This document shows, in pieces, positions 1 to 64,000 of a stretch of DNA of 64,000 nucleotides (its first letter is position 1; each line of letters starts with the position of its first letter). A program made the position numbers and the translations under genes. The stretch is taken from contig OZ252299.1 in the NCBI GenBank assembly GCA_965250285.1, positions 5,095,966 to 5,159,965 of the forward strand. Direction: 5' to 3'. The stretch comes from Myxococcota bacterium. Its GTDB lineage: Bacteria > Myxococcota_A > UBA9160 > UBA4427. A model generated the notes under the pieces. That model was not told where the DNA came from, searched no databases, and worked only from the letters and a program-made list of their open reading frames with translations.

Positions 1-162
1 GCAGACCACGCCGATGCCGATACCGGCGACGATCGCGGCACCGAGCAGGCCGATCTCGCGCAGGCCCACGCCCAGCGCATCGGTCAGCTGCGGTTGGTAC
101 GCGCCCACTATGACGAGCTGGCAGCCGAAGAGGAGGAACGTTGCGAAGCCGAGGATCAGCAC
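1..162 (-). CDS. MFS-type transporter, N-terminal fragment running off the left edge
   Basis: Not in the ORF track because there is no stop inside the window. The minus-strand frame from GTG 162-160 reads VLILGFATFLLFGCQLVIVGAYQPQLTDALGVGLREIGLLGAAIVAGIGIGVVC. That is two hydrophobic helices joined by a short loop, as in MFS TM1-TM2. GTG is the only start available after an upstream in-frame TGA. Confidence 0.4.
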   Translation of the reverse strand, partial: MLILGFATFLLFGCQLVIVGAYQPQLTDALGVGLREIGLLGAAIVAGIGIGVVC

Positions 163-199
163 GACGAGAGCGTGCCGCTGCCGCGATCGAGTGTCGAGG

Positions 200-733
200 C
201 TAGAGGTTGAGCTCCAGACGGGCCGCTTCGGACATCATGTCCATACTCCACGGCGGCTCCCAGACGAGCTCGAGCTGAACGTGACGCACGCCTGCGACGT
301 CGCGCACCTTTGCTTCGACCTCGGGCGGCAGCGTCTCGGCCACGGGGCACATCGGCGTCGTCAGCGTCATCACGACCTGAACGTCGCCGGTCGGCTCGAC
401 TTCGACCTCGTAGATGAGGCCCAGCTCGTAGATGTCGACGGGGATCTCGGGGTCGTACACCGTCTTGAGCACCGCAATCACGGCGTCGCGCACGGCGGCG
501 ACGTCGACGGACTCACCCGGCATCGGCGGGCGTGCGGGCGCCGGGTCGGAAGCGGGCTCCGACGCCGCCGAGTCTGAGGGTGTGAGGGGCACCGCGGGTG
601 CGGACGTGTGGGTCGTCTCGTCCGCCTCGGGTGCGGCTGCGTTCGCTTCGGACATCGCAGGGTTTCCTTCGGCGACCGTGGTGTCGGTGCCGGGCTCGTT
701 GGTCTTGCGTCTGAATCGATCGAAGAAGGCCAC
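200..733 (-). CDS. sufT: SUF-associated Fe-S assembly protein (DUF59/SufT-like) with a ~75-aa Ala/Pro/Glu-rich N-terminal extension
   Basis: The C-terminal ~100 aa (VRDAVIAVLKTVYDPEIPVDIYELGLIY...TLTTPMCP) fit the DUF59/MIP18 pattern. It is the last gene of the suf operon and starts 4 nt after the sufU stop. The true start within the low-complexity N-terminus is uncertain. Confidence 0.8.
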   Translation of the reverse strand: MAFFDRFRRKTNEPGTDTTVAEGNPAMSEANAAAPEADETTHTSAPAVPLTPSDSAASEPASDPAPARPPMPGESVDVAAVRDAVIAVLKTVYDPEIPVDIYELGLIYEVEVEPTGDVQVVMTLTTPMCPVAETLPPEVEAKVRDVAGVRHVQLELVWEPPWSMDMMSEAARLELNL

Positions 734-737
734 GCTG

Positions 738-1202
738 CTACTCCGTCTTCGCGACGGTCTCGCCGCCCGTCGCCGCGGAGTGGAGCGTGTGCCAGCAGAG
801 CGTCGCGCACTTCACGCGCATCGGAAACTCTCGGACCCCCGAGAACACGGCGAGCTTGCCGAGACCCGGCGCGTCGACGTCCTGGTTCGGCGGCGCGGTC
901 ACGAGCTCGTGGAATCGCTCGAAGCCCTCCTCGACCTCCTTGAGCGTTTTGCCCTTCACGAACTCGGTCATCAGCGATGCCGAGGCGGTCGAGATCGCGC
1001 ACCCCGAGCCCGTGAAGCCCACGTCCACGACCTGATCGCCCTCGACGACGAGCTCGACCGTCACCTCGTCGCCGCAGAGCGGGTTGTGCCCTTCGGCGGT
1101 CGCCGTGGGTTCATCGAGATGGCCGAAGTTCCTCGGGTTCTTGTTGTGATCGAGGATCATCGTCTGGTAGAGCTCGCGCAGCTCGTCGTCGACGCCGTCC
1201 AT
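738..1202 (-). CDS. sufU: SufU/IscU-like Fe-S scaffold or sulfur-acceptor protein
   Basis: Three-Cys scaffold pattern: HNPLCGDEV, GSGCAISTASASL, VKCATL. Only the last 154 codons of the 474-aa track ORF are credible; the rest overlaps sufS out of frame. The start ATG 1202-1200 overlaps the sufS stop as ATGA. Confidence 0.85.
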   Translation of the reverse strand: MDGVDDELRELYQTMILDHNKNPRNFGHLDEPTATAEGHNPLCGDEVTVELVVEGDQVVDVGFTGSGCAISTASASLMTEFVKGKTLKEVEEGFERFHELVTAPPNQDVDAPGLGKLAVFSGVREFPMRVKCATLCWHTLHSAATGGETVAKTE

Positions 1203-2446
1203 CAGCCGAAGAGCTCCCGTGTCTTGTCGAGACCGACGATCAGCTGATCGACGTCCTCGAACGTGTTGTAGAGGGAGAACGAGGCCCGCACCGTGGCCGG
1301 CACCCCGAAGCGCTTCATCAGCGGCTGGGTGCAGTGATGTCCCACGCGCACCGCGACGCCCTCCTGGTCGAGGATCGTGCCGACGTCGTGGGCGTGCACG
1401 CCGTCGAGGACGAACGAGATCACCGCCGCCTTGTCTTTGGTCGTGCCGAAGATCCGCACGCCGGGCATCGACTCGAGCGCCGCCGTCGCGCGCTCGAGCA
1501 GCTGGTGCTCCCACGCTGCGATCTGATCGAGCCCGACGCCTTCGACCCAGTCGACGACGGCACCCAGCGCGATGGCCCCGGCGATGTCGGGCGTGCCGGC
1601 CTCGAACTTCTCGGGCACCGGCGCGTACGTCGTCTTCTCGAACGTCACCGTCTCGATCATGCCGCCGCCGCCCAGGAAGGGGGGCATCGCGTCGAGCAGC
1701 TCGCCGCGACCGTAGAGCACGCCGATGCCGGTGGGACCGAAGAGCTTGTGCCCCGAGAATGCGTAGAAGTCGCAGCCGAGGGCTTCGACGTCGACCCGCA
1801 TGTGCGGCACGGCCTGGGCGCCGTCGACCAGCACGCGGGCGCCGCGTGCCTTGGCCAGGGGGATCATCTCGTGCAGGGGCAGCACGGTGCCGAGGGTGTT
1901 CGAGACGTGGGCGACGGCGACGAGCTTCGTGCGGTCGTCGAGCGCCGAGGCGAAGCGCGCCACATCGATCGAGCCGTCTTCCTCGATCGGGACGACGACG
2001 AGCTCGATCCCCTTGCGATCGCGCAGCATCTGCCAGGGCACGATGTTCGCGTGATGCTCGAGCTCGGTGATGACGACGCGGTCGCCTGCTTCGAGGTTCT
2101 CTTCGGCCCAGGTGCGCGCGACGAGGTTGATCGCCTCGGTGGCGTTGCGCACGAAGATGCACTCGCGCGCTTCGTGGGCGCCGATCAGTGAGGCGACCTT
2201 GCCTCGCGCGTCCTCATAGCGGCGCGTCGCATCGGCCGAGAGCTGGTAGACGCCGCGATGGATGTTTGCGTAGCCCCGCGCGTAGACGTCTTCGATCGCG
2301 TCGATCACGGCCTGCGGCTTCTGCGCGCTCGCGGCCGAGTCGAGGAACGCAAGGCGTTTGCCGCGCACCTTCGTCTCGAGGATCGGGAACTGTGCCCGCA
2401 CGGCGTCGACGTCGAAGGGGCCGTGAGCGAACTCTGAAGCGGTCAT
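1202..2446 (-). CDS. sufS: Cysteine desulfurase SufS (PLP-dependent)
   Basis: Motifs AHVSNTLG, FSGHKL (PLP lysine) and RVGHHCTQP (catalytic Cys loop). The start is placed at MTASEF (2446-2444), which overlaps the sufD stop as ATGA. Confidence 0.9.
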   Translation of the reverse strand: MTASEFAHGPFDVDAVRAQFPILETKVRGKRLAFLDSAASAQKPQAVIDAIEDVYARGYANIHRGVYQLSADATRRYEDARGKVASLIGAHEARECIFVRNATEAINLVARTWAEENLEAGDRVVITELEHHANIVPWQMLRDRKGIELVVVPIEEDGSIDVARFASALDDRTKLVAVAHVSNTLGTVLPLHEMIPLAKARGARVLVDGAQAVPHMRVDVEALGCDFYAFSGHKLFGPTGIGVLYGRGELLDAMPPFLGGGGMIETVTFEKTTYAPVPEKFEAGTPDIAGAIALGAVVDWVEGVGLDQIAAWEHQLLERATAALESMPGVRIFGTTKDKAAVISFVLDGVHAHDVGTILDQEGVAVRVGHHCTQPLMKRFGVPATVRASFSLYNTFEDVDQLIVGLDKTRELFG

Positions 2447-3792
2447 CGCTCGACCTCCGCGAGCGCGCCGTGCTCGGCATGCAGCTGCTCGACGAGCAGC
2501 CTGCCCGTCCACTCCTCGAGCTCGCGACCCGGCAGGCGCTCGGTGACCTCGGCCGCGAACCCCTCGGTCAAGAGCGCTCGGGCTTCGGGCTCCGAGAGGC
2601 CCCGAGCGCGCAGGAAGAAGAGCGCTTCGTCATCGAGGCGCCCCACCGTCGAGCCGTGGCTGCACTTCACGTCATCGGCCCGAATCTCGAGCTGCGGCTT
2701 CGTGTCGATCTCGGCCTGGTCGGTCACCAGCAGGTTCGGGTTCGACTGAGTGGCGTTGGTCTTCTGGGCACCGGGGCGCACGTCGACGCGCCCTCGAAAC
2801 ACACCGCGAGACCGGCCGCCGAGCACACCCTTGTAGAGCTCGTGGCTCTCGCAGTGCGGTGCCGCGTGCACGACCAGGGTCTGGTTCTCGAGATGCTGCT
2901 CACCGCCGCCGGTGAAGGCGCCGTCGAGCCGGGCCTCGGCGCCCGGCTCGGCGAGCTCGATCTCGAGCGCGTTTCGCACGAGGCGCCCGTCGAAGGTCAA
3001 CACGTGGGAGTGGAAGAAGCTGTCGCGGGCCTGTCGTACGCGGGTGTTCGAGATGTGGAACCGCTCGCCGCCCTCGCGCTGCAAGAGCACGTGTTCGAGT
3101 CGCGCGTTCGCTTCGACCTCGATGCGGATGACCGCATTGGTGAAGCCAGACGCCTGACCCAATCCGACGTGATCCTGGACCACGACGCACTGGCTGCCCT
3201 GCTCGGCCACGATCTCGACACGCGGGTAGCTCGCGCCGGCGGCCGCGCTCGCGACGAAGACGAGATGCAGCGGTGCGTCGACCCGGGCGTCGCGGGTGAT
3301 CGTCACCAGCGCACCGTCTTCGACGAAGGCGGCGTTGAGGCACGTGAACGCGTCATCGACGTCTTCGGTATCGCCCGCCGAGAGCCAGCGCTCGAGCGCT
3401 TCATCGTCGCCGCGCACGTCGGCCAGCCGGGTGACGCCGACGCCTTCGGGCAGCGACGCATCCGAGAGCGCCGCCTCGAAGCGACCGTCCACGAAGACCA
3501 GGCGAGGGCCGAAGGGCTGCTCGGGCAGGAACGCGGCGAGTTCGTCGCTCGAGACCTTCGAGTCGGGGGCCGCGACGCGAGAGAAGGCTTCGCCTTCGAG
3601 CGCGCGTAGGTTGGTGTAGCGCCAGTCTTCGTCCTTGCGCGTCGGAAAGCCGAGTGCGCCGAATCGCTCGATCGCTTCTCGGCGAAGCGCGCGCAGGCCA
3701 TCGGCGTCGCGGCCGGCATCGCCCGTCGCGAAGGCGTCGAACTCGGCGAGATAGTGTGCCGTGATCGGCGGAGTGTCGGCGGCCGAACTCAT
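2443..3792 (-). CDS. sufD: Fe-S cluster assembly protein SufD
   Basis: SufBD-family C-terminal segment ([37 protein letters not shown]). Positioned between sufC and sufS. The start at MSSAADTPP overlaps the sufC stop as ATGA. Confidence 0.85.
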
Positions 3793-4553
3793 GCGGGGGC
3801 TCCTGCGGCGGCCTCTTCCTCGACCCATCCGTAGCCGCGTTCTTCGAGCTCGAGGGCGAGATCCTTGCCGCCGGTCTTGACGATGCGGCCGTGCGCCAGC
3901 ACGTGCACCTGGTCGGGCACGATGTAGTCGAGCAGGCGCTGGTAGTGCGTAATGACGAGCATCGAGCGGTCGGGCGATCGCAGCGAGTTGACGCCGTTCG
4001 CGACGATGCGCAGCGCATCGATGTCGAGCCCCGAGTCGGTTTCGTCGAGCACGCAGAGCTTGGGCTCGAGCAGCAGCATCTGGAGCACCTCGTTGCGCTT
4101 CTTCTCGCCGCCGCTGAAGCCCTCATTGATCGAGCGGCTCATCAGGTCGGACGGCATCTCGACGAGGCTCATCTTCTCCTTCGAGAGCTGCAGGAAGTCC
4201 ATGGCGTCGAGCTCGGGCAGACCTCGATGGGCCCGCACCGCGTTCACGCTGGCCTTGAGGAAGTACCGGTTGTTCACGCCCGGGATCTCGACCGGGTACT
4301 GGAAGGCGAGGAAGATGCCTTCGCGTGCGCGCACCTCGGGCTCCATCTCGGTCAGGTCCTGGCCTTCGAAGGTCACCTTGCCTTCGGTGACTTCGTAGCC
4401 CGGACGGCCGGCGAGCACGTTCGAGAGCGTGCTCTTGCCCGAGCCGTTCGGGCCCATCACGGCGTGGATCTCGCCGGGCGCGATCTCGAGGTCGATGCCC
4501 TTCAGGATCTCGGTCCCGTCGGCGGTGGCGTGGAGGTTCTCGATCTTCAACAT
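3789..4553 (-). CDS. sufC: Fe-S cluster assembly ATPase SufC
   Basis: Walker [13 protein letters not shown] signature FSGGEKKR, Walker [13 protein letters not shown]. About 250 aa with no TM domain, as for SufC. Confidence 0.95.
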
Positions 4554-4610
4554 GGTGAATCCGTTTCGCCCTGTGCGGGGTCGGGGGGGGTGGGGGGATG
4601 CGTCAGCGGG

Positions 4611-6074
4611 TCAACCGACGCTGCCTTCGAGACTGACCGAAAGCAGATTCTGGGCCTCGACGGCGAACTCCATCGGCAGCTCGCGCAAGACCTCCTTGCA
4701 GAAGCCGTTCACGATCATCGAGACCGCATCCTCTTCGTCGATGCCGCGCTGGCGGCAATAGAACAGCTGGTCTTCGCCGATCTTCGAGGTCGTCGCTTCG
4801 TGCTCGACCGTGGCGCTGCTGTTCTCGACTTCGAGGTAGGGGAAGGTGTGCGCGCCGCACTCGTCGCCCAGCAGGAGCGAGTCGCACTGCGAGTAGTTGC
4901 GGGCGCCCTCGGCCTTCTTGCCGATGCGCACGAGGCCGCGATAGCTCTGCTCGCCCTGCCCCGCCGAGATGCCCTTCGAGATGATCGTGCTCTTCGTGTT
5001 CTTGCCGAGGTGGATCATCTTCGTACCGGTATCGGCCTGCTGCTTGTTGTTCGTCATCGCGACCGAATAGAACTCGCCCACCGAGTCGTCGCCCTGCAGG
5101 ATGCAGCTCGGGTACTTCCAGGTGATCGCCGAGCCCGTCTCGACCTGGGTCCACGAGATCTTGCTGCGGTCGCCGCGGCAGGCTCCGCGCTTGGTCACGA
5201 AGTTGTAGATGCCACCCTTGCCGTCCTTGTCGCCCGGGTACCAGTTCTGGACGGTCGAGTACTTGATCTCGGCGTCGTCGAGGGCGACGAGTTCGACCAC
5301 CGCGGCATGCAGCTGGTTCTCGTCGCGCATTGGCGCGGTGCAGCCTTCGAGGTAGCTGACGTAGCTCGCCTCTTCGGCGACGAGCAGGGTGCGTTCGAAC
5401 TGGCCGGTGCCGGCCGAGTTGATCCGGAAGTACGTCGACAGCTCCATCGGGCAGCGCACGCCCTTGGGAATGAACGCGAAGCTGCCGTCACTGAAGACCG
5501 CGCTGTTCAGACATGCGAAGAAGTTGTCGCTGTAGGGGACGACCGAGCCGAGGTACTTCTTCACGAGCTCGGGGTGATCCTTCACTGCCTCGCTGAACGA
5601 GCAGAAGATGATGCCCTGCTTCTCGAGCTCGTCCTTGAACGTGGTGGCGACCGACACGCTGTCGAAGACCGCATCGACGGCGACCTTGACGCCCGAGAGC
5701 CGCTTCTGCTCGAGCAGCGGGATCCCGAGCTTGTCGTAGGTCGCGAGCAGCTCGGGGTCGACCTCGTCGAGGCTCTCGAGCTCTTTCTTCGGCTTCGGCG
5801 CCGAGTAGTAGATGATGTCCTGGTAGTCGATCTTGGGATAGTCGACCGCGGCCCAGGTCGGCTCGTTCTCGGTCTCGAGCATCTCGAGGAACCGGCGCAG
5901 CGCCTTCAGTCGGAAGTCGAGCAGCCACTCGGGCTCCTCCTTCTTCGCGCTGATCAGCCGAACGACGTCTTCGTTGAGCCCGGGCGGGGCCTGGTCGGCC
6001 TCGATGTCGGTCACGAAGCCGTACTTGTATTCCTGATTCGCGAGCTGCTCGAGCTCGGCGTTCGACTCGGACAT
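4611..6074 (-). CDS. sufB: Fe-S cluster assembly scaffold SufB
   Basis: 487 aa with typical SufB sequence throughout (YKYGF..., [46 protein letters not shown]). Confidence 0.95.
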
Positions 6075-6610
6075 CAGTTCATCTCCTCACCCGCGCTCGG
6101 GGCGGGGTCGTCGGCGGTGGGGACGTGGGCGCTCGAGCCCGGGATCTGGATCAGCGCGAGCGGGGCGTGCTGGGCCGAGAAGGCCGGATTCACGAGATCG
6201 GCGAGGCTGACCTCGCTGAGGGCGTTCTCGACGACGCGGTTGATGACCTGCCACGGCGAGCGCACCGCGCAGGTGCTCTCGTGATCGCAGGCGCCCGGAT
6301 CGACGGCGCACTGGGTCAGGGCGACCGGACCGTCGAGCGCCGCCACGAGCTCGGCGACGCTCAGGTCCTCGGGTCGGCGCGTCAGGGTGAAGCCGCCCTT
6401 CGCGCCCCGGTGACTCTCGAGCACGCCGCCGCGCGCGAGCTGCTTGAGCACCTTGCTGACGACGGGCAGCGGCAGGTCGACCTGGCCGGCCAGTTCACGT
6501 GCGTTCTGCGGCGGCTGCGGCTCGGCGCTCTCTCCGCGCGCGCCGCGCGCGCTCGCGAGGTGGGCGAGCAGCACGATCCCGTAGTCGGTCATGCGGCTGA
6601 GTCGGAACAT
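6074..6610 (-). CDS. Rrf2-family (IscR-like) transcriptional regulator, first gene of the suf operon
   Basis: N-terminal Rrf2 wHTH ([19 protein letters not shown]...[29 protein letters not shown]). Cys triad [14 protein letters not shown] suited to an Fe-S ligand set. Its stop overlaps the sufB start (TGATG). Confidence 0.85.
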
Positions 6611-6792
6611 CGTTGCCTCGTGCGCTGCGCGTCTCGAGCGGTCACCGCCGGCGTCTCGGCGTGGCCGCTCGAGCGGTAATGGGTCCGTCTGGATCGCTCG
6701 ACCAGAGGCCCGAGCCGGGCGCTCTCGATCGAAGGGGGCGTCGCCGAGACCCGGGTACCCGGCGTGGCGGGCCGGGGTCTCGTGCGGCGCAG

Positions 6793-6849
6793 ACGATATC
6801 GGACCAGATTACTCCTGTAAATATCGGACCATTGCTGTACGAATTACTC
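6793..6849 (-). promoter_or_regulatory. Putative suf promoter with duplicated Rrf2/IscR-like operator boxes
   Basis: Locally AT-richer patch. On the minus strand, TTTACA (6821-6816), a 17-nt spacer, then TATCGT (6798-6793). On the plus strand, ATATCGGACCA occurs twice (6796-6806 and 6821-6831) and ATTACTC twice (6808-6814 and 6843-6849). Site 1 matches about 17 of 25 positions of the IscR type-1 consensus as I recall it. Confidence 0.35.
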
Positions 6850-6931
6850 AGATGCAGCAAGTCGCCGCGAGGGATCGCGATTCGCAGAATTTCCTGCGGG
6901 GAAATCGAGCGATCGGCGCCGCGTCCGACGC

Positions 6932-8233
6932 TCAGACGACCTCGCCGACGCCGCTCCACCGCGCGAGGGGCAGCAGCACTGGCTCGCCGTCGTGGGGCCA
7001 GTCGAGCGGGGGGGCCTGCATCTGCCCGAGCGGGCAGACCCGCGTCGCGTCCAGCGCGGCGATCGCGCCGAGCGCGGGGTGGTCGCGTGCGTCGCCGTAG
7101 CCGGCGAAGCCCACGGTCGAGAGATGGCGGGCGACCGGCTCGACCGCTTCGGCCCAGGCCTCGAGGTCGACGGCCGGATGCACGCGGACGAATCGCCCGA
7201 GCGGGGCGCCCCGGAGCCCGGCTTCGTCCTCGAGGATCACGCTCCAGGCGGTGTCTTCGCTCGCCAGCACGCGCACCGAACGCCCGGCGGCCGCGCGCAT
7301 CGCCGCCTCGTCGCGCTCCCCCCGGATGCGTGCGCCGACGTCGGGCGAGACCGGGCCGCGCGGCATGTCGATGGCCAGCGCCTGCAGCACCTCGGCGACC
7401 CCTTCCGCGAACCGCTCGGCCGCGTGTGCTTCGCCCCCGATCACGTGGACGCAGATGGGAGACAGGCAGCCGGACTGATCCCAGAGCGCCACGTCGAGCG
7501 CGAAGTCTGCGGCGGCCTCATCGAGGGCACCGTCCCGGCAGCCGTTCGCGTCGACCACGGCGAGCGACAAGCGGTGGCCGTAGCCGACGAGGCGGTTCGC
7601 GGCACCGACGCGCGCGGCGATGTCGCGCAGGGTCGCGTCCGAACCGCTCGCGACGATGCACGGCGCGTCGAGGAATGCGTCGAGCGTCGCCGTGTCGTCG
7701 CCGTCGAAGTCGATCACCTCGAGGCACGCGCCGATCTCGGCGTCGACGTCCCGCAGACACTCCGCGACGAGCCGCGCGCTGATCCGGTCGCGCGACGCGG
7801 TCTTGGCCAGCACCGGTGAACGCACCAGCAGCGGCGTCAGGCAGCTGACCAGCGTCGGCATGGGGATGCTGCCCGCGAGCACGACGCTCGTCTGCGCGTG
7901 AGGCCGCAGCACGCGGCCCGCGCGCAAGGAGGGCCCGAGCTCGAGATCGACGAGCGCCCGGACGGCGTCGAGATCCCACCCGGCGAGCGCGAGCTCGAGC
8001 CCGGTGGCGATGGTCGGCGCCGTGAAGCCCGTCGCCTCGGGCAGGGCCTCGACGAGCCGGGCCCCCTCGTGATGCGCCGCGCTGCGAAATCGTTCGAGCA
8101 CCTGCCCGACGATCCCGACCACGTCTTCGAGCGGGCGGGCGAGCAGCGCAGTGCGTGCTTCGGCGAGCCGGCCGGTCGCTTCGTGCACGCGGTCGACGCC
8201 CGCGTCGGGCCACTCGATCGTGAGATCACCCAT
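6932..8233 (-). CDS. LuxC-like acyl-CoA/acyl-protein reductase (aldehyde-forming)
   Basis: 433 aa. Contains VVLAGSIPMPTLVSCLTPLLVRSPVLAKTASRD and LWDQSGCLSP (aldehyde-dehydrogenase-like catalytic Cys), as in LuxC-family reductases. Lies directly downstream of a LuxE-like gene. Confidence 0.7.
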   Translation of the reverse strand: MGDLTIEWPDAGVDRVHEATGRLAEARTALLARPLEDVVGIVGQVLERFRSAAHHEGARLVEALPEATGFTAPTIATGLELALAGWDLDAVRALVDLELGPSLRAGRVLRPHAQTSVVLAGSIPMPTLVSCLTPLLVRSPVLAKTASRDRISARLVAECLRDVDAEIGACLEVIDFDGDDTATLDAFLDAPCIVASGSDATLRDIAARVGAANRLVGYGHRLSLAVVDANGCRDGALDEAAADFALDVALWDQSGCLSPICVHVIGGEAHAAERFAEGVAEVLQALAIDMPRGPVSPDVGARIRGERDEAAMRAAAGRSVRVLASEDTAWSVILEDEAGLRGAPLGRFVRVHPAVDLEAWAEAVEPVARHLSTVGFAGYGDARDHPALGAIAALDATRVCPLGQMQAPPLDWPHDGEPVLLPLARWSGVGEVV

Positions 8234-8403
8234 GCGGGTTCGTCTCTGCAGCTCGTCGCATCGTGCGCTCAGCCATGCGAGTTCGTCCCTGCAGCTCGTC
8301 GCATCGTGCGCTCAGCCATGCGAGTTCGTCCCTGCAGCTCGTCGCATCGTGCGCTCACCCATGCGAGTTCGTCCCTGCAGCTCGTCGCATCGTGCGCTCA
8401 CCC
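8226..8403. repeat. Four head-to-tail copies of a 43-bp repeat spanning the luxE-like/luxC-like junction
   Basis: Minus-strand unit is GCGCACGATGCGACGAGCTGCAGGGACGAACTCGCATGGSTGA. Copies lie at 8397-8355, 8354-8312, 8311-8269 and 8268-8226, with 0-3 mismatches. The plus-strand CATG landmarks at 8231, 8274, 8317 and 8360 give an exact 43-nt period. Confidence 0.95.
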
Positions 8404-9558
8404 AAGGCGGGGCGCCTCGCTCGGCGCGGCGTCGAGCATCAGGTCGGCGGCGATCGAGCAGCCCCGTGCTTCGGCGCCGGGCTCTCGGCCGAGCACCTCG
8501 AAGCCACGCCCGAAGCGCCCATCATCGGTCTCCGCATCGATCCAGCGCCCGAGGTCGGCGGTCTGGATCGCCGCGACGCTGCCCGTATTGGCCAGATCGT
8601 GAATGACGACGAGCCCGGGGGCGTCGCCTTCGACGTCGCGGCCGGTCTCGGGGTCGACGAGGCGCACGCGCGCCCACGGTGGCCCGAGCTTGCGGCGGCG
8701 GCCGACGTCGTCGACCAGCACAGAGTCGTAGAACTGGCTGCCGAGCTCGGTCATGCCGTACTGGTTGACGATCTGCGTGGGGGCGATGCCGAACGTCTCG
8801 TGCAGTGCGGAGTAGAACGTGTCGCGTGAGATCTCGCGCGAGCGGCCCTTGAAGCCGCCGGTCTCCATGATGCGCGAGCCGGGTGCGCATGCGAATCGAT
8901 GACCGCGTTCGGCGCACGCATCGAGCGCATGCACGAACCCGAAGGCGGTGCCGCAGAGGGCGACCGGCTTCTGCGCATCGCCCGCGCGAGCGAGGGCGGC
9001 GATCAACCCGTCGACGTCGAGCTCACCGTCCGTCACGTCGAAGCCGCTGTGTGCGTCGCCGACGTCGTCGATCAGGCAGCCGAACATGTGAGAGAGCGAC
9101 GAGTCGTCGAGCTCGTCTGGCGAGGGCGCGAGCACGCGCAGCGTCATCCGCTCGCGCGGGTTGCGCCCCAGGTCGGGGAAGAGCAGCTGCGCGAGCGTCG
9201 GTGCGAGCGAGGCCTCGTAGAGCGCGAGCGTGTCGAGCAGCAGGGTGCCCCGGCGTGCGCCGGCCGCCGCGCTCGTTCCGCTCGTGCGAAACACGTGGCG
9301 CGTGGCGTCGCTCGGAAAGCAACGCAGCTCGAGCTCCTTGAACGCGCCCGTTGGCACCGCGGGCACGTCGCGCCACGATGTGACGCTGCCCGGCGTCGCG
9401 CCACGGGCCTCGCAGAAGCGGCCATACGGCGCGTTGGCTTCGTACTGAAACGCGAACAGGTCGAGCGACAGCGTCTCGAAGCGCGGATCGTCGGCTCGCC
9501 ACTCGGGCTCGCTCATCCAGGTGAGCAGCTCGCGTTCGATCGCTTCGCGCGTGCTCAT
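8398..9558 (-). CDS. LuxE-like acyl-protein synthetase (adenylate-forming)
   Basis: The real part of the 583-aa track ORF starts at MSTREAIERE (ATG 9558-9556). Motifs FRTSGTS and METGGFKGRSREI resemble LuxE/PaaK-type adenylating enzymes. The start overlaps the aminotransferase stop as ATGA. Confidence 0.7.
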   Translation of the reverse strand: MSTREAIERELLTWMSEPEWRADDPRFETLSLDLFAFQYEANAPYGRFCEARGATPGSVTSWRDVPAVPTGAFKELELRCFPSDATRHVFRTSGTSAAAGARRGTLLLDTLALYEASLAPTLAQLLFPDLGRNPRERMTLRVLAPSPDELDDSSLSHMFGCLIDDVGDAHSGFDVTDGELDVDGLIAALARAGDAQKPVALCGTAFGFVHALDACAERGHRFACAPGSRIMETGGFKGRSREISRDTFYSALHETFGIAPTQIVNQYGMTELGSQFYDSVLVDDVGRRRKLGPPWARVRLVDPETGRDVEGDAPGLVVIHDLANTGSVAAIQTADLGRWIDAETDDGRFGRGFEVLGREPGAEARGCSIAADLMLDAAPSEAPRLG

Positions 9559-10871
9559 GCCGATCCCTTCGAGGCGCTGCGAATGAGTCGCGCGAGCACG
9601 TCGACGGCGAAGTCGAGCGCCGGCTCGGTGATGCAGAGTGGGGGCGTGAGCGAGAGCACGCGCCCGCCCTCGCCCGAAGGCAGCAGGATCAAACCCTGCT
9701 CGAGGGCGCGCTGGCAGACGTCGAGGGCGAGCTCGGGCGCGCTGCATTCGATGCCGATCATCAATCCGCGTCCGCGCACCTCGTGCACGCCATCGTCGCC
9801 CGCGAGGCGCGCACCGAGCTGGGCGAGCGTCGCGGTGCCGACGCGGGCAGCGTGCTCGACGAGCCCCGACGCTTGGATCACTTGCATCGAGGCGAGCGCT
9901 GCTGCGCAGCTCGCCGGGTGGCCGAGGAACGTCTGCGTGTGCAGCGCTTCGCCGGTCGACGCGGGCCAGGCTTCCATGACGCGAGCGCGCCCGAGGCAGG
10001 CCGAGATCGGCATACCCGAGGCGAGGCCCTTGCCGACGCAGAGCAGGTCGGGCACGACGCCCTCGTGATCGCAGCCAAACCACGTGCCGGTGCGACCGAA
10101 GCCGGTGTAGATCTCGTCGGCGATCAATAGCAGGCCGCGGTCGTCGCACATCGTGCGGAGCGTGCGAAGAAAGCCGTCCGGCGGGACGCGCTCGCCGCCG
10201 CGGCCCTGCACCGGCTCGACCAGCACGGCGCCGATCTCGCGGTGCGCATCGAGCTTGATTCGGGCGTCTTCGGCGTCGCCGAAGCGGGCGAAGACCGTCT
10301 CATGTGGCAGGCGCGCGCGGAACGGCGCGCGAAAGTCGTCCCGGTGCGTCGCATCGAGTGCGCCGAGGGCGAGGCCGTGATAGCCGCCTTCGAATGCGAG
10401 TACGCCGACGCGACCGGTCGAGAGCGCGGCGGTCTTGAGCGCCGTTTCGACCGCGTCGCTCCCCGAGGACGACAGCACGCCGCGCGCCGACTCGCCGCCG
10501 GGATAGCGAGCGCACAGCGCTTCGAGCAGCTCGACCTTGACGGCGGACGGATGGACGTCGCCCATGCCGTGCAGCAGCTCGGCCGACTGGCGCGTGATCG
10601 CTTCGACGACGGCCGGGTGGGCGTGCCCGACGTTCGAGACGCCGAACGCGCCGCCCAGGTCGAGGAAGCGGTTGCCGTCGACATCCCACACGTTCACGCC
10701 CGACGCGCGCTGCCAGAAGATCGGCGCCGGCGGACCGAGATGCGTGACGTTGCGGCTCTCGACGGCAGCGAGCCGCTGCGCAAGCGCCTCTGAACGAGGG
10801 CCGGGAATGGCCGTCACGAGGTCGGGCAGCAGCGGTTCGGGCCACCGAGGGCTGGGGTCGGGGGTCGACAT
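9555..10871 (-). CDS. Class-III (omega-type) PLP aminotransferase
   Basis: 438 aa. Contains GGYHG, LLIADEIYTGFGRTGTWFGCDHEGVVPDLLCVGKGLASGMP (PLP Lys region) and THLGHPASCAAAL, typical of the GabT/ArgD-like fold. Confidence 0.85.
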   Translation of the reverse strand: MSTPDPSPRWPEPLLPDLVTAIPGPRSEALAQRLAAVESRNVTHLGPPAPIFWQRASGVNVWDVDGNRFLDLGGAFGVSNVGHAHPAVVEAITRQSAELLHGMGDVHPSAVKVELLEALCARYPGGESARGVLSSSGSDAVETALKTAALSTGRVGVLAFEGGYHGLALGALDATHRDDFRAPFRARLPHETVFARFGDAEDARIKLDAHREIGAVLVEPVQGRGGERVPPDGFLRTLRTMCDDRGLLLIADEIYTGFGRTGTWFGCDHEGVVPDLLCVGKGLASGMPISACLGRARVMEAWPASTGEALHTQTFLGHPASCAAALASMQVIQASGLVEHAARVGTATLAQLGARLAGDDGVHEVRGRGLMIGIECSAPELALDVCQRALEQGLILLPSGEGGRVLSLTPPLCITEPALDFAVDVLARLIRSASKGSA

Positions 10872-10999
10872 GGCGTTCGAGTGTAGCCGTGGCGGCTCGC
10901 GGCCTTGGGGTGCCGCGTTCCGGCGCGCTGGCGGGCCGGGCTAGAGTGGGTTGCGTGCATCGGCCGACGCACGCGCGCCGCCATTGAGAGAAGGAAGGA

Positions 11000-11515
11000 A
11001 TGAAGGCCTGCATCGGGCTCGGGTCGAACCTCGGCGATCGCCTCGCGATGCTGCGCGCCGCGCGCGAGGCGCTCGACGGCGCCGCGCGCATGCGGGTGCT
11101 CCGAGCGTCGCGCGTGTACGAGACCGCGCCGGTCGGCCCGGGGGACCAGGGGCCCTACTTGAATGCGGCGCTGCTCATCGAGACCGAGTGGCCGCCCCGC
11201 GCGCTCCTCGGACGCCTCCTCGAGATCGAGCGCGGCCTGGGCCGCGATCGCAGCGCCGCCGCGGTGCGCTGGGGGCCGCGCACGATCGATCTCGATCTGC
11301 TCCTCGCCGGCGACCTCAGCATCGAAGAGCCGGGGCTCGAGTTGCCCCACCCGAGGCTGCACGAGCGGGCGTTCGTGCTCGTGCCCCTGGCCGAGGTCGC
11401 GCCGGAGGCACGTCATCCCGGTCTCGGGGTTCGCATCGACGAGCTGGCCGCGCGGGCGCCCGGGCTGGATCAGATCGCGTGCCTCGAGACGGTGGGCACC
11501 GCCGACTGGCTCTGA
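11000..11515 (+). CDS. folK: 2-amino-4-hydroxy-6-hydroxymethyldihydropteridine diphosphokinase (HPPK)
   Basis: IGLGSNLGDR start, YETAPVG, RWGPRTIDLDLL and HPRLHERAFVLVPLAE are hallmark FolK motifs. Confidence 0.9.
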   Translation: MKACIGLGSNLGDRLAMLRAAREALDGAARMRVLRASRVYETAPVGPGDQGPYLNAALLIETEWPPRALLGRLLEIERGLGRDRSAAAVRWGPRTIDLDLLLAGDLSIEEPGLELPHPRLHERAFVLVPLAEVAPEARHPGLGVRIDELAARAPGLDQIACLETVGTADWL

Positions 11516-11638
11516 GCGCCCGCGACGCGACCTTTGTCGAGATTCATGATCCCTCGGCGGGGTTTCTTGCATCGAACTCCGCAGCCTGGTAATCAGGAAT
11601 TTCCGGGTCACCCTCCCCAGAATCCCCTGGAGCGCGCC

Positions 11639-12442
11639 ATGACAGCCGCCGAACACACGACCGGGCCAACCCCGGTGCTCACGGACGTGTCACGAGAATC
11701 CAGTCAAATCAGTGACTTGCATTCCTTCGATGCCGAGGCAATGGAGGCGTCGAGTCCCGAAGAAATCTTGACCTGGGCGATCGGAAAATATCATCCGCGG
11801 CTCACCCTGAGCGCTTCTTTCGGCGCGCCCGAAGGGATGGTGCTGCTGGACATGATGCACGAGATCGATCCCTCGACGCGCGTCTTCGTTCTCGACACGG
11901 GCCGACTCCATCAAGCGACCTTCGATCTGATCGATCGGGTGCGCGACCGTTACGACAAGGACATCGAGGTGATCTTCCCCGACGCCGAGGCCGTGCAGGA
12001 CATGGTCCGCGAGAAGGGGATGAACCACTTCTACGAGTCGCTCGAGAATCGCAAGCTCTGCTGCCGCATTCGCAAGGTCGAGCCGTTGCGCCGCCACCTG
12101 GCCCACTTCGACGCGTACGTCACGGGCCTGCGTCGCGATCAGAACGTCACGCGCCGCGACACGCCGAAGGTCGAGCTCGACGTCGGCAACGGCGGTCTGG
12201 TCAAGATCAATCCGATCGCCGACTGGACCCACGAGCAGGTGATGGACTACGTCGGCGAGCACAAGGTGCCGACCAACCGTCTGCATGCCGAGGGCTACCC
12301 GTCGGTGGGCTGCGCGCCTTGCTCGCGCGCGATCGCGCCCGGTGACGATCCGCGCGCTGGACGCTGGTGGTGGGAGAGCGAGGAGACCAAGGAGTGCGGT
12401 CTTCACGTGCCCGACGAGCAGCAGGGCGGCCTCGGCATCTGA
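11639..12442 (+). CDS. cysH: Adenylyl-sulfate/PAPS reductase, thioredoxin-dependent (Fe-S type)
   Basis: PAPS_reduct fold with the CC...CxxC cluster motif (KLCCRIRKVEPL, SVGCAPCS) and C-terminal ECGLH. The start is placed at MTAAEHT (ATG 11639) rather than the track start 11534. Confidence 0.9.
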   Translation: MTAAEHTTGPTPVLTDVSRESSQISDLHSFDAEAMEASSPEEILTWAIGKYHPRLTLSASFGAPEGMVLLDMMHEIDPSTRVFVLDTGRLHQATFDLIDRVRDRYDKDIEVIFPDAEAVQDMVREKGMNHFYESLENRKLCCRIRKVEPLRRHLAHFDAYVTGLRRDQNVTRRDTPKVELDVGNGGLVKINPIADWTHEQVMDYVGEHKVPTNRLHAEGYPSVGCAPCSRAIAPGDDPRAGRWWWESEETKECGLHVPDEQQGGLGI

Positions 12443-12632
12443 GGCGTCGCCCCCCGCCCGAGCGCACGCTCGGCCCCAGTGTCGCATGCGTCTCGCGTCG
12501 CCTCGCCTCGTCTCACCTCATCGCGACCGGCAGCCCGCCGGCAGCCGATGCGCAGCATGGCAGCCGATTCAAGGCGCGGCGCGACTCGGCCGATGAAGGG
12601 AGTGGCCGGGTGTGTGGCCAGGGGAGTGACGG

Positions 12633-13058
12633 ATGAGCAGCGTGCGGACAACGATCGGTCGAGGCCTGGGCTTTGCTGCGCTGGCCTGCGCGCTCGTGCT
12701 TGCGGTGGGCGGGGTGACGGCGGCGCGCGCCGACGAGGCTCCGGCCGAGTCGAGCCCGCCCGCGCCCGATGCGAGCTTCGAGGGCTTCGCCGATCACCTC
12801 GAGCGCGAAGGACGTCCCGTCGTCGAAGACGCGGGGCCCACCTGCCAACCCGGCGCGAACGATCCGGTCGCCGTCGAGATGGCCCACCGCCGCGTCGTGG
12901 CCGAGCTGCAGGCGCGCCTGCAGGCCGAGGCGCGCGCACGCGCCGCCGAGCACGGGGGCGACCCCGAGATCGTGGTGCTCAATGGCCGGGGCTACAACTA
13001 CCGCGCCCCCACCCCCGGCGAACAGCCGCCGGCGCCGGTGACCCCGCCCCAGGACTGA
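12633..13058 (+). CDS. Secreted hypothetical protein
   Basis: N-terminal signal peptide (GLGFAALACALVLAVGGVTAARA). GC3-rich frame. No recognisable domain. Confidence 0.5.
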   Translation: MSSVRTTIGRGLGFAALACALVLAVGGVTAARADEAPAESSPPAPDASFEGFADHLEREGRPVVEDAGPTCQPGANDPVAVEMAHRRVVAELQARLQAEARARAAEHGGDPEIVVLNGRGYNYRAPTPGEQPPAPVTPPQD

Positions 13059-13093
13059 TCTCGCCCGACGGCGGCGCCATCTCCGTGCGCGGC

Positions 13094-13232
13094 CGCGGCA
13101 CCCTCTTCGCGCCGAGCTGATCTGCGTCTGCGTGCCCGCGGCACCCTCTTCGCGCCGAGCTGATCTGCGTTTGCGTGCTCGCGGCACCCTCGTCGCGCCG
13201 AGCTGATCTGCGGCTGCGTGCCCGCGGCCGCC
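13094..13232. repeat. 3.2 copies of a second, unrelated 43-bp tandem repeat
   Basis: Unit is CGCGGCACCCTCTTCGCGCCGAGCTGATCTGCGTCTGCGTGCC. Copies lie at 13094-13136, 13137-13179 and 13180-13222, plus a partial copy. The array starts 36 nt after the stop of the 12633-13058 gene and lies about 160-300 nt upstream of the histidine kinase start. Confidence 0.9.
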
Positions 13233-13394
13233 GCCTCTTTCATGTCGCCGCAGCGCGTCGAGACCGCCCGATGAGCCCGCGGGCGCTCGCTCATCGAGCG
13301 ACGATCTGTGCGATCCTTCGCCGCTCTGGGGCAAAGCGCAAACGTTGGGACGCCGTCGGCACCGGGTTGAACCGACGGCGCTCGGGACCCGTTC

Positions 13395-15932
13395 ATGGAT
13401 CCGGTTTCCACCCTTCGAGTCCGGCGTCTGACCGGCACGCTGGCTGCGCTGTGGGCGATCTCAGCGGTGGCCATGTCGGCCTTCGCGCTGATCCCTCGCG
13501 CCGATACGCCCTCGCTCCCCTTCAGCAGCGCCTTCGTGGCCGGCGTGGCCTTGATCCACGCCGTCGGACCCGACGCACGCGAAGCGGGCATCGAGCCCGG
13601 CGACGAGTGGATCTCGATCGACGGTGAGCCGGTCGTGCGGATGATGGATGAAGGGCGGGGCGCGCTCTTCCCGGGGCGCGTGAACGTCTACGAGGTCGAG
13701 AAGCAGGATGGCCGGGTCGTCAAGGCCGCGCTCTCGCCCCAGCCACCGGGCGCAAACGAGCGGCCCGGCGATCTGCTGCTGCACTTCGCGCTGCTGATCG
13801 TCGCGTCGCTCTACGTGACGGTCGGTCTCGCGGTGTGGTGGAGCAAACCGGGGACGGCCGAGGCGTGGGCGCTCCTGCTCTTCTGCTCGACGATGACGGT
13901 GCTGATCTCGACGACGATTCGCGCCGACGAGGTGCCGTGGTCGTTCTCGCGCGTGCTCGCGAACCTGCCCTTCATCGGTGCGACGACGTTCCACCTGTTC
14001 ACGACCTATCCGATCGAGCCGCCCTGGATCGTCCGCTATCGACGCACGCGCGCGGTGCCCTATCTGCTCGCATTCGCGATCTTTCTGGGCGTGGTCGGCG
14101 TGCGCGCGGGCACCATCGACGCTCGACTGATGGCATCGATCGCGGGCTTCTACGGCGTCGGCGTCGCGCTGGCCTCGGTGGCGGTGCTCGCGGCGCAGCG
14201 GCGGCGCGCACACGACGCGGGGATCGGCGAGCGCGTCGACCTCATGTTGCTCGCGGGCGTCGTGAGCTTCGTGCCGATGCTGCTGATGATCGGCATGGTC
14301 TACGTGCTGCAGACGCCGATCCCCTGGTACATGGCCATGCTCTGGGTGGGCTTCTTCCCGCTCGCGGTGGGCTACGGGATGCTGCGCAAGCAGCTCTTCG
14401 ACTTTCGCATCGTCGCGCGCTCGTCGGCCGCCTACGGCGCCGCGACCTTCACCATCACCGGTTTGTTCGCGTTCTCGATCACCTTCGCCGACGAGCTGAT
14501 CCAGACCTACGGCGTGAACGTGCGCAGCGTGCAGGTGATCCTGCTCTTTCTCGCGATCCTCGCCTTCAATCCGCTGCGCGAACGACTGCAGGGGCTGGTC
14601 GATCGCCTCTTCGATCGCGACCGCGCGCGCTATCGCCAGGCCGTGCGAGAGATCTCGGAGGCGATGGTGTCGATGCTGTCGCTGGGTGAGATCGGCGATC
14701 GCATTCTCGTCGCCGTGACCGACACCATGGGCGTCGAACGCGCGATGGTCCTGCTCTTCGACGAGAACGACAAGGTGCTGCGGCCGGCCGCGTGGCGCGG
14801 CGATTGGGACGAGCAGGACGTCCAGGCCGAGATCCCGAGCGAGCATCCGATCTGGAAGCACCTGTGGATGCGGCGCGAAGAGCTGATGCGCGCCGATTTC
14901 GACGACGAGCCCGACGCCGAGGCCCGCGAAGAGTGCTGGGACGTGTACGACACGCTCGAGGTCGAGCTGCTCGTGCCCATCCTCTTCGGTGTCGATCTGC
15001 TGGGGGTGATCGTCGTGGGGCGGAAGCTCTCGGGCGAGCGTCTGACGCCCGACGATCGACAGCTCCTGCGCACGCTCGCGAATCAGAGCTCGATCGCCAT
15101 CGAGAACGCCAAGGCGTTCGACGAGATCGCCAAGCTGAACGAATCGCTCGAGGCCCGCGTCGAGGAGCGCACCCAGGAGCTGCGCGAGACGCAGACGCAG
15201 CTGATGCAGAGCGAGAAGATGAGCTCGCTCGGTCAGCTCGTCGCCGGCGTCGCCCACGAGCTGAACAACCCGATCGGGTTCGTGCACGCCAATCTGCAGC
15301 TGCTCGACGAGTTCATCGAGAAGCTCGCGACGGCGCAGGCGTCGGGGGCCGACACCGAGCGGGTGCGCGAGGCGATCACCAAGCTGCTGACGCGCAGCCG
15401 CGAAGGCACCGAGCGCGTGAAGAAGATCGTGCAGGATCTGCGTACGTTCTCGCGCATGGATCAGGCCGAGAGCCAGATGGCCGATCTGCACGAGGAGATC
15501 GACCGGACGCTCGCGCTGATGGAGCCGCGGCTCAAGAACAAGATCAAGATCGACCGGCACTACGGCGACATCCCCGAGGTGCGCTGCTATCCGGGGCAGC
15601 TCAACCAGGTGTTCCTCAATCTGCTCATGAATGCCTGTGACGCGCTCGACGACACGGGCGGCACGATCCGCATCTCGAGCGAGCGCAGCGACCTCGGCGT
15701 GCGGCTCGAGTTCGCCGACGACGGGCCAGGGATCCCGATGCATGTCCAAAGCCGCATCTTCGATCCATTTTTCACCACCAAGGAGGTGGGCAAGGGCACG
15801 GGCCTGGGGCTCTCGCTCTCCCACGGCATCGTGGAGCGCCACGGCGGGCGCTTCCTGGTGCACTCGGAGCCCGGCGAGGGCGCGACCTTCGTGCTCGATC
15901 TGCCGCTCGACGCGGCGCCGGCGGCCGAATAG
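13395..15932 (+). CDS. Multi-pass membrane sensor histidine kinase with GAF domain
   Basis: H box HELNNPIGFVHANLQLL, N box LNLLMNACDAL, G boxes DDGPGIP and GKGTGLGLS. Preceded by a GAF-like segment, about 10 hydrophobic helices and a PDZ-like GIEPGDEWISIDGEPV segment. Confidence 0.9.
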   Translation: MDPVSTLRVRRLTGTLAALWAISAVAMSAFALIPRADTPSLPFSSAFVAGVALIHAVGPDAREAGIEPGDEWISIDGEPVVRMMDEGRGALFPGRVNVYEVEKQDGRVVKAALSPQPPGANERPGDLLLHFALLIVASLYVTVGLAVWWSKPGTAEAWALLLFCSTMTVLISTTIRADEVPWSFSRVLANLPFIGATTFHLFTTYPIEPPWIVRYRRTRAVPYLLAFAIFLGVVGVRAGTIDARLMASIAGFYGVGVALASVAVLAAQRRRAHDAGIGERVDLMLLAGVVSFVPMLLMIGMVYVLQTPIPWYMAMLWVGFFPLAVGYGMLRKQLFDFRIVARSSAAYGAATFTITGLFAFSITFADELIQTYGVNVRSVQVILLFLAILAFNPLRERLQGLVDRLFDRDRARYRQAVREISEAMVSMLSLGEIGDRILVAVTDTMGVERAMVLLFDENDKVLRPAAWRGDWDEQDVQAEIPSEHPIWKHLWMRREELMRADFDDEPDAEAREECWDVYDTLEVELLVPILFGVDLLGVIVVGRKLSGERLTPDDRQLLRTLANQSSIAIENAKAFDEIAKLNESLEARVEERTQELRETQTQLMQSEKMSSLGQLVAGVAHELNNPIGFVHANLQLLDEFIEKLATAQASGADTERVREAITKLLTRSREGTERVKKIVQDLRTFSRMDQAESQMADLHEEIDRTLALMEPRLKNKIKIDRHYGDIPEVRCYPGQLNQVFLNLLMNACDALDDTGGTIRISSERSDLGVRLEFADDGPGIPMHVQSRIFDPFFTTKEVGKGTGLGLSLSHGIVERHGGRFLVHSEPGEGATFVLDLPLDAAPAAE

Positions 15933-15982
15933 CTCCCTATACTGAAGCGCCCGACTCACATCCTCAGGAAGGACCCCCTGCC

Positions 15983-17023
15983 ATGAAGCTCGGCATCCTC
16001 TCCGGCTATTCGCCGGCCACCATGAACATCAACATCGACGGCATCCGGCACGCCGAAAGCCTCGGCTACGACTCGTGTTTCACCGCCGAGGCCTACGGCT
16101 CGGACGCCGTCTCGCCCGCAGCTTGGATCCTGGCGCAGACCGAGAAGATCAACGTGGGCACGGCGATCATGCAGATGCCGGCGCGCTCGCCCGCCAACAC
16201 GGCGATGACCGCGATGACGCTCTACGCGCTCTCGGGCGGTCGCTTCATTCTGGGCCTCGGCCCTTCGGGCCCGCAGGTCGTCGAAGGCTGGCACGGGGTG
16301 CCCTACGGCAAGCCCCTCACGCGGACGCGCGAGTACATCCAGATCATCCGCAAGATCCTCGAGCGCAAGGAGCCCGTGAGCTTCGAGGGCGAGATCTACC
16401 AGATGCCCAACACCGGGCCGGGCACGACCGGCCTCGGTAAGCCGCTCAAGAGCATCCTGCACGGCGACCCGGCGATGAAGATCTACACCGCGTCGATCTC
16501 GCCGAACGGCATGCGCTGCGCCGGTGAGGTGGCGGACGGCGTCTTCCCGGTGTGGATGGATCCGACGCGCTTCGACGTGTTCGAGGAGCACCTGCAGAAG
16601 GGCTTCGACAAGGCCGGCGGCGGCAAGTCGCTCGACGACTTCACGATCGCGCCGTTCGTGACGTGCATCATGGGCGACGACCTCGAGAAGTGCCGCATCC
16701 CGGTCAAGAACCAGCTGGCGCTCTACGTCGGCGGCATGGGCGCACGCGACAAGAACTTCTACAACGACTACACCCAGCGGCTCGGCTTCGAAGAGGCTGC
16801 GAAGACGATCCAGGATCTCTACCTGGACGGGAAGAAGGCCGAGGCGGTCGCTGCCGTGCCCGACGAGTACGTCGATCGCGTCGCCCTGGTCGGTCCCCCC
16901 GATCGGATTCGCGATCAGCTGGGTGCCTGGAAGGAAGCGGGCGCGAAGAACCACGTCGGTACGATGCTGATCGGCGGCGGCGGCAAGAAGGCCTACGAGC
17001 TGCTCGCCGAGGAGCTGCTGTAG
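15983..17023 (+). CDS. LLM-class (luciferase-like) flavin/F420-dependent oxidoreductase
   Basis: 346 aa. Contains MKLGI..., AESLGYDSCFTAEAYGSDA and RFILGLGPSGPQVVEGWHGVPYGKPLTRTREYI, typical of the LLM F420-dependent family. Confidence 0.85.
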   Translation: MKLGILSGYSPATMNINIDGIRHAESLGYDSCFTAEAYGSDAVSPAAWILAQTEKINVGTAIMQMPARSPANTAMTAMTLYALSGGRFILGLGPSGPQVVEGWHGVPYGKPLTRTREYIQIIRKILERKEPVSFEGEIYQMPNTGPGTTGLGKPLKSILHGDPAMKIYTASISPNGMRCAGEVADGVFPVWMDPTRFDVFEEHLQKGFDKAGGGKSLDDFTIAPFVTCIMGDDLEKCRIPVKNQLALYVGGMGARDKNFYNDYTQRLGFEEAAKTIQDLYLDGKKAEAVAAVPDEYVDRVALVGPPDRIRDQLGAWKEAGAKNHVGTMLIGGGGKKAYELLAEELL

Positions 17024-17103
17024 CCAGCCGCTCGGCCACGCGGGATCGATCGGGTCGCCGGCGACGCGCTGGCCTTCCGACGCGCACGTCGTTCGTTCAC
17101 GGC

Positions 17104-17892
17104 TTGGCCTTCGCCTTTGTCGTCGCGCACGCTTCACTGGCCCTCGGCGTGCCGGCTCGCTCCGACGAGCAGGCACCCGAGGCGGTGACTCCGCTCGAGA
17201 CCAAAGCGCTGCCGGGCGGCTTTCCCGCCCAGGGTCTGTCCGTCGACCGCGACGCGATCCTCGCCGGCGGACCCGATCGGGACGGCATCGCGAGCGTCGA
17301 CTCGCCGCGCTTCGTGTCTCCACAAGAGGCGGCTCGGTGGGTCCGAGACGAGCACGCCGTCGTCGGTGTCGAGATCGACGGCGACGCCCGCGCATACCCG
17401 ATCCACCTCATCGAGCACCATCAGATCGTGAACGATCGGTTCGGCGACGAGCGCATTGCCGTCGCCTACGACCCGCTCGTCGACGTCGCTCGGGCGTATC
17501 GGGCCGGTCGGATGACCGCCGGCGAAGACCCGCGGGCCGGCCGATTCGGCGTCAGCGGCTTGATCTACCGCTGTAACTTCCTGCTCTACGACCGGCGCGA
17601 CGAATCGCTCTCGGCCCACTTCGACGGTCGCACGATCACTGGCCCCCGTGCGGGTGACGTGCTCGAGGCAGTGCCCGTGCGGGTCGAGACGCTGCGCGCG
17701 TGGCGGGCCCGGCACCCCGATACGCGCGTGCTCAGACCCCCCGAGCCTCGGCGGATCGACTACCGATACAGCCCCTACTCGAGCTACTGGGTATCCGACG
17801 GCGTGCCGTTCCCACTCGATCACACCGATGACCGGATCCACCCGAAAGAGCTGGTCCTGGGCGCGCGCGTCGGCGGCCGCACGCGCGCGTAA
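17104..17892 (+). pseudogene. DUF3179-family protein, N-terminal part ending at an in-frame TAA
   Basis: Contains DGIASVDSPRF, VVGVEIDGDARAYPIHLIEHHQIVND, GVSGLIYRCNFLLYD and HPDTRVL. There is no ATG, so the start is tentatively the TTG at 17104 before a hydrophobic leader. It ends at TAA 17890-17892 while the family-like sequence continues in the same frame. Confidence 0.6.
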
Positions 17893-18348
17893 CTCGCGAC
17901 GGTCATCGAGCGCCGCGGCGGGCGCATCGTCGATGAGTTCGAAGGTCGCCGGATACGCGTGCAGTGGAACCGGCGCGCGGGCACGTTCAGCTTCGAAGCG
18001 CCCGATGACGTCGAGTTCACGAGCGCGTTCTGGTTTGCCTGGAAGAACTTCTACCCCGACACCGAGCTCTGGAACGTGCGCTTCGAGCGAGACGAGGACG
18101 AGCAAGTATCGATCGACGCGCCCTCGTCAGGTGCGCGCCGAGGCGCCTCCGCCCGAGTCGAAGAAGGACTGCACCTGCCTGAGCGTGTCGTCGACGTGCT
18201 GGGTCGCGAGCTCGCGGGCCGAGAAGCGGTCGACCGAGTCGCCGACGAGCGGGATCCAGTTCGGCGTGACCAGCTTGACCGCGAGGTTCGTCTGATCGGG
18301 TCGCTGGTCGATGGGCGTGAGGCTGAACGTCTGGTCGTAGCGCAGTGA
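17893..18348 (+). pseudogene. DUF3179-family protein, C-terminal continuation in the same frame as 17104-17892
   Basis: Reads LATVIERRGGRIVDEFEGRRIRVQWNRRAGTFSFEAPDDVEFTSAFWFAWKNFYPDTELW, the usual DUF3179 C-terminus. Recognisable similarity ends near 18078. The open frame then runs on to 18348 across the convergent SRPBCC gene. Confidence 0.5.
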
Positions 18349-18582
18349 GCCGAGCTTGATCTTGCGCTTGAGTCGTAGACCGGGCACGACCTCGAGGGGC
18401 CGGTCGTGCATCACGACCTGCACGGATCCGAGCTGGTAGCGCCAGCGCACCCCGCCCGAGAACGGGTAGTCGTCGCTCTCGTCGACCGGCGCGAGCATGC
18501 GCGCGTCCCACGCAACGATCTGCGCGGCATCGGTCAGGGCCTGCCAGACCCGCTCCGGGTCGGCCTCGATCACCCTCGACAT
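18127..18582 (-). CDS. SRPBCC (START/polyketide-cyclase-like) family protein
   Basis: 151 aa from MSRVIEADPERVWQALTD, the typical SRPBCC opening. The upstream part of the 261-aa track ORF is Arg/Ser-rich junk. Confidence 0.7.
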   Translation of the reverse strand: MSRVIEADPERVWQALTDAAQIVAWDARMLAPVDESDDYPFSGGVRWRYQLGSVQVVMHDRPLEVVPGLRLKRKIKLGSLRYDQTFSLTPIDQRPDQTNLAVKLVTPNWIPLVGDSVDRFSARELATQHVDDTLRQVQSFFDSGGGASART

Positions 18583-18685
18583 CACGATCGTGATCAACGG
18601 GCAAGCATCCGCGCGTTCACGGCTCGATGATGCACGCGAAGCCGGGGGCTCGCAATCGGAGCGTTCCGGCGCTCTTGGGGGCCCC

Positions 18686-18722
18686 AAACGAAAGCCGCCG
18701 GATGCACGAGGCATCCGGCGGC
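18686..18722 (-). terminator. Rho-independent terminator of the PEP-CTERM gene
   Basis: Perfect 12-bp stem GCCGCCGGATGC / GCATCCGGCGGC (18694-18705 / 18711-18722) with a 5-nt loop. On the minus strand it is followed by TTTCGTTT. Confidence 0.75.
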
Positions 18723-18754
18723 TGGGTTCGGATCGCTGAGGTGAGTCAGCCGGA

Positions 18755-19408
18755 TCAGGCCCTGCTGCGTGCCGCGCGGCGGAGCACGACGGCGCCGACG
18801 CAGAAGAGAGCGAGGCCCGTGGGCTCCGGCACCGGCTGGGCACCGCCCGCCGAGGGGCCACCGTCGGTCTCGTACTCCCACTTCGCGAACGAGAAGTCGA
18901 CGACCGAGTCACCCTTGCGGCTGACCACGGCGACCTGAAGCTCGTCGCCGGCGTTGTGGAAGAACGCGGTGACGTCGCCCTCGAAGAGCGAGAACCAGGC
19001 GCTGCCGCGCTGCCAGAACTCGTCGTTCAGGGCGAGGCTCACCTTCTCCTTGCCGTCGAAGAACTGATCGTCGCGGATGCCGACGTACAGGTGCGCGCTC
19101 GTGACCGAGAGCACCGACATCGACGGCGTGAAGCTGTGCGTGTAGACGACGTAGTCGCGGCGGCCACTCAGGTAGCCGTCGCCCAGACCCTGCCCCTGGT
19201 AGATGTCACCGTTCAGGTAGAGGTCCATGGGGTCGTCGCCGATGTAGCCGGCTTCCATCGTCGCCCGCATGTCGCCGGGGAAGAGGAGGCTCTGGTCGGA
19301 CGTCAGCAGCTCGCCGTAGTACATCGTGCCGGCGAAGGCCGGGACGGCGAAGAGCACGACCATGGCGGCGGCGAGGACGTGCGCGAATCGGAGGTTCATC
19401 TTGTTCAT
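18755..19408 (-). CDS. Secreted PEP-CTERM sorting-domain protein
   Basis: Signal peptide MNKMNLRFAHVLAAAMVVLFAVPAFA. The C-terminus is VPEPTGLALFCVGAVVLRRAARSRA: a PEP motif, a TM helix and a basic tail. Confidence 0.75.
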   Translation of the reverse strand: MNKMNLRFAHVLAAAMVVLFAVPAFAGTMYYGELLTSDQSLLFPGDMRATMEAGYIGDDPMDLYLNGDIYQGQGLGDGYLSGRRDYVVYTHSFTPSMSVLSVTSAHLYVGIRDDQFFDGKEKVSLALNDEFWQRGSAWFSLFEGDVTAFFHNAGDELQVAVVSRKGDSVVDFSFAKWEYETDGGPSAGGAQPVPEPTGLALFCVGAVVLRRAARSRA

Positions 19409-19596
19409 GTCAGCTTCCCGGTGATTCAGCTTCGTGTGCGTGTGTCGACTGAAATCAAGCCCGTCGATTCAAGTCTTGCTCTCGTGGCCTCGAGTTCGGT
19501 CCCGGTCGTCGAAGTCTCCCGAAATTTCCCGGCGAGCCGCCGGAGGTCGGGTTTCTCCCACACCCCGATCCTACTACGTATTCTGGTGTTGCCACC

Positions 19597-19620
19597 GAAA
19601 AAAGCGTGATTTTTCTCACG
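19597..19620 (-). terminator. Weak hairpin plus U-tract downstream of the amidase gene
   Basis: The minus strand reads CGTGA-GAAAAA-TCACG followed by CTTTTTT. It lies about 110 nt after the amidase stop. Confidence 0.4.
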
Positions 19621-19728
19621 TTTCCGAACCGCTACACGTTCTTTATTCCGGCAGAATTGTGGGTGCCAACCCGAGGGGCAGAGGGGCCGAGACCGCCGTC
19701 GAGCAGGCTTCGTAGTGGATCCAAGGAG

Positions 19729-21165
19729 TTAGGGGGTAGACCTGCCGCCTACGGCTGCGCTGTCGGGCCAGTCGGCAAAGCAGTTGGTCTCGCGCTCGAA
19801 GATCCGGGCCGCACGAAGCACGAGGTCGTCGCGGTGCCGGGGGCCGACAATCTGCAGCCCGACCGGCAGGCCGGCGTTCGAGAGCCCGGCCCGCACCGTC
19901 GCGGCGGGATGCCACGACAGATTGAAGGGCATCGTGAAACTGCCGATGTTGGCGGCCGGCTGCCGTCGCCCCTCGATCTCGGCGGCGAATGGGCCGCGGG
20001 CGGGCGGCGCGTCGTACGGCACGGTGGGCGTCAGCAAGAAGTCGAACGTGTCGAACAGATCGCGGCACCACTCATTCAGGTCGGCCCGTCGTCGACGCAT
20101 GTGGCCCCAACGCTCCGCGTTCATCGCAGCGCCTCGCTTCACGCCCTCGATGAAGCTGCGACCGAAGTCGGCTTCGTGCTCGGGCAGCATCGGCTCGAGC
20201 TCGGCGAGCATCTCCCACGCGCCCGAGAAGAGCCAATCGGGCCCGGGCTCGGGCGGACCGCCTTCGATCTCTTCGACGACGTGCCCGTTGGTTTCGAAGA
20301 CCCGGGCTGCCTCGCGGACGCACTTGGCGAAGTCGCTCTGCACGACGGCGAAGCCGAGATCGGCCGAGAAGGCGAAGCGCAGTGGACGATCGAACGGCTC
20401 TTCGATGGTGTCGCGGTAGAGCAGGCCAGGATGAGGCAGCGATGCGGGATCGTCTGGATGCGCGCCGACGACGGCATCGAGGTGAAGCGCGGCGTCGCGC
20501 ACGCATCGCGTGAGTGGGCCATCGACCGACGTATCGTCCATGATCCAGAGCGGTTTCGGGCCGTGCGGAACCCGCCCGAGGCTGCCCTTCAAGCCGAAGC
20601 AGCCGGTGAGTGAGGCCGGGATGCGCACCGAGCCGCCGCCGTCGCTCGCGGTCGCGAGCGGCACGACGCCACCGGCGATGGCGGCCGATGCCCCGCCGCT
20701 CGAGCCGCCGGGTGTGCGCTCGAGATCCCATGGATTGCGGGTCTCGCCGAAGAGCACGTTCTTCGTGATCGCCGTGTAGCCGAACTCGGGCGTATTCGTC
20801 TTGCCGACGACGATCGCGCCCGCGGCCCGCAACCGTTCGACCTGAACCGAGTCGCGTTCGGCCCTGTGATCCTTGAACGGCACCGAGCCGTGCGTCGTCA
20901 CCATCCCGGCGACGTCTTCGAGATCCTTCACGCCCAGCGGCAGCCCCTCGAGCAGCCCGCCCTCTCCGCGCCGCCTTCGTTCGTCGGAGGCCTCCGCGTC
21001 TGCGATCACGGCGTCGGGGTCGCGGAGCGAGACGAAGGCATTGAGCGTGTCGTGCGTGGCATCGATGCGCTCGAGGGTCGCGCGCGCGAGCTCTGCGGCC
21101 GAGAGCGCACCGCGGTCCAAGCGGTCGAGAAGATCACTGATCGTGCACTGGAGGAGGTCGGTCAT
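19729..21165 (-). CDS. Amidase-signature family amidase
   Basis: Contains GLPLGVKD, GKTNTPEFG and GGSSGGASAAIAGG...DGGGSVRIPAS, the canonical AS sequence with the Ser-cisSer-Lys triad context. Confidence 0.9.
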   Translation of the reverse strand: MTDLLQCTISDLLDRLDRGALSAAELARATLERIDATHDTLNAFVSLRDPDAVIADAEASDERRRRGEGGLLEGLPLGVKDLEDVAGMVTTHGSVPFKDHRAERDSVQVERLRAAGAIVVGKTNTPEFGYTAITKNVLFGETRNPWDLERTPGGSSGGASAAIAGGVVPLATASDGGGSVRIPASLTGCFGLKGSLGRVPHGPKPLWIMDDTSVDGPLTRCVRDAALHLDAVVGAHPDDPASLPHPGLLYRDTIEEPFDRPLRFAFSADLGFAVVQSDFAKCVREAARVFETNGHVVEEIEGGPPEPGPDWLFSGAWEMLAELEPMLPEHEADFGRSFIEGVKRGAAMNAERWGHMRRRRADLNEWCRDLFDTFDFLLTPTVPYDAPPARGPFAAEIEGRRQPAANIGSFTMPFNLSWHPAATVRAGLSNAGLPVGLQIVGPRHRDDLVLRAARIFERETNCFADWPDSAAVGGRSTP

Positions 21166-21343
21166 GGGGGCTCTCCTTGCGCCGCGTGCCGGACGCCGGG
21201 TGGCTGGACGGTCGCCATGTGGCCGGGTGACCTCTCGCGTCTTCCGGTCGCCGCGCTTCGCCAGGTCACCCTATCAGGGCTCGACGCCGTTGCGAAGCCG
21301 GGTGCGGCGCGTGGAACGCCCCCCCCCTGCGAGCGCGCGGCGC

Positions 21344-22177
21344 CTACGCGGGATCGCTGCGCCGGGGCAGCGCGTCGACGAAGTCGTCGATGGCCGCCGC
21401 GAGCGCCTCGGGGGTGTCGAGCAGCACGTGGTGGCCCGCGCCCGCGATCTCGCAGAGCCGGGCGCCGGGGATCTCTTCGACGAGCTTCTCGGCGCCTTCG
21501 CGTGACAGGATCCCGCTCTCCCCGCCGCGCACCACGAGGGTCGGGCAGGCGATCTGGGCGGGGTCGGGTCGATCGCGCGGGGGCAGGGCGAACCAGGCCG
21601 GGTCGAACTTGTAGCCGTAGCGCCCGTCTTCCTCTTCGCGCACCGAGGCGGTCGCGATGGCCACGCGGAGCGCCTCGCTGCAGTGGTCGCTCGGGGGCAG
21701 GAACCGGAAGCGGTCGATCGCCTCTTCTCGCGAGCGATACGAGCGCTTGAGTCGCAGCGCCAGATGAGCCCTTCGCTTCGAACGAGGCCGGCCGCCGCGC
21801 GCGGGGTCGATCAGCACCGCTGCGCGCGTCTCGGGGTGCCGCGAGACGTGGTCGAGGGTGACGTGCGCTCCCATCGAGTGACCGACCAGAACGACGTCCC
21901 GCGCACCGATCCAGTCGAGCAGGGCCTCGAGATCGTCCTGAAACGCCCCCGCTTCGTGCTCCTCGGGATGTTCCGAGTCGCCGTGGCCACGAAAGTCGAG
22001 GGCCCAGACGCGGAATCGATCGGCGAAACGGGGCGCGAGATGATCCCACCAGTGTGCGTTTGCACCGCCCCCATGCAGCAACACCATCGGCGGAGACGCC
22101 GGGTCGCCCCAGGCACGAAGATGCAGCTCGACGCCGCCGAGCGCATCGGTGGTGAAGTGCTCGTCGATGGGTTCCAT
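21344..22177 (-). CDS. Alpha/beta-fold hydrolase
   Basis: Contains LLHGGGANAHWWDHLAPRF, DFRGHGDSE, nucleophile elbow GHSMGA and a C-terminal GAGHHV. The start is set at MEPIDEHF; the track start at 22222 is a GTG alternative. Confidence 0.8.
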   Translation of the reverse strand: MEPIDEHFTTDALGGVELHLRAWGDPASPPMVLLHGGGANAHWWDHLAPRFADRFRVWALDFRGHGDSEHPEEHEAGAFQDDLEALLDWIGARDVVLVGHSMGAHVTLDHVSRHPETRAAVLIDPARGGRPRSKRRAHLALRLKRSYRSREEAIDRFRFLPPSDHCSEALRVAIATASVREEEDGRYGYKFDPAWFALPPRDRPDPAQIACPTLVVRGGESGILSREGAEKLVEEIPGARLCEIAGAGHHVLLDTPEALAAAIDDFVDALPRRSDPA

Positions 22178-22486
22178 GCAGCCAAGGCTAGCAACGTGAT
22201 CGCCGGCACCGAATCGGGACACGGGCGGCGCCGATCAAAAAAGCGTTTTGCTGATACGAGCTTGCACCGAATCCCCGCAGTAGAGCACGAATGTCGAGAT
22301 GGCCGAAATCGACCGCCTCGCGGCTTCTCGCGGCCGATCTCGACACCCTCCGAGCGTCGACGGCGCAGACGTTCGCGAACGCTGAATTCGAGATCGGCCG
22401 CGCGAGGCCCGCTAGCCCCCCGAATCCGGGGGTCTTGGGGAACGGCCGAATTCGGCACTTTCACGCCCTCTCGATGCGTTTTCCGA

Positions 22487-22514
22487 TTGACGACCCCCGC
22501 AGAACCCTTAATAT
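22487..22514 (+). promoter_or_regulatory. Near-consensus sigma-70-type promoter of the histone-fold gene
   Basis: TTGACG (22487-22492), a 16-nt spacer, then TAATAT (22509-22514). This implies a 5' leader of about 120 nt before ATG 22640. Confidence 0.55.
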
Positions 22515-22639
22515 CGGCGCGAATCGGGGTGCAGAAGGCATCTCGGTGGATTCAAACGAATTCGTCTTTTGGGGGATACGACGACCTCGGTCACTGCGAC
22601 GAACGCAGGGCACGCAGGTCTTCGTTCAAGGGAGGGAAC

Positions 22640-22852
22640 ATGGCAGCCCGCAAGAAGAAGAAGGCCGCACGCCGCGGCAAGCCCGTCGAGCTCATCATCT
22701 CGAAGTCGCGCACCAAGGGTGCCGTCAAGAAGTGCAACGTCGGCGGTGACTTCTACGAAGCGCTCGACAAGGCGGTTCGCGAGCTGATCAAGGACGCCGA
22801 AGCGCGCGCCGTCGGCAACAAGCGCAAGACGCTGAAGGCCGTCGACCTCTAG
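22640..22852 (+). CDS. Bacterial histone-fold DNA-binding protein (HMf/Bd0055-like singlet) with a basic N-terminal tail
   Basis: 70 aa: MAARKKKKAARRGKPVELIISKSRTKGAVKKCNVGGDFYEALDKAVRELIKDAEARAVGNKRKTLKAVDL. The C-terminal G-x-KRKT-LKAVDL matches the archaeal histone GRKTIKAEDI loop2/alpha3 signature. A GGAGGG Shine-Dalgarno sits 4 nt upstream. It is embedded in a 389-aa shadow ORF in the track. Confidence 0.7.
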   Translation: MAARKKKKAARRGKPVELIISKSRTKGAVKKCNVGGDFYEALDKAVRELIKDAEARAVGNKRKTLKAVDL

Positions 22853-22928
22853 GTCGAATCTGCCGGCACGCGGCGCTCGTCGAGCGTCCGCAGAACGTCC
22901 GAGAGAATGTGAGAACGCAAGAATGAAT

Positions 22929-22968
22929 GAAGGGCTCGCCAGCATCGCTGGCGGGCCCTTCTTCATTT
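22929..22968 (+). terminator. Rho-independent terminator after the histone-fold gene
   Basis: GAAGGGCTCGCCAGC-ATC-GCTGGCGGGCCCTTC forms a 15-bp stem with 1 mismatch, followed by TTCATTT. Confidence 0.7.
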
Positions 22969-23072
22969 CGGGGCTGGCTCCGGCGCTCGAATCGTGCGGG
23001 GCGAGCGCCCAGCTTGCCTGACATCGAACGAGTCGACGCAGGCGCCGCGGTCGTGCACCTCGGCGCCCAGAG

Positions 23073-24755
23073 TCAGTCGGGCTGCAGCTCGAGCTGACTG
23101 CCCGCGGTCAACGTCAGCTCGACCCGACTGGGTCGTTGCGCAGACGTGACCACCCATTGCTTCGAGACGACCGGCTCGTCGTCGTCGAGCGTCGGCGGCC
23201 GGGCGCGCGCGAACCGCGGGCAGTGGGCGGGCGCGACGTGAATGCGCACGCGGTGGCCCGCGCGAAACCGCCACGTGCGGTGCCCGAGCGAGACGACGAG
23301 CTCATGTGGCTCGTCCTTCTGTGGCTCGTCCTTCGGTGTCGCGACGTCGTCGAGCCGCGCGAGGCCATCGCCAACTTCGAGGAGCGAGCCCCGCGGCGCG
23401 GCGTCGATCAGGTGCACCGCAAAGTCGGCCGGCGCTTGATCGGCGCCAACGAAGAGTCGCGCGACGACGGGGCCAGCCAGGACGACATCGCGCGCAAGGG
23501 GCGCGCTCTCGAGCACCGCGACGTCATCGCGCAGGGCGAGTCGCCCCTGATCCTTCGAACCGGCCTTCCAGCCGAAGAGCGCGCCGCCGATCGTGGGGGT
23601 CGGGTCGCTCGGGTCGTACTCGATCTCGACGCGTCCCGCGGCAGTGGCGGGCGCGGACACGAGGCGTGCCCGGTCGGTGCTCGCATCGAGATGGAGTGCG
23701 GCGGTGTGAGCGTCGGCGGGTGGCCAGGTCGGGCTGTCGCGCCACTCGCCGCGAGCACCGGGGTCGCAGACGAAGAATCGCACCGCGGGTGCGACGTTCG
23801 AGGGCGTGCGCTCGGCGAGGTGGGTGTCGAGATGCTCGACGATGCGACCGAGTGAACGTCGCTGCAGGCCGTCACGAAAGAAGCGGCGATGGGCGACCGG
23901 ACCATGGCACCACGGACCGAGCAGCAGCTGCGGCGCCGCGCCGAGACCGGCGGCCGCCTGCGCGGTGAGCGCTGCGTGATCGTCGAGCTGGGGCTCGAGG
24001 AAGAAATCCCAGTAGCCGCCGATCAAGAGCGTCGGGGGCGCGCGCTCGGGGAGCGGCGCCTGCACGCGGTCCCAATAGTCGTCTCGCTTCGGGCGATCGA
24101 CCCAGGTGCGGTAGAAGTCGACCTCGCAGCGCGCGACGCGGTCGGCCTCGCGAACCGGCTCGAAGTCGAAGGCCCGGTCGAGGTCGAGCTGGCGCGCGTC
24201 GACGCCTTCGCGCCGACCGACGCCGGCCGCCCACTCGACGGCGTTGGCGAACGAGAACACGCCGTGCGGATAGAAGAGGGGGTAGAGATCGCTGCTGCCG
24301 ATGGCGATCGCGAGGGCGCCGACGCGACCCGGGCGCAGCGCCGTCGCCGCCCAGGCACAGTGGGCGAGGTAGCTCGCACCGACGAGGCCGACCGGTCCAT
24401 CGCTCCAGCTCTGGGTTTCGAGCCAGTCGAGCGTGGCGGCGCCGTCTTCGGCCTCGTTCACGAAGGGCTCGAACTCGCCCTCGCTGGCGTAGCGGCCGCG
24501 CACGTCCTGCAGCACGACGTGAAAGCCATACTCGGCGAGCAGTCGGCCGAGCCAGACGAGCGTCGGCGGACGAATCCAGGTGCCGTACGGCGAACGCAGC
24601 ACGACCGTGGGCGCGCGCCCTTCGATGCCGATCGGCCACACGTGTGTCGTGGCCAGTCGGACGCCATCGGGCAGCTCGACGGCGATCGACTCGACGTCGC
24701 TTCGACACCGGGGCCGCGGCAGCCCGAGGACGCGGCGCATCCAGCGGTGGATCAT
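23073..24755 (-). CDS. CocE/NonD-family (S15 X-Pro dipeptidyl-peptidase-like) hydrolase
   Basis: Contains VVLRSPYG, FHVVLQDVRGRYASEGEF, DGAATLDWL and GLVGASYLA (nucleophile Ser context), plus a C-terminal beta-sandwich-like region. The start MIHRW (24755) overlaps the upstream gene's stop as ATGA. Confidence 0.8.
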   Translation of the reverse strand: MIHRWMRRVLGLPRPRCRSDVESIAVELPDGVRLATTHVWPIGIEGRAPTVVLRSPYGTWIRPPTLVWLGRLLAEYGFHVVLQDVRGRYASEGEFEPFVNEAEDGAATLDWLETQSWSDGPVGLVGASYLAHCAWAATALRPGRVGALAIAIGSSDLYPLFYPHGVFSFANAVEWAAGVGRREGVDARQLDLDRAFDFEPVREADRVARCEVDFYRTWVDRPKRDDYWDRVQAPLPERAPPTLLIGGYWDFFLEPQLDDHAALTAQAAAGLGAAPQLLLGPWCHGPVAHRRFFRDGLQRRSLGRIVEHLDTHLAERTPSNVAPAVRFFVCDPGARGEWRDSPTWPPADAHTAALHLDASTDRARLVSAPATAAGRVEIEYDPSDPTPTIGGALFGWKAGSKDQGRLALRDDVAVLESAPLARDVVLAGPVVARLFVGADQAPADFAVHLIDAAPRGSLLEVGDGLARLDDVATPKDEPQKDEPHELVVSLGHRTWRFRAGHRVRIHVAPAHCPRFARARPPTLDDDEPVVSKQWVVTSAQRPSRVELTLTAGSQLELQPD

Positions 24756-25963
24756 GCGTCGGTCGACGGCGCACCGTCTTCGCTGTCGTCGGTTTCGTCG
24801 TCGTCCACAGCGATCGGGCGCGGGCGTTCGTTCTCGTCGGATACGTTGACGCCGACGCGAAAGAGTCGCTCGAGCGATACCCGCCGCAGCAGATCGGCGG
24901 CGGGCATCGACGTGATGCGCGCGATCTCTTCGAGACCGAGCGATGCGACGCGGGCCGCCTTCTCGATGGTCGAGGGCAGGGTCTCGGCGTCGCTCAGCTC
25001 GAGGCGATCGGCCACGGCGACGCGGTTCGCCAGCGCGATGAAGGCGTAGAAGAAGCCCTGCCGCTCGTCGACGTCGAGCTCGGCCACGGTGCGGAACAGC
25101 AGCGAGCCCGCCTGCGCGCTCGCGGGCAGGTCGGTGATCCAGACCGGCATCGCCCAGCGCTCGAGGTCGAGCGCCGACGCGTCGACCGGCAGGTCGCCGA
25201 AGCGGTCGCTGCGCAGGAAGCCATAGATGCGCATCGACTCGTCCCAGCTGGGGAAGCCGAGATCTTCGAGCCGGCCGGTGCGCCAGCGCAGCGACCACTC
25301 CTCGAGATCGAAGGGCAGCTCGTGCTCGGCGGCCTGCAGCAGTCGGAAGTACAGCCAGTAGTCGTGCTGGAAGAGCGTGCGCAGCATCGCGAGCAGGGGC
25401 TCGAGATCGTCGTTCTCATCGCGCGCGACGATGTAGAACTGCCCGTCGATCGTCTGGCCGCCTTCGGGTGCCTGCCAGTCGTCGTCGGTGCCGGCCGGCT
25501 TGAGGTCGACCGTCACGTGGTGCTTCACGTAGAGCGCGATCAGCTCGCTGTCGATCGCGCGGGCGGAGCGCAGGATCGTCTCGGACCCCGCTTCGGCGAG
25601 ACTCGCAAACCACAAGTCGAGCCTGGCCGGGCTCGGCCGCAGGTCTTCGAAGGCATCGAGGTCGACACAGGCCACGATCTGATGCTCGGTCGCGTGACTC
25701 AGCAGCCACGCCGCATCCTCGACGCCGATCGCCTTGCAGGTGAAGCACAGCTCGGCTTCGGGCAGCAGCGGGACGATCTGCTCGGGGTGCGAGACGAGAT
25801 CGAGGAGCGCGCGGCGCTGCGCGATCGGTGCCTCGCACACGACCGCGGCCTGCGCCTCGGCCTCGAGGTCGTCGAGCAGCGTGCGGGCCGCCGCACGGTC
25901 TTCGCGCGCGAGCTTCAGCAGCGCGCGCACGTCGGGCAGGAGTGTGTCGGGAGCATTGGACAT
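24752..25963 (-). CDS. Conserved hypothetical protein with an acidic C-terminal tail
   Basis: 403 aa from MSNAPDTLLPDV (ATG 25963). Strong GC3 bias. Helical-repeat-like N-terminus. No motif I can name with confidence. Translationally coupled to the CocE/NonD gene. Confidence 0.6.
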   Translation of the reverse strand: MSNAPDTLLPDVRALLKLAREDRAAARTLLDDLEAEAQAAVVCEAPIAQRRALLDLVSHPEQIVPLLPEAELCFTCKAIGVEDAAWLLSHATEHQIVACVDLDAFEDLRPSPARLDLWFASLAEAGSETILRSARAIDSELIALYVKHHVTVDLKPAGTDDDWQAPEGGQTIDGQFYIVARDENDDLEPLLAMLRTLFQHDYWLYFRLLQAAEHELPFDLEEWSLRWRTGRLEDLGFPSWDESMRIYGFLRSDRFGDLPVDASALDLERWAMPVWITDLPASAQAGSLLFRTVAELDVDERQGFFYAFIALANRVAVADRLELSDAETLPSTIEKAARVASLGLEEIARITSMPAADLLRRVSLERLFRVGVNVSDENERPRPIAVDDDETDDSEDGAPSTDA

Positions 25964-26081
25964 GGCGGGCCCTTCAAGATGCCGAAAACCACGCGGAGGT
26001 GCCCCTGCGTCCGAATCGCCGGCCGTCGCGCCCGCCAGCGCCACCAGGACGTCGTGGGCCCCGCGCTATGGTCGATGGGCG

Positions 26082-26720
26082 ATGATCGAGATGGATGACA
26101 TCCGAAGACGCCTGGCGGACTTCGACTCGGAGGAGATCGACACGACCGGTCGGCGCCAGGCGGGCGTAGCGCTGATCCTGCGTGAGCGCGACGCCGGCCC
26201 CGAGGTGCTCTTCATCGAGCGGGCGCGGCGGGCCGGCGATCCATGGTCGGGACACATGGCGTTTCCCGGCGGCCGGCTCGAGCCCCAGGATGAGCACATC
26301 CGGGCGACGGCAGAGCGCGAGACCACCGAGGAGATCGGGCTCTCGCTCGAGACGGCCGATCATCTGGGCCATTTGGGCGACGTGCTCGGCAATCCCCGGG
26401 TCCAGACCGATCTGGTGATCAGCGCCCACGTCTACCAGGTCGAGCCCGAGGTGCCGCCGCTCGTACTCGAGGCGAGCGAGGTCGCCGCGGCGCTGTGGTT
26501 TCCCGTGGCCGATCTGCATGATCCGGCCCGCCACGTGCACTTCGCGACGCCGCCGCTCGAGCGCTTACGTTTTCCGGGGATCGAGGTCGGTGTGCCCGAG
26601 CGGCAGGTCGTCTGGGGCCTGACTTACCGATTTCTCGACATCTTCTTCGATGCGCTCGGTCGACCTCTCCCCGATCGCTGGGGCGAATTGAACCGCCGCC
26701 AGGAGCGGTTTCGGTCGTAG
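26082..26720 (+). CDS. NUDIX hydrolase, CoA pyrophosphatase-like
   Basis: Nudix box GGRLEPQDEHIRATAERETTEEIGL, preceded by LFIERARRAGDPWSGHMAFPGG, which resembles the CoA-diphosphatase upstream motif. The start is at MIEMDD (ATG 26082). Confidence 0.85.
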   Translation: MIEMDDIRRRLADFDSEEIDTTGRRQAGVALILRERDAGPEVLFIERARRAGDPWSGHMAFPGGRLEPQDEHIRATAERETTEEIGLSLETADHLGHLGDVLGNPRVQTDLVISAHVYQVEPEVPPLVLEASEVAAALWFPVADLHDPARHVHFATPPLERLRFPGIEVGVPERQVVWGLTYRFLDIFFDALGRPLPDRWGELNRRQERFRS

Positions 26721-26955
26721 GGCCGCGGATGCTCGGCGTGGCCCGCGACGCTTTTCTTGGGCCGCGGCTCTTCTCTTGGGCCGCGACGCTTCGTGTGGCC
26801 CGCGGCGCTTTTCTTGGGCCGCGGCGCTTCGTGTGGCCCGCCGCGATTTCTTTGGGCCCGCGGCGCTTCGTGTGGCCCGCCGCGATTTCTTTGGGCCCGC
26901 GGTGCTTCGTGTGGCGCGCGGCGGTTTCTTTGGGCCCGCGGTGCTTCGACGCGGG
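26721..26955. repeat. About six copies of a ~39-bp tandem repeat (alternating 19/20-bp half-units) filling a convergent intergenic gap
   Basis: GCGGCGCTTC landmarks at 26821, 26860, 26899 and 26938 give a 39-nt period. Half-units alternate GCCCGCGGCGCTTCGTGTG and GCCCGCCGCGATTTCTTTGG. The array starts 1 nt after the Nudix stop and ends 8 nt before the YhhN stop. Confidence 0.9.
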
Positions 26956-26962
26956 GGTGGCC

Positions 26963-27643
26963 TCAGCTCGAGATCGGTCGACCGGCGACGACCGACAGCG
27001 CGAGGCCCACCTGACCGGCGTAGTAGAGCGGCAGCCCCCAGAGACTGCTCGCGGGGGATGGGTCGACGAACTGGCGTCGCGCGACCGCGAGGTCGGAGAC
27101 GCAGAAGAGCGTCGCCCCCAGCGCGATCGCGATCCCGCCCGAGCCGGGCTCGAAGCCGACCGCGAAGCTCGCCCCCATCGCGAGCGACTCCATCACCGAG
27201 ATCACGACCACGTACGCGATCACGGGCCCGACCATGTCCGGCGGGAGATGGGGCCGGAGCCAGCGCCAGACCCAGAACGCCACCGGTACCAGGACGGCGA
27301 TCGCAACGCCGACGGGTCGGCCCGCGATGCCGAGCGCGAGGAACGCCGCCGCGTAGGCGACGTGGCCGAGCAGAAAGCTGCCGAGACCGGCGAGAAAGAA
27401 CCGGGGCTGGTCGCCGGCCAGCAGGAAGACGTCGCCGAAGAAGCTCAGCACGAGTCCCGCGAAGATCAGGGGCCCGTACGTGTGACCGGGCTCGAGCGCG
27501 CCCATCCACACGGCCAGGACGAGAAAACCCACGCTGGCCAAGGGCTTGAAGACGATGCTGCCGCCGCGCAGATCCCTCATCTCGCTGATCACCAGCCCGG
27601 CTACGAGGGCGGCGATCAAGCCGATCGCGATCAGCCCGGTCAT
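26963..27643 (-). CDS. YhhN-family (lysoplasmalogenase-like) membrane protein
   Basis: 226 aa from MTGLIAIG. It has about 8 hydrophobic helices with the FFGDVFLL and LGHVAYAAAF motifs typical of YhhN. Confidence 0.8.
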   Translation of the reverse strand: MTGLIAIGLIAALVAGLVISEMRDLRGGSIVFKPLASVGFLVLAVWMGALEPGHTYGPLIFAGLVLSFFGDVFLLAGDQPRFFLAGLGSFLLGHVAYAAAFLALGIAGRPVGVAIAVLVPVAFWVWRWLRPHLPPDMVGPVIAYVVVISVMESLAMGASFAVGFEPGSGGIAIALGATLFCVSDLAVARRQFVDPSPASSLWGLPLYYAGQVGLALSVVAGRPISS

Positions 27644-28048
27644 GATTCGGACGCACGCTCTTCGCGTTCGGCTCGCGTGGGCTCGAAGCCGGTGCATCGG
27701 GCGACCGGGAGCGGCGGGTAGCGCGGATACCGCTCGTCTTCGTCGGCCCGGGCGCAGCGGTGGAACGTGCTGCCCTTCGCGCTGCGGTGGACGAGGCGGT
27801 GTGTACACGCGTGGCAGAGGCCCACGGTGTGTCTTTCTTCAGCGTCGCTTTCGCCGGACGAGATCGCCGTTGCCTCCGGGGCGGGGTCGGGGGAGTCTAT
27901 CGCGGTCGCGGTGCGGCGCGGTCGCGCGCCCGGCGGATGGCCGTGACCCGAAGCCGCGACGGGGCTCGGCTGAATGAACGCCGCAGCGGCCCGAGATCGA
28001 ACGAGAGAAGTCGAGACGCAAGAGAAAAAGAAGGAGTCCACCTCCGGC

Positions 28049-28936
28049 ATGTCTGACGACGCGTCCCCGTTTCGCCGCCGCCTCGAGCGGATCGCCGAGC
28101 TCGCCGAACGAGCCCTCGGCGAGTGGCTCGGCGCAGCGCCCCCGGCCGAGCTCTTCGCGGCGCATCACGCCTTTCGCTGGGAGGCAGATCGCGGGGCGGG
28201 TCGGCTCGTGCCGATCGACCGGCCGGCGAAGTTCGATCTCGACGACCTGATCGGGGTCGACGCGGCCGTCGAACGCTTCGACCGCAATACGCGGCAGTTT
28301 CTGGCCGGGCTGCCGTGCAACGATGTCCTGCTCTACGGCGAGCGGGGCACGGGCAAGTCTTCGTCGGTGCGGGGGGTGCTGGCGCGGTACGGTGATCGCG
28401 GTCTGCGCGTCGTCGAGGTCGATCGGCGCGACCTCGTCCACCTGCCGAAGATCCTGCGGGCGCTGCGGGGCGGCGCCGACTATCGCTTCATCGTCTTCTG
28501 CGACGACCTGTCTTTCGGTCCGCGAGAAGCGGGCTACCGCGAGCTGAAGGCCGCGCTCGAGGGCAGCCTCGAGGCACCGGCGGGCAACATCTGCATCGTC
28601 GCGACGAGCAACCGCCGCCATCTCGTGCCCGAGACGATGGCCGAGAACCGCGAGGCCCGGGTCGACGCCGAGGGCGAGCTGCACCTCGGTGAGGCCCTCG
28701 AGGAGAAGCTCGCGCTGGCAGATCGATTCGGCCTGCGGCTCGGCTTCTTCAACTTCGATCAGACGACCTACCTCGAGATCGTCTCACACTACCTGGCCCA
28801 GGCGGGGTTCCCGACGCTCGACGACGAGGTGCGGCGCGACGCGCTGCGCTGGGCGCTCGAGCGCGGCAGTCGGTCGGGACGCACGGCCCGCCAGTTCGTG
28901 GATGACGTCGTGGGGCGTCGCGCGCTCGGCGACTGA
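28049..28936 (+). CDS. DUF815-type AAA ATP-binding protein
   Basis: Walker A GERGTGKSS, Walker B-like FIVFCDDLSF, then ATSNRRHL. An AAGGAG Shine-Dalgarno precedes ATG 28049. Confidence 0.75.
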   Translation: MSDDASPFRRRLERIAELAERALGEWLGAAPPAELFAAHHAFRWEADRGAGRLVPIDRPAKFDLDDLIGVDAAVERFDRNTRQFLAGLPCNDVLLYGERGTGKSSSVRGVLARYGDRGLRVVEVDRRDLVHLPKILRALRGGADYRFIVFCDDLSFGPREAGYRELKAALEGSLEAPAGNICIVATSNRRHLVPETMAENREARVDAEGELHLGEALEEKLALADRFGLRLGFFNFDQTTYLEIVSHYLAQAGFPTLDDEVRRDALRWALERGSRSGRTARQFVDDVVGRRALGD

Positions 28937-29022
28937 CGCGCCTGGCAGGTCCGACTCGGGCCGGGCCTTTCGGCGGCGCGGTTCGCGCGGCTTCGATGGC
29001 TTGGGCTGACTTCGGCCCGGGC

Positions 29023-30207
29023 TCAGATGACGTCGAGCTCGCGTCCGACCTTCTTGATGGCGGCGAGCGACTGGTCGAGGTGCTCGCGGTTGTGCGTCGC
29101 CATGTACGAGGTGCGAATCATCGCCTGCCCGGGCGGGACCGCGGGGGTCACGATCGGGTTCACGAACACGCCCTCCTCGAGCAGCCGCTTCGACATCGCG
29201 AAGGTCGTGATGTCGTCGCCCACGGCGATCGGGATCACCGGCGACTCAGACGGACCGGTGTCGAAACCGAGCGTCTGCAGCTCGCGCATCATGTAGTCGG
29301 TGGTCTCCCAGAGCCGCTTTCGCCGCTCGGGCTCGTTCTCGAGGATGTCGATGGCCTTGACCACCGCCGCAGCGGCCGACGGCGGCATCGCCGCCGAGAA
29401 GATCCCCGAGCGGGCGTGGTGCCGGATGTAGTCGATCACCGGGGCGCTGCCTGCGATGAAGCCGCCGACGGTGGCCAGCGACTTCGAGAAGGTGCCGCCG
29501 ATCAGGTCGACCTTCTCCTCGAGCCCGAAGTGCTCTGCGACGCCGCGACCGTGCGTGCCGAACACGCCGACGCCGTGCGCGTCGTCGACGAACACGCGGG
29601 CGCCGTAGTCGCGGGCGAGGCGCGTGATCTCGGGCAGGTTGGCGATGTCGCCTTCCATCGAGAAGACGCCGTCGACGACGATCAGCTTGCCCTTCTTGTC
29701 GTCGATGCGGGCGAGCTTGGCCTCGAGGTCGGCCATGTCGTTGTGGCGGTACTTCAGGGTCTTGCAGAAGCCCAGGCGCACGCCGTCGATGATCGAGGCG
29801 TGATCCATGTTGTCGAGCACGGCGACGTCGTGGCGGCCGAGCAGGCACGACAGCACGCCCAGGTTCACCTGGTAGCCGGTCGAGAACGTCAGCACGGCTT
29901 CGGCGTTCATGAAGCGCGAAAGGCGCTCTTCGAGCTCGACGTGCAGGTCGAGGGTGCCGTTTAAGAAACGCGAGCCGGCACAGCCGGTGCCGTATTTCCG
30001 CAACGCTTCGGCCGAAGCCTCCTTGACGGCTTCGTGGTTCGTCAGCCCGAGATAGTTGTTCGAGCCGAGCATGATCACCTTCTGCCCGTTGATCGTGACC
30101 ACCGGGTCCTGGGGCGAGGAGATCGTGCGGAAATACGGGTACAGCGACGCGGCCCGCAGCTCGCGGTGAAGCGTGTAGTCGGTGCACTTTTGCAGAATGT
30201 CGGCCAT
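29023..30207 (-). CDS. spt: Alpha-oxoamine synthase, serine palmitoyltransferase-like
   Basis: Contains GSNNYLGL, GSRFLNGT, FSTGY, DDAHGVG and GTFSKS (PLP Lys). The GTFSKS and GSRxLNGT variants match bacterial SPT rather than KBL or BioF. A GGAGGT Shine-Dalgarno is upstream. Confidence 0.8.
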   Translation of the reverse strand: MADILQKCTDYTLHRELRAASLYPYFRTISSPQDPVVTINGQKVIMLGSNNYLGLTNHEAVKEASAEALRKYGTGCAGSRFLNGTLDLHVELEERLSRFMNAEAVLTFSTGYQVNLGVLSCLLGRHDVAVLDNMDHASIIDGVRLGFCKTLKYRHNDMADLEAKLARIDDKKGKLIVVDGVFSMEGDIANLPEITRLARDYGARVFVDDAHGVGVFGTHGRGVAEHFGLEEKVDLIGGTFSKSLATVGGFIAGSAPVIDYIRHHARSGIFSAAMPPSAAAAVVKAIDILENEPERRKRLWETTDYMMRELQTLGFDTGPSESPVIPIAVGDDITTFAMSKRLLEEGVFVNPIVTPAVPPGQAMIRTSYMATHNREHLDQSLAAIKKVGRELDVI

Positions 30208-30733
30208 CTCGGGCTACCTCCAGGGACACGGTCCCCGTTCGTTCGCAGCACGCACTGCGCGCGGCTAACGACCGGTGGGTCGGGTCTCTCCGATCGGGAT
30301 CGCTGCGGCGTGCGAGTGATTGCGCGTGGGCATCTGGTCTCGAACCTCGAAGCCGCCTGGTCAGCGATCGATCTGTTGGGGGGAGCGCGTTGGGAGCGAG
30401 GGGGCTCCGCATGCGCGGCGAAGGTTACCCCAGCGAAAAGTGGACCGTCATCACAATTCAACCGGTGGATACCCCTCGGGGAATATCAGAACCGATTCGC
30501 AACAGATCGCGGATCGCGCCGACACCCGGCCTCTCGTCCCGCTGAGCTCGTCCTCAACTGGCGATTTCGGGCTTCGAGTCTGATTCTTTCAGTTTGCCCC
30601 CTGGCTCACCGCTACCGTTGCCACTGCCATGAGACTGCAAGCCCCGAAAGTCCGGCGGACGTGCGGATGCCAGCCCACCCCGGGTTACGCATCCCGCACG
30701 ACCGTATCGACGCGGCGACGACGAGAGAGTGAG

Positions 30734-31660
30734 ATGCCGGTGCGGCTCACCCTGCTTCTCATCGTGGTGTCGGTCGCGTGCGGCTTCAGCACCGCCGTGT
30801 GGGCCGAAGAAGCCGCAGGCGTTTCGACCAATTCGCGGGAGGCGTCCGAGTCGCCGTCCCCCGTTGCGGGCGACGTCGACGCCGCTTCGAGTGTGACGCC
30901 GGGCACACTTGCGATGTCGACGGACGAGCCCGACTGGGAAGACGACTGGGACGATTGGGACGACGAGCTCGATACCGTGCCCCAGGGCTACAGCGATCCC
31001 TTCGAGCCGGTCAATCGCGTAACGCTCTCGTTCAACAACGCGATCGACCGCCTCGTGCTCGACCCGGTGACGCGGCTCTACCGCTTCTCGCTGCCCGACT
31101 TCTCGCGTCAGGCGATCGTGCGCATCCTCAACAACGTCAACTCGCCGCAGGTGATGGTGAACGACGCGCTGCAGCTCGAGTGGCGGGACGCGGGGGTGAT
31201 CACCTCGCGGCTGCTGCTCAACTCGACCGCCGGCCTGGGCGGCATCTTCGACGTGGCCCAGCCCATGGGTCTCGAGCACCACGAATCGGATTTCGGTCAG
31301 ACCCTGACGCTCGCGGGTGTGCCGGCCGGGACCTATCTCGTGCTGCCGATGTTCGGCCCGGCCAACATGCGCGACACGATCGGGATCGGGGTCGACGCCC
31401 TGCTCCACCCCACCTTCTACCTGCTGCCCGGTACCGATCTGCTGCTCTTCGGGGGCTCGGCGGGCGTGGTGACGCGCGCGCGGCACTTCGAGGAGATCCA
31501 GGCGCTGAAGGAGAGCTCGGTCGACGTGTACTCGGCGCTGCGCAGCGGGTACTACCAGAACCGGCAGGCCGAGATCTGGAGCCGCCGCGAGGGGCGTCGC
31601 CCCCCCGAGCGCGAACCGGTCCGCGATCTCGACCCGACCTTCGACGAAGGCGACCTCTGA
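30734..31660 (+). CDS. mlaA: MlaA/VacJ-family outer-membrane lipoprotein
   Basis: Contains DPFEPVNR, NNVNSP, VNDALQ, NSTAGLGG and DFGQTL, conserved MlaA blocks. Has a signal peptide and an acidic DWEDDWDDWDDE insert. Confidence 0.85.
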   Translation: MPVRLTLLLIVVSVACGFSTAVWAEEAAGVSTNSREASESPSPVAGDVDAASSVTPGTLAMSTDEPDWEDDWDDWDDELDTVPQGYSDPFEPVNRVTLSFNNAIDRLVLDPVTRLYRFSLPDFSRQAIVRILNNVNSPQVMVNDALQLEWRDAGVITSRLLLNSTAGLGGIFDVAQPMGLEHHESDFGQTLTLAGVPAGTYLVLPMFGPANMRDTIGIGVDALLHPTFYLLPGTDLLLFGGSAGVVTRARHFEEIQALKESSVDVYSALRSGYYQNRQAEIWSRREGRRPPEREPVRDLDPTFDEGDL

Positions 31661-31696
31661 GGGAGCGGCGGCGCGAGCCCGTCGCCGGCGACCCGC

Positions 31697-32377
31697 TCAG
31701 CCGTCGTTCCCGTCTTCGCGCAGATCCGAGATCTTCTTGTCGATCGCCGTCGCCAGCTTCTCGAAGCCGTCGCGCTTGAGGGTCGACGAGTACTCCGAGC
31801 GTCGCAGGGCGAGCTCGCTGACCGTGCCCTTCAGGTAGACGTCGATGATGCGCCAGCCGTCCCGGGTCTGGCGCAGCCGGTAGCTCAGGTCGACGTCTTC
31901 GTCCCCGGGCACGGTCACCCGGGTCAGCACCATCACGGTGTCGCGGGCGGCAGGCTCGTTGCCGAGGGTCTCGAAGGCCTCGCCCGAGTAGCCGGTGAAG
32001 CGCCCGGCGTAGTTGCTGACGGTGAGCTGCTCGAACTTCTCGCGCCACGCTTTCTGCTGCTCGGCGGAGAGCTGCTTCCACTGGCGGCCGACCGACTTCG
32101 ACGACATGAAGTCGAGATCGAACGCGTTGTCCATGCGCGGCGCGAGATACTCGACGCGCTCGTCGAAGCTCAGGTCGCCCGAGCCCTTCATCATGTCCAT
32201 CAGCGCGCCGTGAAAGGTCTCGACGACTTCGGTCGGCGTCGGCGCTGCGCTGGCCGTGGGCTCGCCTTCGGCACGCACCGGGAGGGCGGCGAAGAAGATC
32301 ATCGTCGCGCAAGCGATCGCGCGCACGGTGCTCGACCGGGTCGATCGAATTCGGGAGATGAAGGAAGGGACACGCAT
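31697..32377 (-). CDS. mlaC: MlaC/Ttg2D-family periplasmic lipid-binding protein
   Basis: 226 aa from MRVPSFIS with a signal peptide. Contains FDLDFMSSKSVGRQW, YAGRFTGYSGE and WRIIDVYLKGTVSELALRRSEY, typical of MlaC. Confidence 0.75.
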   Translation of the reverse strand: MRVPSFISRIRSTRSSTVRAIACATMIFFAALPVRAEGEPTASAAPTPTEVVETFHGALMDMMKGSGDLSFDERVEYLAPRMDNAFDLDFMSSKSVGRQWKQLSAEQQKAWREKFEQLTVSNYAGRFTGYSGEAFETLGNEPAARDTVMVLTRVTVPGDEDVDLSYRLRQTRDGWRIIDVYLKGTVSELALRRSEYSSTLKRDGFEKLATAIDKKISDLREDGNDG

Positions 32378-32633
32378 CGTGATCGGTCTCTCGAGGGGGG
32401 GCGAGGTCCTGAGAAGCAGCTCATCGCAGCGGCTTGAATTCGCCGGCACGACGCGGCAAGCAGCCGCAAGACTAGCGAAGCGGAACGTCCACTCGGCTGC
32501 ATCGCGGCGTGGCATTTGGGAGTCCGCGATCCACCGTTCCGTTCCACACCGCCTCAGGGCGTCCAGACGGGAGCCTGGGCGGGGGCGTGGGCGGATGTAG
32601 AGGCGTGCGCGCAGGCGTACGCAGAGGCGGGAG

Positions 32634-32679
32634 CGTGCGGTTACTCGCCCAGGGCGCGTGCGGTTACTCGCCCAGGGCG
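32634..32679. repeat. Perfect 23-bp tandem duplication containing the stop codon of the adjacent hydrolase gene
   Basis: CGTGCGGTTACTCGCCCAGGGCG occurs at 32634-32656 and again at 32657-32679. The second copy carries the real TAA (32666-32664, minus strand) and the last 5 codons. Confidence 0.9.
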
Positions 32680-33539
32680 AATGCCGAGAGCGCCTCGGCA
32701 AAGCCCTCGGGATTGTCGGTCATGACCGAGTGTCCCGCCTGGGCCACCACGGCGAGCTTGCCCCGCCTGGTCGCTTCGTCCGCCATGCGATCGGCCGTGT
32801 CGGCGCTCACGATGTCGCTCGCTGCACCGCGCACGACGAGCACGGGACATTCGAGCGCCTCGAGCCCCTTCCACATCGCCTCGGCGCGCTCGGCCTCCAT
32901 CGCCGCGAGCGTCTCGGCGTCGGGCCCTTCGCCGTCGCCACCGACGGTCCGACGCAGGTTCGTATCCATCTTCAGCTGCCAGCGGCCGTCCTCGCCCTGC
33001 CGCAGCTGATGCTTCGCCATGCGCTGGATCGCTTCGGGCGTCGCGGCCGGGTAGGCGTGCGCCAGCATCGTCTCGTACTGCGACACGCGATCGAAGACCG
33101 GCGTCACGTTCTGGGCCGTATCCATCGAGATTCGGACAGCGCCTCGGCGGTCGATCTCGGGTGCGGAGTCGACGATCACCAGACCGGCGATGCGTTCGGC
33201 CGCTTCGCCGGCGAGCAGCATCGACACCCGGCCCCCCAGCGAGTGCGCGACGATGACGACGCGCTCGATCCCGAGCTGATCGAGCATCGATTGCACGTCG
33301 CCGACCATGTCGGCGTAGTCGTACTTGCCCTCGGGGTGCCAGTCGCTGTCGCCGTGTCCCCTCAGGTCCATCGCGAGCACGCGGTAGTAGGGGGCGAGCA
33401 GCGGGGCGACGTCATCCCAGATGTGGGCCTCGTTCGAGAAGCCGTGGATGAAGAGCAGCGCCGTGCCCTCGGCGCTCCATTCGAGCACGTTGAGGGTCAG
33501 GCCGGAGTCGACGGGCACACGCAGGGACTTGGGTTCCAT
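32664..33539 (-). CDS. Alpha/beta-fold hydrolase
   Basis: Contains LLFIHGFSNEAHIWDDVAPLL, DLRGHGDSD, nucleophile elbow AHSLGG and a C-terminal AGHSV. Confidence 0.85.
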   Translation of the reverse strand: MEPKSLRVPVDSGLTLNVLEWSAEGTALLFIHGFSNEAHIWDDVAPLLAPYYRVLAMDLRGHGDSDWHPEGKYDYADMVGDVQSMLDQLGIERVVIVAHSLGGRVSMLLAGEAAERIAGLVIVDSAPEIDRRGAVRISMDTAQNVTPVFDRVSQYETMLAHAYPAATPEAIQRMAKHQLRQGEDGRWQLKMDTNLRRTVGGDGEGPDAETLAAMEAERAEAMWKGLEALECPVLVVRGAASDIVSADTADRMADEATRRGKLAVVAQAGHSVMTDNPEGFAEALSAFALGE

Positions 33540-33722
33540 GCCGCGAGTCTAACGCGGCCCGGGCGCCGCGAGCGGGTCGACGCGCGCGCTTCGCTGCGAC
33601 TGGAAAATGCTGCTGATCCGGGACGTTGAGCGCAATCAAGGTCGAAGGTTGAATGGCTCTTCAATCAGGATCGGCGCTCGGCTGTGCGCTAGGTTGGGCT
33701 CCCCCGCGAACCGGAGACAGCC

Positions 33723-35990
33723 ATGCCTGCCATCGAAACCACCCCCGAGCTCGCTGCCCAGACCTACGACCGCATGAAGGAGCGGCTCGCGATCGTACGC
33801 GAGCGCCTCGATCGACCGCTGACCTACGCCGAGAAGGTGCTGCTCGGGCACCTCGACGACCCCAAGGGCCAGGAGCTCGACCCCGGGGAGAGCTACCTGC
33901 TGCTGCGCCCCGATCGCATCGCGATGCAGGACGCGACGGCGCAGATGGCGCTGCTCCAGTTCATGCAGGCGGGCAAGGATGAGACGGCGGTGCCGACCAC
34001 GGTGCACTGCGACCATCTGATTCAGGCTTACAAGGGCAGCCTCGTCGACCTGGCCGAGGCCCGGAACAGCAACGCCGAGGTCTACGCCTTCCTGCGCAGC
34101 TGCTCGGCGCGCTACGGCATCGGCTTCTGGGGACCGGGCGCCGGCATCATCCATCAGGTGGTGCTCGAGAAGTACGCCTACCCCGGCGGCATGATGCTCG
34201 GCACCGACTCGCACACGCCGAACGCCGGCGGCCTCGGCATGTTCGCCTGTGGTGTGGGCGGCGCCGACGCGGTCGACGTGATGGCGGGCTTTCCGTGGGA
34301 GGTGCTCTACCCGAACAAGGTCGGCGTGCTGCTGACCGGCGAGCTCGGCGGCTGGTCGTCGCCGAAGGACGTGATCCTGAAGGTGCTCGACGAGCTGACC
34401 GTGAAGGGCGGCACCAACCGGGTGGTCGAGTACTTCGGCCCGGGTGCCGAGTCGATCAGCTGCACCGGCAAGGGCACGATCACGAACATGGGCGCCGAGC
34501 TCGGCGCCACGACGTCGATCTTCCCCTACGACGCGCGCATGCGGACGTACCTCGATGCGACCGAGCGCAGCGCGCTGGCCGACGTCGCCGACGCGAATCG
34601 CGAGCTGCTCTCGCAGGATCCCGAGATCGCGGCCGATCCCGGCAAGTACTTCGACGTGCTCGTCGAGATCGATCTGTCGAAGCTCGAGCCGCACATCGTG
34701 GGGCCGCACACGCCCGATCTCGCGCGCCCCGTCTCGATGATGGGCTCGGACGCGAAGTCGAACGACTATCCGATGGATCTGACCAGCGCGCTGATCGGCT
34801 CGTGCACGAACAGCTCGTACGAAGACATGAGCCGCGCGGCCGACGTCGCACGCCAGGCCAAGGCGGCGGGCATCGAGCCGAAGATTCCGCTGATGGTGAC
34901 GCCCGGCAGCGAGCAGGTGAACCAGACCATCGAGCGCGACGGCCAGATGGCCGATCTCGAGGCGATCGGCGCGACGGTCCTCGCCAACGCCTGCGGGCCG
35001 TGCATCGGCCAGTGGAAGCGCGATGACATCGAGAAGGGCACCCGCAACTCGATCATCAACTCGTACAACCGCAACTTCCCGAAGCGCGCCGACGGCAACC
35101 CCGAGACGTACTCGTTCATCGGGAGCCCCGAGGTCGTCGTGGCGTACGCGCTCGCCGGATCGCTCGACTTCGATCCGATCCACGACAACGTGCCCGGCAC
35201 CGATGTGAAGCTCGACCCGCCCGGCGAGGCGCCCGAGATCCCCGCCGACGGCTTCGTCATCAGCTACGAGGGCTACGAGGGCCCGCCGGCCGATCGCACG
35301 GGCGTGACCGTCGATGTGAAGGACGACAGCGAGCGGCTGCAGCTGCTCACGCCGTTCAGTGAGTGGAACGGCCAGGACTACGTGAAGCTGCCCCTTCTGC
35401 TCAAGGCTCAGGGCAAGTGCACGACCGACCACATCTCGATGGCCGGCCCGTGGCTCCGCTTTCGGGGCCACCTCGACAACATCAGCGACAACATGTTCAT
35501 CGGCGCGATCAACGCGTTCACCGGCGATGCGGGCGAGGGGCTCGATCAGCTCTCGGGCGAGAAGGGCGTGTCCTTCCCGAAGATCGCGCGCCACTACAAG
35601 AGCGAGGGGCTGCGCTGGGTGGTCGTCGGCGACGAGAACTACGGCGAGGGATCGAGTCGCGAGCACGCGGCGATGAGCCCGCGGCACCTCGGCGCGGCGG
35701 CGGTGATCGTGCGGAGCTTCGCGCGCATCCACGAGTCGAACCTGAAGAAGCAGGGCGTTCTGCCGCTCACGTTCGACGACCCGGCCGACTACGACAAGGT
35801 GCAGGAGACCGACAAGATCTCGATCGTCGGCCTCGCGAGCCTGAAGCCCGACGTGCCGCTGCAGGTGACCCTCGATCACGCCGATGGCAGCGAGGACACG
35901 ATCACCGTGAATCACACGCTCAACGATGAGCAGATCGAGTGGTTCAAGGCGGGGTCGGCGCTGAACCTGCTGCGCGCGCAGGCCGGCTGA
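33723..35990 (+). CDS. Aconitate hydratase (755-aa, mitochondrial-type length)
   Basis: Contains HCDHLI, GTDSHTPNAGGLG, IGSCTNSSYEDM, NACGPCIGQW and GDENYGEGSSREHAA, the aconitase Fe-S ligand and swivel-domain motifs. Confidence 0.95.
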   Translation: MPAIETTPELAAQTYDRMKERLAIVRERLDRPLTYAEKVLLGHLDDPKGQELDPGESYLLLRPDRIAMQDATAQMALLQFMQAGKDETAVPTTVHCDHLIQAYKGSLVDLAEARNSNAEVYAFLRSCSARYGIGFWGPGAGIIHQVVLEKYAYPGGMMLGTDSHTPNAGGLGMFACGVGGADAVDVMAGFPWEVLYPNKVGVLLTGELGGWSSPKDVILKVLDELTVKGGTNRVVEYFGPGAESISCTGKGTITNMGAELGATTSIFPYDARMRTYLDATERSALADVADANRELLSQDPEIAADPGKYFDVLVEIDLSKLEPHIVGPHTPDLARPVSMMGSDAKSNDYPMDLTSALIGSCTNSSYEDMSRAADVARQAKAAGIEPKIPLMVTPGSEQVNQTIERDGQMADLEAIGATVLANACGPCIGQWKRDDIEKGTRNSIINSYNRNFPKRADGNPETYSFIGSPEVVVAYALAGSLDFDPIHDNVPGTDVKLDPPGEAPEIPADGFVISYEGYEGPPADRTGVTVDVKDDSERLQLLTPFSEWNGQDYVKLPLLLKAQGKCTTDHISMAGPWLRFRGHLDNISDNMFIGAINAFTGDAGEGLDQLSGEKGVSFPKIARHYKSEGLRWVVVGDENYGEGSSREHAAMSPRHLGAAAVIVRSFARIHESNLKKQGVLPLTFDDPADYDKVQETDKISIVGLASLKPDVPLQVTLDHADGSEDTITVNHTLNDEQIEWFKAGSALNLLRAQAG

Positions 35991-36193
35991 AGCCGCCTGC
36001 GATCGTGCGATGCTCGGCGTCCAGGCGTCGGCGCACTCGAGCGAGCGAGCCGATCTGCCCTCGAACGGGTCGAAACGGTGACAGGGCGATGCACCCCCTT
36101 GCTGCCGCCGCGAGGCGGCGCATGCTTGAGATGATTCGTCCTTCCGACCATCAGACCGGCGCGCTTCTCACGCGTGCGTGATTTGGGGGGCCC

Positions 36194-37126
36194 GTGGCCT
36201 CGCCCACCGTCGTCATCGTGAACCCCGAGAGCAACGGCGGCCGGACGCGCGTGCGCTGGCCCGCGCTCGAGGGTCGGCTGCGCGACGCAGTGGGAAAGGT
36301 CGAGATCGTCGAGACCGACGGGCCTGGCGGCGGTGACCGTGCAGCGCGCGAAGCCGCGCGGGCCGGCGCCGATCGCATCGTGGTCGTCGGGGGGGACGGC
36401 AGCCTTTCGGAAGCCGCGACCGGCGTGCTCGACGAAGGCTTTGGCGACCGCATCGCCCTCGGCTGGCTGCCGATGGGAACGGGCTGCGACTTCGGTCGCA
36501 GTGTCGGCGTGTCGCGGGACCCCGCCCGCGCATTGGCCTCGCTCGCACGTGGAGCGCGACGCCGCGTCGACGTCGGCGCGATCACGTTCGAAGGCGAAGG
36601 CGGTGTCGAGCGCACGCGCCGCTTCCTGAACGTCGCGAGCTTCGGCCTGTCGGGACTGACCGACCTGCACGTCGCGCGGGCGGGCCGTTCACTCGGACCG
36701 ACGGCCGCCTTTCTGATCGGCAGTCTGCGCGCGATTCGCGACTACGCTCCGCCGCTCGTCGGCATCGACATCGACGGCGAGCGCGTGTTCGAAGGCGAGG
36801 TCGCGATGGCCGTCGCGGCGAACGGCCGCTTCTTCGGCAGCGGCATGGAGATCGCCCCGGGCGCCGTCGTCGACGATGGGCTGTTGACCGTGCTCGTCGT
36901 GTCGTGGATGTCGAAGCCACGCCTCGTCGCCAATCTGCCGTCGCTCTACCGCGGCACCCACGTGACCCATCCCAACGTGACGGTGCTGTCGGGCAAGCGG
37001 ATGGAGGCGCATGCGCTGCGCGGTGAGGCCTTGCTCGACGTCGACGGCGAGCCGCTCGGCGCGCTGCCGGCCACGGTCGAACTCGTGCCGTCGGCCCTCG
37101 AGCTCTTCGGCGTCGAACCGGCATGA
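36194..37126 (+). CDS. YegS/BmrU-type diacylglycerol-kinase-family lipid kinase
   Basis: Contains VIVNPESNGG and IVVVGGDGSLSEA (DAGK catalytic GGDG motif). It starts with GTG. Its stop overlaps the next gene's ATG as ATGA. Confidence 0.8.
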   Translation: MASPTVVIVNPESNGGRTRVRWPALEGRLRDAVGKVEIVETDGPGGGDRAAREAARAGADRIVVVGGDGSLSEAATGVLDEGFGDRIALGWLPMGTGCDFGRSVGVSRDPARALASLARGARRRVDVGAITFEGEGGVERTRRFLNVASFGLSGLTDLHVARAGRSLGPTAAFLIGSLRAIRDYAPPLVGIDIDGERVFEGEVAMAVAANGRFFGSGMEIAPGAVVDDGLLTVLVVSWMSKPRLVANLPSLYRGTHVTHPNVTVLSGKRMEAHALRGEALLDVDGEPLGALPATVELVPSALELFGVEPA

Positions 37127-38088
37127 GCCTCTTCGACGACATTCGCGCCGGCGCCGCCGAGGTTGCGCGCCGGGCGCGCTTCGTGCGCATCGACGAGGCC
37201 GGGCTCGACGCGCTGGCCGATGTCCTCGTGGCGGAGAAGGTGCCGCCCCCGAGCCAGGACCCGGCGCATCATCCCTTCGAAGACGACGACGAGAAGGCGA
37301 TCTCGTTCATCGTGACGCTCGACGCGGTGAACTTCGGCTCGGGCTACTTCCCCCACCTCGTGAAGCGCGAAGGCAAGTCGGGCTACTTCACGATCGCCGG
37401 CGGACTCGAAGATCATGTGCGCGCGCACGGTCCGCTCGACGCGGCGGCGCTGCGGCAGGCCACGGTTCAGTCGTGCAGCGCGCTCTTCGCGCAGCCCCTC
37501 GACGACCCGGCCCGCGCCGAGCTGATGGGGCTCTTCGCGAAGGCGTGGAACGAGCTCGGGGCGAGGCTCGATTCACATCACGGCGGCTCGTTCGTCGCGC
37601 TCGTCGCTTCGGCCGAAGGGCGCGCCGAGGCGCTGGTGCGCGAGCTCGCCGAGCTCTCGTGCTACCGCGACGAGTCGGTGTACGACGGCAAGGTACGTGT
37701 CCCCCTCTACAAGCGGGCGCAGATCACGGTGAGCGATCTCAACGAGGCGTTCGGCGGGGCGGGCCCCGGTGCCTTTGCCGACCTCGACGATCTGACGATG
37801 TTCCCCGACAACCTCGTGCCCCACGTGCTGCGGGTGGAGGGCGTGCTCGAGTACGACGCCGATCTGCTCGCGCGAATCGATGCGGGCGAGCTCCTCGAGG
37901 TAGGGACGCCCGAGGAGATCGAGATTCGCGCCGTGGGCCTGCACGCGGTCGAGCGCCTCGTCGCGGCGTGTCGCGCGCGGGGGCTCGAGACGAATGCGCC
38001 TTCGCTCGACCATCGGCTCTGGCATCGTGGTCAGGATCCGCGCATCAAGGCCCATCCGCGGCACCGAGCGCGCTGCACCTTCTACTAG
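37123..38088 (+). CDS. Queuosine-salvage family protein (DUF2419/QNG1-like)
   Basis: Contains LDAVNFGSGYF, LYKRAQITVSDL, FADLDDLTMFPDNLVPHVLR and a C-terminal HRARCTFY, which match the family pattern as I recall it. Confidence 0.75.
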   Translation: MSLFDDIRAGAAEVARRARFVRIDEAGLDALADVLVAEKVPPPSQDPAHHPFEDDDEKAISFIVTLDAVNFGSGYFPHLVKREGKSGYFTIAGGLEDHVRAHGPLDAAALRQATVQSCSALFAQPLDDPARAELMGLFAKAWNELGARLDSHHGGSFVALVASAEGRAEALVRELAELSCYRDESVYDGKVRVPLYKRAQITVSDLNEAFGGAGPGAFADLDDLTMFPDNLVPHVLRVEGVLEYDADLLARIDAGELLEVGTPEEIEIRAVGLHAVERLVAACRARGLETNAPSLDHRLWHRGQDPRIKAHPRHRARCTFY

Positions 38089-38140
38089 GGGGACTCGGGC
38101 TCCTAGGGACCTCGGGTCCTCGTCGTCGCGAGCCGCGCGC

Positions 38141-39451
38141 TCAGAAGAGGCTGCCCGACCGCGCCCCCTTCTTGGAGTCGGGGGCCAGCGCGTCGAGCGC
38201 ATCCTTGATCGCCGCGACCTGGGCCTCATCCAGGCCATAGCGTGCGAGCGCACCCCAGGGCTGCATCTCGATGCCGTGGGGCGTGTCGCCCTCGAGCGCG
38301 ACGATCAGAAAGGCCATGCGATCGCCGATGCGGAGCAGCGCGGGTCGCAGCTCGGTCTCGAGGTCGTAGGGCGGCTTCGCGTCGTCGTCGGCTTCGACCC
38401 GTTGCTGGATCGCCTTGGCCGCTTCGATCTGTGTCCGGTAGAAGGCGCGCACCCTGGTCTCGTCGGGGGGCGCTACGCCCTGGCGCGCCGCTTCGGCCGA
38501 GACGGCACGCCAGGCCGCGTCGAGCACGACCGCTTCGCGCTCGGGCACGGCGATCGGTAGATCGTGCGCGCGCTTGTAGAGCGCGACGTACGGCATCAGC
38601 GCGAGCCGCTCGTCGACGGCGGCGACGATGGCTGCGACGACGCTCGCATAGGCGTCGACCGGGTCGATGCCGAGTTCGTTCTGCTGCAGATCGAGCAGAG
38701 CGCGTCGCCCGCGCGGCGTTTCGAGCCAGGCATCGAGCTCGGCCAACAGCTCGGTCTGGCCGGGTGCGGCGAATACGGCCTTGCGGTCGAGGGTGAGCGG
38801 GCCGAGCTGTAGCCAGTCGGGATGATCATCGCGCCAGACCGGCGACTCGCGCGTGTCGGTCACGACGGCGTCGACCTCGTCGCGCGCGAGCAGGCCGGGC
38901 ACGGCCTCGTTGGGGCTGGTCGGCACGATCTCGGCCTTCGGGAAGCGTTCACGGGCCACGCGTTCGAGATGTCCACCGCGGTTCACGGCGATGCGGCGCT
39001 TCGCCGAGTTCAGATCACCGAGGGTGAGCTTCGGTGAAGAGACGAGCACGACCGCACTCGTCCGCGCGAGCGGCACGCTGAAGGTGCCGACGACGGAGCG
39101 ATCGGGCCGCACGGTGATGCCGCTCGCCGCGAGATCGAAGCGGCCCGCGCGGGCGTCTTCGATCAGCTCCGGCCAGGTGAACCGCACCCATTCGATGCGT
39201 CGTCCGGTCGCGCGCGACCAGCTCCGCAGCAGCTCCGGCGAGAAGCCGCGTGGCTTCTCGGCGTTCTCGGGCCAGATGCTGAACGGGGCGTAGTCGCCGC
39301 TCGTCGCGACGCGCACGGTCTCGCTCGCGGCCGGCTCGGGTGAAGCGTTCGGCCGAGCCCCGCAGGCGAACAGCCAGATCGCGGTGAGCGCGACCAGGCT
39401 GCAGGCCAGGCGGCGCGAGGCGAACCCAGCATGCGTCGGGTGTGTCTTCAT
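38141..39451 (-). CDS. Lipoprotein fusing a PheC-like (family-3 solute-binding/cyclohexadienyl dehydratase) domain to an AroQ chorismate mutase domain
   Basis: Lipobox LFACG. The N-terminal domain has TSGDYAPFS...RFDLAASGITV...FSVPL. The C-terminal ~150 aa has ERLALMPYVALYKRAHDLPIAVPEREAVVLD, typical of AroQ class chorismate mutase. Confidence 0.7.
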   Translation of the reverse strand: MKTHPTHAGFASRRLACSLVALTAIWLFACGARPNASPEPAASETVRVATSGDYAPFSIWPENAEKPRGFSPELLRSWSRATGRRIEWVRFTWPELIEDARAGRFDLAASGITVRPDRSVVGTFSVPLARTSAVVLVSSPKLTLGDLNSAKRRIAVNRGGHLERVARERFPKAEIVPTSPNEAVPGLLARDEVDAVVTDTRESPVWRDDHPDWLQLGPLTLDRKAVFAAPGQTELLAELDAWLETPRGRRALLDLQQNELGIDPVDAYASVVAAIVAAVDERLALMPYVALYKRAHDLPIAVPEREAVVLDAAWRAVSAEAARQGVAPPDETRVRAFYRTQIEAAKAIQQRVEADDDAKPPYDLETELRPALLRIGDRMAFLIVALEGDTPHGIEMQPWGALARYGLDEAQVAAIKDALDALAPDSKKGARSGSLF

Positions 39452-39600
39452 ACGGGGGATCTTAGGCGCTGCGGCTCGGGGTTTCGCCCACCCGCGCCCC
39501 ATCGAAGCCGCATGATTCGCCGGGTCCCACCCGCAATGAAGGCATCGCGATCGTGGCGGAATTCGGTGTGAGATGCCGAATTCGGGCGGTTCGCGGCTGA

Positions 39601-39629
39601 TTGACCCTCTTCGTCAGTTCGCGTAAGAT
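39601..39629 (+). promoter_or_regulatory. Near-consensus sigma-70-type promoter of the cold-shock-domain gene
   Basis: TTGACC (39601-39606), a 17-nt spacer, then TAAGAT (39624-39629). This implies a leader of about 100 nt. Palindromes CGGAATTCGG (39557-39566) and CCGAATTCGG (39576-39585) lie just upstream. Confidence 0.55.
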
Positions 39630-39739
39630 CCCGCGCCATCTGAGGGCCTCCCCCCGATCCCGAAGTACTTCTCGCGCGTCGCCGCGCACCCAAGAACCGG
39701 CGACGTGCTGCGGCCCCCTGCTCTCTCGAGGTGATTTCC

Positions 39740-40222
39740 ATGCAGAACATCGAAGAAATCGAGTCGGGTCTGCTCGTGACGCACAAGGCGACGGGCCTTC
39801 GCTACTCCGTCGTCGAGGCGGAAGACGAAGAGGTGCTGCTCTCGCCCGAGCAGGACGGTCTCCAGGATCTCACGATGCCGCTCGAGCTCTTTCAGCAGGA
39901 GTTCGTGGCGTCGGATCGCTTCCGCGGCACCAATCCGCGCCGCCGCGGACGCGGGGGTCGAGGTCGTCGCGCACAGGCAGCCCCCGCCGCACCGACCGGA
40001 CCCAAGTGCAAAGGCAAGATCAAGAAGATGGTGCGCGATCGTGGCTTCGGGTTCATTCGCGGCGACGACGGCAAGGAAGTCTTCTTTCACCGATCGGGCC
40101 TGAACGCGGCCGAGTACGACGGTCTGAACGAGGGTGATCCGGTCGAGTACGTCGTTCAGGAAGGCCCGCGCGGCGCGCGCGCCGAGAACGTAAAGTTCGC
40201 CCAGAGCACGCCCGCCAGCTGA
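39740..40222 (+). CDS. Cold-shock-domain protein with an acidic N-terminal domain and an Arg/Gly-rich linker
   Basis: The C-terminal CSD reads GKIKKMVRDRGFGFIRGDDGKEVFFHRSGL...EGDPVEYVVQEGPRGARAENV (RNP1-like GFGFI, RNP2-like VFFH). The start is set at ATG 39740 behind GAGGTG; the track uses GTG 39731. Confidence 0.8.
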   Translation: MQNIEEIESGLLVTHKATGLRYSVVEAEDEEVLLSPEQDGLQDLTMPLELFQQEFVASDRFRGTNPRRRGRGGRGRRAQAAPAAPTGPKCKGKIKKMVRDRGFGFIRGDDGKEVFFHRSGLNAAEYDGLNEGDPVEYVVQEGPRGARAENVKFAQSTPAS

Positions 40223-40309
40223 TCCGCCTCCTCCTACGCCTCCGCCCCCGAAGCTGAAGCGAGACACGCCGCCGCGCGCACAGCGCCCGTGCGTCGCAGC
40301 ACCTCGACT

Positions 40310-41956
40310 TCAGGCGAAGCGGTGCACGATCGGCAGGCGGCGACCGCTCCCGAATGCCTTGGGCGTCGTGCGCAGCACGAGCGGTGTCTGTCGACGCTTG
40401 TACTCGTTGCGATCGAGTCGGCGCGCGATCGCCTGGGCTTCTTCGAGCGTGCATCCTGGCGGCGGTTCGATCGTCTCGACGTTGCGCTCGCCCTCGATCA
40501 TCTGCTCGAGTACGTCGTCGAGCACGTCGTAGTCGGGTAGCTCGTTCGAGTCGAGCTGACCCGGGGCGAGCTCGGCCGAGGGCGGCTTCTCGATCGTGTT
40601 CCACGGGATGCGCTCGCCGTCGCGATTCATGTGGCGGGCAAGCGCGTAGACGTCGTGCTTGTACACGTCGCCGAGCACTGCGAGCCCACCGACCGTGTCG
40701 CCGTAGAGCGTGCAGTACCCCACCGACAGCTCGCTCTTGTTGCCGGTCGCGAGCACGAGCCGGTTCTGTTCGTTCGAGATCGCCATCAGCACCGCGCCTC
40801 GAATGCGCGACTGGATGTTCTGCTGCGTCAACCCGTAGTCGTTGCGCTCACCGAAGAGCTGGCCGAACACGCGGCGGTAGTCGTCGTACATCGGCGTGAT
40901 GTCGACCTGGTGAAACTCGATACCGAGCTTCTCGGCGAGTCGCCGGGCATCCTCGATGCTGTGATCGGACGAGTACGGGCTCGGCAGCGCGACGCCCGAG
41001 ACGCGCTCGGCGCCGAGCGCCTCGACCGCGAGCACGGCCGTGACCGCCGAGTCGATGCCGCCTGACAGGCCGATGACGGCGCCCGGCGGCAGGTTCTGCT
41101 TGAGGAAGTAGTCGCGGATGCCGAGCACGAGCCCCGCTTCGATCTCCCCCGCGCGCGTCGGGATCGGCGGCGTCACCTCGGGCGCTTCGCCGTCGCCCGG
41201 CAGCGGCACGTCGACGACCTGCACGCCGCTCTCGAAGAGCGGCATCGCCGCGATGAGTCGACCCGTGGCGTCGACGACGAACGAGCCCCCGTCGAACACG
41301 AGCTCGTCGTTGCCACCGACCTGGTTCACGAAGACGATCGGCGCCCCGTGCTCGCGCGCGAGCTCGGCGAGCATCTCGCGTCGCGCGTCTCCCTTGCCGA
41401 CGTGCCACGGTGACGCCGAAGGGTTGACGATCAGCTTCGCACCCGCCGCGACCTGCTCGGCCACCGGGTTGACGTCGTACTGGATGCGCGAGACCCAGCT
41501 GTCTTCGCAGACCGCCACGCCGATCGGCGCCGCGAAGCCGGGCACCTGCGCGACGTCGCGTTTCTGAGCGCGGGCGAAGTAGCGCCGCTCGTCGAAGACG
41601 TCGTACGTCGGCAACAGGCTCTTCGCCTGGACGGCGACGCGCTCACCGCGCGCAAGCACCACGACCGCGTTGACGAGCTCGTTCGGCCCGGGTGAATCGG
41701 CGCGGAGCACGCAGCCGACGGCGATGGCGATCTCGGGCACGGCGGCGGCCAGGGCGTCGAGCTGGGCGAGCTGCTCGTCGACGAAGCCGGTTCGGCCGAG
41801 CAGATCCATCGGCGGATAGCCGGTCAGCACCATCTCGGGGCAGACCATGAGCTCGGCTCCCGCCCCGATCGCGGCGGCCGCCGCCTCTTCGACGAGACGA
41901 CGGTTGCCCTCGAGGTCGCCCACGGTCGGGTTCAGCTGTGCAAGCGCGATTCTCAT
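40310..41956 (-). CDS. nadE: Glutamine-dependent NAD+ synthetase
   Basis: N-terminal CN-hydrolase domain (MRIALAQLNP...CEDSW) plus a C-terminal NAD synthetase domain with the GLSGGIDSAV P-loop. Confidence 0.95.
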   Translation of the reverse strand: MRIALAQLNPTVGDLEGNRRLVEEAAAAAIGAGAELMVCPEMVLTGYPPMDLLGRTGFVDEQLAQLDALAAAVPEIAIAVGCVLRADSPGPNELVNAVVVLARGERVAVQAKSLLPTYDVFDERRYFARAQKRDVAQVPGFAAPIGVAVCEDSWVSRIQYDVNPVAEQVAAGAKLIVNPSASPWHVGKGDARREMLAELAREHGAPIVFVNQVGGNDELVFDGGSFVVDATGRLIAAMPLFESGVQVVDVPLPGDGEAPEVTPPIPTRAGEIEAGLVLGIRDYFLKQNLPPGAVIGLSGGIDSAVTAVLAVEALGAERVSGVALPSPYSSDHSIEDARRLAEKLGIEFHQVDITPMYDDYRRVFGQLFGERNDYGLTQQNIQSRIRGAVLMAISNEQNRLVLATGNKSELSVGYCTLYGDTVGGLAVLGDVYKHDVYALARHMNRDGERIPWNTIEKPPSAELAPGQLDSNELPDYDVLDDVLEQMIEGERNVETIEPPPGCTLEEAQAIARRLDRNEYKRRQTPLVLRTTPKAFGSGRRLPIVHRFA

Positions 41957-42108
41957 CGTTTGGGGCTCTCGTTTCGGGGCTCTCTTTCGAGGGCTCTCGG
42001 TGCGGGCGCGCTGGGCTCGACTGCGATCATCGGGCGCAGTCGGTGGTTGGGCGGAGGATACCGCGAAGCACCGGATCGCGACGAGGTCCGGTCGCTAGAC
42101 TGATCGCC

Positions 42109-43005
42109 ATGAGTGAACCCGAGCACGCCGAGATCATCGGACCGGCCTCCAGCTACTTCGTCTCGCAGCGCTTGAAGCTGCACTACGTCGACTGGGGCAA
42201 CGAGCACAAACCGCCTCTGATCCTCTTGCATGGCGGCAAGGACCATGCGCGCAGCTGGGACTTCGTCGCCCACGCCCTGCGCGACGACTACCACGTGATC
42301 GCGCCCGATCTGCGCGGCCACGGCGACAGCGCGTGGGCCTACGGTGGGCACTACACGATCGCCGAGTTCGTTCTCGATCTGGCGCAGCTGATCGAGACGC
42401 TCTCGCTCTCGCCGGTGACGATCGTCGCACACAGCCTGGGCGGCGCGGTCGCGCTCCACTACGCCGGCATCTACCCGGGGAACGTCGAGAAGCTGGTCGC
42501 GATCGAGGGCCTCGGTCCGCCGCCCCAGATGCTCGACAAGCTCATCGAAGAGCCGATGTGGGATCGAACGCGCGAGTGGATCGAATCGGTGCGCGCGCTC
42601 TCGTCGCGCATGCCTCGCCGCTACGACAGCATCGAGGCGGCGGCCGATCGCATGCTCGACGAGAACTCGTTCCTCTCGACCGAGATGGCGCGTCACCTCA
42701 CGGTGCATGGCGTCGCGCGCAACGAAGACGGCACGTTCAGCTGGAAGTTCGACAACTACTCGCGGCCCTTCTACCCCCAGCGCTATGACCGAGACGGCAT
42801 GGGCAAGCACTGGGCGCGCATCTCGGCGCCGACTCTGCTGGTGCGTGGGACCGAGAGCTGGGCCAGCGATCCATCCAAGGACGGCCGAGCCGACGCCTTC
42901 CAGAACGCGCGCGTCGCCAACGTCGAGGGCGCCGGGCACTGGGTGCACCATGATCGGCTCGACGCTTTTCTCGACGTCGTGCGGCGCTTCCTGAAGGAGG
43001 GTTGA
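42109..43005 (+). CDS. Alpha/beta-fold hydrolase
   Basis: Contains LILLHGGKDHARSWDFVAHAL, DLRGHGDS, AHSLGG and GAGHWVHHD. The start is at MSEPEHAE (ATG 42109). Confidence 0.85.
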   Translation: MSEPEHAEIIGPASSYFVSQRLKLHYVDWGNEHKPPLILLHGGKDHARSWDFVAHALRDDYHVIAPDLRGHGDSAWAYGGHYTIAEFVLDLAQLIETLSLSPVTIVAHSLGGAVALHYAGIYPGNVEKLVAIEGLGPPPQMLDKLIEEPMWDRTREWIESVRALSSRMPRRYDSIEAAADRMLDENSFLSTEMARHLTVHGVARNEDGTFSWKFDNYSRPFYPQRYDRDGMGKHWARISAPTLLVRGTESWASDPSKDGRADAFQNARVANVEGAGHWVHHDRLDAFLDVVRRFLKEG

Positions 43006-43019
43006 TCAGCTCGCCGAAC

Positions 43020-43682
43020 TCACGGGTAGACCTTTCGTGCAGGCGACTGACCGACCACTTCGTCCTCTGGCACCCGATGCTCTTCGAGTCCGTAGGTCTT
43101 GGTCCAGGTGTGCCACGACGGTCCCCCGGCAACCATCACGAGGAAGACGACGCCCGAGGCGGCGAGGGCAACGAACGAGAGCAGCAAGACGGTGTCGCCG
43201 AGCGCAGCGACGGGGTGGATCGCGCCCACACCTCGCCGACGCGGCGGCGGCATCTCGACCTGAGTCGAGCGCCGTCCGTCCAGCCGAAACACGAGGACCG
43301 GGTCCTGTTTCGTGTGGACCGACTCGACGTTCAGCAGAACCTCGCAACGGGGCAGAACGTCGACCGGGGCATGGCGCACCCCCGCCTCGCCCGCGATGCC
43401 GGCCCAGTGCCACGCGTCGGCCGTGAGCGGCGTCAGGCCATGCTCACCGTCGAGCCAGAACGACAGGGTCGAACATTCGGGTCGAAGAGCGCGATAGGAC
43501 GCGCTGCCTTCGCGCCGTTGATCGCCGCTGACGACCACCCAGCGCAGCGAGCGATCGCCGCCGAGGCGCAGCCCAATGGCCGACACACGATCGCGTCCGC
43601 TCCATCGATCGCGCGTCCGGTTCGTGAGGCAGCCCGACGCGACCACGCCCACGAGCACCAGGCTGAGCATGCGAAACCACAT
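43020..43682 (-). CDS. Hypothetical lipoprotein with a C-terminal TM helix
   Basis: Lipobox LVGVVASGC after MWFRMLS. Hydrophobic segment VLLLSFVALAASGVVFLVMV near the C-terminus. No known domain recognised. Confidence 0.5.
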   Translation of the reverse strand: MWFRMLSLVLVGVVASGCLTNRTRDRWSGRDRVSAIGLRLGGDRSLRWVVVSGDQRREGSASYRALRPECSTLSFWLDGEHGLTPLTADAWHWAGIAGEAGVRHAPVDVLPRCEVLLNVESVHTKQDPVLVFRLDGRRSTQVEMPPPRRRGVGAIHPVAALGDTVLLLSFVALAASGVVFLVMVAGGPSWHTWTKTYGLEEHRVPEDEVVGQSPARKVYP

Positions 43683-43797
43683 GCGGCCCCCGCCCCGTCG
43701 ACCCACGTGTCGACCGAGCGCCCAGACCCCGCGCGTTCGGCATTGGTTCCGCCGAACTTCGGCTTCGGCTCTGATCCAGTTCTGATCCGGTTCGGGT

Positions 43798-44268
43798 CTA
43801 GTCCCTGAAGTACACGTACACGAGGTCACCCTGGAGCGCGGGCTTCGTCTCGCCCTCGATCTCGACGTTCACGCCGATGGTCACGTGCGCCATCTCGCCT
43901 CGCATGACTTTCGCCTTCTTCAACGTTGCGGTGAGCCGCACGCGGCTGCCCGCGCGCACGGGCGCCTTGAGCTTCAGCTTCTCGACGCCGCTGTTGATGA
44001 CGCGCGTGACGCCATCGACGACGACGAGCTGCGAGAGCAGGCCGGGCACCAACGAGAGCGTGAGGTAGCCATGGGCGATCGTGCCGCCGAAGGGCGACTC
44101 CTTCTCGGCGCGCTCGGGATCGACGTGAATCCACTGGTGGTCGCCGGTTGCGTCGGCGAAGGCGTCGATCATCGACTGCGGCACCTCGACCCAGTCGGTC
44201 GCGCCGAGGTCTTCGTTCTCGAGGTCGGCCAATGCGTCGATGGACGCGACGATGCGCGGCTCGCTCAC
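43798..44268 (-). CDS. MaoC-like (R-specific enoyl-CoA hydratase fold) dehydratase
   Basis: Contains [20 protein letters not shown] and [13 protein letters not shown], the hot-dog hydratase motif. The GTG start overlaps the upstream stop (GTGA). Confidence 0.85.
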
Positions 44269-44570
44269 GCGGTCGCCACCGCTTCGGCGAATGCGCTCAT
44301 GCGCGTGGCCAGCTCGAAGTCGAGCGCGCTGAGTCCACCGGCGTCGTGAGTCGTGAGGTCGACGCGCACGGTCGCATAGACGTTGAACCACTCGGGGTGG
44401 TGATCGAGCTGCTCGGCGACGAGCGCGGCGCGCGTCATGAACGCGAACGCTTCATTGAAGTCGCCGAACGAGAACGTGCGGTGAAGCTTGCCGTCCTCGA
44501 TCGACCAACCGGGCAGCTGGGCCAGGCGACGGTCGACCTCGGTGGCATCGAGCTTCTGCGGGCGGGCCAT
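44265..44570 (-). CDS. phhB: 4a-hydroxytetrahydrobiopterin (pterin-4a-carbinolamine) dehydratase
   Basis: 101 aa. [57 protein letters not shown] is the classic PCD sequence. Confidence 0.9.
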
Positions 44571-44578
44571 GACGGGGC

Positions 44579-45973
44579 TCAGGATTCGTCGCGACGGATC
44601 GCGCGCTCGAACGCGTCGAACAGCGCGCTGCGAATCTGCGCCTTGTCCGCGCGTCCGTAGATCTCGCGGAACGCCTTGAGCGGGATGATGCCCTTCGCCA
44701 TCGATCGATGCCCGCCGCCAACCCCGAGACCCTCGACCACGGCGCGCACCACCTCGCCCGCAGCACGGACGTAGCCGACGTTGCGCACCGAGAAGACGAG
44801 GTTCGGTCCCACGGTGCCGACGGCAACGGCCCACTCGGCTCCTTCGGCCTGCAGCGCCATGTCGGCGACCTGCGGGATCACGTCTTCGCGCACGCGACCG
44901 AGCACGAGCATGTGGATGCCGTCGCGTACCTCGGCCTTGGCGAGCGCGCGGCCCAGCGCTCGCAAGCCATCGAGCGGCAGCGCCGGCCGCTCGATGCGGC
45001 GCAGCAGCGCCGGACTGTGCGCTGCGTGGAGATAGGCGAAGGAGAGCATGTCGCGGCGGCCGGTCTCGCGACCGAGGTACTGCGTGTCGCTCTTGATGCC
45101 GTAGAGCAGGGCCGTCGCCAGGCGCGGCCCGAGCTCGGCCCCGACCGCCTGCAGGTACTCGGTAAAGATGGTTGCGGTCGCCCCGTACGATGTTCGGATG
45201 TCCTTGATCGTCGACTCGTAGCCCGTGCGCTCGGGATGATGGTCGATCACCGCGTCGATCTGCTTCACGCGCTCGGGTGCGTTCTCGCCGAAGACGTTCG
45301 GTTGCACGTCGACGAGCACGAGCCCGTCCATTTCTTCGAGCTCTTCCGGCGTGATGACGCGAATCTCGATGCCGAGTGCGTCGGCCAGGGCCCGGTTCTC
45401 GGGTCGCTGCACCTCGCCGAACGAGATGAGCGGCGCGGTCGTACGCTTTCGGCCGAGCAGCGATCGCAGCGCATAGCCGCTCGCGATGCCGTCGGGATCG
45501 GGGTCGGGCTGGAGCAGGATCCCCACCTTCTCTCGCGCGTCGAGCAGGCGTCGCAGCTCGACGACGCGACGCAGATTCGCGAGATGGTCGAACTGGTCGT
45601 CGATGTCGTCGCGGATCAGCGTCTTCAGGCCGCAGAGGCGCAGACGCGAGTGATCGGGGAGGTCGTCGTCGGAGGTGCCGTCCGAGAGGACGAGCACCGA
45701 GGCGTCGGGGCTCGCCTTCGCGAGCTCGCGCACGGCCGAGCGCAGCCACGGGCCGTCGTCGCTCGCGAGCGCCACGTCGTCACCCGGCTGGATCTCGAGC
45801 TTCGCGAAGGCGTCCTCGGTGAGTCCGCCCTGGAGCATCTTGAAGCCGGGGGGCCGCGCGCGGCCATCTTCTTCACGCGGGACCCAGGTCAGGATCTCGC
45901 TCTCGTCGGCGCCGATCCGGGCCCAGAGCCGGGCGTTGTCCGCCCCGTCGCAGACGATGATCCGCCGTCCCAC
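44579..45973 (-). CDS. DHH/DHHA1-family phosphoesterase (NrnA-like) with an extra N-terminal domain
   Basis: Contains [14 protein letters not shown] (DHH motif) and the GGGH DHHA1 motif ([12 protein letters not shown]). The N-terminal ~150 aa are unassigned. Confidence 0.8.
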
Positions 45974-46514
45974 TTGCTTCCCCGTCTCTCTCTTCGGTCT
46001 CGTCGCTCTGGCCGGTCTCAGTGCTCGTGGCGCGCTTCGGGCGCGGCACGTGCGCTCCTCGACCGTGCGCCCCGCTGCACGGTGCCCCCTTCGAACGCTC
46101 GATCGCCCGGCCGTGCGTCGACCACCCGGTGGGTCGAATCGGCCGCTCGGTGACGGCGTCGTCGAGAGCGGCGGGAGTCTAGCATCTCACCCCCACAGGC
46201 CCGCGCGAGTCGGTGGCTGCTTGGGACACACCTCGAGTCGACGTCGAGCGCGCCTCGGGCCCCGTGATCGGCATCGCTGCCGGGCCGTCGCCGATCTGTC
46301 GCACGCTGGCGTCACCGGGCTACCCCGGCATCGCGTCTGCGTGCCGCACGACTTGCTCGGATGCCTCTGCCCGGCCTGCGCGATGTCCGCTATCCAATGG
46401 TTCGGGGGTGAGGGGGCGTGCGCGAATGAGGCTGCTCTTCATGCGGACGGATCGGTTCGGGGCCCACGCCGGCGTCGACGCCCATGCCCATGCCCACGCG
46501 CGAAGGGGCGACAC

Positions 46515-47756
46515 ATGAATGGTCCGCCCCGCATCATTCAAGATCCTGCAGATAGCCCCGACGAGGAGCTCGTCGAGCTCCCGATCGAGGACGAGTTCGA
46601 CCTGCATCACTTCCGACCCGAGGAGCGGCTCGAGATGCTCGAGGGCTATCTCGAGGCCGCCAGCGAGCGTGGCTTCGATGAGGTCCGCATCATCCATGGC
46701 CGCGGCCGCGGCGTCGCGCGCGCCGAGGTCCAGGCCTTCCTCGAGGACGATCCGCGCGTCGTCTCGAGCGTCGAAGCCGAGCCCGGTCGAGGCGGTTGGG
46801 GCGCGACGCTCGCCCGACTCGATGCATGTGCCGAGCCCGACCGCGTCGATGGCCAACCCGTCTTCGTCGGCGACATCCAGGGCTGCGCGCAGGAGTTCGA
46901 AGAGCTGCTCGCGCGCGTCGAGCGCGCCTTCGGGAGCGAATACCGCCTCTACGTGGCTGGAGACGCCATCAATCGGGGTCACCACAATCTGCAGGTGCTC
47001 GAGCGCATCCGCGAGCGCGTCGAGCTCGGACGCGGCGAGATGGTGCTCGGAAACCACGAGATCCACATGCTGCGTGTGGCCCTCGAGCTGCAGGAGCCCG
47101 ACGCGAACCACACGTTTCACGATGTGCTCGAGTCGCGGGAGCGAGACGATTGGGTTCGCTGGGTGCTCGGGCGCCCGCTCGCCGCCCACGGCTGGGTCAG
47201 GGGCGCGCGCTGGGTCATGGTGCACGCATCGGTGCATCCCGACTGGGGTTGGGCCGACGCGATTCGCGCCTCGCGTCGCGTCGAGCGGGTGCTGTCGTCG
47301 CCCGACGCCGCCGCCGTCGGCGATCTGCTCGCGCTTCGGCCCCAGGAGCTGCCGCGACGGGGCAGCCCGCGCGATCTGCTCGGGCGCATGACCAGCGCCC
47401 GGGTCGTGAAGGGGGCGAGATCGCGCTGGTCGAGTCGCCAGCCGAGCGAGGTCGAGGGCGAGCCGTGGCACGAGGTCTGGCAATCGCGTGGCCACGACTA
47501 CGGCGTCATCTACGGCCACTGGGCCACCCAGGGCCTGCGGGTCGTGCCCGGCCTGCGTGGCCTCGACTCGGGCTGCATCCACCATGGCCGGCGGGGCGTC
47601 GGGCACCTGAGCGGCTGGGTGCCCCAGGTGCGGCCCGGCGAACCGAGCCGGGGCTTCGACACGCCGGATGATGACGTCTGGCAGGTGCGCGCCCGGTATC
47701 GCCGCAATGGACGCCGGCATCGCAACCGGGCGCCCGTGGCCGCGATCGGCGGCTGA
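46515..47756 (+). CDS. Smr-domain / ApaH-like metallophosphoesterase fusion protein
   Basis: Residues ~25-105 are Smr (FDLHHF...VRIIHGRGRGVARAEV). From residue ~113 it is ApaH-like (VFVGDIQGC, GDAINRG, VLGNHEIHML, VHASV). The real start is ATG 46515 inside a 693-aa track ORF. Confidence 0.75.
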   Translation: MNGPPRIIQDPADSPDEELVELPIEDEFDLHHFRPEERLEMLEGYLEAASERGFDEVRIIHGRGRGVARAEVQAFLEDDPRVVSSVEAEPGRGGWGATLARLDACAEPDRVDGQPVFVGDIQGCAQEFEELLARVERAFGSEYRLYVAGDAINRGHHNLQVLERIRERVELGRGEMVLGNHEIHMLRVALELQEPDANHTFHDVLESRERDDWVRWVLGRPLAAHGWVRGARWVMVHASVHPDWGWADAIRASRRVERVLSSPDAAAVGDLLALRPQELPRRGSPRDLLGRMTSARVVKGARSRWSSRQPSEVEGEPWHEVWQSRGHDYGVIYGHWATQGLRVVPGLRGLDSGCIHHGRRGVGHLSGWVPQVRPGEPSRGFDTPDDDVWQVRARYRRNGRRHRNRAPVAAIGG

Positions 47757-47869
47757 CGGGCCCGATGCCGCTTGCGGGGCCGGGCTCGATTGCCCCGCGG
47801 GTCACCCTCTCGGCCAGCTGACGTGGGTTAGACTCCCCGCCCCGTGCGCGCCGAGCGCCATTTTCAGCC

Positions 47870-48154
47870 ATGGAGCAGAGCGCCATGCCCATCGTCCTGA
47901 TCCCCACTGCGTATCGTGGCCCTACGAAGGGCGTCGCCGAGGTCGAGGTGGCGGCCGGCTCGGCGCGCGCCTGTCTCGAGGCAGTCGACGCCGAGCACCC
48001 CGGCTTCGGTGACCTGGTTTTCGACAAGGAAGGCGGGCTCCACCGCTTCGTGACGCTCTTCATCAACGGCGACCAGCTCGACGACGCGCCGCTCGACCAG
48101 AGCGTCGGCGAAGCCGACCGCCTCGAGGTGCTCGCGGCGATCGCCGGGGGCTGA
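47870..48154 (+). CDS. MoaD/ThiS-family ubiquitin-like sulfur carrier (C-terminal Gly-Gly)
   Basis: About 90 aa, ending ...LEVLAAIAGG. Contains FINGDQL, as in MoaD/ThiS. An alternative start at ATG 47885 (MPIVLIP) has a better GGAG upstream. Confidence 0.7.
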   Translation: MEQSAMPIVLIPTAYRGPTKGVAEVEVAAGSARACLEAVDAEHPGFGDLVFDKEGGLHRFVTLFINGDQLDDAPLDQSVGEADRLEVLAAIAGG

Positions 48155-48300
48155 CCTACGCCCTGTGCGTTGTGCCCGGGCTGGGTTATCCAATACAGGC
48201 TCGGCGCAGGGCGCAGCCCGCGGCTCGCCGATCTCACATCCGGCCTCGTGAACGACGCCGGCACGAATCTCCAACCCGATCCTTGGAAGGAGCGCATCCC

Positions 48301-50037
48301 ATGGCAGGACCCGAAGGCGACCAGCTGATCTACGTCGACATGACGAACCAGACCGTTGAGTTGAAGCCCTTCCCCGACGAGTGGAAGCTGCTCGGCGGGC
48401 GCGGTCTCTCGGCGAAGATCCTGCTGCAGGAATGCGATCCGACCTGTGATCCGCTCGGCCCCGACAACGTGCTCGTGATGGCGCCCGGTGTGCTCTCGGG
48501 CACCACCGCCCCGACCTCGGGCCGCATCTCGATCGGCGGCAAGAGCCCGCTGACGAACGGCATCAAGGAAGCCAATGCCGGTGGCAATCCGGGCCAGGAT
48601 CTCATGAAGCTCGGCTACCGAGCGATCGTCGTGAAGGGTCAGCCTGCCGATGCCGAGAAGCGCTACGGCCTGCGTGTCGACGTGGGCAAGACGCCCGAGA
48701 TCGTCTCCGCAGACGAAGAGAAGGGCATGTGGAACTACGCCCTCTGCGCGAAGCTGCTCGAAGGCGAGAGCAAGAACGCCAGCGTGATCTCGATCGGTCC
48801 CGCCGGTGAGCTCAAGCTCTCGGGCGCCTCGGTCGCGTGCACCGACCAGGACAAGGAGCGCCGCCCGGCACGCCATGCTGCGCGCGGTGGTCTCGGCGCC
48901 GTGATGGGCTCGAAGGGCCTCAAGTACGTGCTGGTCGACCCGGGCAAGTCCAAGACCCGCTCGCCCGCAGCCACGAAGGACTTCACGACCCACACGAAGC
49001 AGTACTCGAAGGAGTACCTCGACGGTCCCCAGATGATGGGCAAGGGTACCGCCAACGTCGTGCCGGTGGCGAACATGCTCCACACGTTCGTCTACAAGAA
49101 CCGCACCGAGGGTCAGAGCCCCGACGCGCACGACCTGAGCGGTGAGCGCATCCACGAGAACTTCGAAGAGCGCGGTGGCGGCATGCACAACTGCATGACC
49201 GGCTGCATCGTGCGCTGCTCGAACGTCGTGCACGATCCCGACGGCAACTACAAGACGAGCGCGCTCGAGTTCGAGACGCTCACGCTGCTGGGCGCTTCCT
49301 GCGCGATCAAGACCTACGACGAGGTCGCCGAGCTCGATCGCCTGTGCGACGAGATCGGCCTCGATACGATCGAGACCGGCGCGGCCATCGCGATCCTGAT
49401 GGATTCGGGCGGCATGGAGTGGGGCGACTCGACCGGTGCGATGAACGTGCTGAAGGAGATCGCCGAGGGCACCGAGCTCGGTCGCGCGATCGGCAACGGT
49501 GCGGTCGCCACCGGCAAGTACCGCAAGCACGACCGCGTGCCCCACGCGCGCGGTCAGGCGATCCCGGCCTGGGATCCGCGGCCGCTCAAGGCCACGGGTG
49601 TCACCTACTGCACTTCGGCCATGGGAGCGGATCACACCGCGGGACTGATCGTCAACCCGGGCATGCAGCCGCCCGAGTTCGCCCAGGCGAGCCAGGAGGT
49701 GCAGCTCGTCAACGCGGTGTGTGACAGCTCGGGGTTCTGCCAGTTCCTCGGCCCCACCCTCGACGACATCCGTGCCTACTACTCGCTGCTGTACGGCGAG
49801 GAGATCTCGCGCGAGCAGATCGCCGACCAGGGCTGGCAGATCATGCTCGACGAGTGGGAGTTCAACGAGAAGGCGGGCTGGAAGGCCGAAGACGACGTGC
49901 TTTCGGATCCGCTCGTGAACGAGGGCATCGGCCCCGACAACGTCATGAAGTTCGACGTCGAGCCCGACATCATCGCGCAGGCGAAGCAGCGCTTCCCGAT
50001 CCGCGACGAGCTCTTCGTGACGAAGGCGTCGGGCTGA
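48301..50037 (+). CDS. Aldehyde:ferredoxin oxidoreductase family (tungsto/molybdopterin) enzyme
   Basis: 578 aa. The AFOR N-terminal pattern reads LLGGRGLSAKILL...GRISIGGKSPLTNGIKEANAGG, followed by the C-terminal AFOR domain. The start is at ATG 48301 behind GGAAGGAG. Confidence 0.9.
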   Translation: MAGPEGDQLIYVDMTNQTVELKPFPDEWKLLGGRGLSAKILLQECDPTCDPLGPDNVLVMAPGVLSGTTAPTSGRISIGGKSPLTNGIKEANAGGNPGQDLMKLGYRAIVVKGQPADAEKRYGLRVDVGKTPEIVSADEEKGMWNYALCAKLLEGESKNASVISIGPAGELKLSGASVACTDQDKERRPARHAARGGLGAVMGSKGLKYVLVDPGKSKTRSPAATKDFTTHTKQYSKEYLDGPQMMGKGTANVVPVANMLHTFVYKNRTEGQSPDAHDLSGERIHENFEERGGGMHNCMTGCIVRCSNVVHDPDGNYKTSALEFETLTLLGASCAIKTYDEVAELDRLCDEIGLDTIETGAAIAILMDSGGMEWGDSTGAMNVLKEIAEGTELGRAIGNGAVATGKYRKHDRVPHARGQAIPAWDPRPLKATGVTYCTSAMGADHTAGLIVNPGMQPPEFAQASQEVQLVNAVCDSSGFCQFLGPTLDDIRAYYSLLYGEEISREQIADQGWQIMLDEWEFNEKAGWKAEDDVLSDPLVNEGIGPDNVMKFDVEPDIIAQAKQRFPIRDELFVTKASG

Positions 50038-50156
50038 CGCCGATCACGCACTCGACGAAACCGTGACGGGCAGGGGGGCGACCCCCTGCCCGTTTGTCGT
50101 TCGAGTCGCGGAGGACCGAACATGCGCGATCGGCGCATGAGAGAGGAGACGGCCCC

Positions 50157-51395
50157 ATGCGCGACGTGCGCATGAAGGGGTTCGCCGAGCGGGCGGACGT
50201 CGAAGAGGTCGACGAATTCCTCGCGTCGCACACGGGCGCGCTCGCCGCCGAGTCGGTCCCGTTGCTCGCGTGCGTGGGGCGCGTCCTCGCCGTCGACGTG
50301 ACCGCGCGCGTCGACGTGCCGGGGTTCCGACGATCGGCGATGGACGGCTACGCCGTGCGCGGCGAAGAGACCTTCGGTGCGAGCGCGTACGATCCGATTG
50401 CGCTCGCGATCGTCGGTCTGTCGTTGCCGGGTTCGCCTCATGACGGTGCGCTCGCACCCGGCCGGGCCGTGCGCATCATGACGGGCGCGCCCGTACCGGA
50501 GGGCGCCGATGCGGTCGTGATGGCCGAGGTGTGCGAGGAGCGCGACGGTCGCGTCGAGATCACCGAGCCGGTTGCGCCCACCAAGAACGTCGGCGTGATC
50601 GGCGAGGACATACGAAGCGGTGATGTGGTGCTGCGCGCGGGCCGCCGACTGCGCCCGCAGGATGCCGGGTTGCTCTCGTCGATCGGCGCTTCGATGGTCT
50701 CGTGTGTTCGCCGCCCGCGCGTGCGGCTGATCGTGACCGGCGACGAGCTGCTCGAAGCGGGGAGCACGCCGTCGGGCTCGCACATCGTCGACAGCAACTC
50801 GGTGGTCCTGCGCGCCCTGGTGGCACGCGACGGCGGCGATGCGCTGCCGTTCGAGATCCTGCCCGACGTGCCGGAGCGCATTCGCGACGCGCTCTGCGAC
50901 GCCGACGCCGACGTCGTGCTCGTATCGGGCGGCAGCTCGGTCGGGCAGGAGGATCACGCGCCGCGCCTGCTGGCCGAGGTCGGCGAGCTCGACTTCCACG
51001 GCATCTCGATGCGCCCGTCGAGCCCGACGGGCGTCGGCCGCATCGGCGATACGTTCGTCTTCTTGTTGCCGGGCAACCCGGTCAGCTGTCTCGCCGCCTA
51101 CGAGTTCTTTGCCGGACCGACATTGCGCGCGCTCGGGGGGCGTCCGCGACGCTGGCCGCATCGGCGCCTCGAGCTGCCGCTCGGCCGCAAGATCGCGTCG
51201 GCCATCGGGCGCACCGACTACGTTCGGGTCGCGGTCGAAGACGGTCGAGCGATCCCGCTCGCCACATCGGGCGCCTCGATCCTGTCGTCGACGGTGCGTG
51301 CTGCGGGTGCCGTGATCGTGCCGCGCGAGCTCGAAGGGATGCCAGAGGGGGCCGTGGTCGAGGTGCTGGCCTACGACGAGGACGCAGAGGAATGA
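50157..51395 (+). CDS. moeA: Molybdopterin molybdenum/tungsten transferase MoeA
   Basis: Contains PGFRRSAMDGYAV, TGDEL and VSGGSSVGQEDH. The start is at MRDVRMKGF (ATG 50157). The stop overlaps the next ATG as ATGA. Confidence 0.9.
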   Translation: MRDVRMKGFAERADVEEVDEFLASHTGALAAESVPLLACVGRVLAVDVTARVDVPGFRRSAMDGYAVRGEETFGASAYDPIALAIVGLSLPGSPHDGALAPGRAVRIMTGAPVPEGADAVVMAEVCEERDGRVEITEPVAPTKNVGVIGEDIRSGDVVLRAGRRLRPQDAGLLSSIGASMVSCVRRPRVRLIVTGDELLEAGSTPSGSHIVDSNSVVLRALVARDGGDALPFEILPDVPERIRDALCDADADVVLVSGGSSVGQEDHAPRLLAEVGELDFHGISMRPSSPTGVGRIGDTFVFLLPGNPVSCLAAYEFFAGPTLRALGGRPRRWPHRRLELPLGRKIASAIGRTDYVRVAVEDGRAIPLATSGASILSSTVRAAGAVIVPRELEGMPEGAVVEVLAYDEDAEE

Positions 51396-53326
51396 AGCAG
51401 CAGCAGTTCCTCGAAGTGCTCGACCGGGACGAGGCCGAAGCGCGCTGGCGAGCGGTGATCGACGCCTCGCCGCGCGGCGTCGAGACGGTGGTGCTCGCGC
51501 ACGCCCTCGGCCGAGTGCTGGCCGAGCACGTCGCGACCGACGTCGACGTGCCGGGCTTCGACCGCTCGAACATGGACGGCTTCGCCGTGCGCGCCGCCGA
51601 TACGTTCGGCGCGAGCGAAGAAGAGCCGATTCGGTTGAGGAAGAACGCCGAGATCCTGCCGACCGGCGTGACGCCGACCGAGGAGGTCGCGCCGGGCACC
51701 GCGACTCTGATCGCGACCGGCGGCATGTTGCCTCGGGGCGCCGATGCCGTGGTGCCCGTCGAGATGACCGACGTCGACGCCGCCGACCCCGACGTGGTGA
51801 TCGTGCGCGGCATGCGCGCGCCCGGCGCAGCGATCTCGTACGCCGGCACCGACATGGGCATGGGCGAGACGGTGCTGTTCGAAGGCACGCATCTCACTTC
51901 GCGCGAGACGGGTGTACTCGCCGCCATCGGCCGAGATTCCGTCGCGGTGGTGCGGCGACCGAAGGTCGCGATCCTCTCGACGGGCGACGAGGTCGTGCAG
52001 CCCGGCGCCGCGATGCGACCGGGCCTCGTCTACGACAGCAACGGTCGGATCCTCGCCGACGCCGTCGCCGAGCTCGGCGCCGAGCCGTGGTTCCTCGGGG
52101 TCGTGCCCGACGATCTCGATGCGGTGCGCGAGGCGCTCGACCGCGCCATCGCGGGCGCCGACATGGTGCTGCTCTCAGGGGGCACGTCGAAGGGCGAGGG
52201 CGACCTCAACGCCAAGGTCGTGACTGAGCTCGACCCGGGCGTGGTGGTGCACGGCGTGGCGCTCAAGCCGGGCAAGCCGATCTGTCTGGCGGCCGAGGGC
52301 GACAAGCCCGTGGTGATCCTGCCCGGGTTTCCGACGTCGGCGATCTTCACCTTCCACGAGTTCGTCGCCCCCGTGATTCGAGAGATGGCGGGTCACGCAA
52401 CGGGCGAGCGCGCGACGCGCCCCGCGCGTCTCGCGCAGAAGGTCGTGTCGGAGCGCGGGCGCCTCGAGTATCTGCTCGTGGGCCTCGTGCACGACGACGC
52501 CGGCGGCCTCGCGGCCTATCCGATGGGCAAGGGCAGCGGCAGCGTCACGTCGTTCAGCCGCGCCGACGGCTTCGTTCGGGTCGGCCGCAACACGGAGATC
52601 GTCGAAGCCGACGCCCCCGTGGACGTCACGCTGGTCGGACACGACCTCGACGTCGCCGATCTCGTCGTGATCGGCAGCCACTGCACCGGTCTCGATCTGA
52701 TCGCCGCGGCGCTCGCGCGGCAGGGCCACCGGCTGAAGGTGTTGTCGGTCGGCAGTCAGGGTGGTCTCTCGGCAGCGAAGCGGGGGGAGTGCGACGTCGC
52801 GCCCATGCACCTGCTCGATCCCGAGACCGGCACGTACAACGCGCCCTTTCTCGACGCGTCGCTTCGGCTGCTGCCCGGGTACACGCGCATGCAGGGTGTC
52901 GTGACCCGGCCCGACGACACGCGCGACATCGACGAGATCCTGGCCGACCCGTCGGCGCGCATGGTGAACCGCAACCGGGGCGCCGGCACCCGCGTGCTGA
53001 TCGATGAGCTGCTCGGTGAGCGGCGCCCCCCCGGCTTCGCCTACGAGCCCAGATCACACCATGCGGTGTCAGCCGCCGTCACCCAGAAGCGAGCCGATTG
53101 GGGCGTGACGATCGAGAGCGTCGCGCGGCAGGCGGGCCTCGGGTTCCGGCCGCTGCGTCGGGAGCGGTACGACTTCGCCATACCCGCGGGCCGCTGGAAT
53201 CGTCCGGCCGTCATCGCCCTGCGCCAGCTGCTCGAACCGGGCAGCGACGTGCGCACGGCGCTGGCCGAGCGCGGCTTCGGGGCACCCGAGGCGCCCGCGG
53301 ACCCGGCGAGGGCGGTGGACCGTTGA
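51392..53326 (+). CDS. moeA: Second MoeA paralog fused to a C-terminal periplasmic-binding-protein-like domain
   Basis: Contains PGFDRSNMDGFAV, STGDEV and LSGGTSKGEGD. These are followed by a ~230-aa PBP-like domain (VIGSHCTGLDLI...GVTIESVARQAGLGF). Confidence 0.85.
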   Translation: MKQQQFLEVLDRDEAEARWRAVIDASPRGVETVVLAHALGRVLAEHVATDVDVPGFDRSNMDGFAVRAADTFGASEEEPIRLRKNAEILPTGVTPTEEVAPGTATLIATGGMLPRGADAVVPVEMTDVDAADPDVVIVRGMRAPGAAISYAGTDMGMGETVLFEGTHLTSRETGVLAAIGRDSVAVVRRPKVAILSTGDEVVQPGAAMRPGLVYDSNGRILADAVAELGAEPWFLGVVPDDLDAVREALDRAIAGADMVLLSGGTSKGEGDLNAKVVTELDPGVVVHGVALKPGKPICLAAEGDKPVVILPGFPTSAIFTFHEFVAPVIREMAGHATGERATRPARLAQKVVSERGRLEYLLVGLVHDDAGGLAAYPMGKGSGSVTSFSRADGFVRVGRNTEIVEADAPVDVTLVGHDLDVADLVVIGSHCTGLDLIAAALARQGHRLKVLSVGSQGGLSAAKRGECDVAPMHLLDPETGTYNAPFLDASLRLLPGYTRMQGVVTRPDDTRDIDEILADPSARMVNRNRGAGTRVLIDELLGERRPPGFAYEPRSHHAVSAAVTQKRADWGVTIESVARQAGLGFRPLRRERYDFAIPAGRWNRPAVIALRQLLEPGSDVRTALAERGFGAPEAPADPARAVDR

Positions 53327-53582
53327 TGGCACCCGGGCGTCGCGTTAGCTTGAACCGAGCCATGAGCGAAGCCAGTCCACCTAGCCAGAGCGGGCCACCC
53401 GGCCCGGCCCTCCTGGCCCCCGACGACAACGAGCCCGCCCAACCGGTGAGGTGCCCGCGCTCCCCGTTCGCGCGATTGGGTCGACTTCGCCCCAGCCGGG
53501 CGACGCGTCGCGTGGCCCGTCGTCGGTCCCGCGCGAAATCCGCTCAGCTTCGACTGCGTGCGTCCCGAATAGAGAGTGACTC

Positions 53583-54854
53583 ATGACGATCGCCGTCCTT
53601 CTCTTCATCATCGTGGCGTGTCTCGCCGGTTCGGCGTTCTTCTCGTCGAGTGAGACGGCCCTCTTCCGCATCCGCCAGCACGACCTCGAAGAGGACATGC
53701 AGGGCACCCAGGGCCCCGCCGCGGTCGCGGTGCGCGAGCTCGTCTCGTCGTCGTCGCGCCTGCTCGTCACGATTCTGCTCGGCAACAACGTCGTGAACAT
53801 CCTCGGCGCGTCGGTGGCTTCAGCCCTCGCGGTCCAGACGTTCGGGCCGAAGATCGGCATACCGATCGCGACGCTCGTGATGACGCTGCTCGTGCTCTTC
53901 CTCTGCGAGATCCTCCCGAAGGCGGTGGCCGCGTCACATCCCCGCGGCGTCTCGCTGCTCGTCGGGCTGCCGCTCTACGTGATCCACCAGATGCTGCGTC
54001 CGGTGCACAAGCTCTTCGACAAGGTGATCGATCCGATCGTGCGACGCGCGACCGGTGGTGCTGCCTCGGAGGGTGGCATGTCGCCCGAGCAGGTACTGCG
54101 GCTCGCGCGCGAGGTGCGCGAGGACGACGAAGCCGGCTCGCCGCTCGCGATCATGGGCGCGACGAGCGAAGCGGCCGAGCTGCACGTGACCGACATCATG
54201 GTGCCTCGCACCGAGATCGAAGCCTTTCCGGTCTCGACCGAGCCCGCCGAGCTGCTCGAGTCGCTGCTGCAGAGCCGCTACACCCGCGTGCCGATCTACG
54301 ACGACGACATCGACAACGTGCTCGGCATCGTGCACCTCAAAGATCTGATCAAGTTCGTGAACGACGACGGCAAGGATCTGCAGGCGATCCTCAAGCCGAT
54401 CATTCGTGTGCCCGAGCGCAAGCCGATCCTGCGGCTGTTGACCGACATGCAGCGTGGCTTCTGCCACGTGGCCGTCGTGAAGGACGAGTTCGGGGTCACC
54501 CAGGGTCTCGTGACTCAGGAGGACATCCTCGAAGAGATCGTCGGTGAGATTCGCGACGAGTTCGACAGCGAGGAGCTCTACACGATTCGCGAGCTGCGCG
54601 ACGGCAGCTACGAGGTGCTCGGTCGCGTGTCGGTGCTCGACTTCAACCGCGAGAGCGGCTGGGCCGTGCCGGCCGAGCGCGGCGACACGATCGGCGGCCT
54701 CATCTTCAACACCCTCGAGCGTGCGCCGCGCAAGGGCGAGGTGATTCAGCTGCCCGGCTACGACCTCACCTGTGTGGACGTCTCGGGCAGTCGCATCGCG
54801 CGCGTGCGGATCGAAGAACGACCCGACGCCGGCGAGCACCGCGACGTCGCCTGA
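53583..54854 (+). CDS. CNNM/CorC-family transporter-associated protein (DUF21-CBS-CorC_HlyC)
   Basis: N-terminal DUF21 TM region (FFSSSETALF), tandem CBS pair, and a C-terminal CorC_HlyC-like segment. Confidence 0.9.
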   Translation: MTIAVLLFIIVACLAGSAFFSSSETALFRIRQHDLEEDMQGTQGPAAVAVRELVSSSSRLLVTILLGNNVVNILGASVASALAVQTFGPKIGIPIATLVMTLLVLFLCEILPKAVAASHPRGVSLLVGLPLYVIHQMLRPVHKLFDKVIDPIVRRATGGAASEGGMSPEQVLRLAREVREDDEAGSPLAIMGATSEAAELHVTDIMVPRTEIEAFPVSTEPAELLESLLQSRYTRVPIYDDDIDNVLGIVHLKDLIKFVNDDGKDLQAILKPIIRVPERKPILRLLTDMQRGFCHVAVVKDEFGVTQGLVTQEDILEEIVGEIRDEFDSEELYTIRELRDGSYEVLGRVSVLDFNRESGWAVPAERGDTIGGLIFNTLERAPRKGEVIQLPGYDLTCVDVSGSRIARVRIEERPDAGEHRDVA

Positions 54855-54868
54855 ACAGGTTCGCCTCA

Positions 54869-56095
54869 TTGCCCCCTCGCGGTCGACCCAAGCGTGGCGC
54901 GCCGCCGCGCCGCGCCTCTGATCAGCCGCCGACGACATGCACGCTCAAGATCGATCGATTCGCCGCCGGCGGCGACGCGGTCGCGGTCCGGGACGATGGC
55001 AAGACCGTGTTCGTTGCCGACGCCGTCCCCGGCGACGTGGTCCGCGTCACCGTCGTCGAGGAGCGAAAGCGCTTCGCGAAGGCCCGCGTCGAGGCGGTCA
55101 TCGAACCGAGCCCCGACCGCGTCGAGCCCGCGTGCCGACACTTCGGTCGCTGCGGCGGATGCACGTGGCAACACGTGCGCTACCCGAAACAGGTCGATGC
55201 GAAGGCCCGCATCCTGCGCGATGCGCTCGAGCGCATCGGCGGCTTTCGCCTCGATGCCGACCCGCCGATGACCGCGTCGCCGGAGCCGCTGCACTACCGC
55301 GGTCGCGCGCGGGTTCGGGTCGATCGCGAACGGGTCGGTTTTCTCGAACGATCGTCGCATCGGCTCTGCGCGGTCGAGATGTGCCCGGTGCTGGCGCCCG
55401 AGCTCGAACAGGCCGTGCTCGGTCTCGGCCGGGCCGACGTCGCCGACGGGGAGTGGTCGCTCACGGTCGGCGTGAACGGCGAGGTCTCTTCGCTATCCGA
55501 GGCGACGCGCGAAGATGAGGCAAAGCGACCGGCGCCGGTCGAGCTCGAGGTGCAGGGTCGCCGCGTCGCGCTCGACGCCCGCGCGTTCAGTCAGGCCAAT
55601 CGCTTGTTGCATGCGACGCTCGTCGAGCGCGTGCTCGATGTCGCGTTGGGAGACGCGGGCGACACCAGCGGGTGGCGCGTGCTCGAAGTGCATGCGGGCG
55701 TGGGCTTCTTCACGGGTGCGCTCGCGGATCGAGTCGGTCGCGTCGTCGCGGTCGAAGCCGATCCGCACGCCGCGTCGTGGCTCGCGCAGAACGTCGCCAC
55801 CCGGGTCGACGTCATCGCCAGCTCGTTCGAAGCGGCGGCGTCGCGACTCGGCGATCACGCGTTCGATGCGGTCGTCCTCGATCCGCCGCGTGCCGGGCTC
55901 GCGCCGGCCGAACTCGCGACGCTGCGCGATCTCGGCGCGCCGCGCATCGCGTATCTGTCGTGTGATCCAGCGACGCTTGCGCGCGATGCGCGTGGCCTCG
56001 CCGACGCCGGCTACCGGCTCGAGCAGGCCGAGGGCTTCGACCTGTTTCCGCAGACCCATCACGTGGAAGGGCTCGTGCGGCTCGCGCGCGCATGA
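54869..56095 (+). CDS. TRAM-domain Fe-S RNA (uracil-5-)-methyltransferase, RlmD/TrmA family
   Basis: TRAM-like N-terminus (GDAVAV...PGDVVRVTVVE), Cys cluster CRHFGRCGGCTWQH, a SAM fold, and a C-terminal YLSCDPATLARD. Confidence 0.85.
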   Translation: MPPRGRPKRGAPPRRASDQPPTTCTLKIDRFAAGGDAVAVRDDGKTVFVADAVPGDVVRVTVVEERKRFAKARVEAVIEPSPDRVEPACRHFGRCGGCTWQHVRYPKQVDAKARILRDALERIGGFRLDADPPMTASPEPLHYRGRARVRVDRERVGFLERSSHRLCAVEMCPVLAPELEQAVLGLGRADVADGEWSLTVGVNGEVSSLSEATREDEAKRPAPVELEVQGRRVALDARAFSQANRLLHATLVERVLDVALGDAGDTSGWRVLEVHAGVGFFTGALADRVGRVVAVEADPHAASWLAQNVATRVDVIASSFEAAASRLGDHAFDAVVLDPPRAGLAPAELATLRDLGAPRIAYLSCDPATLARDARGLADAGYRLEQAEGFDLFPQTHHVEGLVRLARA

Positions 56096-56123
56096 GTCGG
56101 TGCCGACCTGTGCTCGTGTGGAC

Positions 56124-56765
56124 TCAGGGCTCGATCAAGCCGTGGCGCAGCGCATAGCGGACCAGCTCGGTGGCCTTCCGCACGCCGAGCTTGCGCATCA
56201 GGCTGGTGCGATGGGCCTCGACGGTCTTCGTGCTGATCTCGAGCTCGACCGCGATCTCCTTTGCTGACAGACCATCAGCAATGAGATGAAGCACCTCTCG
56301 CTCGCGCCCCGAGAGCAGGCTGAACGGCTCGGCGTCGGCCTTCTGCGGGGTGCGCAGCTGCTCGACGATCTCTTTCGCGACGACGGGGCTGAAGTAGCTG
56401 CCACCGTTCATCACCTCTCGAACGGCCGTTACGATTTCATCGGCCCGTCCGTTCTTCAGGACGTAGCCATCGGCCCCGAGTGAGATCGCGCTCTGAATGA
56501 ACGGGGGGTCGCTGTGCACCGACAGCAAGATCGCCTTGACCGTCGGGTACTTGGAGCGAAGCCGCTCGAGGGTCTCGAGACCACCGAGCTTCGGCATGGT
56601 GATATCCAGGACGACGGTGTCGGGCTGGTGCTTCTCGACCTGCTCGAGCACCTCGCGTCCATCACTCGCCTCGCCGACGACCTGCAGGTCGGGCTCCGAC
56701 TCGAGGAGGCGCCGAAGGCCTTCCCGAACGATGCCGTGATCGTCTGCAACGAGGACTGTCACCAT
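56124..56765 (-). CDS. NarL/FixJ-type response regulator (REC + LuxR HTH)
   Basis: Contains VLVADDH, VVLDITMP (phospho-Asp) and LSGREREVLHLIADGLSAKEIAVELEISTKTVEAHR. Confidence 0.95.
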   Translation of the reverse strand: MVTVLVADDHGIVREGLRRLLESEPDLQVVGEASDGREVLEQVEKHQPDTVVLDITMPKLGGLETLERLRSKYPTVKAILLSVHSDPPFIQSAISLGADGYVLKNGRADEIVTAVREVMNGGSYFSPVVAKEIVEQLRTPQKADAEPFSLLSGREREVLHLIADGLSAKEIAVELEISTKTVEAHRTSLMRKLGVRKATELVRYALRHGLIEP

Positions 56766-57244
56766 GACTTCAGGAGGCTACCGCTCGCCCGAACTCGGGG
56801 CAATCGAGTAGGGATGCCTGGGGAAAGCCCGCCCCCTGATCTGGGGGCTCCACGTGACCGCGTGCGCACGTTCGACCCGACGCAGCCTGATGAATTCGCT
56901 CGGTCGGCGCGAGCACGCCGTCGCCCGCGGGCAACGCAGTGCGACATCGGCCGGGCCGGGGCGCCGCCCTCCCCGACGGATGACACCGGGCGTGTCGCCC
57001 GGTACGCTCGGCGATGGATCCGGGGCTTCGCCCCATCGCCCTTCGACCGTCGCCACGGAAGCGATCGTGCAGCGAACCCCGCCGTGCAGCTCCCAGGCCG
57101 AAAGCGCTCGAGCCGCCGTGACGCACCGCGCGTGCGACGCGATTCGCGCTGGATCCCACCGTGCCACCCCCCCGCGCTCACTCCGTTCGCGTCGCCCCGC
57201 GCCTCCGGGCGCGTGGTCCCTTCAACGTTCCAGGGGAGAACCCG

Positions 57245-57952
57245 ATGTCGGCTGAAATCGCGACCCGTTCGTCTCGCAGCGCACGCAGATCGAGGCGAAG
57301 CGCCCGAGGGTCGTCGACCGCGCGCACCGAGAAGGAGCGCCCAGCAGGCCGGTTCGTCCTCTACGTCGAAGGGCCCCGCGACCGCGATCTCCTGCGGATC
57401 TGGGCGCGGCGCGTCTCGCACGGGCTCGCCAAGTCGCTCGAGAGCTGCGTGGTGATCATGGGGGGGCGCCAGCCCGCCCGCGCCGCCGAGCATTTCGCCC
57501 GGGTGCATGGCGATCGCGAGGACGCCACCGGCCTGATCGTGCTCGACCGCGACCATCATGACCCCGACGGCGATGACGCACTGCTCGAGCCGCTCGAGCT
57601 CTTCACCTGGCCACGCCGCCACATCGAGAGCTACGTGCTCGTGCCGGCCGCGATCCGCCGGGCGGCGGGGTGCGCGCCGGCCGACGTCCGCGTCGACCGG
57701 GTGCTGGCCGAACACCTGTCGGGCGGCGCGGACCGGGACGCCTACGTCGACGTCGATGCGAAGCGGCTGCTGGCGGCGAAGGGCCCGATCGCGCGCGCGC
57801 TCGGGCAGCCCGTCTCGACGGCCGACATCGCCCGCTGCATGCGAATCGACGAGTTGCACGGCGACGTGATGGACGTGCTCGACCGCGTCGCGTCGGCGCT
57901 CGGGCAGCGCGGCTCCGAGCCCGAGATCGTCGTGCGTTCGCGCACCCCGTAG
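57245..57952 (+). CDS. Hypothetical protein with a DUF4435/Toprim-like (OLD/AriB-like) motif pattern and an Arg/Ser-rich N-terminal tail
   Basis: 235 aa. Contains FVLYVEGPRDRDLL, LIVLDRDHH and TWPRRHIESYVL, which match the E...DxD...E-x-Y arrangement I associate with DUF4435. Family assignment is by eye only. The gene itself is well supported by GC3 bias and a GGGGAG upstream of ATG 57245. Confidence 0.5.
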   Translation: MSAEIATRSSRSARRSRRSARGSSTARTEKERPAGRFVLYVEGPRDRDLLRIWARRVSHGLAKSLESCVVIMGGRQPARAAEHFARVHGDREDATGLIVLDRDHHDPDGDDALLEPLELFTWPRRHIESYVLVPAAIRRAAGCAPADVRVDRVLAEHLSGGADRDAYVDVDAKRLLAAKGPIARALGQPVSTADIARCMRIDELHGDVMDVLDRVASALGQRGSEPEIVVRSRTP

Positions 57953-58000
57953 TCGGGGCGGATCGCGCGTCTCGCTCGCTCGCGACACTCGGTCTCGGGT

Positions 58001-58978
58001 CTAGGGGTCGATCGCGTCGTGCACCAGGGGGCGCGGCATCTCTTCGCCGCGCTGCCGAGCTTCGCGCATCGCCCGCACCAGCTGGAATGCCCGCGGCATG
58101 AAGATCACGCCGATCAGCACATGCATCGCCATGAAGATCACGTTGGTCCACAGCGCATAGGCGTACAGCGCCGCCGGGTCGCCGTACTCGCTGAACAGAT
58201 TCGCCCACGCGATCTCGCGCGTGCCGAAGTTCGCGAACGACGGAATCATCAAGGCGACATACAGCACGGGGATGCGGGCGATCAGCGCGACCCAGTCGAT
58301 GTCGATCCCGAACACGCGTGAGGCGATGCCCTGCACGGCCACGTCGAAGATGCCGAAGAGCACGAAGTAGCCGATGTAGGGCCACCAGTCGCGCAGCTTC
58401 ACTCGGCCCACCAACGCCTCGAGGCCGATCGGCGCGAGCAGGCGCTGCAGCGCGCCGCGCTTCGATGCCCACAGAGCCAGGCCAAGTGCACCCCACGAAA
58501 CGATGACGATGAACGTGACGTCGGGGTTGCCGGCCACGCCACCCGGCAAGAGGGGCAACGCGATCGTCGCCTGCACGACCAACACCACGAAGTGCGCGAT
58601 GAACGGGATGAACACGACGGCCACGACCAGCGCCAGCGGTCGTCCCGTCAGCTGCCAGGTGCCAAAGAAGAACGCGGCATCCGAGAGCGAGTTGTTGATC
58701 GAACGAATCAGCTCGGATGCGCCCTTCACCGCCATGATCTGACCGACGGGCGCCTGGGCGAGGTACTGCCGGATCACGCGCGCCTGCAGCAGACCCCAGA
58801 CGAGAAAGAACACGAGCTTGTCGGCGACCACGATCGCGATGAAGAGCGGAAGGTTCGCCTGCTCGGTGGCCTCGGGGATCTTCTCCCACTCGATCGCGAC
58901 ACCGAACACGTAGTAGAGGGCGGCCCCCGAGATGACCCACGGCAGGAGGGTCTGTATGAGCTTCTTCATCGGGGGCAT
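58001..58978 (-). CDS. Flippase-like (UPF0104, lysyl-PG-synthase TM-region family) membrane protein
   Basis: About 8 TM helices. It opens MKKLIQTLLPWVISGAALYYVF, typical of the family. The start is at 58978 (MPPMKK) or 58969 (MKK). Confidence 0.75.
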   Translation of the reverse strand: MPPMKKLIQTLLPWVISGAALYYVFGVAIEWEKIPEATEQANLPLFIAIVVADKLVFFLVWGLLQARVIRQYLAQAPVGQIMAVKGASELIRSINNSLSDAAFFFGTWQLTGRPLALVVAVVFIPFIAHFVVLVVQATIALPLLPGGVAGNPDVTFIVIVSWGALGLALWASKRGALQRLLAPIGLEALVGRVKLRDWWPYIGYFVLFGIFDVAVQGIASRVFGIDIDWVALIARIPVLYVALMIPSFANFGTREIAWANLFSEYGDPAALYAYALWTNVIFMAMHVLIGVIFMPRAFQLVRAMREARQRGEEMPRPLVHDAIDP

Positions 58979-59103
58979 GCGGCCGCCGAAGATAACCCCG
59001 CCGCCCACTCGGGGGAACGTGCCTCGGCCGGGTTGTCTCGGACCGCCGCCATGGCTGGGCGAAGAGCGACTGCGCCGCTCCCGGCACTGCTAGGCTGCTC
59101 GCC

Positions 59104-59898
59104 ATGCGGGTGCTGGCGCTCGACTTCGATGGCGTGATCTCGGACAGCGCGGCCGAGGCGTTCCTCGTCAGTCTGAACACGATTCAGGCCCTCGAACCCG
59201 TCGAGGTCTGGCGCGAGCTTGCGGCGCGGGTGGGCTCGATGTCGCGTGTCGAGATTCTGGCCGACCCCATCTATCGGCGGTTTCTCGAGGGCATGCCGCT
59301 GGGCAACCGGGCCGAGGATTTCGGCGTCGTGCTGCGCACGATCGACGCGGGCGAGCTGCTCGAGGATCAGGCCGCCTACGACCGGGCCTGGCAGGCGGCC
59401 GGCGCCGAGTTCCGCGACGCCTTCCACGCGCGCTTCTACACCGAGCGCGCCGCTCTGCGTGCGCGGTCGCCCGAGCGCTGGCTGTCGCTGATGGGGCCGT
59501 ACCACCCATTCCTCGACGTGCTTCACGATCGGGCCGGCGACGTGACGCTCGCGATCGCCACGGCCAAGGACCGCACCTCGGTCGACCTCCTGCTCGCCGA
59601 GTACGGCGTCGCGGGGCTCTTCGAGCCCGAGCTGATCCTCGACAAGGAGGCCGGGCCCGACAAACGCGCCCACGTCGGAGCGCTCGCCGAGCGGTTGGGT
59701 CTCCCATTCGAAGCCATCACCTTCGTCGATGACAAGGTGAATCACCTCGACACGGTGAGCCGGCTCGGCGCGCGCTGCGCGCTGGCCGGCTGGGGCTACA
59801 ACGGCGAGCGCGAGCGGGCGCTGGCCGAGTCGCGCGGCTACGACGTGCTCGATCTCGAGCGGGTCGCGTCGCAGCTCTTCGAAGCGCGCTCGGCCTGA
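59104..59898 (+). CDS. HAD-superfamily hydrolase
   Basis: Motif I LALDFDGVISD, motif II IATAKD, motif III/IV ...DKRAHV...FVDDKVNHL. Confidence 0.8.
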   Translation: MRVLALDFDGVISDSAAEAFLVSLNTIQALEPVEVWRELAARVGSMSRVEILADPIYRRFLEGMPLGNRAEDFGVVLRTIDAGELLEDQAAYDRAWQAAGAEFRDAFHARFYTERAALRARSPERWLSLMGPYHPFLDVLHDRAGDVTLAIATAKDRTSVDLLLAEYGVAGLFEPELILDKEAGPDKRAHVGALAERLGLPFEAITFVDDKVNHLDTVSRLGARCALAGWGYNGERERALAESRGYDVLDLERVASQLFEARSA

Positions 59899-60137
59899 AG
59901 CGTACCCGCGGGCCGCGCCCGGGCTGCATTCAGCGAGAATCGCCCCGCCTGCGGCGGGTCGGCCCGGCGGGTCGTCCCGATTTGAGTCGCTGGGCCTTTC
60001 GGCCTACTCTCGGACCGTTCCCCCCATCACGCCCTGGGCGCGCACGATCGCCCGGCCGGACGTCCACGCGCCGATTGGCGCGCGGGCGGGTCTGCGCAGG
60101 GGCGACCGTGAGGTCTGCGGTGGATTCCGAGCTGCGG

Positions 60138-60677
60138 ATGCATGCCGAGCGCACGCCCAACCCCAACAGCATCAAGTGGGTGATGAATCGTTCGCTCGCG
60201 ACCGAGCACGGCGGCGTGCACTTCGACGCGGCCGTGGCCGACGACGTCTCGCCGCTCGCAGCCGGGCTCTTCGGCGTCGACGCGGTCGAAGGCGTATTCC
60301 TCGGCCCCGACTTCGTCACGGTCAGCAAGCAGCCCGAAGCGGAGTGGACCGATCTGGCGCCGCCGATCGTCGCCGCGCTCAAGGCCTGGGCCGCGACGGG
60401 CGCTTCGGCGCTCGGCCCCGGCTGGAAGCCCCCCGAGCGGGCCGAAGACGACGAGGTCGTCACCCGCATTCGAGAGATCCTCGACAAGGAAGTGCAGCCG
60501 TATGTCGAGCGCGACGGCGGTGAGGTCGTCTTCATCGGCTTTTCGGACGGCGAGGTGCGCGTGAGCCTGCGCGGCGCTTGTGCCGGCTGCCCGAGCTCGA
60601 CCATCACGTTGAAGCTCGCGATCGAAGGGCGCCTGAAAGAGGCGATCCCCGAGGTCGAGTCGGTGGTCTCCGTCTAG
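60138..60677 (+). CDS. NFU1-type Fe-S cluster carrier (Nfu_N + NifU C-terminal domain)
   Basis: Contains ERTPNPNSIKW (Nfu_N opening), VQPYVERDGGEV and GACAGCPSS (CxxC). The start is at ATG 60138; upstream alternatives are possible. Confidence 0.85.
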   Translation: MHAERTPNPNSIKWVMNRSLATEHGGVHFDAAVADDVSPLAAGLFGVDAVEGVFLGPDFVTVSKQPEAEWTDLAPPIVAALKAWAATGASALGPGWKPPERAEDDEVVTRIREILDKEVQPYVERDGGEVVFIGFSDGEVRVSLRGACAGCPSSTITLKLAIEGRLKEAIPEVESVVSV

Positions 60678-60871
60678 TCGCTCGTCGAGAGGTCGAGACG
60701 AGAGGTCGAGAGAAGAGGCGGGTTCGGGCCGGATCGAGGGCCATCGTTCGAGATCAGGGTCGTGCGCTGCGATGGGTGCGCCGACCGACGGGAGCAGGAG
60801 CGGGCGTGTCGTTCGGGGGGATCCAGAAGCGCCGTCGACCGGGACGGAATCGTCGTCGATCGCGACGCCGC

Positions 60872-62296
60872 ATGAGCGTGCGCGGGCGGCTGACGCTCGC
60901 CGCGCTTGCGCTCGTCGCGGCGGGGCTGCTCGGCTTCGGTGCGGCGCGGTGGATGGCGGGCCCCTTCACGGCGCCGTCGCTCGGCGAGTCCGGGCACGCG
61001 GCTCAGCCGGCGTCGGGAGCCGATTCGCTTCCGGCCGTATCGCTCGGGATGCCCGCCCGCCCCTCCCCCGAGGCGCCCCCCGCGCTGCTCGCCCGCCTGC
61101 CGGTCGATCGCGCGAGCTATGGCTCGACCCTCGTGCCCGCCGCCGACCGCGATCCCGCGACCCCGCCGCGCTTCTTCGAGCTGGTCGAGGCCGACGACGT
61201 CGCCGCCAACGTCGCGGCGCCGGTGCGTGTCGAGTACACGTTCGACGCCGCCCTCACCGAAGACGTGATTCGCGTACTGCGCCGGGCCCGCGCCCAGCGC
61301 GGTCACGTGATCGTCCTCGACCCGCGATCGGGGCGCGTGCTCGCGTACGTGTCGACCGATGCCGAGGCGTTTCCGCCGACGCGGCCGTATCCCGCGGCGA
61401 GCCTGGTGAAGGTCGTCACGGCGGCGGCTGCGCTCGACCTGTCCCCCGAGCGCGCGCGCGAGCCCTGCCTGTACCGCGGCAACCCCTACCGACTCTCGCG
61501 GTCGCGCGTGCGCCGGCCGAGCCATGGCCACTCGTCGTCGCTCGAGCGCGCCCTCGCGCTGTCGAACAACCAGTGCTTCGCGCAGCTGACGGTCGAGGCC
61601 GTCGGTGAAGATGCGCTGCTCGACGCCATCGATCGCTTCGGCTGGACGAGCGAGCCCGCCCCTGGCCATCAGCCCGGGGTCGTGCATCGTGGTGAAGGCG
61701 ACTACGACCTCGGGCGACTGGGCTGCGGTCTCGCGGGCTGCCGCATCACGCCCATGCACGCAGGGCAGCTCGCGGGGATCCTCGCCCACGGTCTCAAGGT
61801 CGAGCCGTGGTGGATCGATCGCGTCGTCGACGGGCAAGGTCGCGCCCTCACCCTGCCTCCTCCGGCTGCGCCCAAACGCGTCATGAGTGACGAGATCGCG
61901 CGAGAGCTGCGCGAAATGCTCGTGCTCACGACGACACGCGGGACCGCCAAGAGCGCGTTCCGCGATCGGCGGGGTCGCTCGAAGCTCGGCTCGGTGAGTG
62001 TCGCGGGCAAGACGGGCAACCTCTCCGGGAGTGACCCCAAGGGTCGCTACGAGTGGTTCATGGGCGTCGCGCCCGCCGAGTCGCCGACGATTGCGATCGC
62101 GGTTCTGCAAGCCCAGGGCCATCTGTGGTGGGCGAAGTCGTCGGAGATCGCTGCGGATGTGCTCGAAGACGTCTTCTGCGAGCGCGGACAGTGTGCGGCC
62201 GAGCTCGCCGATCGCTTCACCGGCGATCTGCACGGTGCGGCGACGCCGGTGTTTCTCTCTGAAGCGATGCGCGAAGAGACGACGCACACGAACTGA
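60872..62296 (+). CDS. Penicillin-binding-protein transpeptidase-domain protein
   Basis: N-terminal TM anchor, then SxxK (ASLVKV), SxN (SNN) and KTG (AGKTGN). The start is at MSVRGRL (ATG 60872). Confidence 0.8.
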   Translation: MSVRGRLTLAALALVAAGLLGFGAARWMAGPFTAPSLGESGHAAQPASGADSLPAVSLGMPARPSPEAPPALLARLPVDRASYGSTLVPAADRDPATPPRFFELVEADDVAANVAAPVRVEYTFDAALTEDVIRVLRRARAQRGHVIVLDPRSGRVLAYVSTDAEAFPPTRPYPAASLVKVVTAAAALDLSPERAREPCLYRGNPYRLSRSRVRRPSHGHSSSLERALALSNNQCFAQLTVEAVGEDALLDAIDRFGWTSEPAPGHQPGVVHRGEGDYDLGRLGCGLAGCRITPMHAGQLAGILAHGLKVEPWWIDRVVDGQGRALTLPPPAAPKRVMSDEIARELREMLVLTTTRGTAKSAFRDRRGRSKLGSVSVAGKTGNLSGSDPKGRYEWFMGVAPAESPTIAIAVLQAQGHLWWAKSSEIAADVLEDVFCERGQCAAELADRFTGDLHGAATPVFLSEAMREETTHTN

Positions 62297-62599
62297 GCGC
62301 CGCTCATCGATCGAACGCCCGATTCGTCGTTCGAGCGGTGTGCTTCGGTCCGGCGGGGTGAACCCCGGCGAAGCCCACGTGGGTCGTCGCGCGCCACGTC
62401 GCTTCGCGAAGGACGCCCCTCGTTTCGACTGGTGCGAAACACCTCACTCGGTGAATCACGGACACACGAACGTGTGGGTGTGTCGCCGCGGCTCGCCTAT
62501 GCCATCATCTCGCTTGGAGCGAACGTCTCAAGACGTGTGTTCCGAACCCGTGTCGAGCGCGCCTTCGGGCGACTCGTCTCGCGAGAGGAGGAGGGGGCC

Positions 62600-62827
62600 T
62601 TGAGCGAACGCGCAACGAGCATTGGCTTGTCCGAACCATCGACGGCTTCGATCTCGACGATCGCCGGATCGAATCGCCCCGGAGCGGCGGGCCACCGGTT
62701 CGGCCCCGACCTCAGCTGCATCGAATGCGGCAAGACCTGGGATATGCACCAGATCGAGCCGACCGTCTGTACGCCGGCGCCCGAGCACGCTGCGGGCTAC
62801 ACGACGCGACTCGACGATTCGCGCTAG
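62600..62827 (+). CDS. Possible 75-aa small protein with a CxxC knuckle
   Basis: The TTG start is preceded by GGAGGAGGGGG. About 80 percent of codons end in G or C by my count. Contains SCIECGKTWDMHQ. A 7-bp hairpin GCGACAC/GTGTCGC lies at 62853-62872 downstream. No homolog recognised. Confidence 0.35.
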   Translation: MSERATSIGLSEPSTASISTIAGSNRPGAAGHRFGPDLSCIECGKTWDMHQIEPTVCTPAPEHAAGYTTRLDDSR

Positions 62828-63031
62828 CGATTCGACCCTGACGCAACATGCGACACCGATCCGTGTCGCTCGATGAGTGACGACGGACGACGGACGTGGG
62901 TCGTGCGACGGGGAGACCGTTGCGCGTGTGCCCAGAGCGCAGGCGCACGGCACCGTCTCGCACTGCAGGCTTCCTGCGTGCGAATCGAAACGCGATGCGG
63001 TTGGACGAGTGCGTCGAAGCGGAGTGCGTGC

Positions 63032-63406
63032 CTAGCCGCTGATGATCTTGTTATCGGGCGGCATCTGGTTCGCGACCACGATGCGGTTCTGTTCCTGGCG
63101 CTGCATCTCGCGCGCCTGCTCGATCATCTGCTCGACCGCTTCGTTCACGGCCGAGGGAAACTTCTCGAGCGCAGCTTCGATGCTCGTGGCTTCGATGTTC
63201 GCCTGCACCGGGAGCGGGCCGCGCGCCGACATCAACGTCGTTTCGGCGACGAACTTGACCGGGCGATCGGGGTCATCGCTGCCGTCGACCTTGATCGGCG
63301 TGAGGCGCCGGATCGAGGCGACCTTGAGATCCGTGAAGATCTCCTCGCGGTAGAGGTTGTCCTTGTCGACCTTCAGATCTGCGAGGGCCTGCTGCGGGTC
63401 GCTCAC
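63032..63406 (-). CDS. Conserved-looking cytoplasmic hypothetical protein
   Basis: 124 aa with a balanced, non-junk composition (MSDPQQALADLKVDKDNLYREEIFTDLKV...). It has a clean ATG. I cannot name the family. Confidence 0.6.
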   Translation of the reverse strand: MSDPQQALADLKVDKDNLYREEIFTDLKVASIRRLTPIKVDGSDDPDRPVKFVAETTLMSARGPLPVQANIEATSIEAALEKFPSAVNEAVEQMIEQAREMQRQEQNRIVVANQMPPDNKIISG

Positions 63407-63546
63407 GGTGGATCTCCTGAACGGGGTGGGGGACGCGAATCGCCCATGTTCGCAGGTTCGGGTGTGTTTTCAAATCGGGCCGGATCGCCACGTGCGGGAT
63501 CTGCGTCGACGCCACGGCGCCGATCCGCGAGCCCTCGGGGGCCGAA

Positions 63547-64000
63547 TCAGTCGGTGGGGCCGTTCCGTTTGCCCACGTGCTCGAGCACCTCGCCGACCAC
63601 CGCACCGAGCCCGAGCGCCTCGCCTTCGCGCACCGACTCGAGGTCGGGCAGGCACGCGACCAGCTTGTCGAGCTCGACGCTTGCGTGGGGCGTCAGGTCT
63701 TCGAATCGCAGGGCCAGTCCGTGCTCGCCATCGTCGCGGCTCACCGTCGCCTCGACGACGAGCGGCTCGGGCGAGTCGGCCCCGTAGAGTGCGAGTCGAA
63801 AACGATCGCCGAGCGTGACGTCTGCGTGGGGCTCGACGCGCATGCCGCGGGTGGAGAGATCTCGGCCGATCAGCATGCGACGGACGTCGTCGTTGCGCGC
63901 GACCACCGGCACGGCGAAGCTGCCGCGCACGTCGCCACGCCGTTCGTCGTCGGCCTGGCCCGCGAGCTCGACCTGGGCCGCGATGCGCACCGCGGGATCG
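63547..64000 (-). CDS. PilZ-domain protein, possibly truncated by the right edge
   Basis: Contains ERRGDVR (RxxxR) ... RDLSTRGMRVE (D/NxSxxG) ... GLALRF. The frame stays open to the window end. A GTG at 63990 is a possible start. Confidence 0.6.
   Translation of the reverse strand, partial: DPAVRIAAQVELAGQADDERRGDVRGSFAVPVVARNDDVRRMLIGRDLSTRGMRVEPHADVTLGDRFRLALYGADSPEPLVVEATVSRDDGEHGLALRFEDLTPHASVELDKLVACLPDLESVREGEALGLGAVVGEVLEHVGKRNGPTD

Follow-up and report, generated by a model that had tools for sequence, protein, structure and literature searches.

Three adjacent genes on the minus strand of the window, the whole 64,000-nucleotide stretch of Myxococcota DNA analysed here, probably encode a self-contained pathway that would lead from a carboxylic acid through an aldehyde to a primary amine. 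The trio consists of a class-III aminotransferase (AT), a LuxE-like and a LuxC-like gene and represents a module that occurs widely among uncultured bacteria and has apparently never been studied.

Organization of the locus

An ORF check of the window found the three genes co-directional and tightly packed on the minus strand, which agrees with the arrangement described in an earlier note on this DNA. The locus comprises the following features:

10872..10999, no strand: intergenic region of 128 bp, common to the trio and the divergent folK; presumed promoter/leader (sequence)
9555..10871, minus strand: class-III (PLP) aminotransferase (AT), 438 aa, PF00202
8398..9558, minus strand: LuxE-like acyl-protein synthetase, 386 aa, PF04443
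8217..8404, no strand: 43-bp tandem repeat, 4.4 copies (TRF and sequence)
6932..8233, minus strand: LuxC-like acyl-thioester reductase of the ALDH superfamily, 433 aa, PF05893
6611..6931, minus strand: spacer from the LuxC stop to the Rrf2/suf operon (promoter scan)

The minus strand reads ...GGA TCG GCA TGA GCA CG... at the first junction, where the stop codon TGA of AT overlaps the ATG of the LuxE-like gene (ATGA at 9558-9555); the overlap noticed before at this place was thus read directly. In the intergenic region 10872-10999 the promoter scan called no sigma-70-like site, and no riboswitch was found there, as scanning 6000-13500 against Rfam by E-value returned chance-level matches only. 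The sole sigma-70-like site of the region is located at 6821-6793 within the spacer 6611-6931 (1 found versus 0.1 expected), and this spacer therefore probably marks the downstream edge of the trio's transcription unit. Related loci carry other, inserted genes at this position. The neighbours of the trio are folK, cysH and suf.

The LuxE stop and the LuxC start are kept apart by the 43-bp unit (4.4 copies, 95% matches), so that the LuxC-like gene indeed lies past a repeat array, as the note had it. With a length of 172 bp, the repeat is inserted precisely where the LuxE stop and the LuxC start would meet, and only this genome has it; in L003, the closest relative, the repeat is absent and LuxE and LuxC simply overlap (TTGGGTGA). 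On the minus strand the array forms four head-to-tail mini-ORFs of 16 codons, linked by ATGGnTGA start/stop overlaps. Four copies are present in total, and the rest of the window contains no further copy of the unit. The 164-nt repeat spacer could weaken co-translation of LuxE and LuxC in this genome.

The lux-like pair belongs to the LuxE and LuxC families

The LuxE-like protein matched PF04443 over residues 25-369 with 70.7 bits (cut-off 24.9), and its only PDB match at E<=0.01 was 7xc6_E (E=2e-20), aligned over its length. Likewise, the LuxC-like protein scored 156 bits against PF05893 (cut-off 21) and its only PDB match at E<=0.01 was 7xc6_A. These matches place the two proteins in the LuxE and LuxC families and not with PaaK or generic ALDH, which the earlier note had named as a possible refutation. 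On the other hand, both proteins stayed far below the NCBIfam equivalogs of lux operons, with 81 versus 550 bits for LuxE (NF052244) and 54 versus 750 bits for LuxC (NF052251). By sequence they are members of the LuxE and LuxC Pfam families, not lux orthologues; the relations between subgroups were drawn from a neighbour-joining tree and are rough.

The residues that serve catalysis in the LuxC-LuxE complex of known structure, a Lys/Arg pair and two acyl-carrying cysteines, are retained in both proteins. In LuxE the adenylation pair is Lys238/Arg355, and Cys364 in a C-terminal KGC motif accepts the acyl group (PMC9157457). Lys237, Arg358 and Cys367 (RGCS) of the LuxE-like protein align with these three residues; they are invariant in 16 relatives (alignment A1) and conserved in 83 clade sequences. 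The LuxE-like protein is thus predicted to form an adenylate and to take up the acyl group on a C-terminal cysteine. A non-lux motif, PDSSLSHM, stands where true LuxE has HNIWFKYV. In the LuxC-like protein Cys256 of the motif DQSGCLS, invariant throughout all subgroups, aligns with the catalytic Cys296 of Photobacterium phosphoreum LuxC.

The LuxC-like protein is shortened at both ends. It lacks the N-terminal ~35 residues of true LuxC and ends ~25-30 residues earlier than the P. phosphoreum protein, with no counterpart of the tail 465-488 (including positions 465, 468 and 472). In true LuxC the C-terminal element P460-P488, which is missing here, forms and closes the long (40-angstrom) hydrophobic cleft for the C14 chain.

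The aminotransferase is a distinct class-III subfamily

AT matched PF00202 with 327.8 bits (E=1e-97). Its PLP lysine is Lys281, which aligns with Lys268 of GabT, and the motif DEIYTGFGRTG fits the pattern DE..TG.GRTG. No NCBIfam equivalog reached its cut-off, the best one scoring 306 versus 639 bits. For the substrate-binding positions AT was aligned with E. coli GabT, ArgD, PatA and BioA. At position 141 of the GabT numbering GabT and ArgD have Arg and PatA has Lys, and Glu211, Gln242 and Arg398 complete the signature of these enzymes. The distal carboxylate of GABA, acetylornithine or ornithine is bound by the Arg at position 141, and the alpha-carboxylate of glutamate/2-oxoglutarate by Arg398. 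At positions 141, 211, 242 and 398 AT has Leu167, Arg224, Tyr255 and Ser407. Among 78 clade sequences Arg224 and Lys281 were conserved in all, Leu167, Arg228 and Tyr255 in 75 each and Ser407 in 69; Thr297 is conserved along with the PLP lysine.

Since the carboxylate-binding arginines are absent and no equivalog cut-off was reached, AT is neither GabT nor ArgD of the housekeeping type; the clustering with these enzymes that would have spoken against the earlier proposal was not observed. Judged from its sequence, AT is a distinct class-III subfamily. Its amino donor and reaction type are uncertain because both canonical arginines are absent and class III of the PLP enzymes also includes racemases and lyases.

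Linkage of the three genes is conserved

Among 82 related genome loci, AT was found directly upstream of LuxE in all 77 with at least 1.3 kb before LuxE, and LuxC directly downstream of LuxE in all 70 with room on that side. This linkage is far beyond chance, and the trio is invariant within this uncultured Myxococcota lineage. The gene junctions in related loci are mostly short gaps or overlaps, while the gene content between the trio and the conserved flanks, folK on one side and Rrf2-suf on the other, differs per locus.

The association was also found in unrelated contexts. In locus L095, where AT-LuxE-LuxC lies beside dUTPase and polysaccharide genes, AT bears the signature known from the window. 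A second order, LuxE-LuxC-AT, occurs in L097 and in numerous metagenome loci, where AT belongs to another subfamily, and this lineage is labelled Candidatus Binatia wherever it is named. These Binatia-type ATs carry an invariant Asp at the position of GabT Arg141, which corresponds in the alignment to Asp147 of the BioA motif YHGD. The second LuxE-LuxC-linked AT subfamily retains the Glu211/Arg398 pair. When 34 metagenome LuxE+LuxC loci with enough flank were inspected, 22 had an adjacent AT, four a zinc alcohol dehydrogenase (ADH) and eight neither. In three metagenome loci (L118, L120 and L124) LuxC and AT are fused in a single ORF with AT C-terminal to LuxC. Clearly, the linkage for which the earlier note had suggested a neighbourhood survey extends over two gene orders, different surroundings and gene fusions.

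The closest cultured relatives of the LuxE-like protein (35-46% identity, with non-lux motifs common to both) are encoded in uncharacterised LuxE-LuxC operons of Pantoea dispersa, Azospirillum, Priestia megaterium, Lactiplantibacillus plantarum and Modestobacter caceresii. Here an SDR (NCBIfam PRK08642 type), in LuxE-LuxC-SDR operons, or a zinc ADH takes the place of AT, and ZnADH-LuxE as well as LuxE-LuxC fusions were found too. These sister modules indicate that the aldehyde made by the LuxE-LuxC pair passes to a linked enzyme that consumes it. Their LuxC has ~480 aa compared with 433 aa in the trio, and they usually include a transporter (an NMT1-type ABC system, an NCS2 permease or an SSF symporter). 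Probably, they convert an imported acid into an alcohol.

Proposed pathway and alternative explanations

The LuxE-like enzyme would adenylate a carboxylic acid with ATP via Lys237/Arg358, as its conserved residues suggest, and would pass the acyl group to its own Cys367. Its flexible C-terminus may then hand the acyl group to Cys256 of the LuxC-like enzyme, which would reduce the thioester with NAD(P)H and release the free aldehyde. Finally, the dedicated AT would turn the aldehyde into a primary amine, a step suggested by the linkage, the fusions and the replacement of AT by alcohol dehydrogenases in the sister operons. Comparative genomics supports this acid-aldehyde-amine logic well, and in this respect the proposal of the earlier note stands. 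The 'fatty' nature of the intermediates, which it had also considered, does not: with the cleft-closing LuxC tail absent, there is no support for a long-chain fatty acid, and binding of the substrate in a myristate-type cleft is improbable. The substrate probably also lacks a second carboxylate at the far end, given the Leu of AT at the carboxylate-binding Arg position of GabT/ArgD. Probably, the substrate is made inside the cell, since there is no linked transporter, in contrast to the alcohol-forming relatives. A counterpoint to the pathway is that the LuxE-LuxC pairs with no linked partner make up eight of the 34.

Gene order and fusions show coupling but give no proof that AT acts after the reductase. 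The same enzymes might work in another order or on another target, with AT acting before the reductase or on another carbonyl or amino group; the pathway would then end in an amino aldehyde, a cyclic imine or an aldehyde, and not in a simple primary amine with its nitrogen on the former carboxyl carbon. The occurrence of both AT-E-C and E-C-AT orders fits this explanation, as does the BioA-like Asp of the Binatia-type ATs, the substrate of BioA being an amino-ketone. We consider it unlikely, as the fusions place AT at the C-terminus after LuxC, as in the reductase-transaminase enzyme TamH (bioRxiv 10.1101/2025.08.11.669332), and as the alcohol dehydrogenases that replace AT in the sister operons are able to act on the aldehyde only.

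A bypass of housekeeping amino-acid metabolism similar to ArgB/ArgC/ArgD, GabT or Asd/EctB would start from the corresponding dicarboxylic amino acid and yield N-acetylornithine, GABA, ornithine or diaminobutyrate. In NCBIfam and the PDB, AT is indeed most similar to GabT and acetylornithine aminotransferases (30-35% identity), and the genes around the trio, folK, cysH and suf, form a conserved core-genome neighbourhood. Nevertheless, this role is very improbable: every AT family score is far under its cut-off, the distal-carboxylate Arg is Leu in nearly all clade sequences, and Arg/Ser replace the Glu211/Arg398 pair.

There is an equally slight chance that AT is not a transaminase but a class-III racemase, epimerase or lyase with the task of preparing or modifying the reductase substrate. 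The archaeal class-III amino-acid racemases 9wrf and 9wqz are among its better PDB matches (222-229 bits), and AT has neither donor-binding arginine of typical transaminases. Against this, the Glu211/Arg398 pair kept by the second linked subfamily is typical of glutamate-dependent transaminases, which argues for transamination as the coupled chemistry, and both the PLP lysine and Thr297 of AT are conserved.

The trio is not connected with light emission. A profile search found no LuxA/LuxB or LuxD family gene in or adjoining the operon, which bears out what had been noted before, and the luciferase-like monooxygenase (LLM) gene is located 5 kb off on the plus strand (15983-17023), distant and on the opposite strand as described. 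That the pair is a cryptic lux-like system making fatty aldehyde for an LLM or for alcohol or alkane formation, with AT as a mere passenger, is hardly credible despite the proximity of the LLM gene, another LLM gene directly after LuxC on the same strand in four related loci, and the lux operons without luxB of the Myxococcota Enhygromyxa and Plesiocystis (PMC7671414; bioRxiv 10.1101/2023.02.27.530324), because AT is always present while LLMs are missing from most loci (including L095, L097 and the metagenome trios), both lux-like proteins are distant from lux orthologues in NCBIfam scores and the rough tree, and LuxD and the C-terminal cleft element of LuxC are lacking.

Comparison with known systems

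The predicted acid-to-amine pathway shares its first half with the lux fatty acid reductase of P. phosphoreum (PDB 7XC6). Both consist of the same two Pfam families, encoded by adjacent genes (overlapping in the relatives of the trio), with a common Lys/Arg pair, the acyl-cysteine of a C-terminal (K/R)GC motif in LuxE and one catalytic cysteine in LuxC. Identity is ~23-26%, the LuxC-like protein is ~50 residues shorter, and the aldehyde would go to an aminotransferase instead of to luciferase, the trio being devoid of luxA, luxB and luxD.

The second half resembles TabE/TabA of tambjamine BE-18591 biosynthesis in Streptomyces albus, in which an ALDH-superfamily thioester reductase, grouped with LuxC, is followed by a class-III omega-transaminase to give dodecylamine (bioRxiv 10.1101/2025.08.11.669332). 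By description, the two systems have in common that the aldehyde from a reductase goes to a class-III transaminase and ends as a primary amine. TabE receives its acyl group without ATP from a dedicated ACP in a natural-product cluster, whereas in the trio a LuxE-like enzyme would activate the free acid, and the trio has no ACP and lies in a conserved core neighbourhood (folK, cysH, suf). Pfam found no PP-binding domain in the three proteins, and the operon leaves no room for an ACP gene. TamH and PigE (tambjamine and prodigiosin) have a reductase followed by a class-III transaminase domain, like the LuxC-AT fusions; their substrates are carrier-bound polyketide or fatty intermediates, in contrast to the trio with no carrier domain. 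AT matched the PigE NCBIfam model over the transaminase part (251 bits). The LuxC-like family profile gave no match at E<=1 to the 861-residue PigE chain 4ppm_A, so that no relationship between the reductase parts is detectable.

In engineered cascades an NRPS-like carboxylic acid reductase (CAR; A-T-R) and an omega-transaminase convert acid, ATP and NADPH via the aldehyde to the amine (e.g. PMC11606446), the same net chemistry as that of the trio. CAR is a single polypeptide that needs a phosphopantetheine arm, whereas the relay of the trio would run over two cysteines on two proteins; the CAR domains PP-binding and NAD_binding_4 were not found in the trio, and in their place there were only the LuxE and LuxC domains, on separate proteins. 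The pairing of reductase and transaminase, engineered in the CAR cascades, is natural here. ArgB/ArgC/ArgD and LysZ/LysY/LysJ follow the same three-step logic with a class-III aminotransferase last; they activate the carboxylate by phosphorylation and reduce it with a GAPDH-type enzyme, and the AT of the trio is without the ArgD specificity residues. With a reductase coupled genetically and physically to a class-III transaminase, by adjacency in all loci with room and by LuxC-AT fusions, the trio would add a natural two-protein LuxE/LuxC version to the known reductase-transaminase logic.

Organization of the gene trio and its surroundings

Three co-directional genes on the minus strand of the window (G+C approximately 69%) encode a class-III aminotransferase (AT), a LuxE-like and a LuxC-like protein. 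These genes and the neighbouring features are:

9555-10871, minus strand: AT, 438 aa (Pfam PF00202, E=1e-97)
8398-9558, minus strand: LuxE-like, 386 aa counted from the ATG at 9558 (PF04443, 70.7 bits, cut-off 24.9)
8217-8404: 43-bp tandem repeat, 4.4 copies, separating the LuxE-like stop from the LuxC-like start
6932-8233, minus strand: LuxC-like, 433 aa (PF05893, 156 bits, cut-off 21)
12633-13058, plus strand: 141-aa ORF between cysH and a GAF-histidine kinase gene
15983-17023, plus strand: oxidoreductase of the luciferase-like monooxygenase (LLM) family, part of a conserved syntenic block
19729-21165: amidase with no evident tie to the trio
26963-27808: YhhN-family (lysoplasmalogenase-type) membrane protein with no evident tie to the trio

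The AT stop overlaps the LuxE-like start as ATGA. Only one LLM gene is found near the trio, 5 kb away and on the opposite strand. Gene order, overlap, repeat array and distant LLM were thus all present as the earlier note had described them. Copies of this LLM (66-92% identical) occur by cysH or a histidine kinase in eight related loci (L003, L004, L011, L014, L016, L041, L049, L051), and it was not found beside the trio in other lineages.

Downstream of the trio are genes for an Rrf2-type SUF regulator and SufBCD; folK and cysH are located divergently upstream. The SUF Fe-S assembly operon is complete (200-6610, minus strand: Rrf2/'suf_reg_Xantho' regulator, sufB, sufC, sufD and FeS_assembly_P protein), and the sole sigma-70-like promoter match of the region (6793-6821) lies immediately upstream of its regulator. 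The LuxE-LuxC operon of Azospirillum lipoferum likewise has an Rrf2 regulator located divergently upstream. Neither a riboswitch nor a leader RNA was detected ahead of the trio, an Rfam E-value scan of 6000-13500 giving only chance-level miRNA-type matches. The 141-aa ORF has a GC3 of strong coding type (0.87) and a hydrophobic N-terminus, and has no Pfam match. The genes at 18127-30207 for a Polyketide_cyc2/START-like protein, an alpha/beta hydrolase, DUF6178, DUF815 and a class I/II aminotransferase also show no evident tie to the trio.

LuxE-like and LuxC-like retain the catalytic residues of their families

At E<=0.01, the sole PDB matches were the LuxE chain (7xc6_E, E=2e-20) for LuxE-like and the LuxC chain (7xc6_A) for LuxC-like, both from the Photobacterium phosphoreum LuxC-LuxE complex; neither PaaK nor a generic ALDH was among the matches at this threshold. 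Together with the Pfam scores above cut-off, this upholds the original assignment of both proteins to the LuxE and LuxC families. In LuxE, Lys238 and Arg355 serve adenylation and thioesterification and Cys364, in the C-terminal KGC motif, is the acyl carrier, while Cys296 is the sole essential residue of LuxC (PMC9157457). The residues aligned to them are Lys237, Arg358 and Cys367 (RGCS) in LuxE-like and Cys256 (DQSGCLS) in LuxC-like, with 19 of 20 checked positions agreeing with the published numbering. All four are invariant across relatives.

Judged by sequence, LuxE-like and LuxC-like are not lux orthologues. The NCBIfam equivalog models gave 81 for LuxE-like (cut-off 550) and 54 for LuxC-like (cut-off 750), and true LuxE, in a rough NJ tree, fell outside the entire non-lux family as a long-branched outgroup. 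This family has motifs of its own, among them PDSSLSHM, the LuxE counterpart of which is HNIWFKYV. All AT-linked LuxC-like proteins stop soon after the conserved HDG region and lack the C-terminal segment equivalent to P. phosphoreum 460-488; in this cleft mapping the C-terminal deletion alone is reliable, and the N-terminal positions 107-121 align poorly. In P. phosphoreum, segment 460-488 closes a 40-angstrom hydrophobic cleft for the myristoyl group (PMC9157457). In one related locus (L062, approximately 7800-7950), the LuxE-like gene contains an in-frame insertion of approximately 45 residues with imperfect repeats (…RRGEDTQAAL…GEDTLTGAFRRRGEETLSGAF…), immediately preceding the conserved RRKLGPPW motif.

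The trio is conserved and occurs in independent contexts

LuxE-like has thousands of homologues, the first 120 listed being 56-80% identical. In a scan with one genome per species at least 596 genomes matched, the best 80 of which were all MAGs labelled mostly Myxococcota or Deltaproteobacteria. Linkage was counted over the best 80 loci and two further loci: AT was directly upstream of LuxE-like in 77 of the 77 loci with room upstream, and LuxC directly downstream in 70/70 with room downstream. The wider synteny comprises folK, AT-LuxE-LuxC and Rrf2-sufB, with differing genes inserted on either side of the trio and none inside it. Clustering at 50% placed the whole lineage in one cluster, the next relatives being at most 53% identical. 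ORF clustering of the variable inserts from 80 Myxococcota loci yielded no extra conserved partner gene and only sporadic ones (cation-diffusion facilitator in 18 loci, MOSC in 8, B12-radical SAM enzyme in 7, hydrolase in 6, LLM in 4).

In four Myxococcota loci, among them L002 (LLM at 10418-11293), the gene immediately after LuxC on the same strand encodes a 291-aa LLM (PF00296); it differs from the LLM at 15983-17023, and the two did not match in a tblastn survey. MAGs with this synteny bear mixed names (Myxococcota, Deltaproteobacteria, Spirochaetaceae/Spirochaetales and one Gammaproteobacteria), and HK-STAS-MYXO-51 is the name of a 'Spirochaetaceae' isolate. Errors in taxonomy mapping seem to account for the spirochaete labels.

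Outside this lineage, locus L095 (LuxE 48% identical) contains AT-LuxE-LuxC amid a dUTPase, a toxin-antitoxin pair and polysaccharide genes. In locus L097 the genes are arranged as LuxE-LuxC-AT, again in a different context, and the closest homologues that bear a name come from Candidatus Binatia. When the L097 type was used to seed a metagenome scan, 80 loci were retrieved, 34 of them with LuxE, LuxC and sufficient flank: 16 were LuxE-LuxC-AT, six AT-LuxE-LuxC and four ZnADH-LuxE-LuxC (ZnADH, zinc alcohol dehydrogenase), and eight had no recognisable partner. In L118, L120 and L124, LuxC and AT form a single ORF, each with Pfam LuxC followed by Aminotran_3. No gene beyond the trio was common to Binatia-type and other trio loci, and no third gene to the loci with LuxE-LuxC only. 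Conservation of the trio, for which the earlier note had proposed a neighbourhood survey, is borne out by the linkage counts together with these independent contexts and fusions.

The aminotransferases form two subfamilies with altered recognition residues

The best family and structure matches of AT were GabT and acetylornithine aminotransferases (approximately 30-35% identity), and no NCBIfam model came near its cut-off. In an alignment with GabT, ArgD, PatA and BioA of Escherichia coli MG1655, AT keeps the PLP lysine, Lys281, and Thr297. The residues by which GabT and ArgD recognise their substrates are replaced (GabT numbering first): Arg141 by Leu167, Glu211 by Arg224, Gln242 by Tyr255 and Arg398 by Ser407. 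These replacements are kept, along with Arg228, in 69-78 of 78 clade sequences, and the L095 enzyme shows the same replacements. Binatia-type ATs retain Glu211 and Arg398, but their residue at position 141 is invariably Asp, as it is in BioA (Asp147). Thus, two AT subfamilies are attached to LuxE/LuxC pairs. The arginine that binds the distal carboxylate is missing in both, which argues against GABA, acetylornithine and ornithine-type substrates and hence against a housekeeping GabT or ArgD in disguise. BioA Arg253 (SAM binding) was considered as the counterpart of Arg228 and dropped; the aligned BioA residue is Arg221, and therefore no SAM-donor inference was drawn.

Sister modules carry alcohol dehydrogenases

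In the nearest cultured relatives (35-46% identity), LuxE-LuxC is followed by a short-chain dehydrogenase (SDR) of a single type (PRK08642). The hosts are Pantoea dispersa, Azospirillum (lipoferum), Priestia megaterium, Lactiplantibacillus plantarum and Modestobacter caceresii (L083-L086, L088). These operons are located on plasmids and chromids, and RefSeq tags their LuxC homologue 'GO: bioluminescence'. Usually a transporter is present (NMT1-type ABC system, NCS2 permease or SSF symporter). Among PDB structures, ThiY/THI5 resembles the NMT1-type binding protein more closely than any sulfonate binder does, and the carrier of one operon is an NCS2 xanthine-permease-like protein. This is suggestive of heteroaromatic acids as substrates of the SDR-type relatives. 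The clue cannot be carried over to the AT-type module, where a transporter is absent. Salvage of pterin-6-carboxylate/folate, an idea prompted by the folK neighbour, and salvage of thiamin pyrimidine are both pure speculation. The link to folK is lost in L095 and L097 as well as in the metagenome loci.

The wider family includes LuxE-LuxC fusions (approximately 790-870 aa) and ZnADH-LuxE fusions (approximately 760-790 aa); the fusion proteins are P0133, P0150, P0151, P0152, P0177, P0213, P0246 and P0261. In the NJ tree, alcohol-dehydrogenase-linked LuxE proteins group together, separate from AT-linked ones. On the simplest reading, LuxE and LuxC together serve as a general carboxylic acid reductase made of two proteins, which passes a reactive aldehyde to the linked enzyme, where a reductase yields the alcohol or a transaminase the amine.

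A 43-bp repeat at the LuxE-LuxC junction

Compared with L003, the closest relative, the repeat is a 172-bp insertion of exactly four 43-bp units at the LuxE-stop/LuxC-start junction; L003 lacks it, and there the stop of LuxE and the start of LuxC share the overlap TTGGGTGA. Every unit terminates in ATGG(G/C)TGA. On the minus (coding) strand, the repeat reads as four successive 16-codon mini-ORFs, M[G/A]ERTMRRAAGTNSHG (MGERTMRRAAGTNSHG), in which each stop overlaps the next start (ATGGnTGA) and the final one overlaps the LuxC ATG. The unit does not occur elsewhere in the window. The repeat may be a translational-coupling relay or a neutral slippage product.

Proposed pathway and significance

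From the conserved catalytic residues, LuxE-like would adenylate an acid and shift the acyl group onto Cys367; the group would pass on to Cys256 of LuxC-like and be reduced with NAD(P)H to the aldehyde. Linkage, fusions and partner replacement suggest that the aldehyde is then transaminated to a primary amine. The acid-aldehyde-amine route of the earlier note is thereby supported at the genomic level; its 'fatty' substrate is not, the LuxC tail being missing. The substrate may be made inside the cell, since no transporter is linked, its far end may be neutral or hydrophobic because of Leu167, and owing to the missing tail it might not be held as LuxC holds myristate.

We see an even chance that LuxE/LuxC-type two-protein carboxylic acid reductases with dedicated class-III ATs constitute a family of natural carboxylate-to-amine pathways that is widespread and has so far escaped recognition, and that this family belongs to the core of a large uncultured Myxococcota lineage (at least 596 species-level genomes matched) as well as of Binatia-like soil bacteria. 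Its product would be a lineage-typical primary amine that no known pathway explains, for instance a new polyamine, aminolipid precursor or signalling amine, and its ATs would recognise substrate and donor in a non-canonical way (Arg224 and Arg228 in place of the Arg141/Arg398 pair).

Biocatalysis now reaches amines from acids by pairing NRPS-like carboxylic acid reductases (CARs) with omega-transaminases. If our reading holds, the trio is a compact natural counterpart, in which three genes suffice to turn free carboxylic acids into primary amines with no need for a phosphopantetheine carrier, and the two-cysteine relay and two AT subfamilies are new parts for this toolbox. Retention without exception across hundreds of genomes of uncultured Myxococcota and Binatia would point to an unrecognised amine metabolite important to the hosts. 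Most 'LuxE' and 'LuxC' family members would then be unrelated to light and, probably, to myristate, and the annotations 'long-chain fatty acid--CoA ligase', 'acyl-CoA reductase' and 'GO: bioluminescence' therefore misleading.

Comparison with known systems

TabE, an ALDH-type acyl-ACP reductase grouped with LuxC by its authors, acts with the class-III transaminase TabA to provide dodecylamine for a tambjamine (bioRxiv 10.1101/2025.08.11.669332). TamH and PigE are similar in being fused reductase-transaminases; PigE as a LuxC-AT fusion was ruled out, as the LuxC-family profile did not match its chain 4ppm_A. CAR-transaminase cascades perform the same chemistry in engineered form, and ArgB/C/D resembles the trio in its three-step logic. 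The trio differs in combining LuxE-type activation of a free acid and a two-cysteine relay with the absence of a carrier protein, unusual AT active sites and a core-genome neighbourhood in place of a biosynthetic cluster. Within the literature searched, we found no description of a LuxE/LuxC module with a class-III aminotransferase; matches from flagellin glycosylation islands concerned different paralogues of luxC/luxE, accompanied by ACP and FabG. The chemistry thus has precedents, and what is new is the LuxE/LuxC-type version of the reductase-transaminase logic.

Follow-up and report, generated by a model that had tools for sequence, protein, structure and literature searches.

A four-unit minisatellite with a chain of overlapping mini-ORFs, probably derived from the luxE/luxC junction of a Myxococcota operon

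Results

The window, by which we mean the whole 64-kb stretch of DNA that was analysed, carries on its minus strand an operon that opens with a class-III aminotransferase gene (9555 to 10871; Pfam PF00202, E=1e-97). The TGA of this gene and the ATG of the next share the ATGA at 9558-9555, as can be read from the sequence. The second gene encodes a luxE-like acyl-protein synthetase of 386 aa (8398 to 9558, with its TGA at 8400-8398), and the third is an intact gene for a luxC-like acyl-CoA reductase of 433 aa (6932 to 8233). An earlier note on this DNA had proposed these two identities from the letters alone, and matches to PF04443 (E=6e-19) and PF05893 (E=2e-45), respectively, bear them out. 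The order aminotransferase-luxE-luxC is the same in the related loci that we compared, and the LuxE C-terminus, ...CSIAADLMLDAAPSEAPRLG*, ends at the same point in relatives. In an alignment of 11 sequences, the LuxC of the window retains all residues that are invariant across the other 10. The choice of ATG 8233 as its start is supported by a conserved N-terminal motif, M-G-[DE]-L-T-I-x-W-P-D, in which T5, I6, W8, P9, and D10 are invariant in all 11. In the fatty-acid reductase of Vibrio, LuxC and LuxE occur together in a complex in equal amounts.

Between luxE and luxC lies a tandem array of four 43-bp units, arranged head to tail on the minus strand and 172 bp long (8226 to 8397). Tandem Repeats Finder reports a repeat at 8217-8404 (period 43, 4.4 copies, 95% matches, score 334), and together with an in-register comparison it confirms the four copies that had been placed at 8397-8355, 8354-8312, 8311-8269, and 8268-8226. 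Compared with unit 2, units 1 to 4 match at 42/43, 43/43, 43/43, and 40/43 positions on the minus strand, whereas the 43-mers flanking the array match the unit at just 14/43 and 15/43. Each unit consists of gCgCACGAT, a 26-nt segment that we refer to as S, and the octamer ATGGSTGA; this reading agrees with the claim that the octamer closes every copy and that the last one supplies the luxC ATG at 8233-8231. Unit-specific substitutions are present, namely G or C at unit position 40 and two further changes in unit 4, and the outermost unit is the most diverged of the array. A 17-nt motif, [A/T]TGGGTGAnCnCACGAT, occurs five times and extends 8 nt into luxE and 17 nt into luxC.

Several familiar classes of repeat could be set aside. 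The units are contiguous and spaced at exactly 43 bp, which rules out a CRISPR array, and a REP or MITE element was ruled out because folding is no better than that of shuffled sequences and no further copies occur in the window. The inverted repeat ATGCGA/TCGCAT that had been noticed within each copy is indeed present, but the unusual folding stability that might accompany it is absent: units, unit pairs, and the whole array have z-scores from +0.77 to -0.66. Given these values, and as a search of the array against Rfam returned no match, we also rejected a structured RNA or riboswitch. The window contains two other intergenic minisatellites, which are unrelated to the luxE/luxC array. A second array with a 43-bp period, at 13086-13228, was considered as kin of the repeat at 8217-8404, and cyclic and gapped comparison revealed no homology between them.

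A 27-nt core of the unit occurs four times in the window, every time within the array, while none is expected from shuffles. No further copy of the unit with up to 3 mismatches, and no significant local similarity to it, was found elsewhere in the 64 kb, which amount to ~1% of the source genome. The unit pattern had no match in public genome and metagenome collections, from which the source locus itself is absent. A scan of the genome collection with a LuxC peptide pattern gave 593 pattern matches and no true relative. Searches for another genome, strain, or read set of this lineage found none, and the next relative is 79% identical in LuxC.

ORF enumeration recovered the four short reading frames that had been listed for the array, with the same peptides and coordinates. 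All of them are codirectional with the genes, and each overlaps the next start by 8 nt. Mini-ORF 1 (MGERTMRRAAGTNSHG*; 8355 to 8405) begins at TTG 8405 or at the in-frame ATG 8390, and its TGA at 8357-8355 lies 5 nt past ATG 8362. Mini-ORF 2 (MGERTMRRAAGTNSHG; 8312 to 8362) and mini-ORF 3 (MAERTMRRAAGTNSHG; 8269 to 8319) have stops that overlap ATG 8319 and ATG 8276, respectively, and the stop of mini-ORF 4 (MAERTMRRAAETNPHG*; 8226 to 8276), at 8228-8226, overlaps the luxC ATG at 8233-8231 in a -8 geometry. The proposed overlap of stop and start at each step, with the ATG 5 nt before the TGA, can thus be read directly. We found one link more than the earlier note had, in that the native TTG at 8405-8403 overlaps the luxE stop in what is the ancestral -8 geometry. 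Because TTG 8405 shares its frame with ATG 8390, the chain is gapless at its first link. The -8 arrangement occurs at the junction of luxE and mini-ORF 1 (TTGGGTGA), at the three unit junctions, and at the junction of mini-ORF 4 and luxC. The GTG in GGGTGA (8401, 8358) offers alternative starts with -4 geometry, and the GTG-initiated ORFs of 29 codons end at the junction TGA two units downstream.

The geometry of this chain follows from the length of the unit. Since 43+5=48 is divisible by 3, a frame opened at the ATG of one unit closes at the TGA of the following one. The units are self-contained, as each has an ATG and a TGA of its own and the period is 1 mod 3, and any copy number therefore preserves the chain. 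A relay is therefore nearly automatic once a junction-containing unit of length 1 mod 3 has been duplicated. The chance of obtaining it from period length alone is ~1/3, or 2/3 if in-frame extension is counted as benign, and with a prior of ~1/3 its presence says little about selection. We rejected a phase-variable contingency locus, as any copy number leaves the chain and both genes intact and the array contains no promoter-like site.

Identity to the junction of a relative (L001) indicates that the native luxC initiation site is retained at 8398 to 8418 on the minus strand, with an SD-like GAGG at 8418-8415, the TTG at 8405-8403, and the octamer TTGGGTGA. This site overlaps the luxE stop and now opens mini-ORF 1. 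Its anti-SD duplex energy of -8.0 kcal/mol is in the top 5% of the window background. The internal ATGs at 8362, 8319, and 8276 are preceded, at a distance of 10 nt, by a modest SD-like AGGG with a duplex energy of -4.8 kcal/mol. In the unit that feeds luxC, AGGG is replaced by AGAG, and the value for ATG 8233, -2.9 kcal/mol, equals the background median; the luxC ATG has no Shine-Dalgarno sequence of its own. Folding places the luxC AUG in the stem of a predicted local hairpin (8195 to 8244, minus strand; MFE -25.2 kcal/mol, z=-1.82), whose 5' arm is unit 4 sequence and uses the T-to-C variant of this unit (CCCGC). The prediction is weak and only mildly better than shuffles, 8/200 of which fold as well, and conservation of the hairpin was looked for in relatives and not found. 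A consensus scan identified no sigma-70-like promoter or terminator inside the array; the sole promoter-like site that it returned is downstream, at 6821-6793, before rrf2.

To gain insight into the ancestral state, we compared this junction with those of relatives. All eight readable junctions of the closest clade (LuxC 58-79% identical) have an 8-nt luxE/luxC overlap of the form NTGnnTGA and no repeat, and most of the distant relatives have NTGA overlaps. The luxC genes of relatives start with a weak TTG or GTG. As the repeat is absent from all readable close relatives, the array represents a lineage-specific 172-bp expansion. The earlier note had offered expansion of the native stop/start junction as its alternative reading, and this is the best supported one, given the plain 8-nt overlap in relatives and the copies of the junction within the unit. 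The sequence at the end of luxE, cgccTTGGGTGA, is identical to the junction of L001, and TCTCACGAT, which follows the last unit, is the same as luxC codons 3-5 of relatives. Judged by its composition, each unit seems to duplicate the native junction, with 26 nt resembling a luxE tail, the octamer, and ~9 nt resembling a luxC start.

The resemblance of S to a luxE tail comes from one good match, to a relative that is not the closest (L003). Here the two are colinear and anchored on the octamer (p=0.0003 with 3000 shuffles; ~0.004 after 14 tests). The match to the window's own luxE tail is weaker (p=0.006) and fails multiple-test correction. When S was aligned locally and unanchored to the flanks and to relatives, L003 alone stood out (p=0.011). 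There was no match between S and the luxE tail of L077, and local alignments of S to the rest of the window scored within the shuffle null.

Junction duplications also occur at other luxE-luxC loci, of which we surveyed about 58. The related loci, 348 kb in total, contain seven sizeable tandem arrays, and two of these fall exactly on the luxE/luxC junction (Poisson P ~0.007). One of these, at L010, comprises three perfect copies of 21 bp and gives an in-frame N-terminal extension; the other, at L025, comprises 1.9 copies of 38 bp. The 38-nt one-step relay of L025 is retained in L078-L082, where LuxC shares 87% identity with the L025 protein, and between L025 and L078 it differs by 12/38 substitutions and no indel, with both ATGA overlaps intact. 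L025/L078, L071, and L017 each have a mini-ORF that opens at the luxE stop and closes at the luxC start. In the latter two we looked for a repeat at this mini-ORF and detected none, so that an origin by duplication is unproven there. All of these loci involve the same gene pair and the same site as the window, but their periods are 21, 38, and 68 nt with -4 geometry, as opposed to 43 bp and -8, and they show one step or an in-frame extension where the window has a four-unit array. They also share no sequence homology with its unit, and the junction duplications in distant loci are independent events. None of the expansions belongs to the harmful period class: three or four are of the relay class (window, L025/L078, L071, L017) and one is in frame (L010). 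We rejected these classes as a sign of selection on relay geometry, as with five counted the outcome has a probability of (2/3)^5 ~0.13 by chance and is not significant.

Discussion

The array is real, and we consider it probable that it is a lineage-specific minisatellite that arose by local duplication of the luxE/luxC junction, and that it is tolerated in a MIRU-like manner and is not a proven regulatory device. It would have started as a tandem duplication of the native junction with its 8-nt overlap and then been amplified by slippage or unequal exchange. Because the unit copies the junction segment, the ancestral -8 arrangement of ATG and TGA recurs in all four copies. Ribosomes that finish luxE, or that load at the retained native SD/TTG site, would translate through five serial links, made up of 16-codon mini-ORFs and a final hand-over, and termination at the final stop, which lies 5 nt beyond the luxC AUG, would deliver or expose this AUG. 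Coupling may in this way outlast the insertion of 172 bp, with each step probably costing some LuxC yield. The chain survives at every copy number, so that units can be gained or lost without selection acting to maintain it. In its geometry the termination-reinitiation relay is complete, and its operation is plausible because the luxC ATG lacks an SD of its own and lies within a predicted hairpin. Five serial reinitiations could yield very little LuxC, however, and independent initiation or an undetected promoter could perhaps carry more weight.

The earlier note knew of no described precedent, but mycobacterial MIRU-VNTRs provide one (Supply et al. 1997, Mol Microbiol 26:991, as described in PMC12548453 and PMC3184786). 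According to these sources, MIRU-VNTRs are tandem units of 40-100 bp in mycobacterial operons, with small ORFs that overlap the flanking stop and start codons and that are interpreted as keeping translational coupling. Together with PMC2734929, they describe MIRUs as a dispersed family of about 41 loci in Mycobacterium, thought to be mobile and with -4 coupling, and MIRU-less relatives as having junctions of a few bp (for example, 6 bp versus 358 bp at rnc-fpg). The window resembles this system in that its 43-bp tandem units lie between co-oriented genes of one operon and its small ORFs reach into the stop codon of one neighbouring gene and the start codon of the other. Unlike the dispersed MIRUs, its unit occurs at one locus only within the sequence available, and it has apparently been made from the junction itself, with -8 geometry and in a Myxococcota genome. 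MIRU-VNTRs show copy-number polymorphism, whereas this array is known from one sequence of its lineage.

The -8 spacing belongs to the coupling classes that are enriched, and coupling weakens as distance grows (PMC12548453). Coupling at overlapping stop and start codons of the -8 class, NTGNNTGA, is outlined in the same source (PMC12548453; Huber et al. 2019, 2023 cited there), and the exact motif is present at the ancestral luxE/luxC junction and at every unit-to-unit junction. The known -8 cases, as that source presents them, are single junctions between two genes, while the window has five in series, four of which end non-genic 16-codon ORFs. A leader ORF that delivers ribosomes to a downstream gene is found in tap-repA of plasmid R1. 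Synthetic bicistronic designs likewise use a short ORF for ribosome delivery (PMC12548453). In both, there is one evolved or engineered leader ORF, in contrast to the repeated, near-identical, duplication-born ORFs of the window.

A different reading is that the array is an uncoupling spacer and that the mini-ORFs are incidental, LuxC being made either by de novo loading, at a weak AGGGA or independently of an SD, or under an internal promoter. This would fit the AGGG 10 nt upstream of the internal ATGs (-4.8 kcal/mol), the promoter activity of the MIRU intergenic region of senX3-regX3 in M. tuberculosis (PMC4213456), and the drop of coupling efficiency per step and with distance (PMC12548453). 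We regard it as unlikely, because the unit that feeds luxC reads AGAG and has lost the AGGG (-2.9 kcal/mol), the array has no sigma-70-like promoter match, the luxC AUG is inside a predicted hairpin, and relatives use weak TTG/GTG starts, which are typical for coupling-dependent genes. We find it quite unlikely that the array is instead a selected copy-number rheostat, in which every unit adds a reinitiation step and so reduces the LuxC:LuxE ratio, with adaptive changes of copy number in populations. The chain is intact at any copy number by its geometry, a one-step relay of like logic has persisted without indels from L025 to L078, and in M. tuberculosis expression correlates with the length of the MIRU-VNTR upstream of fpg (PMC2734929). 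On the other hand, all eight close relatives lack the array, and no polymorphism is seen, as the collections contain a single sequence of the lineage. In addition, the two unrelated intergenic minisatellites in the window suggest a mutational habit, and the equimolar LuxC/LuxE complex of Vibrio argues against a gain from unbalancing the two proteins.

Insertion of a mobile MIRU- or MITE-like element at the start codon, with target duplication and later amplification, is very unlikely. According to PMC12548453 and PMC3184786, MIRUs enter start codons with short direct repeats and with ORFs overlapping their neighbours, and the 17-nt junction motif does bracket the array as a target duplication would. 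However, the window contains no other copy, even with 3 mismatches allowed, and no significant local similarity to the unit, and the genome and metagenome collections contain no exact match. Terminal inverted repeats are missing from the unit, its S segment, the part outside the junction, resembles a luxE tail, and the other 43-bp array, at 13086-13228, is unrelated to it. Tandem repeats are also prone to assembly error, but an artefact through repeat collapse, expansion, or faulty polishing is hardly credible here: unit-specific substitutions with the outermost unit most diverged are the pattern of a real array, the 6.25-Mb source contig points to a long-read assembly, in which single reads would cover the 172 bp, and comparable junction duplications are present in independent assemblies, one of them identical in five samples.

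If the chain works, the locus is a natural construct with five identical -8 junctions in series. It could then serve as a substrate for determining the efficiency of reinitiation per step and for separating scanning from RNA-unfolding models of bacterial coupling. Tandem duplications seem to survive at overlapping junctions because both genes stay whole and coupling is transferable. This would provide a way for overlapping genes to become separated and for MIRU-like repeats to originate locally without a mobile element, and such a route is suggested by two further junction arrays in ~58 loci and by a relay kept across 13% protein divergence. It seems improbable to us that these observations reflect something broader, namely that junction duplication is recurrent and selectively maintained in luxE-luxC of Myxococcota, and perhaps in coupled operons generally, with the array of the window acting as a copy-number-tunable attenuator that sets the LuxC:LuxE ratio. 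Even as a merely neutral expansion, the array would still offer a VNTR marker and a caution for gene callers.

A lineage-specific repeat array between luxE and luxC

The array lies in a three-gene operon on the minus strand, comprising a class-III aminotransferase (10871..9555; PF00202, E=1e-97), a LuxE-family acyl-protein synthetase (9558..8398; PF04443, E=6e-19; stop TGA 8400-8398), and a LuxC-family acyl-CoA reductase (8233..6932; PF05893, E=2e-45; start ATG 8233-8231). The stop codon of the aminotransferase gene overlaps the start codon of luxE as ATGA. From the alignment, we consider the luxC start at ATG 8233 secure, because the predicted N-terminus MGDLTIEWPD can be aligned with those of relatives and T5, I6, W8, P9, and D10 are invariant; no decay was seen in LuxC itself in the same comparison.

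Between the luxE stop and the luxC start, four 43-bp units stand head to tail on the minus strand, as the earlier note had described. TRF called the array at 8217-8404 (period 43, 4.4 copies, 95% matches, score 334), and in-register identities to unit 2 were 42/43, 43/43, 43/43, and 40/43, while the flanking 43-mers gave only 14/43 and 15/43 matches. A 27-nt core was found at four sites in the window with 3 mismatches tolerated (0 expected by chance), all of them array units. The units vary least in the centre, where the inner ones are identical, and the outermost is the most diverged, which fits a genuine array with a homogenised centre.

One database protein, from a 6,248,917-bp NCBI/ENA contig, is 100% identical to the window's LuxC. 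The next LuxC relatives are 79%, 73%, 73%, 71%, 70%, 61%, 61%, and 59% identical, and farther ones are labelled "Myxococcota bacterium" or "Deltaproteobacteria bacterium". In every close relative with a readable junction, luxE and luxC overlap by exactly 8 nt and are free of repeats: cgccTTGGGTGAcctcacgatc in locus L001, gggcATGGGTGAtctcaccatc in L002, TTGAGTGA in L003, TTGGGTGA in L004 and L005, GTGGCTGA in L007, and GTGGGTGA in L077. For the contig of P0009, a database protein related to the window LuxC, the 8-nt overlap is taken from gene coordinates only. Most of the approximately 58 more distant metagenomic loci with adjacent luxE-luxC have a 4-nt NTGA overlap. In the window, cgccTTGGGTGA, which runs up to the first TGA, has the same sequence as the L001 junction, and TCTCACGATCGAGTGGCCCGAC, which follows the last array TGA, corresponds to the conserved start of luxC; the array is therefore a 172-bp lineage-specific expansion at an otherwise overlapping site. 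It is real, probably derived from the native luxE/luxC overlap, and a MIRU-like operon minisatellite rather than a new kind of element. In one distant relative (L027, 2812-2905), luxE ends in TAG and the gap to luxC is 92 nt; within this spacer, a perfect 16-bp inverted repeat (GTGACGCGGCCGCGCC...GGCGCGGCCGCGTCAC) precedes a T-rich run, an arrangement that looks like a terminator or attenuator between the two genes.

Structure of the unit and its probable origin

Each unit consists of gCgCACGAT, a 7/9 match to tCtCACGAT (luxC nt 9-17), a 26-nt segment S (GCGACGAGCTGCAGGGACGAACTCGC), and the octamer ATGGSTGA, so that a 17-nt junction motif occurs five times at 43-bp spacing with four S copies between. 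A local similarity search detected no source of S elsewhere in the window. Anchored at the octamer by its right end, S matches the luxE 3' tail of L003 over its full length (GCGACGAGCTG--CAGGGACGA-ACTCG-C versus GCGACGCGCAGGCCCGGGACGAGCCTCGCC; p=0.0003 from 3000 shuffles, or ~0.004 corrected for 14 anchored tests). The match of the last unit's S to the window's own luxE tail is weaker (p=0.006) and not significant once corrected. The LuxE tail beyond ...CSIAADLML varies among relatives, so divergence of the working tail from its old copy is plausible. With moderate confidence, we read the unit from these resemblances as an ancient duplicate of the native junction, made of the luxE tail, the octamer, and the first luxC nucleotides. 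Two junction motifs 43 bp apart could then have been amplified by slippage or unequal exchange. Expansion of the native stop/start junction had been offered in the earlier note as an alternative to a regulatory role, and the repeat-free 8-nt overlap in relatives and the resemblance of the unit to the junction segment make it the best supported of the note's readings.

Other identities for the array were also considered. It matched no known RNA family, and units, unit pairs, and the whole array folded no better than shuffled sequence (z +0.77 to -0.66); the 6-bp inverted repeat ATGCGA/TCGCAT pointed out previously exists, but is unremarkable in light of these values. No sigma-70-like promoter or intrinsic-terminator match was found in the array, and the sole promoter-like site found (6821-6793) lies downstream of it, ahead of rrf2-sufB. 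Kinship with another 43-bp array at 13086-13228 was rejected, as the two have no homology. Genome and metagenome collections held no exact match to the unit, but they evidently lack the source genome and have little bearing on dispersal within it.

Mini-ORF chain and translation of luxC

ORF enumeration recovered all four mini-ORFs proposed earlier and showed that the chain is complete already from the luxE stop onward. The final 8 nt of luxE are TTGGGTGA, and TTG 8405, which precedes the luxE TGA by 5 nt and is in frame with ATG 8390, opens a mini-ORF (MGERTMRRAAGTNSHG) ending at 8355. As 43+5=48, the ATG of each unit reads to the TGA of the next, and the final array TGA (8228-8226) sits 5 nt beyond the luxC ATG. 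The GTG in GGGTGA (8401, 8358) offers alternative starts with -4 geometry, and the resulting 29-codon ORFs also stop on a junction TGA. The relay geometry is intrinsic to any octamer-bearing unit of length 1 mod 3 and is preserved at any copy number; by period length alone its chance is 1/3. With a repeat length of 0 mod 3, LuxC would instead be extended in frame at its N-terminus, which is likewise harmless.

For each start, the anti-SD duplex energy was computed over the preceding 18 nt. The native site, GAGG-N9-TTG 8405, reached -8.0 kcal/mol, in the top 5% of the window background; the internal junction ATGs (8362, 8319, 8276) reached -4.8 kcal/mol, with AGGG 10 nt upstream; and the luxC ATG at 8233 reached -2.9 kcal/mol, the background median, with AGAG in unit 4. 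The luxC starts of relatives are mostly TTG or GTG with weak SDs, a typical feature of genes whose initiation relies on coupling. A predicted hairpin (8244-8195; -25.2 kcal/mol, z=-1.82, 8/200 shuffles as good) also places the luxC AUG within its stem, and a ribosome completing mini-ORF 4 would melt its 5' arm. This hairpin is not conserved in relatives and counts as weak evidence for a relay.

The -8 spacing, with a start codon 5 nt upstream of the TGA of the preceding ORF, belongs to a set of three coupling geometries that are enriched, and coupling declines with growing stop-start distance (PMC12548453), so ribosomes leaving the luxE stop would be inefficient at reaching the luxC start by a direct 165-nt jump. 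Taking the weak luxC SD, the predicted hairpin, and distance-dependent coupling together, we infer that the most economical route to LuxC would be serial termination-reinitiation, or serial unfolding, along the mini-ORF chain. Such a relay is plausibly a built-in consequence of the unit's design, and an array whose copy number acts as a rheostat setting the LuxC:LuxE ratio is a hypothetical proposal. At the luxE 3' end, a 20-nt imperfect inverted repeat (8408-8427 and 8447-8466; 80% complementary, 19-nt loop) spans the native SD-like GAGG that immediately precedes TTG 8405, and could block initiation at this native site when luxE is not being translated.

Comparison with mycobacterial MIRU-VNTRs

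The earlier note knew of no described precedent, but MIRU-VNTRs (mycobacterial interspersed repetitive units) fit closely, being tandem 40-100-bp intergenic units in mycobacterial operons whose short ORFs overlap the neighbouring genes' stop and start codons (Supply et al. 1997, as summarised in PMC12548453 and PMC3184786). The rnc-fpg spacer is 6 bp in non-tuberculous species; in M. tuberculosis, 358 bp of repeats run up to the fpg start codon, and their length is correlated with expression (PMC2734929). The MIRU region of senX3-regX3 has promoter activity as well (PMC4213456), which is a warning for the relay reading of the array. In contrast to MIRUs, which are dispersed elements, the window unit was seemingly made from the junction itself; its geometry is -8, and its host is Myxococcota-like. 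The array is an apparently locally generated, -8, multi-step version of a MIRU-like repeat outside mycobacteria. It is chiefly of value as a natural system in which to test serial reinitiation, and as evidence that MIRU-like repeats can arise from overlapping junctions.

Recurrence at other luxE/luxC junctions

TRF was run over 77 related loci (348 kb; period >=15, score >=100), with the window excluded from the count. Seven arrays passed, two of them exactly on a luxE/luxC junction. In L010 (885-948), the 21-bp ATGAGCGCCCGGGAGATCCGC is repeated perfectly three times in tandem, starting exactly on the luxE-stop/luxC-start ATGA; given the period of 21, each ATG shares the luxC frame and LuxC gains an MSAREIR x3 N-terminus, and the array has three luxE-frame TGAs. 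In L025 (2954-3028), a 38-bp duplication (83% identity) has its first ATGA overlapping the luxE stop, and its mini-ORF (MTGVEFDRRRGAR) stops on the TGA of the second ATGA, the luxC start. Arrays away from the junctions occupy 0.21% of the sequence, so ~0.12 of 58 junctions would be covered by chance, and the Poisson probability of at least two is ~0.007.

The L025 arrangement is retained in L078-L082 (about 1455-1510; LuxC 87% identical), which are mutually identical and come from five samples. Compared with L025, they are substituted at 12/38 positions, keep the 38-nt spacing without any indel, and preserve the two ATGA overlaps (mini-ORF MTRFGDDRRKLVR); the next relatives (66-69%) have a plain -4 overlap. 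Mini-ORFs from the luxE stop to the luxC start also occur in L071 (847-888, 38-nt spacing) and L017 (145-216, 68-nt), with no detectable repeat at either junction. These one-step relay mini-ORFs run from the NTGA luxE stop to the luxC ATGA over 13, 13, 13, and 23 codons in L025, L078-L082, L071, and L017, respectively. As junction arrays recur and the L025 relay has been retained, the overlapping junction seems to permit tandem duplication or to be a hot spot for it, and relay geometry appears to be tolerated over long periods. The harmful period class was seen in 0/5 junction events (P ~0.13), numbers too small to prove selection for relay geometry.

Gene neighbourhood and other minisatellites

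The order of class-III aminotransferase, LuxE, LuxC, a gap, an Rrf2-family regulator, and SufB/D is kept in the window (6074-10871, minus strand), L002, L004, L078, L083, and L084, with an intervening HTH gene in some relatives. The aminotransferase and the fatty-acid-reductase-like LuxE/LuxC suggest an aldehyde-to-amine pathway in Myxococcota.

A second minisatellite at 13086-13228 (plus strand; 43-bp period, 3.3 copies, 92% matches, score 244) is intergenic, after a small proline-rich ORF (stop 13056-13058) and with a GAF-histidine kinase gene (13395..15932) about 165 nt downstream. Each of its units contains GCTGATCTGCG, resembling the upstream stop context GACTGATCTCGC. A third at 26739-26948 (plus strand; 39-bp period, ~5.4 copies, with a 19-bp sub-period also called) is flanked by two stop codons, those of a plus-strand ORF (end 26720) and of a convergent, minus-strand membrane-protein ORF (26963..27808). 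Three sizeable intergenic arrays in 64 kb suggest that the genome is minisatellite-prone. Strong minisatellites distant from lux genes also occur on related, Myxococcota-like metagenomic contigs, at L025 5146-5325 (45 bp x4.0, 97%) and L046 5283-5587 (106/52 bp x2-4).

Follow-up and report, generated by a model that had tools for sequence, protein, structure and literature searches.

To our knowledge, histones have been shown to be major chromatin proteins of bacteria only in 2023–2025, and in just two culturable lineages. In α3-truncated histones, as defined by Schwab et al. 2024, α3 consists of 3–4 residues and α2 falls short of its nucleosomal length; in nucleosomal histones, a full-length α3 of approximately 10 residues allows a four-helix-bundle interface and hypernucleosome stacking. 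Three α3-truncated histones of known structure frame the comparison: HLp, the face-to-face (FtF) histone of Leptospira perolatii (PDB 9QT0, 9QT1 and 9QT2; Hu et al. 2025, PMC12701072), HTkC, the archaeal FtF histone of Thermococcus kodakarensis (PDB 9F2C; PMC11390915; bioRxiv 10.64898/2025.12.06.692711), and HBb (Bd0055) of Bdellovibrio bacteriovorus (PDB 8CMP, 8FVX and 9EZZ).

In the FtF interface, Arg 48 and Asn 52 (numbering of the HMM logo), located in the C-terminal part of α2, build the dimer–dimer contact (PMC11390915). R45 of HTkC salt-bridges across this contact to the carboxylate at the C-terminus of the other dimer, and the R45A variant is a dimer (bioRxiv 10.64898/2025.12.06.692711); the rationale for a carboxylate placed one residue past the motif aspartate, as partner of the interface arginine, comes from both HTkC and D4GZE0 of H. 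volcanii (PMC11390915; bioRxiv 10.64898/2025.12.06.692711). Wrapping of approximately 60 bp around the tetramer has been shown for HLp and HTkC. Bacterial dimer histones, by comparison, are characterised in part by lacking R48 and N52 of this interface (Schwab et al. 2024). FtF histones of bacteria occur in Myxococcota, Spirochaetota, Planctomycetota and Bdellovibrionota (Schwab et al. 2024, PMC11390915).

The locus described here lies in the window, a 64,000-nucleotide stretch of contig OZ252299.1 from a Myxococcota bacterium. It encodes a 70-residue protein that is probably a nucleoid-associated histone of the α3-truncated family and of the FtF subtype, preceded by a basic tail (Table 1).

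Table 1. Features of the histone locus, in window coordinates
Feature	Position	Strand	Details
α/β-hydrolase gene	21344–22222	−	Divergent; Pfam Abhydrolase_6, Abhydrolase_1; conserved neighbour
Perfect 10-bp palindrome	22446–22455	.	CCGAATTCGG; 31 nt upstream of the −35 hexamer
T-tract, UP-element-like	22479–22482	+	Abuts the −35 hexamer; TTTTT among the most conserved columns of the 51-locus promoter alignment
Sigma-70-type promoter	22487–22514	+	TTGACG-16 nt-TAATAT; consensus scan
Inferred 5′ leader	22521–22639	+	Approximately 119 nt; −10 hexamer (3′ end) and ATG 125 nt apart
Ribosome-binding site	22630–22636	+	GGGAGGG; Shine-Dalgarno core GGAGGG 22631–22636; 3 nt before the ATG
Histone ORF	22640–22852	+	ATG 22640, TAG 22850–22852; 70 aa; MAARKKKKAARRGKPVELIISKSRTKGAVKKCNVGGDFYEALDKAVRELIKDAEARAVGNKRKTLKAVDL
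Basic tail	22640–22684	+	MAARKKKKAARRGKP; codons 1–15; 8 K/R, no D/E
α3-truncated histone fold	22685–22852	+	Codons 16–70 and stop; profile matches, AlphaFold2 model, Foldseek
Intrinsic terminator	22929–22971	+	15-bp stem (11 G-C pairs), 3-nt loop and T-rich tail at 22929–22961; tail TTCATTTCGG

The gene, its relatives and its expression signals

A 389-aa open frame spans 21683–22852 and closes, in frame, with the histone ORF, an arrangement that an earlier reading made from the DNA letters without database searches (the sequence-only reading) had described as a gene hidden in a shadow ORF. The 70-aa ORF has a GC3 of 0.90, which drops to 0.60 in the same frame over the 417-nt intergenic stretch 22223–22639, and the upstream portion of the long frame overlaps the opposite-strand α/β-hydrolase gene; the 389-aa frame is thus a non-coding artefact of the 68.9% G+C genome. 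Homologues support the start codon: MAA(R/K)... opens the protein at the equivalent position in all of the 120 best clusters and in 77 genome loci, and where other gene calls extend further at the N-terminus, in a few cases, the extensions are mutually unrelated.

A word-indexed search recovered 1,920 homologous 90%-identity clusters at E ≤ 1e-3, the best 120 of which are 68–90 aa long and at least 80% identical, and an exhaustive search over 50%-identity representatives recovered 154 relatives. Relatives are found in at least 168 species-level genomes, the best match being 96% identical. The nearest of these genomes are overwhelmingly metagenome-assembled and labelled Myxococcota or Deltaproteobacteria, with scattered relatives in Methylomirabilota, Latescibacterota, Planctomycetota and Eisenbacteria. 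The identical protein sequence is found on a 6.25-Mb NCBI contig that looks like a complete chromosome, and on two short metagenome contigs. A tblastn search of the window found no second copy.

In one closely related locus (L002), 8 of 210 nucleotides differ from the histone ORF, all at third codon positions and with no amino-acid change, whereas the adjoining hydrolase is just 69% identical. Substitutions among the near-identical relatives fall exclusively at third positions in two loci (L001 and L002) and mostly so in another (L003). G+C-rich DNA yields numerous long spurious ORFs, the surrounding 389-aa frame being one, and the 70-aa frame might likewise be a chance product of a 69% G+C genome. 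This explanation is effectively refuted by these third-position substitutions, by the more than 1,900 homologous clusters, by the difference in GC3 between the ORF and its flank, by the retention of promoter, ribosome-binding site and terminator in relatives, and by a fold predicted with confidence.

The promoter is the sole sigma-70-like site in 2.5 kb, where shuffled sequences are expected to hold 0.1, and would place the transcription start near 22521. Alignment of 51 upstream regions from other genomes, anchored on the best −35/−10 pair of each, gave the consensus TTGACT/A-16-TATGAT; a motif in the 16-nt spacer, GAAAC.CT, is conserved, and an A-rich stretch, together with the T-tract, is also part of the conserved upstream architecture. 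Consensus matches numbered at least 9 of 12 in 61 of 78 upstream regions (that of the window included), but in only 36 of 390 mononucleotide shuffles. Downstream of the stop codon, hairpins of similar G+C-rich make-up that end in T-rich tails, differing in stem sequence, occur in 57 of the 75 scored cases. As the strong-looking promoter and the terminator are both conserved across relatives, the histone gene constitutes a conserved monocistronic unit; it is a genuine gene under strong purifying selection. The Shine-Dalgarno core, the promoter, the leader of about 120 nt and the 15-bp-stem terminator had all been picked out by the sequence-only reading and were recovered here, the leader length following from the distance between the −10 hexamer and the ATG. 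Every lysine codon in the ORF is AAG and every arginine codon CGC, which, with the promoter architecture and the GC3 of the ORF, is consistent with high expression.

The segment 22521–22660 is predicted to fold with −52.6 kcal/mol (z = −3.97). An Rfam search of 22200–23100 returned no family match, only sub-threshold chance matches. Leaders of relatives range from 43 to 270 nt in length, so that no RNA element is broadly conserved; a conserved riboswitch-like leader was dropped as a candidate, despite the unusual stability predicted for the local leader.

The palindrome upstream of the promoter is a candidate operator or activator site. A CCGAAWTCGG-like element is present 38–41 nt upstream of the start of the −35 hexamer in approximately half of the 51 aligned promoters. 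The window contains a second copy of the palindrome at 39576–39585, upstream of a cold-shock-domain gene, making 2 observed sites versus approximately 0.26 expected.

The divergent hydrolase gene keeps its place and orientation in 54 of 82 related loci (approximately 50–60% identity), and a neighbouring amidase gene is syntenic in 22 of 82; a convergent S15 peptidase gene lies downstream of the histone gene. None of these flanking genes suggests a chromatin function. Against NCBIfam, the hydrolase gave generic sub-threshold matches only and no specific family, leaving a functional link to the histone, for example as a tail deacylase, unsupported.

The histone fold and its face-to-face signature

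Searches with the single sequence gave weak matches to solved α3 histones (HTkC, 0.007; HLp, 0.05). Since single-sequence Pfam and NCBIfam scans returned nothing meaningful (SU10_MCP, 0.14; YfiA, 0.05), a family profile was needed and was derived from an alignment of 71 relatives (A2). Its highest-scoring matches among solved structures were HTkC (9f2c, 4.5e-17, 65.3 bits) and HLp (9qt0, 9e-15, 58.0 bits), with HBb (8cmp, 3.6e-12, 49.6 bits; 8fvx, 1.5e-11) and MJ1647 (8bdk, 6.5e-6) also matched. Matches to HMfA (5e-3) and HMfB (0.03), covering α2 to L2, were marginal, and those to HPhA and NF-YB, within the range 0.005–0.03, were weak. Some of the 71 relatives weakly touch the Pfam models DUF1931 (31 relatives) and CBFD_NFYB_HMF (25 relatives).

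The AlphaFold2 model computed with A2 (mean pLDDT 82.6, and 90–95 over residues 21–70) shows the α1-L1-α2-L2-α3 arrangement of a histone fold, with α1 at residues 22–28, a long central α2 at residues 36–59 and an α3 limited to residues 67–69 before the chain ends at residue 70. Both the short α2, of 24 residues, and the short α3 conform to the α3-truncated family. In a Foldseek comparison with the PDB, the model matched HLp (TM 0.85–0.87 normalised to the target, rmsd 1.2–1.3 Å), HTkC (TM 0.83) and HBb (0.75–0.80, target-normalised), each with probability 1.00. The top matches overall, with rmsd 1.2–1.5 Å over 55–57 columns, were histones only, and eukaryotic H4 and NF-Y were far behind these three; the Foldseek E-values are weak (4.5e-3) because the histone domain is tiny. 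The RxTxxxxD motif, R62/T64/D69, which comprises the RD clamp and the DNA-binding threonine, is invariant in the 71 aligned relatives. Residues 16–70 are homologous to HTkC, HLp and HBb and predicted to adopt the same fold.

Profile matches, model and conservation thus lend good support to the core of the sequence-only reading, a bacterial histone-fold DNA-packaging protein with a disordered basic tail. That reading had also drawn on an RKT-x-K-x-x-D signature, described there as shared with HMf-type histones and with Bd0055. The GRKT...D motif in L2 is indeed common to HBb, and both HMfB and Bd0055 are matched by the profile; HTkC and HLp are closer, however, and the protein is neither HMf-like nor Bd0055-like in detail. 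HMf-type nucleosomal histones are not its closest relatives, nor is Bd0055 the best match.

The residues in R56-x3-N60-x-R62-x-T64-x4-D69 are spaced exactly as positions 48/52/54/56/61 in the FtF HMM logo (PMC11390915), and they correspond to R49/N53/R55/T57/D62 of HLp (alignment; PMC12701072), with R56 also aligned with R45 of HTkC. R56, N60 and the terminal L70 are each at least 90% conserved in A2. As the chain ends D69-L70-stop, its terminus is one residue past the aspartate of RxTxxxxD, which sets the C-terminal carboxylate in the FtF position. The likely FtF assignment rests on this match of both R56/N60/R62 spacing and C-terminus to the FtF signature, from which HBb differs.

Membership in the HBb/Bd0055-type bacterial dimers, which would make this a protein that bends DNA or coats straight DNA end-on without a tetrameric wrap, is unlikely. 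HBb is significant in the A2 profile and a good structural match to the model, bacterial dimer histones have been reported in Myxococcota_A (Schwab et al. 2024), and K63, following R62, gives the RKTxxxD form of L2 noted for bacterial dimers and nucleosomal histones at a position where the FtF logo has no strongly conserved basic residue (PMC11390915). In profile bits, however, both FtF proteins exceed HBb, which carries Ser and Asp where R and N stand at positions 56 and 60 in this protein and in at least 90% of the family; moreover, the 66-residue HBb continues beyond its aligned end at residue 61, whereas the window protein stops directly after the residue that follows the motif aspartate. 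Two further classes fit poorly. The α3 of one turn, compared with approximately 10 residues, and the marginal HMfA and HMfB scores speak against an HMfB-type nucleosomal histone. The single 55-residue fold differs from the pseudodimeric DUF1931 proteins (Aq_328, TTHA1846), and PF09123 did not match the histone protein at E values up to 10, with weak matches in 31 of the 71 relatives. Relatives are named ‘histone H3/H4’ by JGI and ‘DUF1931 domain-containing protein’ by NCBI, and the latter is a loose label given the single fold and the missing PF09123 match. Sequence features accordingly place the protein in the tetramer-forming FtF class of uncultured Myxococcota described in 2024–2025.

Within the FtF class, the protein shares with HLp the character of a bacterial singlet α3-truncated histone, a superposition to 1.2–1.3 Å, the tetramer residues (R49/N53/R55 in HLp, R56/N60/R62 here), the RD clamp (R55–D62 and R62–D69), the type of the five main DNA-binding residues and a C-terminus one residue past the motif aspartate. 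It differs in being only approximately 30% identical, in an L1 loop two residues shorter and in its interface, where S52, T61 and F63 of HLp are replaced by G59, V68 and L70. The hlp gene adjoins smc and map, whereas the window gene stands free beside the α/β-hydrolase gene. HTkC, the best profile match, is approximately 35% identical in the Foldseek alignment and has in common the tetramer-critical arginine, FYxAL at the start of α2 and the short α3; unlike the window protein, it comes from an archaeon, begins MAEMLVKSK with no tail, has a longer L1 loop and a glutamate at the position of N60, and coexists with nucleosomal histones. HBb has the α3-truncated fold, an S-K motif in α1 and the L2 motif in common with the window protein, but has Ser and Asp in place of the tetramer residues, extends further at the C-terminus, lacks a basic tail and remains a dimer; in its bacterial host it is a major component of the nucleoid, as the window protein may be in its own.

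The predicted DNA-binding surface and the basic tail

In HLp crystals, DNA is contacted by A13/S14/K15, K17, K21, T27, G29, T56 and T57, and five residues, R59, K21, K15, S14 and K17, give 52% of the computed binding energy (PMC12701072). These five align with K66, K30, R24, S23 and K26, respectively. Across the contact and binding-energy residues together, A13/S14/K15 map to K22/S23/R24, K17 to K26, K21 to K30, G29 to G36, T56/T57 to K63/T64 and R59 to K66; T27 corresponds to V34 and is not kept. The basic character of the predicted DNA-binding surface is retained or increased relative to HLp.

Because the interface residues are conserved, we infer a toroidal tetramer that would wrap approximately 60 bp of DNA. 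By analogy with HLp and HTkC, two monomers would form a head-to-tail histone-fold dimer and two dimers would close into the toroid, with R56 engaging the carboxylate at the C-terminus of the facing dimer while N60 and R62 form a hydrogen-bond network at the front of the interface. Approximately 60 bp of DNA would wrap non-specifically around this tetramer, contacted by K22/S23/R24, K26 and K30 of α1, G36 of L1 and K61, K63, T64 and K66 of L2. Four tails per tetramer, with a total charge of approximately +32, would project from the start of α1 beside the DNA path, as analogy and charge suggest, and add electrostatic contacts; by neutralising phosphate charge they may raise affinity and stabilise either a tight wrap or the bridging of neighbouring DNA. 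The tail lysines are candidate modification sites.

Residues 1–15 were predicted without secondary structure (pLDDT 51–65), and contribute to a whole-protein balance of 21 K/R versus 8 D/E and a predicted pI of 10.4. All of the 120 best clusters show the pattern M-A-A-[RK]-[KR]-K-K-[KA]-A-x-R-x-G-K-P, their tails averaging 7.8 K/R. A basic tail, 8–19 aa long as parsed, precedes the fold in nearly all of the 77 species-level genome loci; one parsed N-terminus, that of locus L046, is not basic. More distant relatives range from tailless forms of 55–56 aa to proteins with tails of 40–60 residues made of KKA/KKT repeats, and include natural histone doublets. Sequence and model therefore describe residues 1–15 as a conserved, highly basic tail that is predicted to be disordered.

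That reading had considered the tail an unusual addition, which does not hold for the class. Bacterial FtF histones, including those in Myxococcota, usually carry positively charged tails (Schwab et al. 2024), so the tail is not exceptional; many of these histones are 63–100 aa long, compared with approximately 55 aa in archaea, and lengths of 60–100 aa are common because most have positively charged N-terminal tails (Schwab et al. 2024). Most bacterial singlets have no long tails (Hocher et al. 2023). The window protein's own group is that of the tailed bacterial FtF histones of Schwab et al. 2024 (Supplementary Fig. 13), in which no tail sequence was found to be conserved across bacteria, whereas the window clade maintains an MAA[RK][RK]KK...KP pattern over hundreds of genomes. 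None of the three solved α3 histones has a strongly basic tail: the N-terminal extension of HLp, of approximately 10 residues (...QNAEKD), offers no precedent because it is disordered but not basic, in contrast to the 15 residues with 8 K/R found here. As a short, disordered, K/R-rich extension before α1, the tail resembles those of eukaryotic core histones and of tailed Asgard archaeal histones, to which no sequence homology was detectable; unlike those histones, the window core is α3-truncated and a predicted homotetramer former, not nucleosomal, and, unlike eukaryotic tails, no modification enzymes or readers are linked to it. No writer or reader domains were found in the neighbouring genes scanned, and the literature searched contained no experiments on basic bacterial histone tails.

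By analogy, the tail may act through charge neutralisation that stabilises wrapping or bridging, and might possibly be a target of modification. That it is a regulated element, in which reversible lysine acetylation or methylation, or N-terminal processing, tunes DNA wrapping or bridging, is decidedly doubtful. The mature N-terminus would read AARKKKK... A lesser variant of the same idea is that the palindrome might tie histone expression to a stress regulon common to cold-shock-domain genes.

Histone folds have non-chromatin roles elsewhere, as in NF-Y, and the protein might mainly serve a role other than bulk chromatin packaging, whether in specific transcriptional regulation, as a small basic protein associated with RNA or ribosomes, or as a stress-specific nucleoid protein made under some conditions only. 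NF-Y is among the weak A2 matches, the conserved upstream palindrome suggests regulated rather than constitutive expression and its 10-mer also precedes a cold-shock-domain gene, the long leader has a predicted structure, and the expression of HTkC-type histones varies with conditions (PMC11390915). Such a role is nonetheless quite improbable in view of the conservation of the HLp DNA-contact residues, the extreme sequence conservation over hundreds of genomes, the single copy in the window and the lack of any partner domain or operon partner.

Implications for bacterial chromatin

With both the class and its tails already catalogued in 2024, the histone is not a new kind and the current picture is unchanged. 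What interest remains attaches to the tail pattern, conserved throughout the clade, and to the conserved promoter-proximal palindrome. Promoter, palindrome and terminator, all conserved, are ready handles for expression studies. A regulated tail, if true, would be an independently evolved bacterial counterpart of histone-tail signalling. The window clade is far wider in environmental genomes than either of the culturable lineages, with more than 1,900 clusters, mostly from uncultured Myxococcota. Since a basic tail is absent from HBb, HLp and HTkC, this tailed clade would provide a natural test case for the role of histone tails on a tetrameric, non-nucleosomal core.

Gene neighbourhood and taxonomic labels of related loci

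The histone gene is divergent from a gene for an alpha/beta-hydrolase, which could be assigned to no specific family, and an amidase gene lies beyond the hydrolase. Synteny with the histone gene is seen for the hydrolase in 54 of the 82 related loci (L001–L082) and for the amidase in 22 of the 82; despite this synteny, the hydrolases are only about 50–60% identical. A large histidine kinase gene lies approximately 7 kb upstream of the histone gene, and no link between the two was seen.

The histone is also found, at up to 96% identity, in metagenome-assembled genomes (MAGs) labelled ‘uncultured Spirochaetales/Spirochaetaceae’ (loci L003, L008, L009, L018, L024, L045, L046, L055 and L074), which are TPA ‘binchicken’ and SRP co-assemblies. 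The hydrolase neighbour in L003, L008, L009, L018, L055 and L074 is the same as in the Myxococcota MAGs, as is the amidase neighbour in L003, L008 and L018. The taxonomic labels of these MAGs look unreliable.

Features in and around the histone locus
Feature	Position	Strand	Remarks
GAF-domain histidine kinase gene	13395–15932	+	845 aa; GAF, HisKA and HATPase_c domains
Amidase gene	19729–21165		
Alpha/beta-hydrolase gene	21344–22222	−	
Hairpin, short and G+C-rich	22419–22434	+	CCCCCG-AATC-CGGGGG, then TCTT; spotted by eye
CCGAATTCGG, copy 1	22446–22455		Upstream of histone promoter
CCGAATTCGG, copy 2	39576–39585		15 nt upstream of TTGACC-17-TAAGAT
Cold-shock-domain gene	39740–40222		Downstream of copy 2

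Long-tailed and tandem members of the family

Among the more distant relatives, P0149, P0160, P0188, P0190, P0166 and P0172 belong to the same histone family and carry N-terminal tails of 40–60 residues, built from KKA, KKT or RKKA repeats and resembling linker-histone or AlgP/HupB-type tails. A further seven (P0146, P0154, P0156, P0161, P0162, P0182 and P0196) are natural tandem doublets of the same alpha3 histone fold, approximately 120 aa long, in which the RxTxxxxD motif and the interface Arg and Asn are retained in both halves.

Leader and upstream elements

The inferred leader plus the first 21 nt of the histone open reading frame (22521–22660, + strand) is predicted to fold into an unusually stable structure (−52.6 kcal/mol, z = −3.97), equalled in stability by none of 200 shuffles. 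The leader matched no Rfam family, and its length is not conserved, ranging from 43 to 270 nt among the more distant relatives.

The hairpin seen by eye precedes the −35 hexamer by approximately 55 nt. At the matching position the three closest relatives (L001–L003) also have a hairpin, with changed stem bases; it could act either as an insulating terminator or as a site for protein binding. The 64-kb window contains two copies of the perfect palindrome CCGAATTCGG, against about 0.26 sites expected, a count reached in 1 of 100 shuffles. The second copy lies approximately 155 nt from the start of the cold-shock-domain gene, and the palindrome may be an operator common to genes of abundant nucleic-acid-binding proteins.
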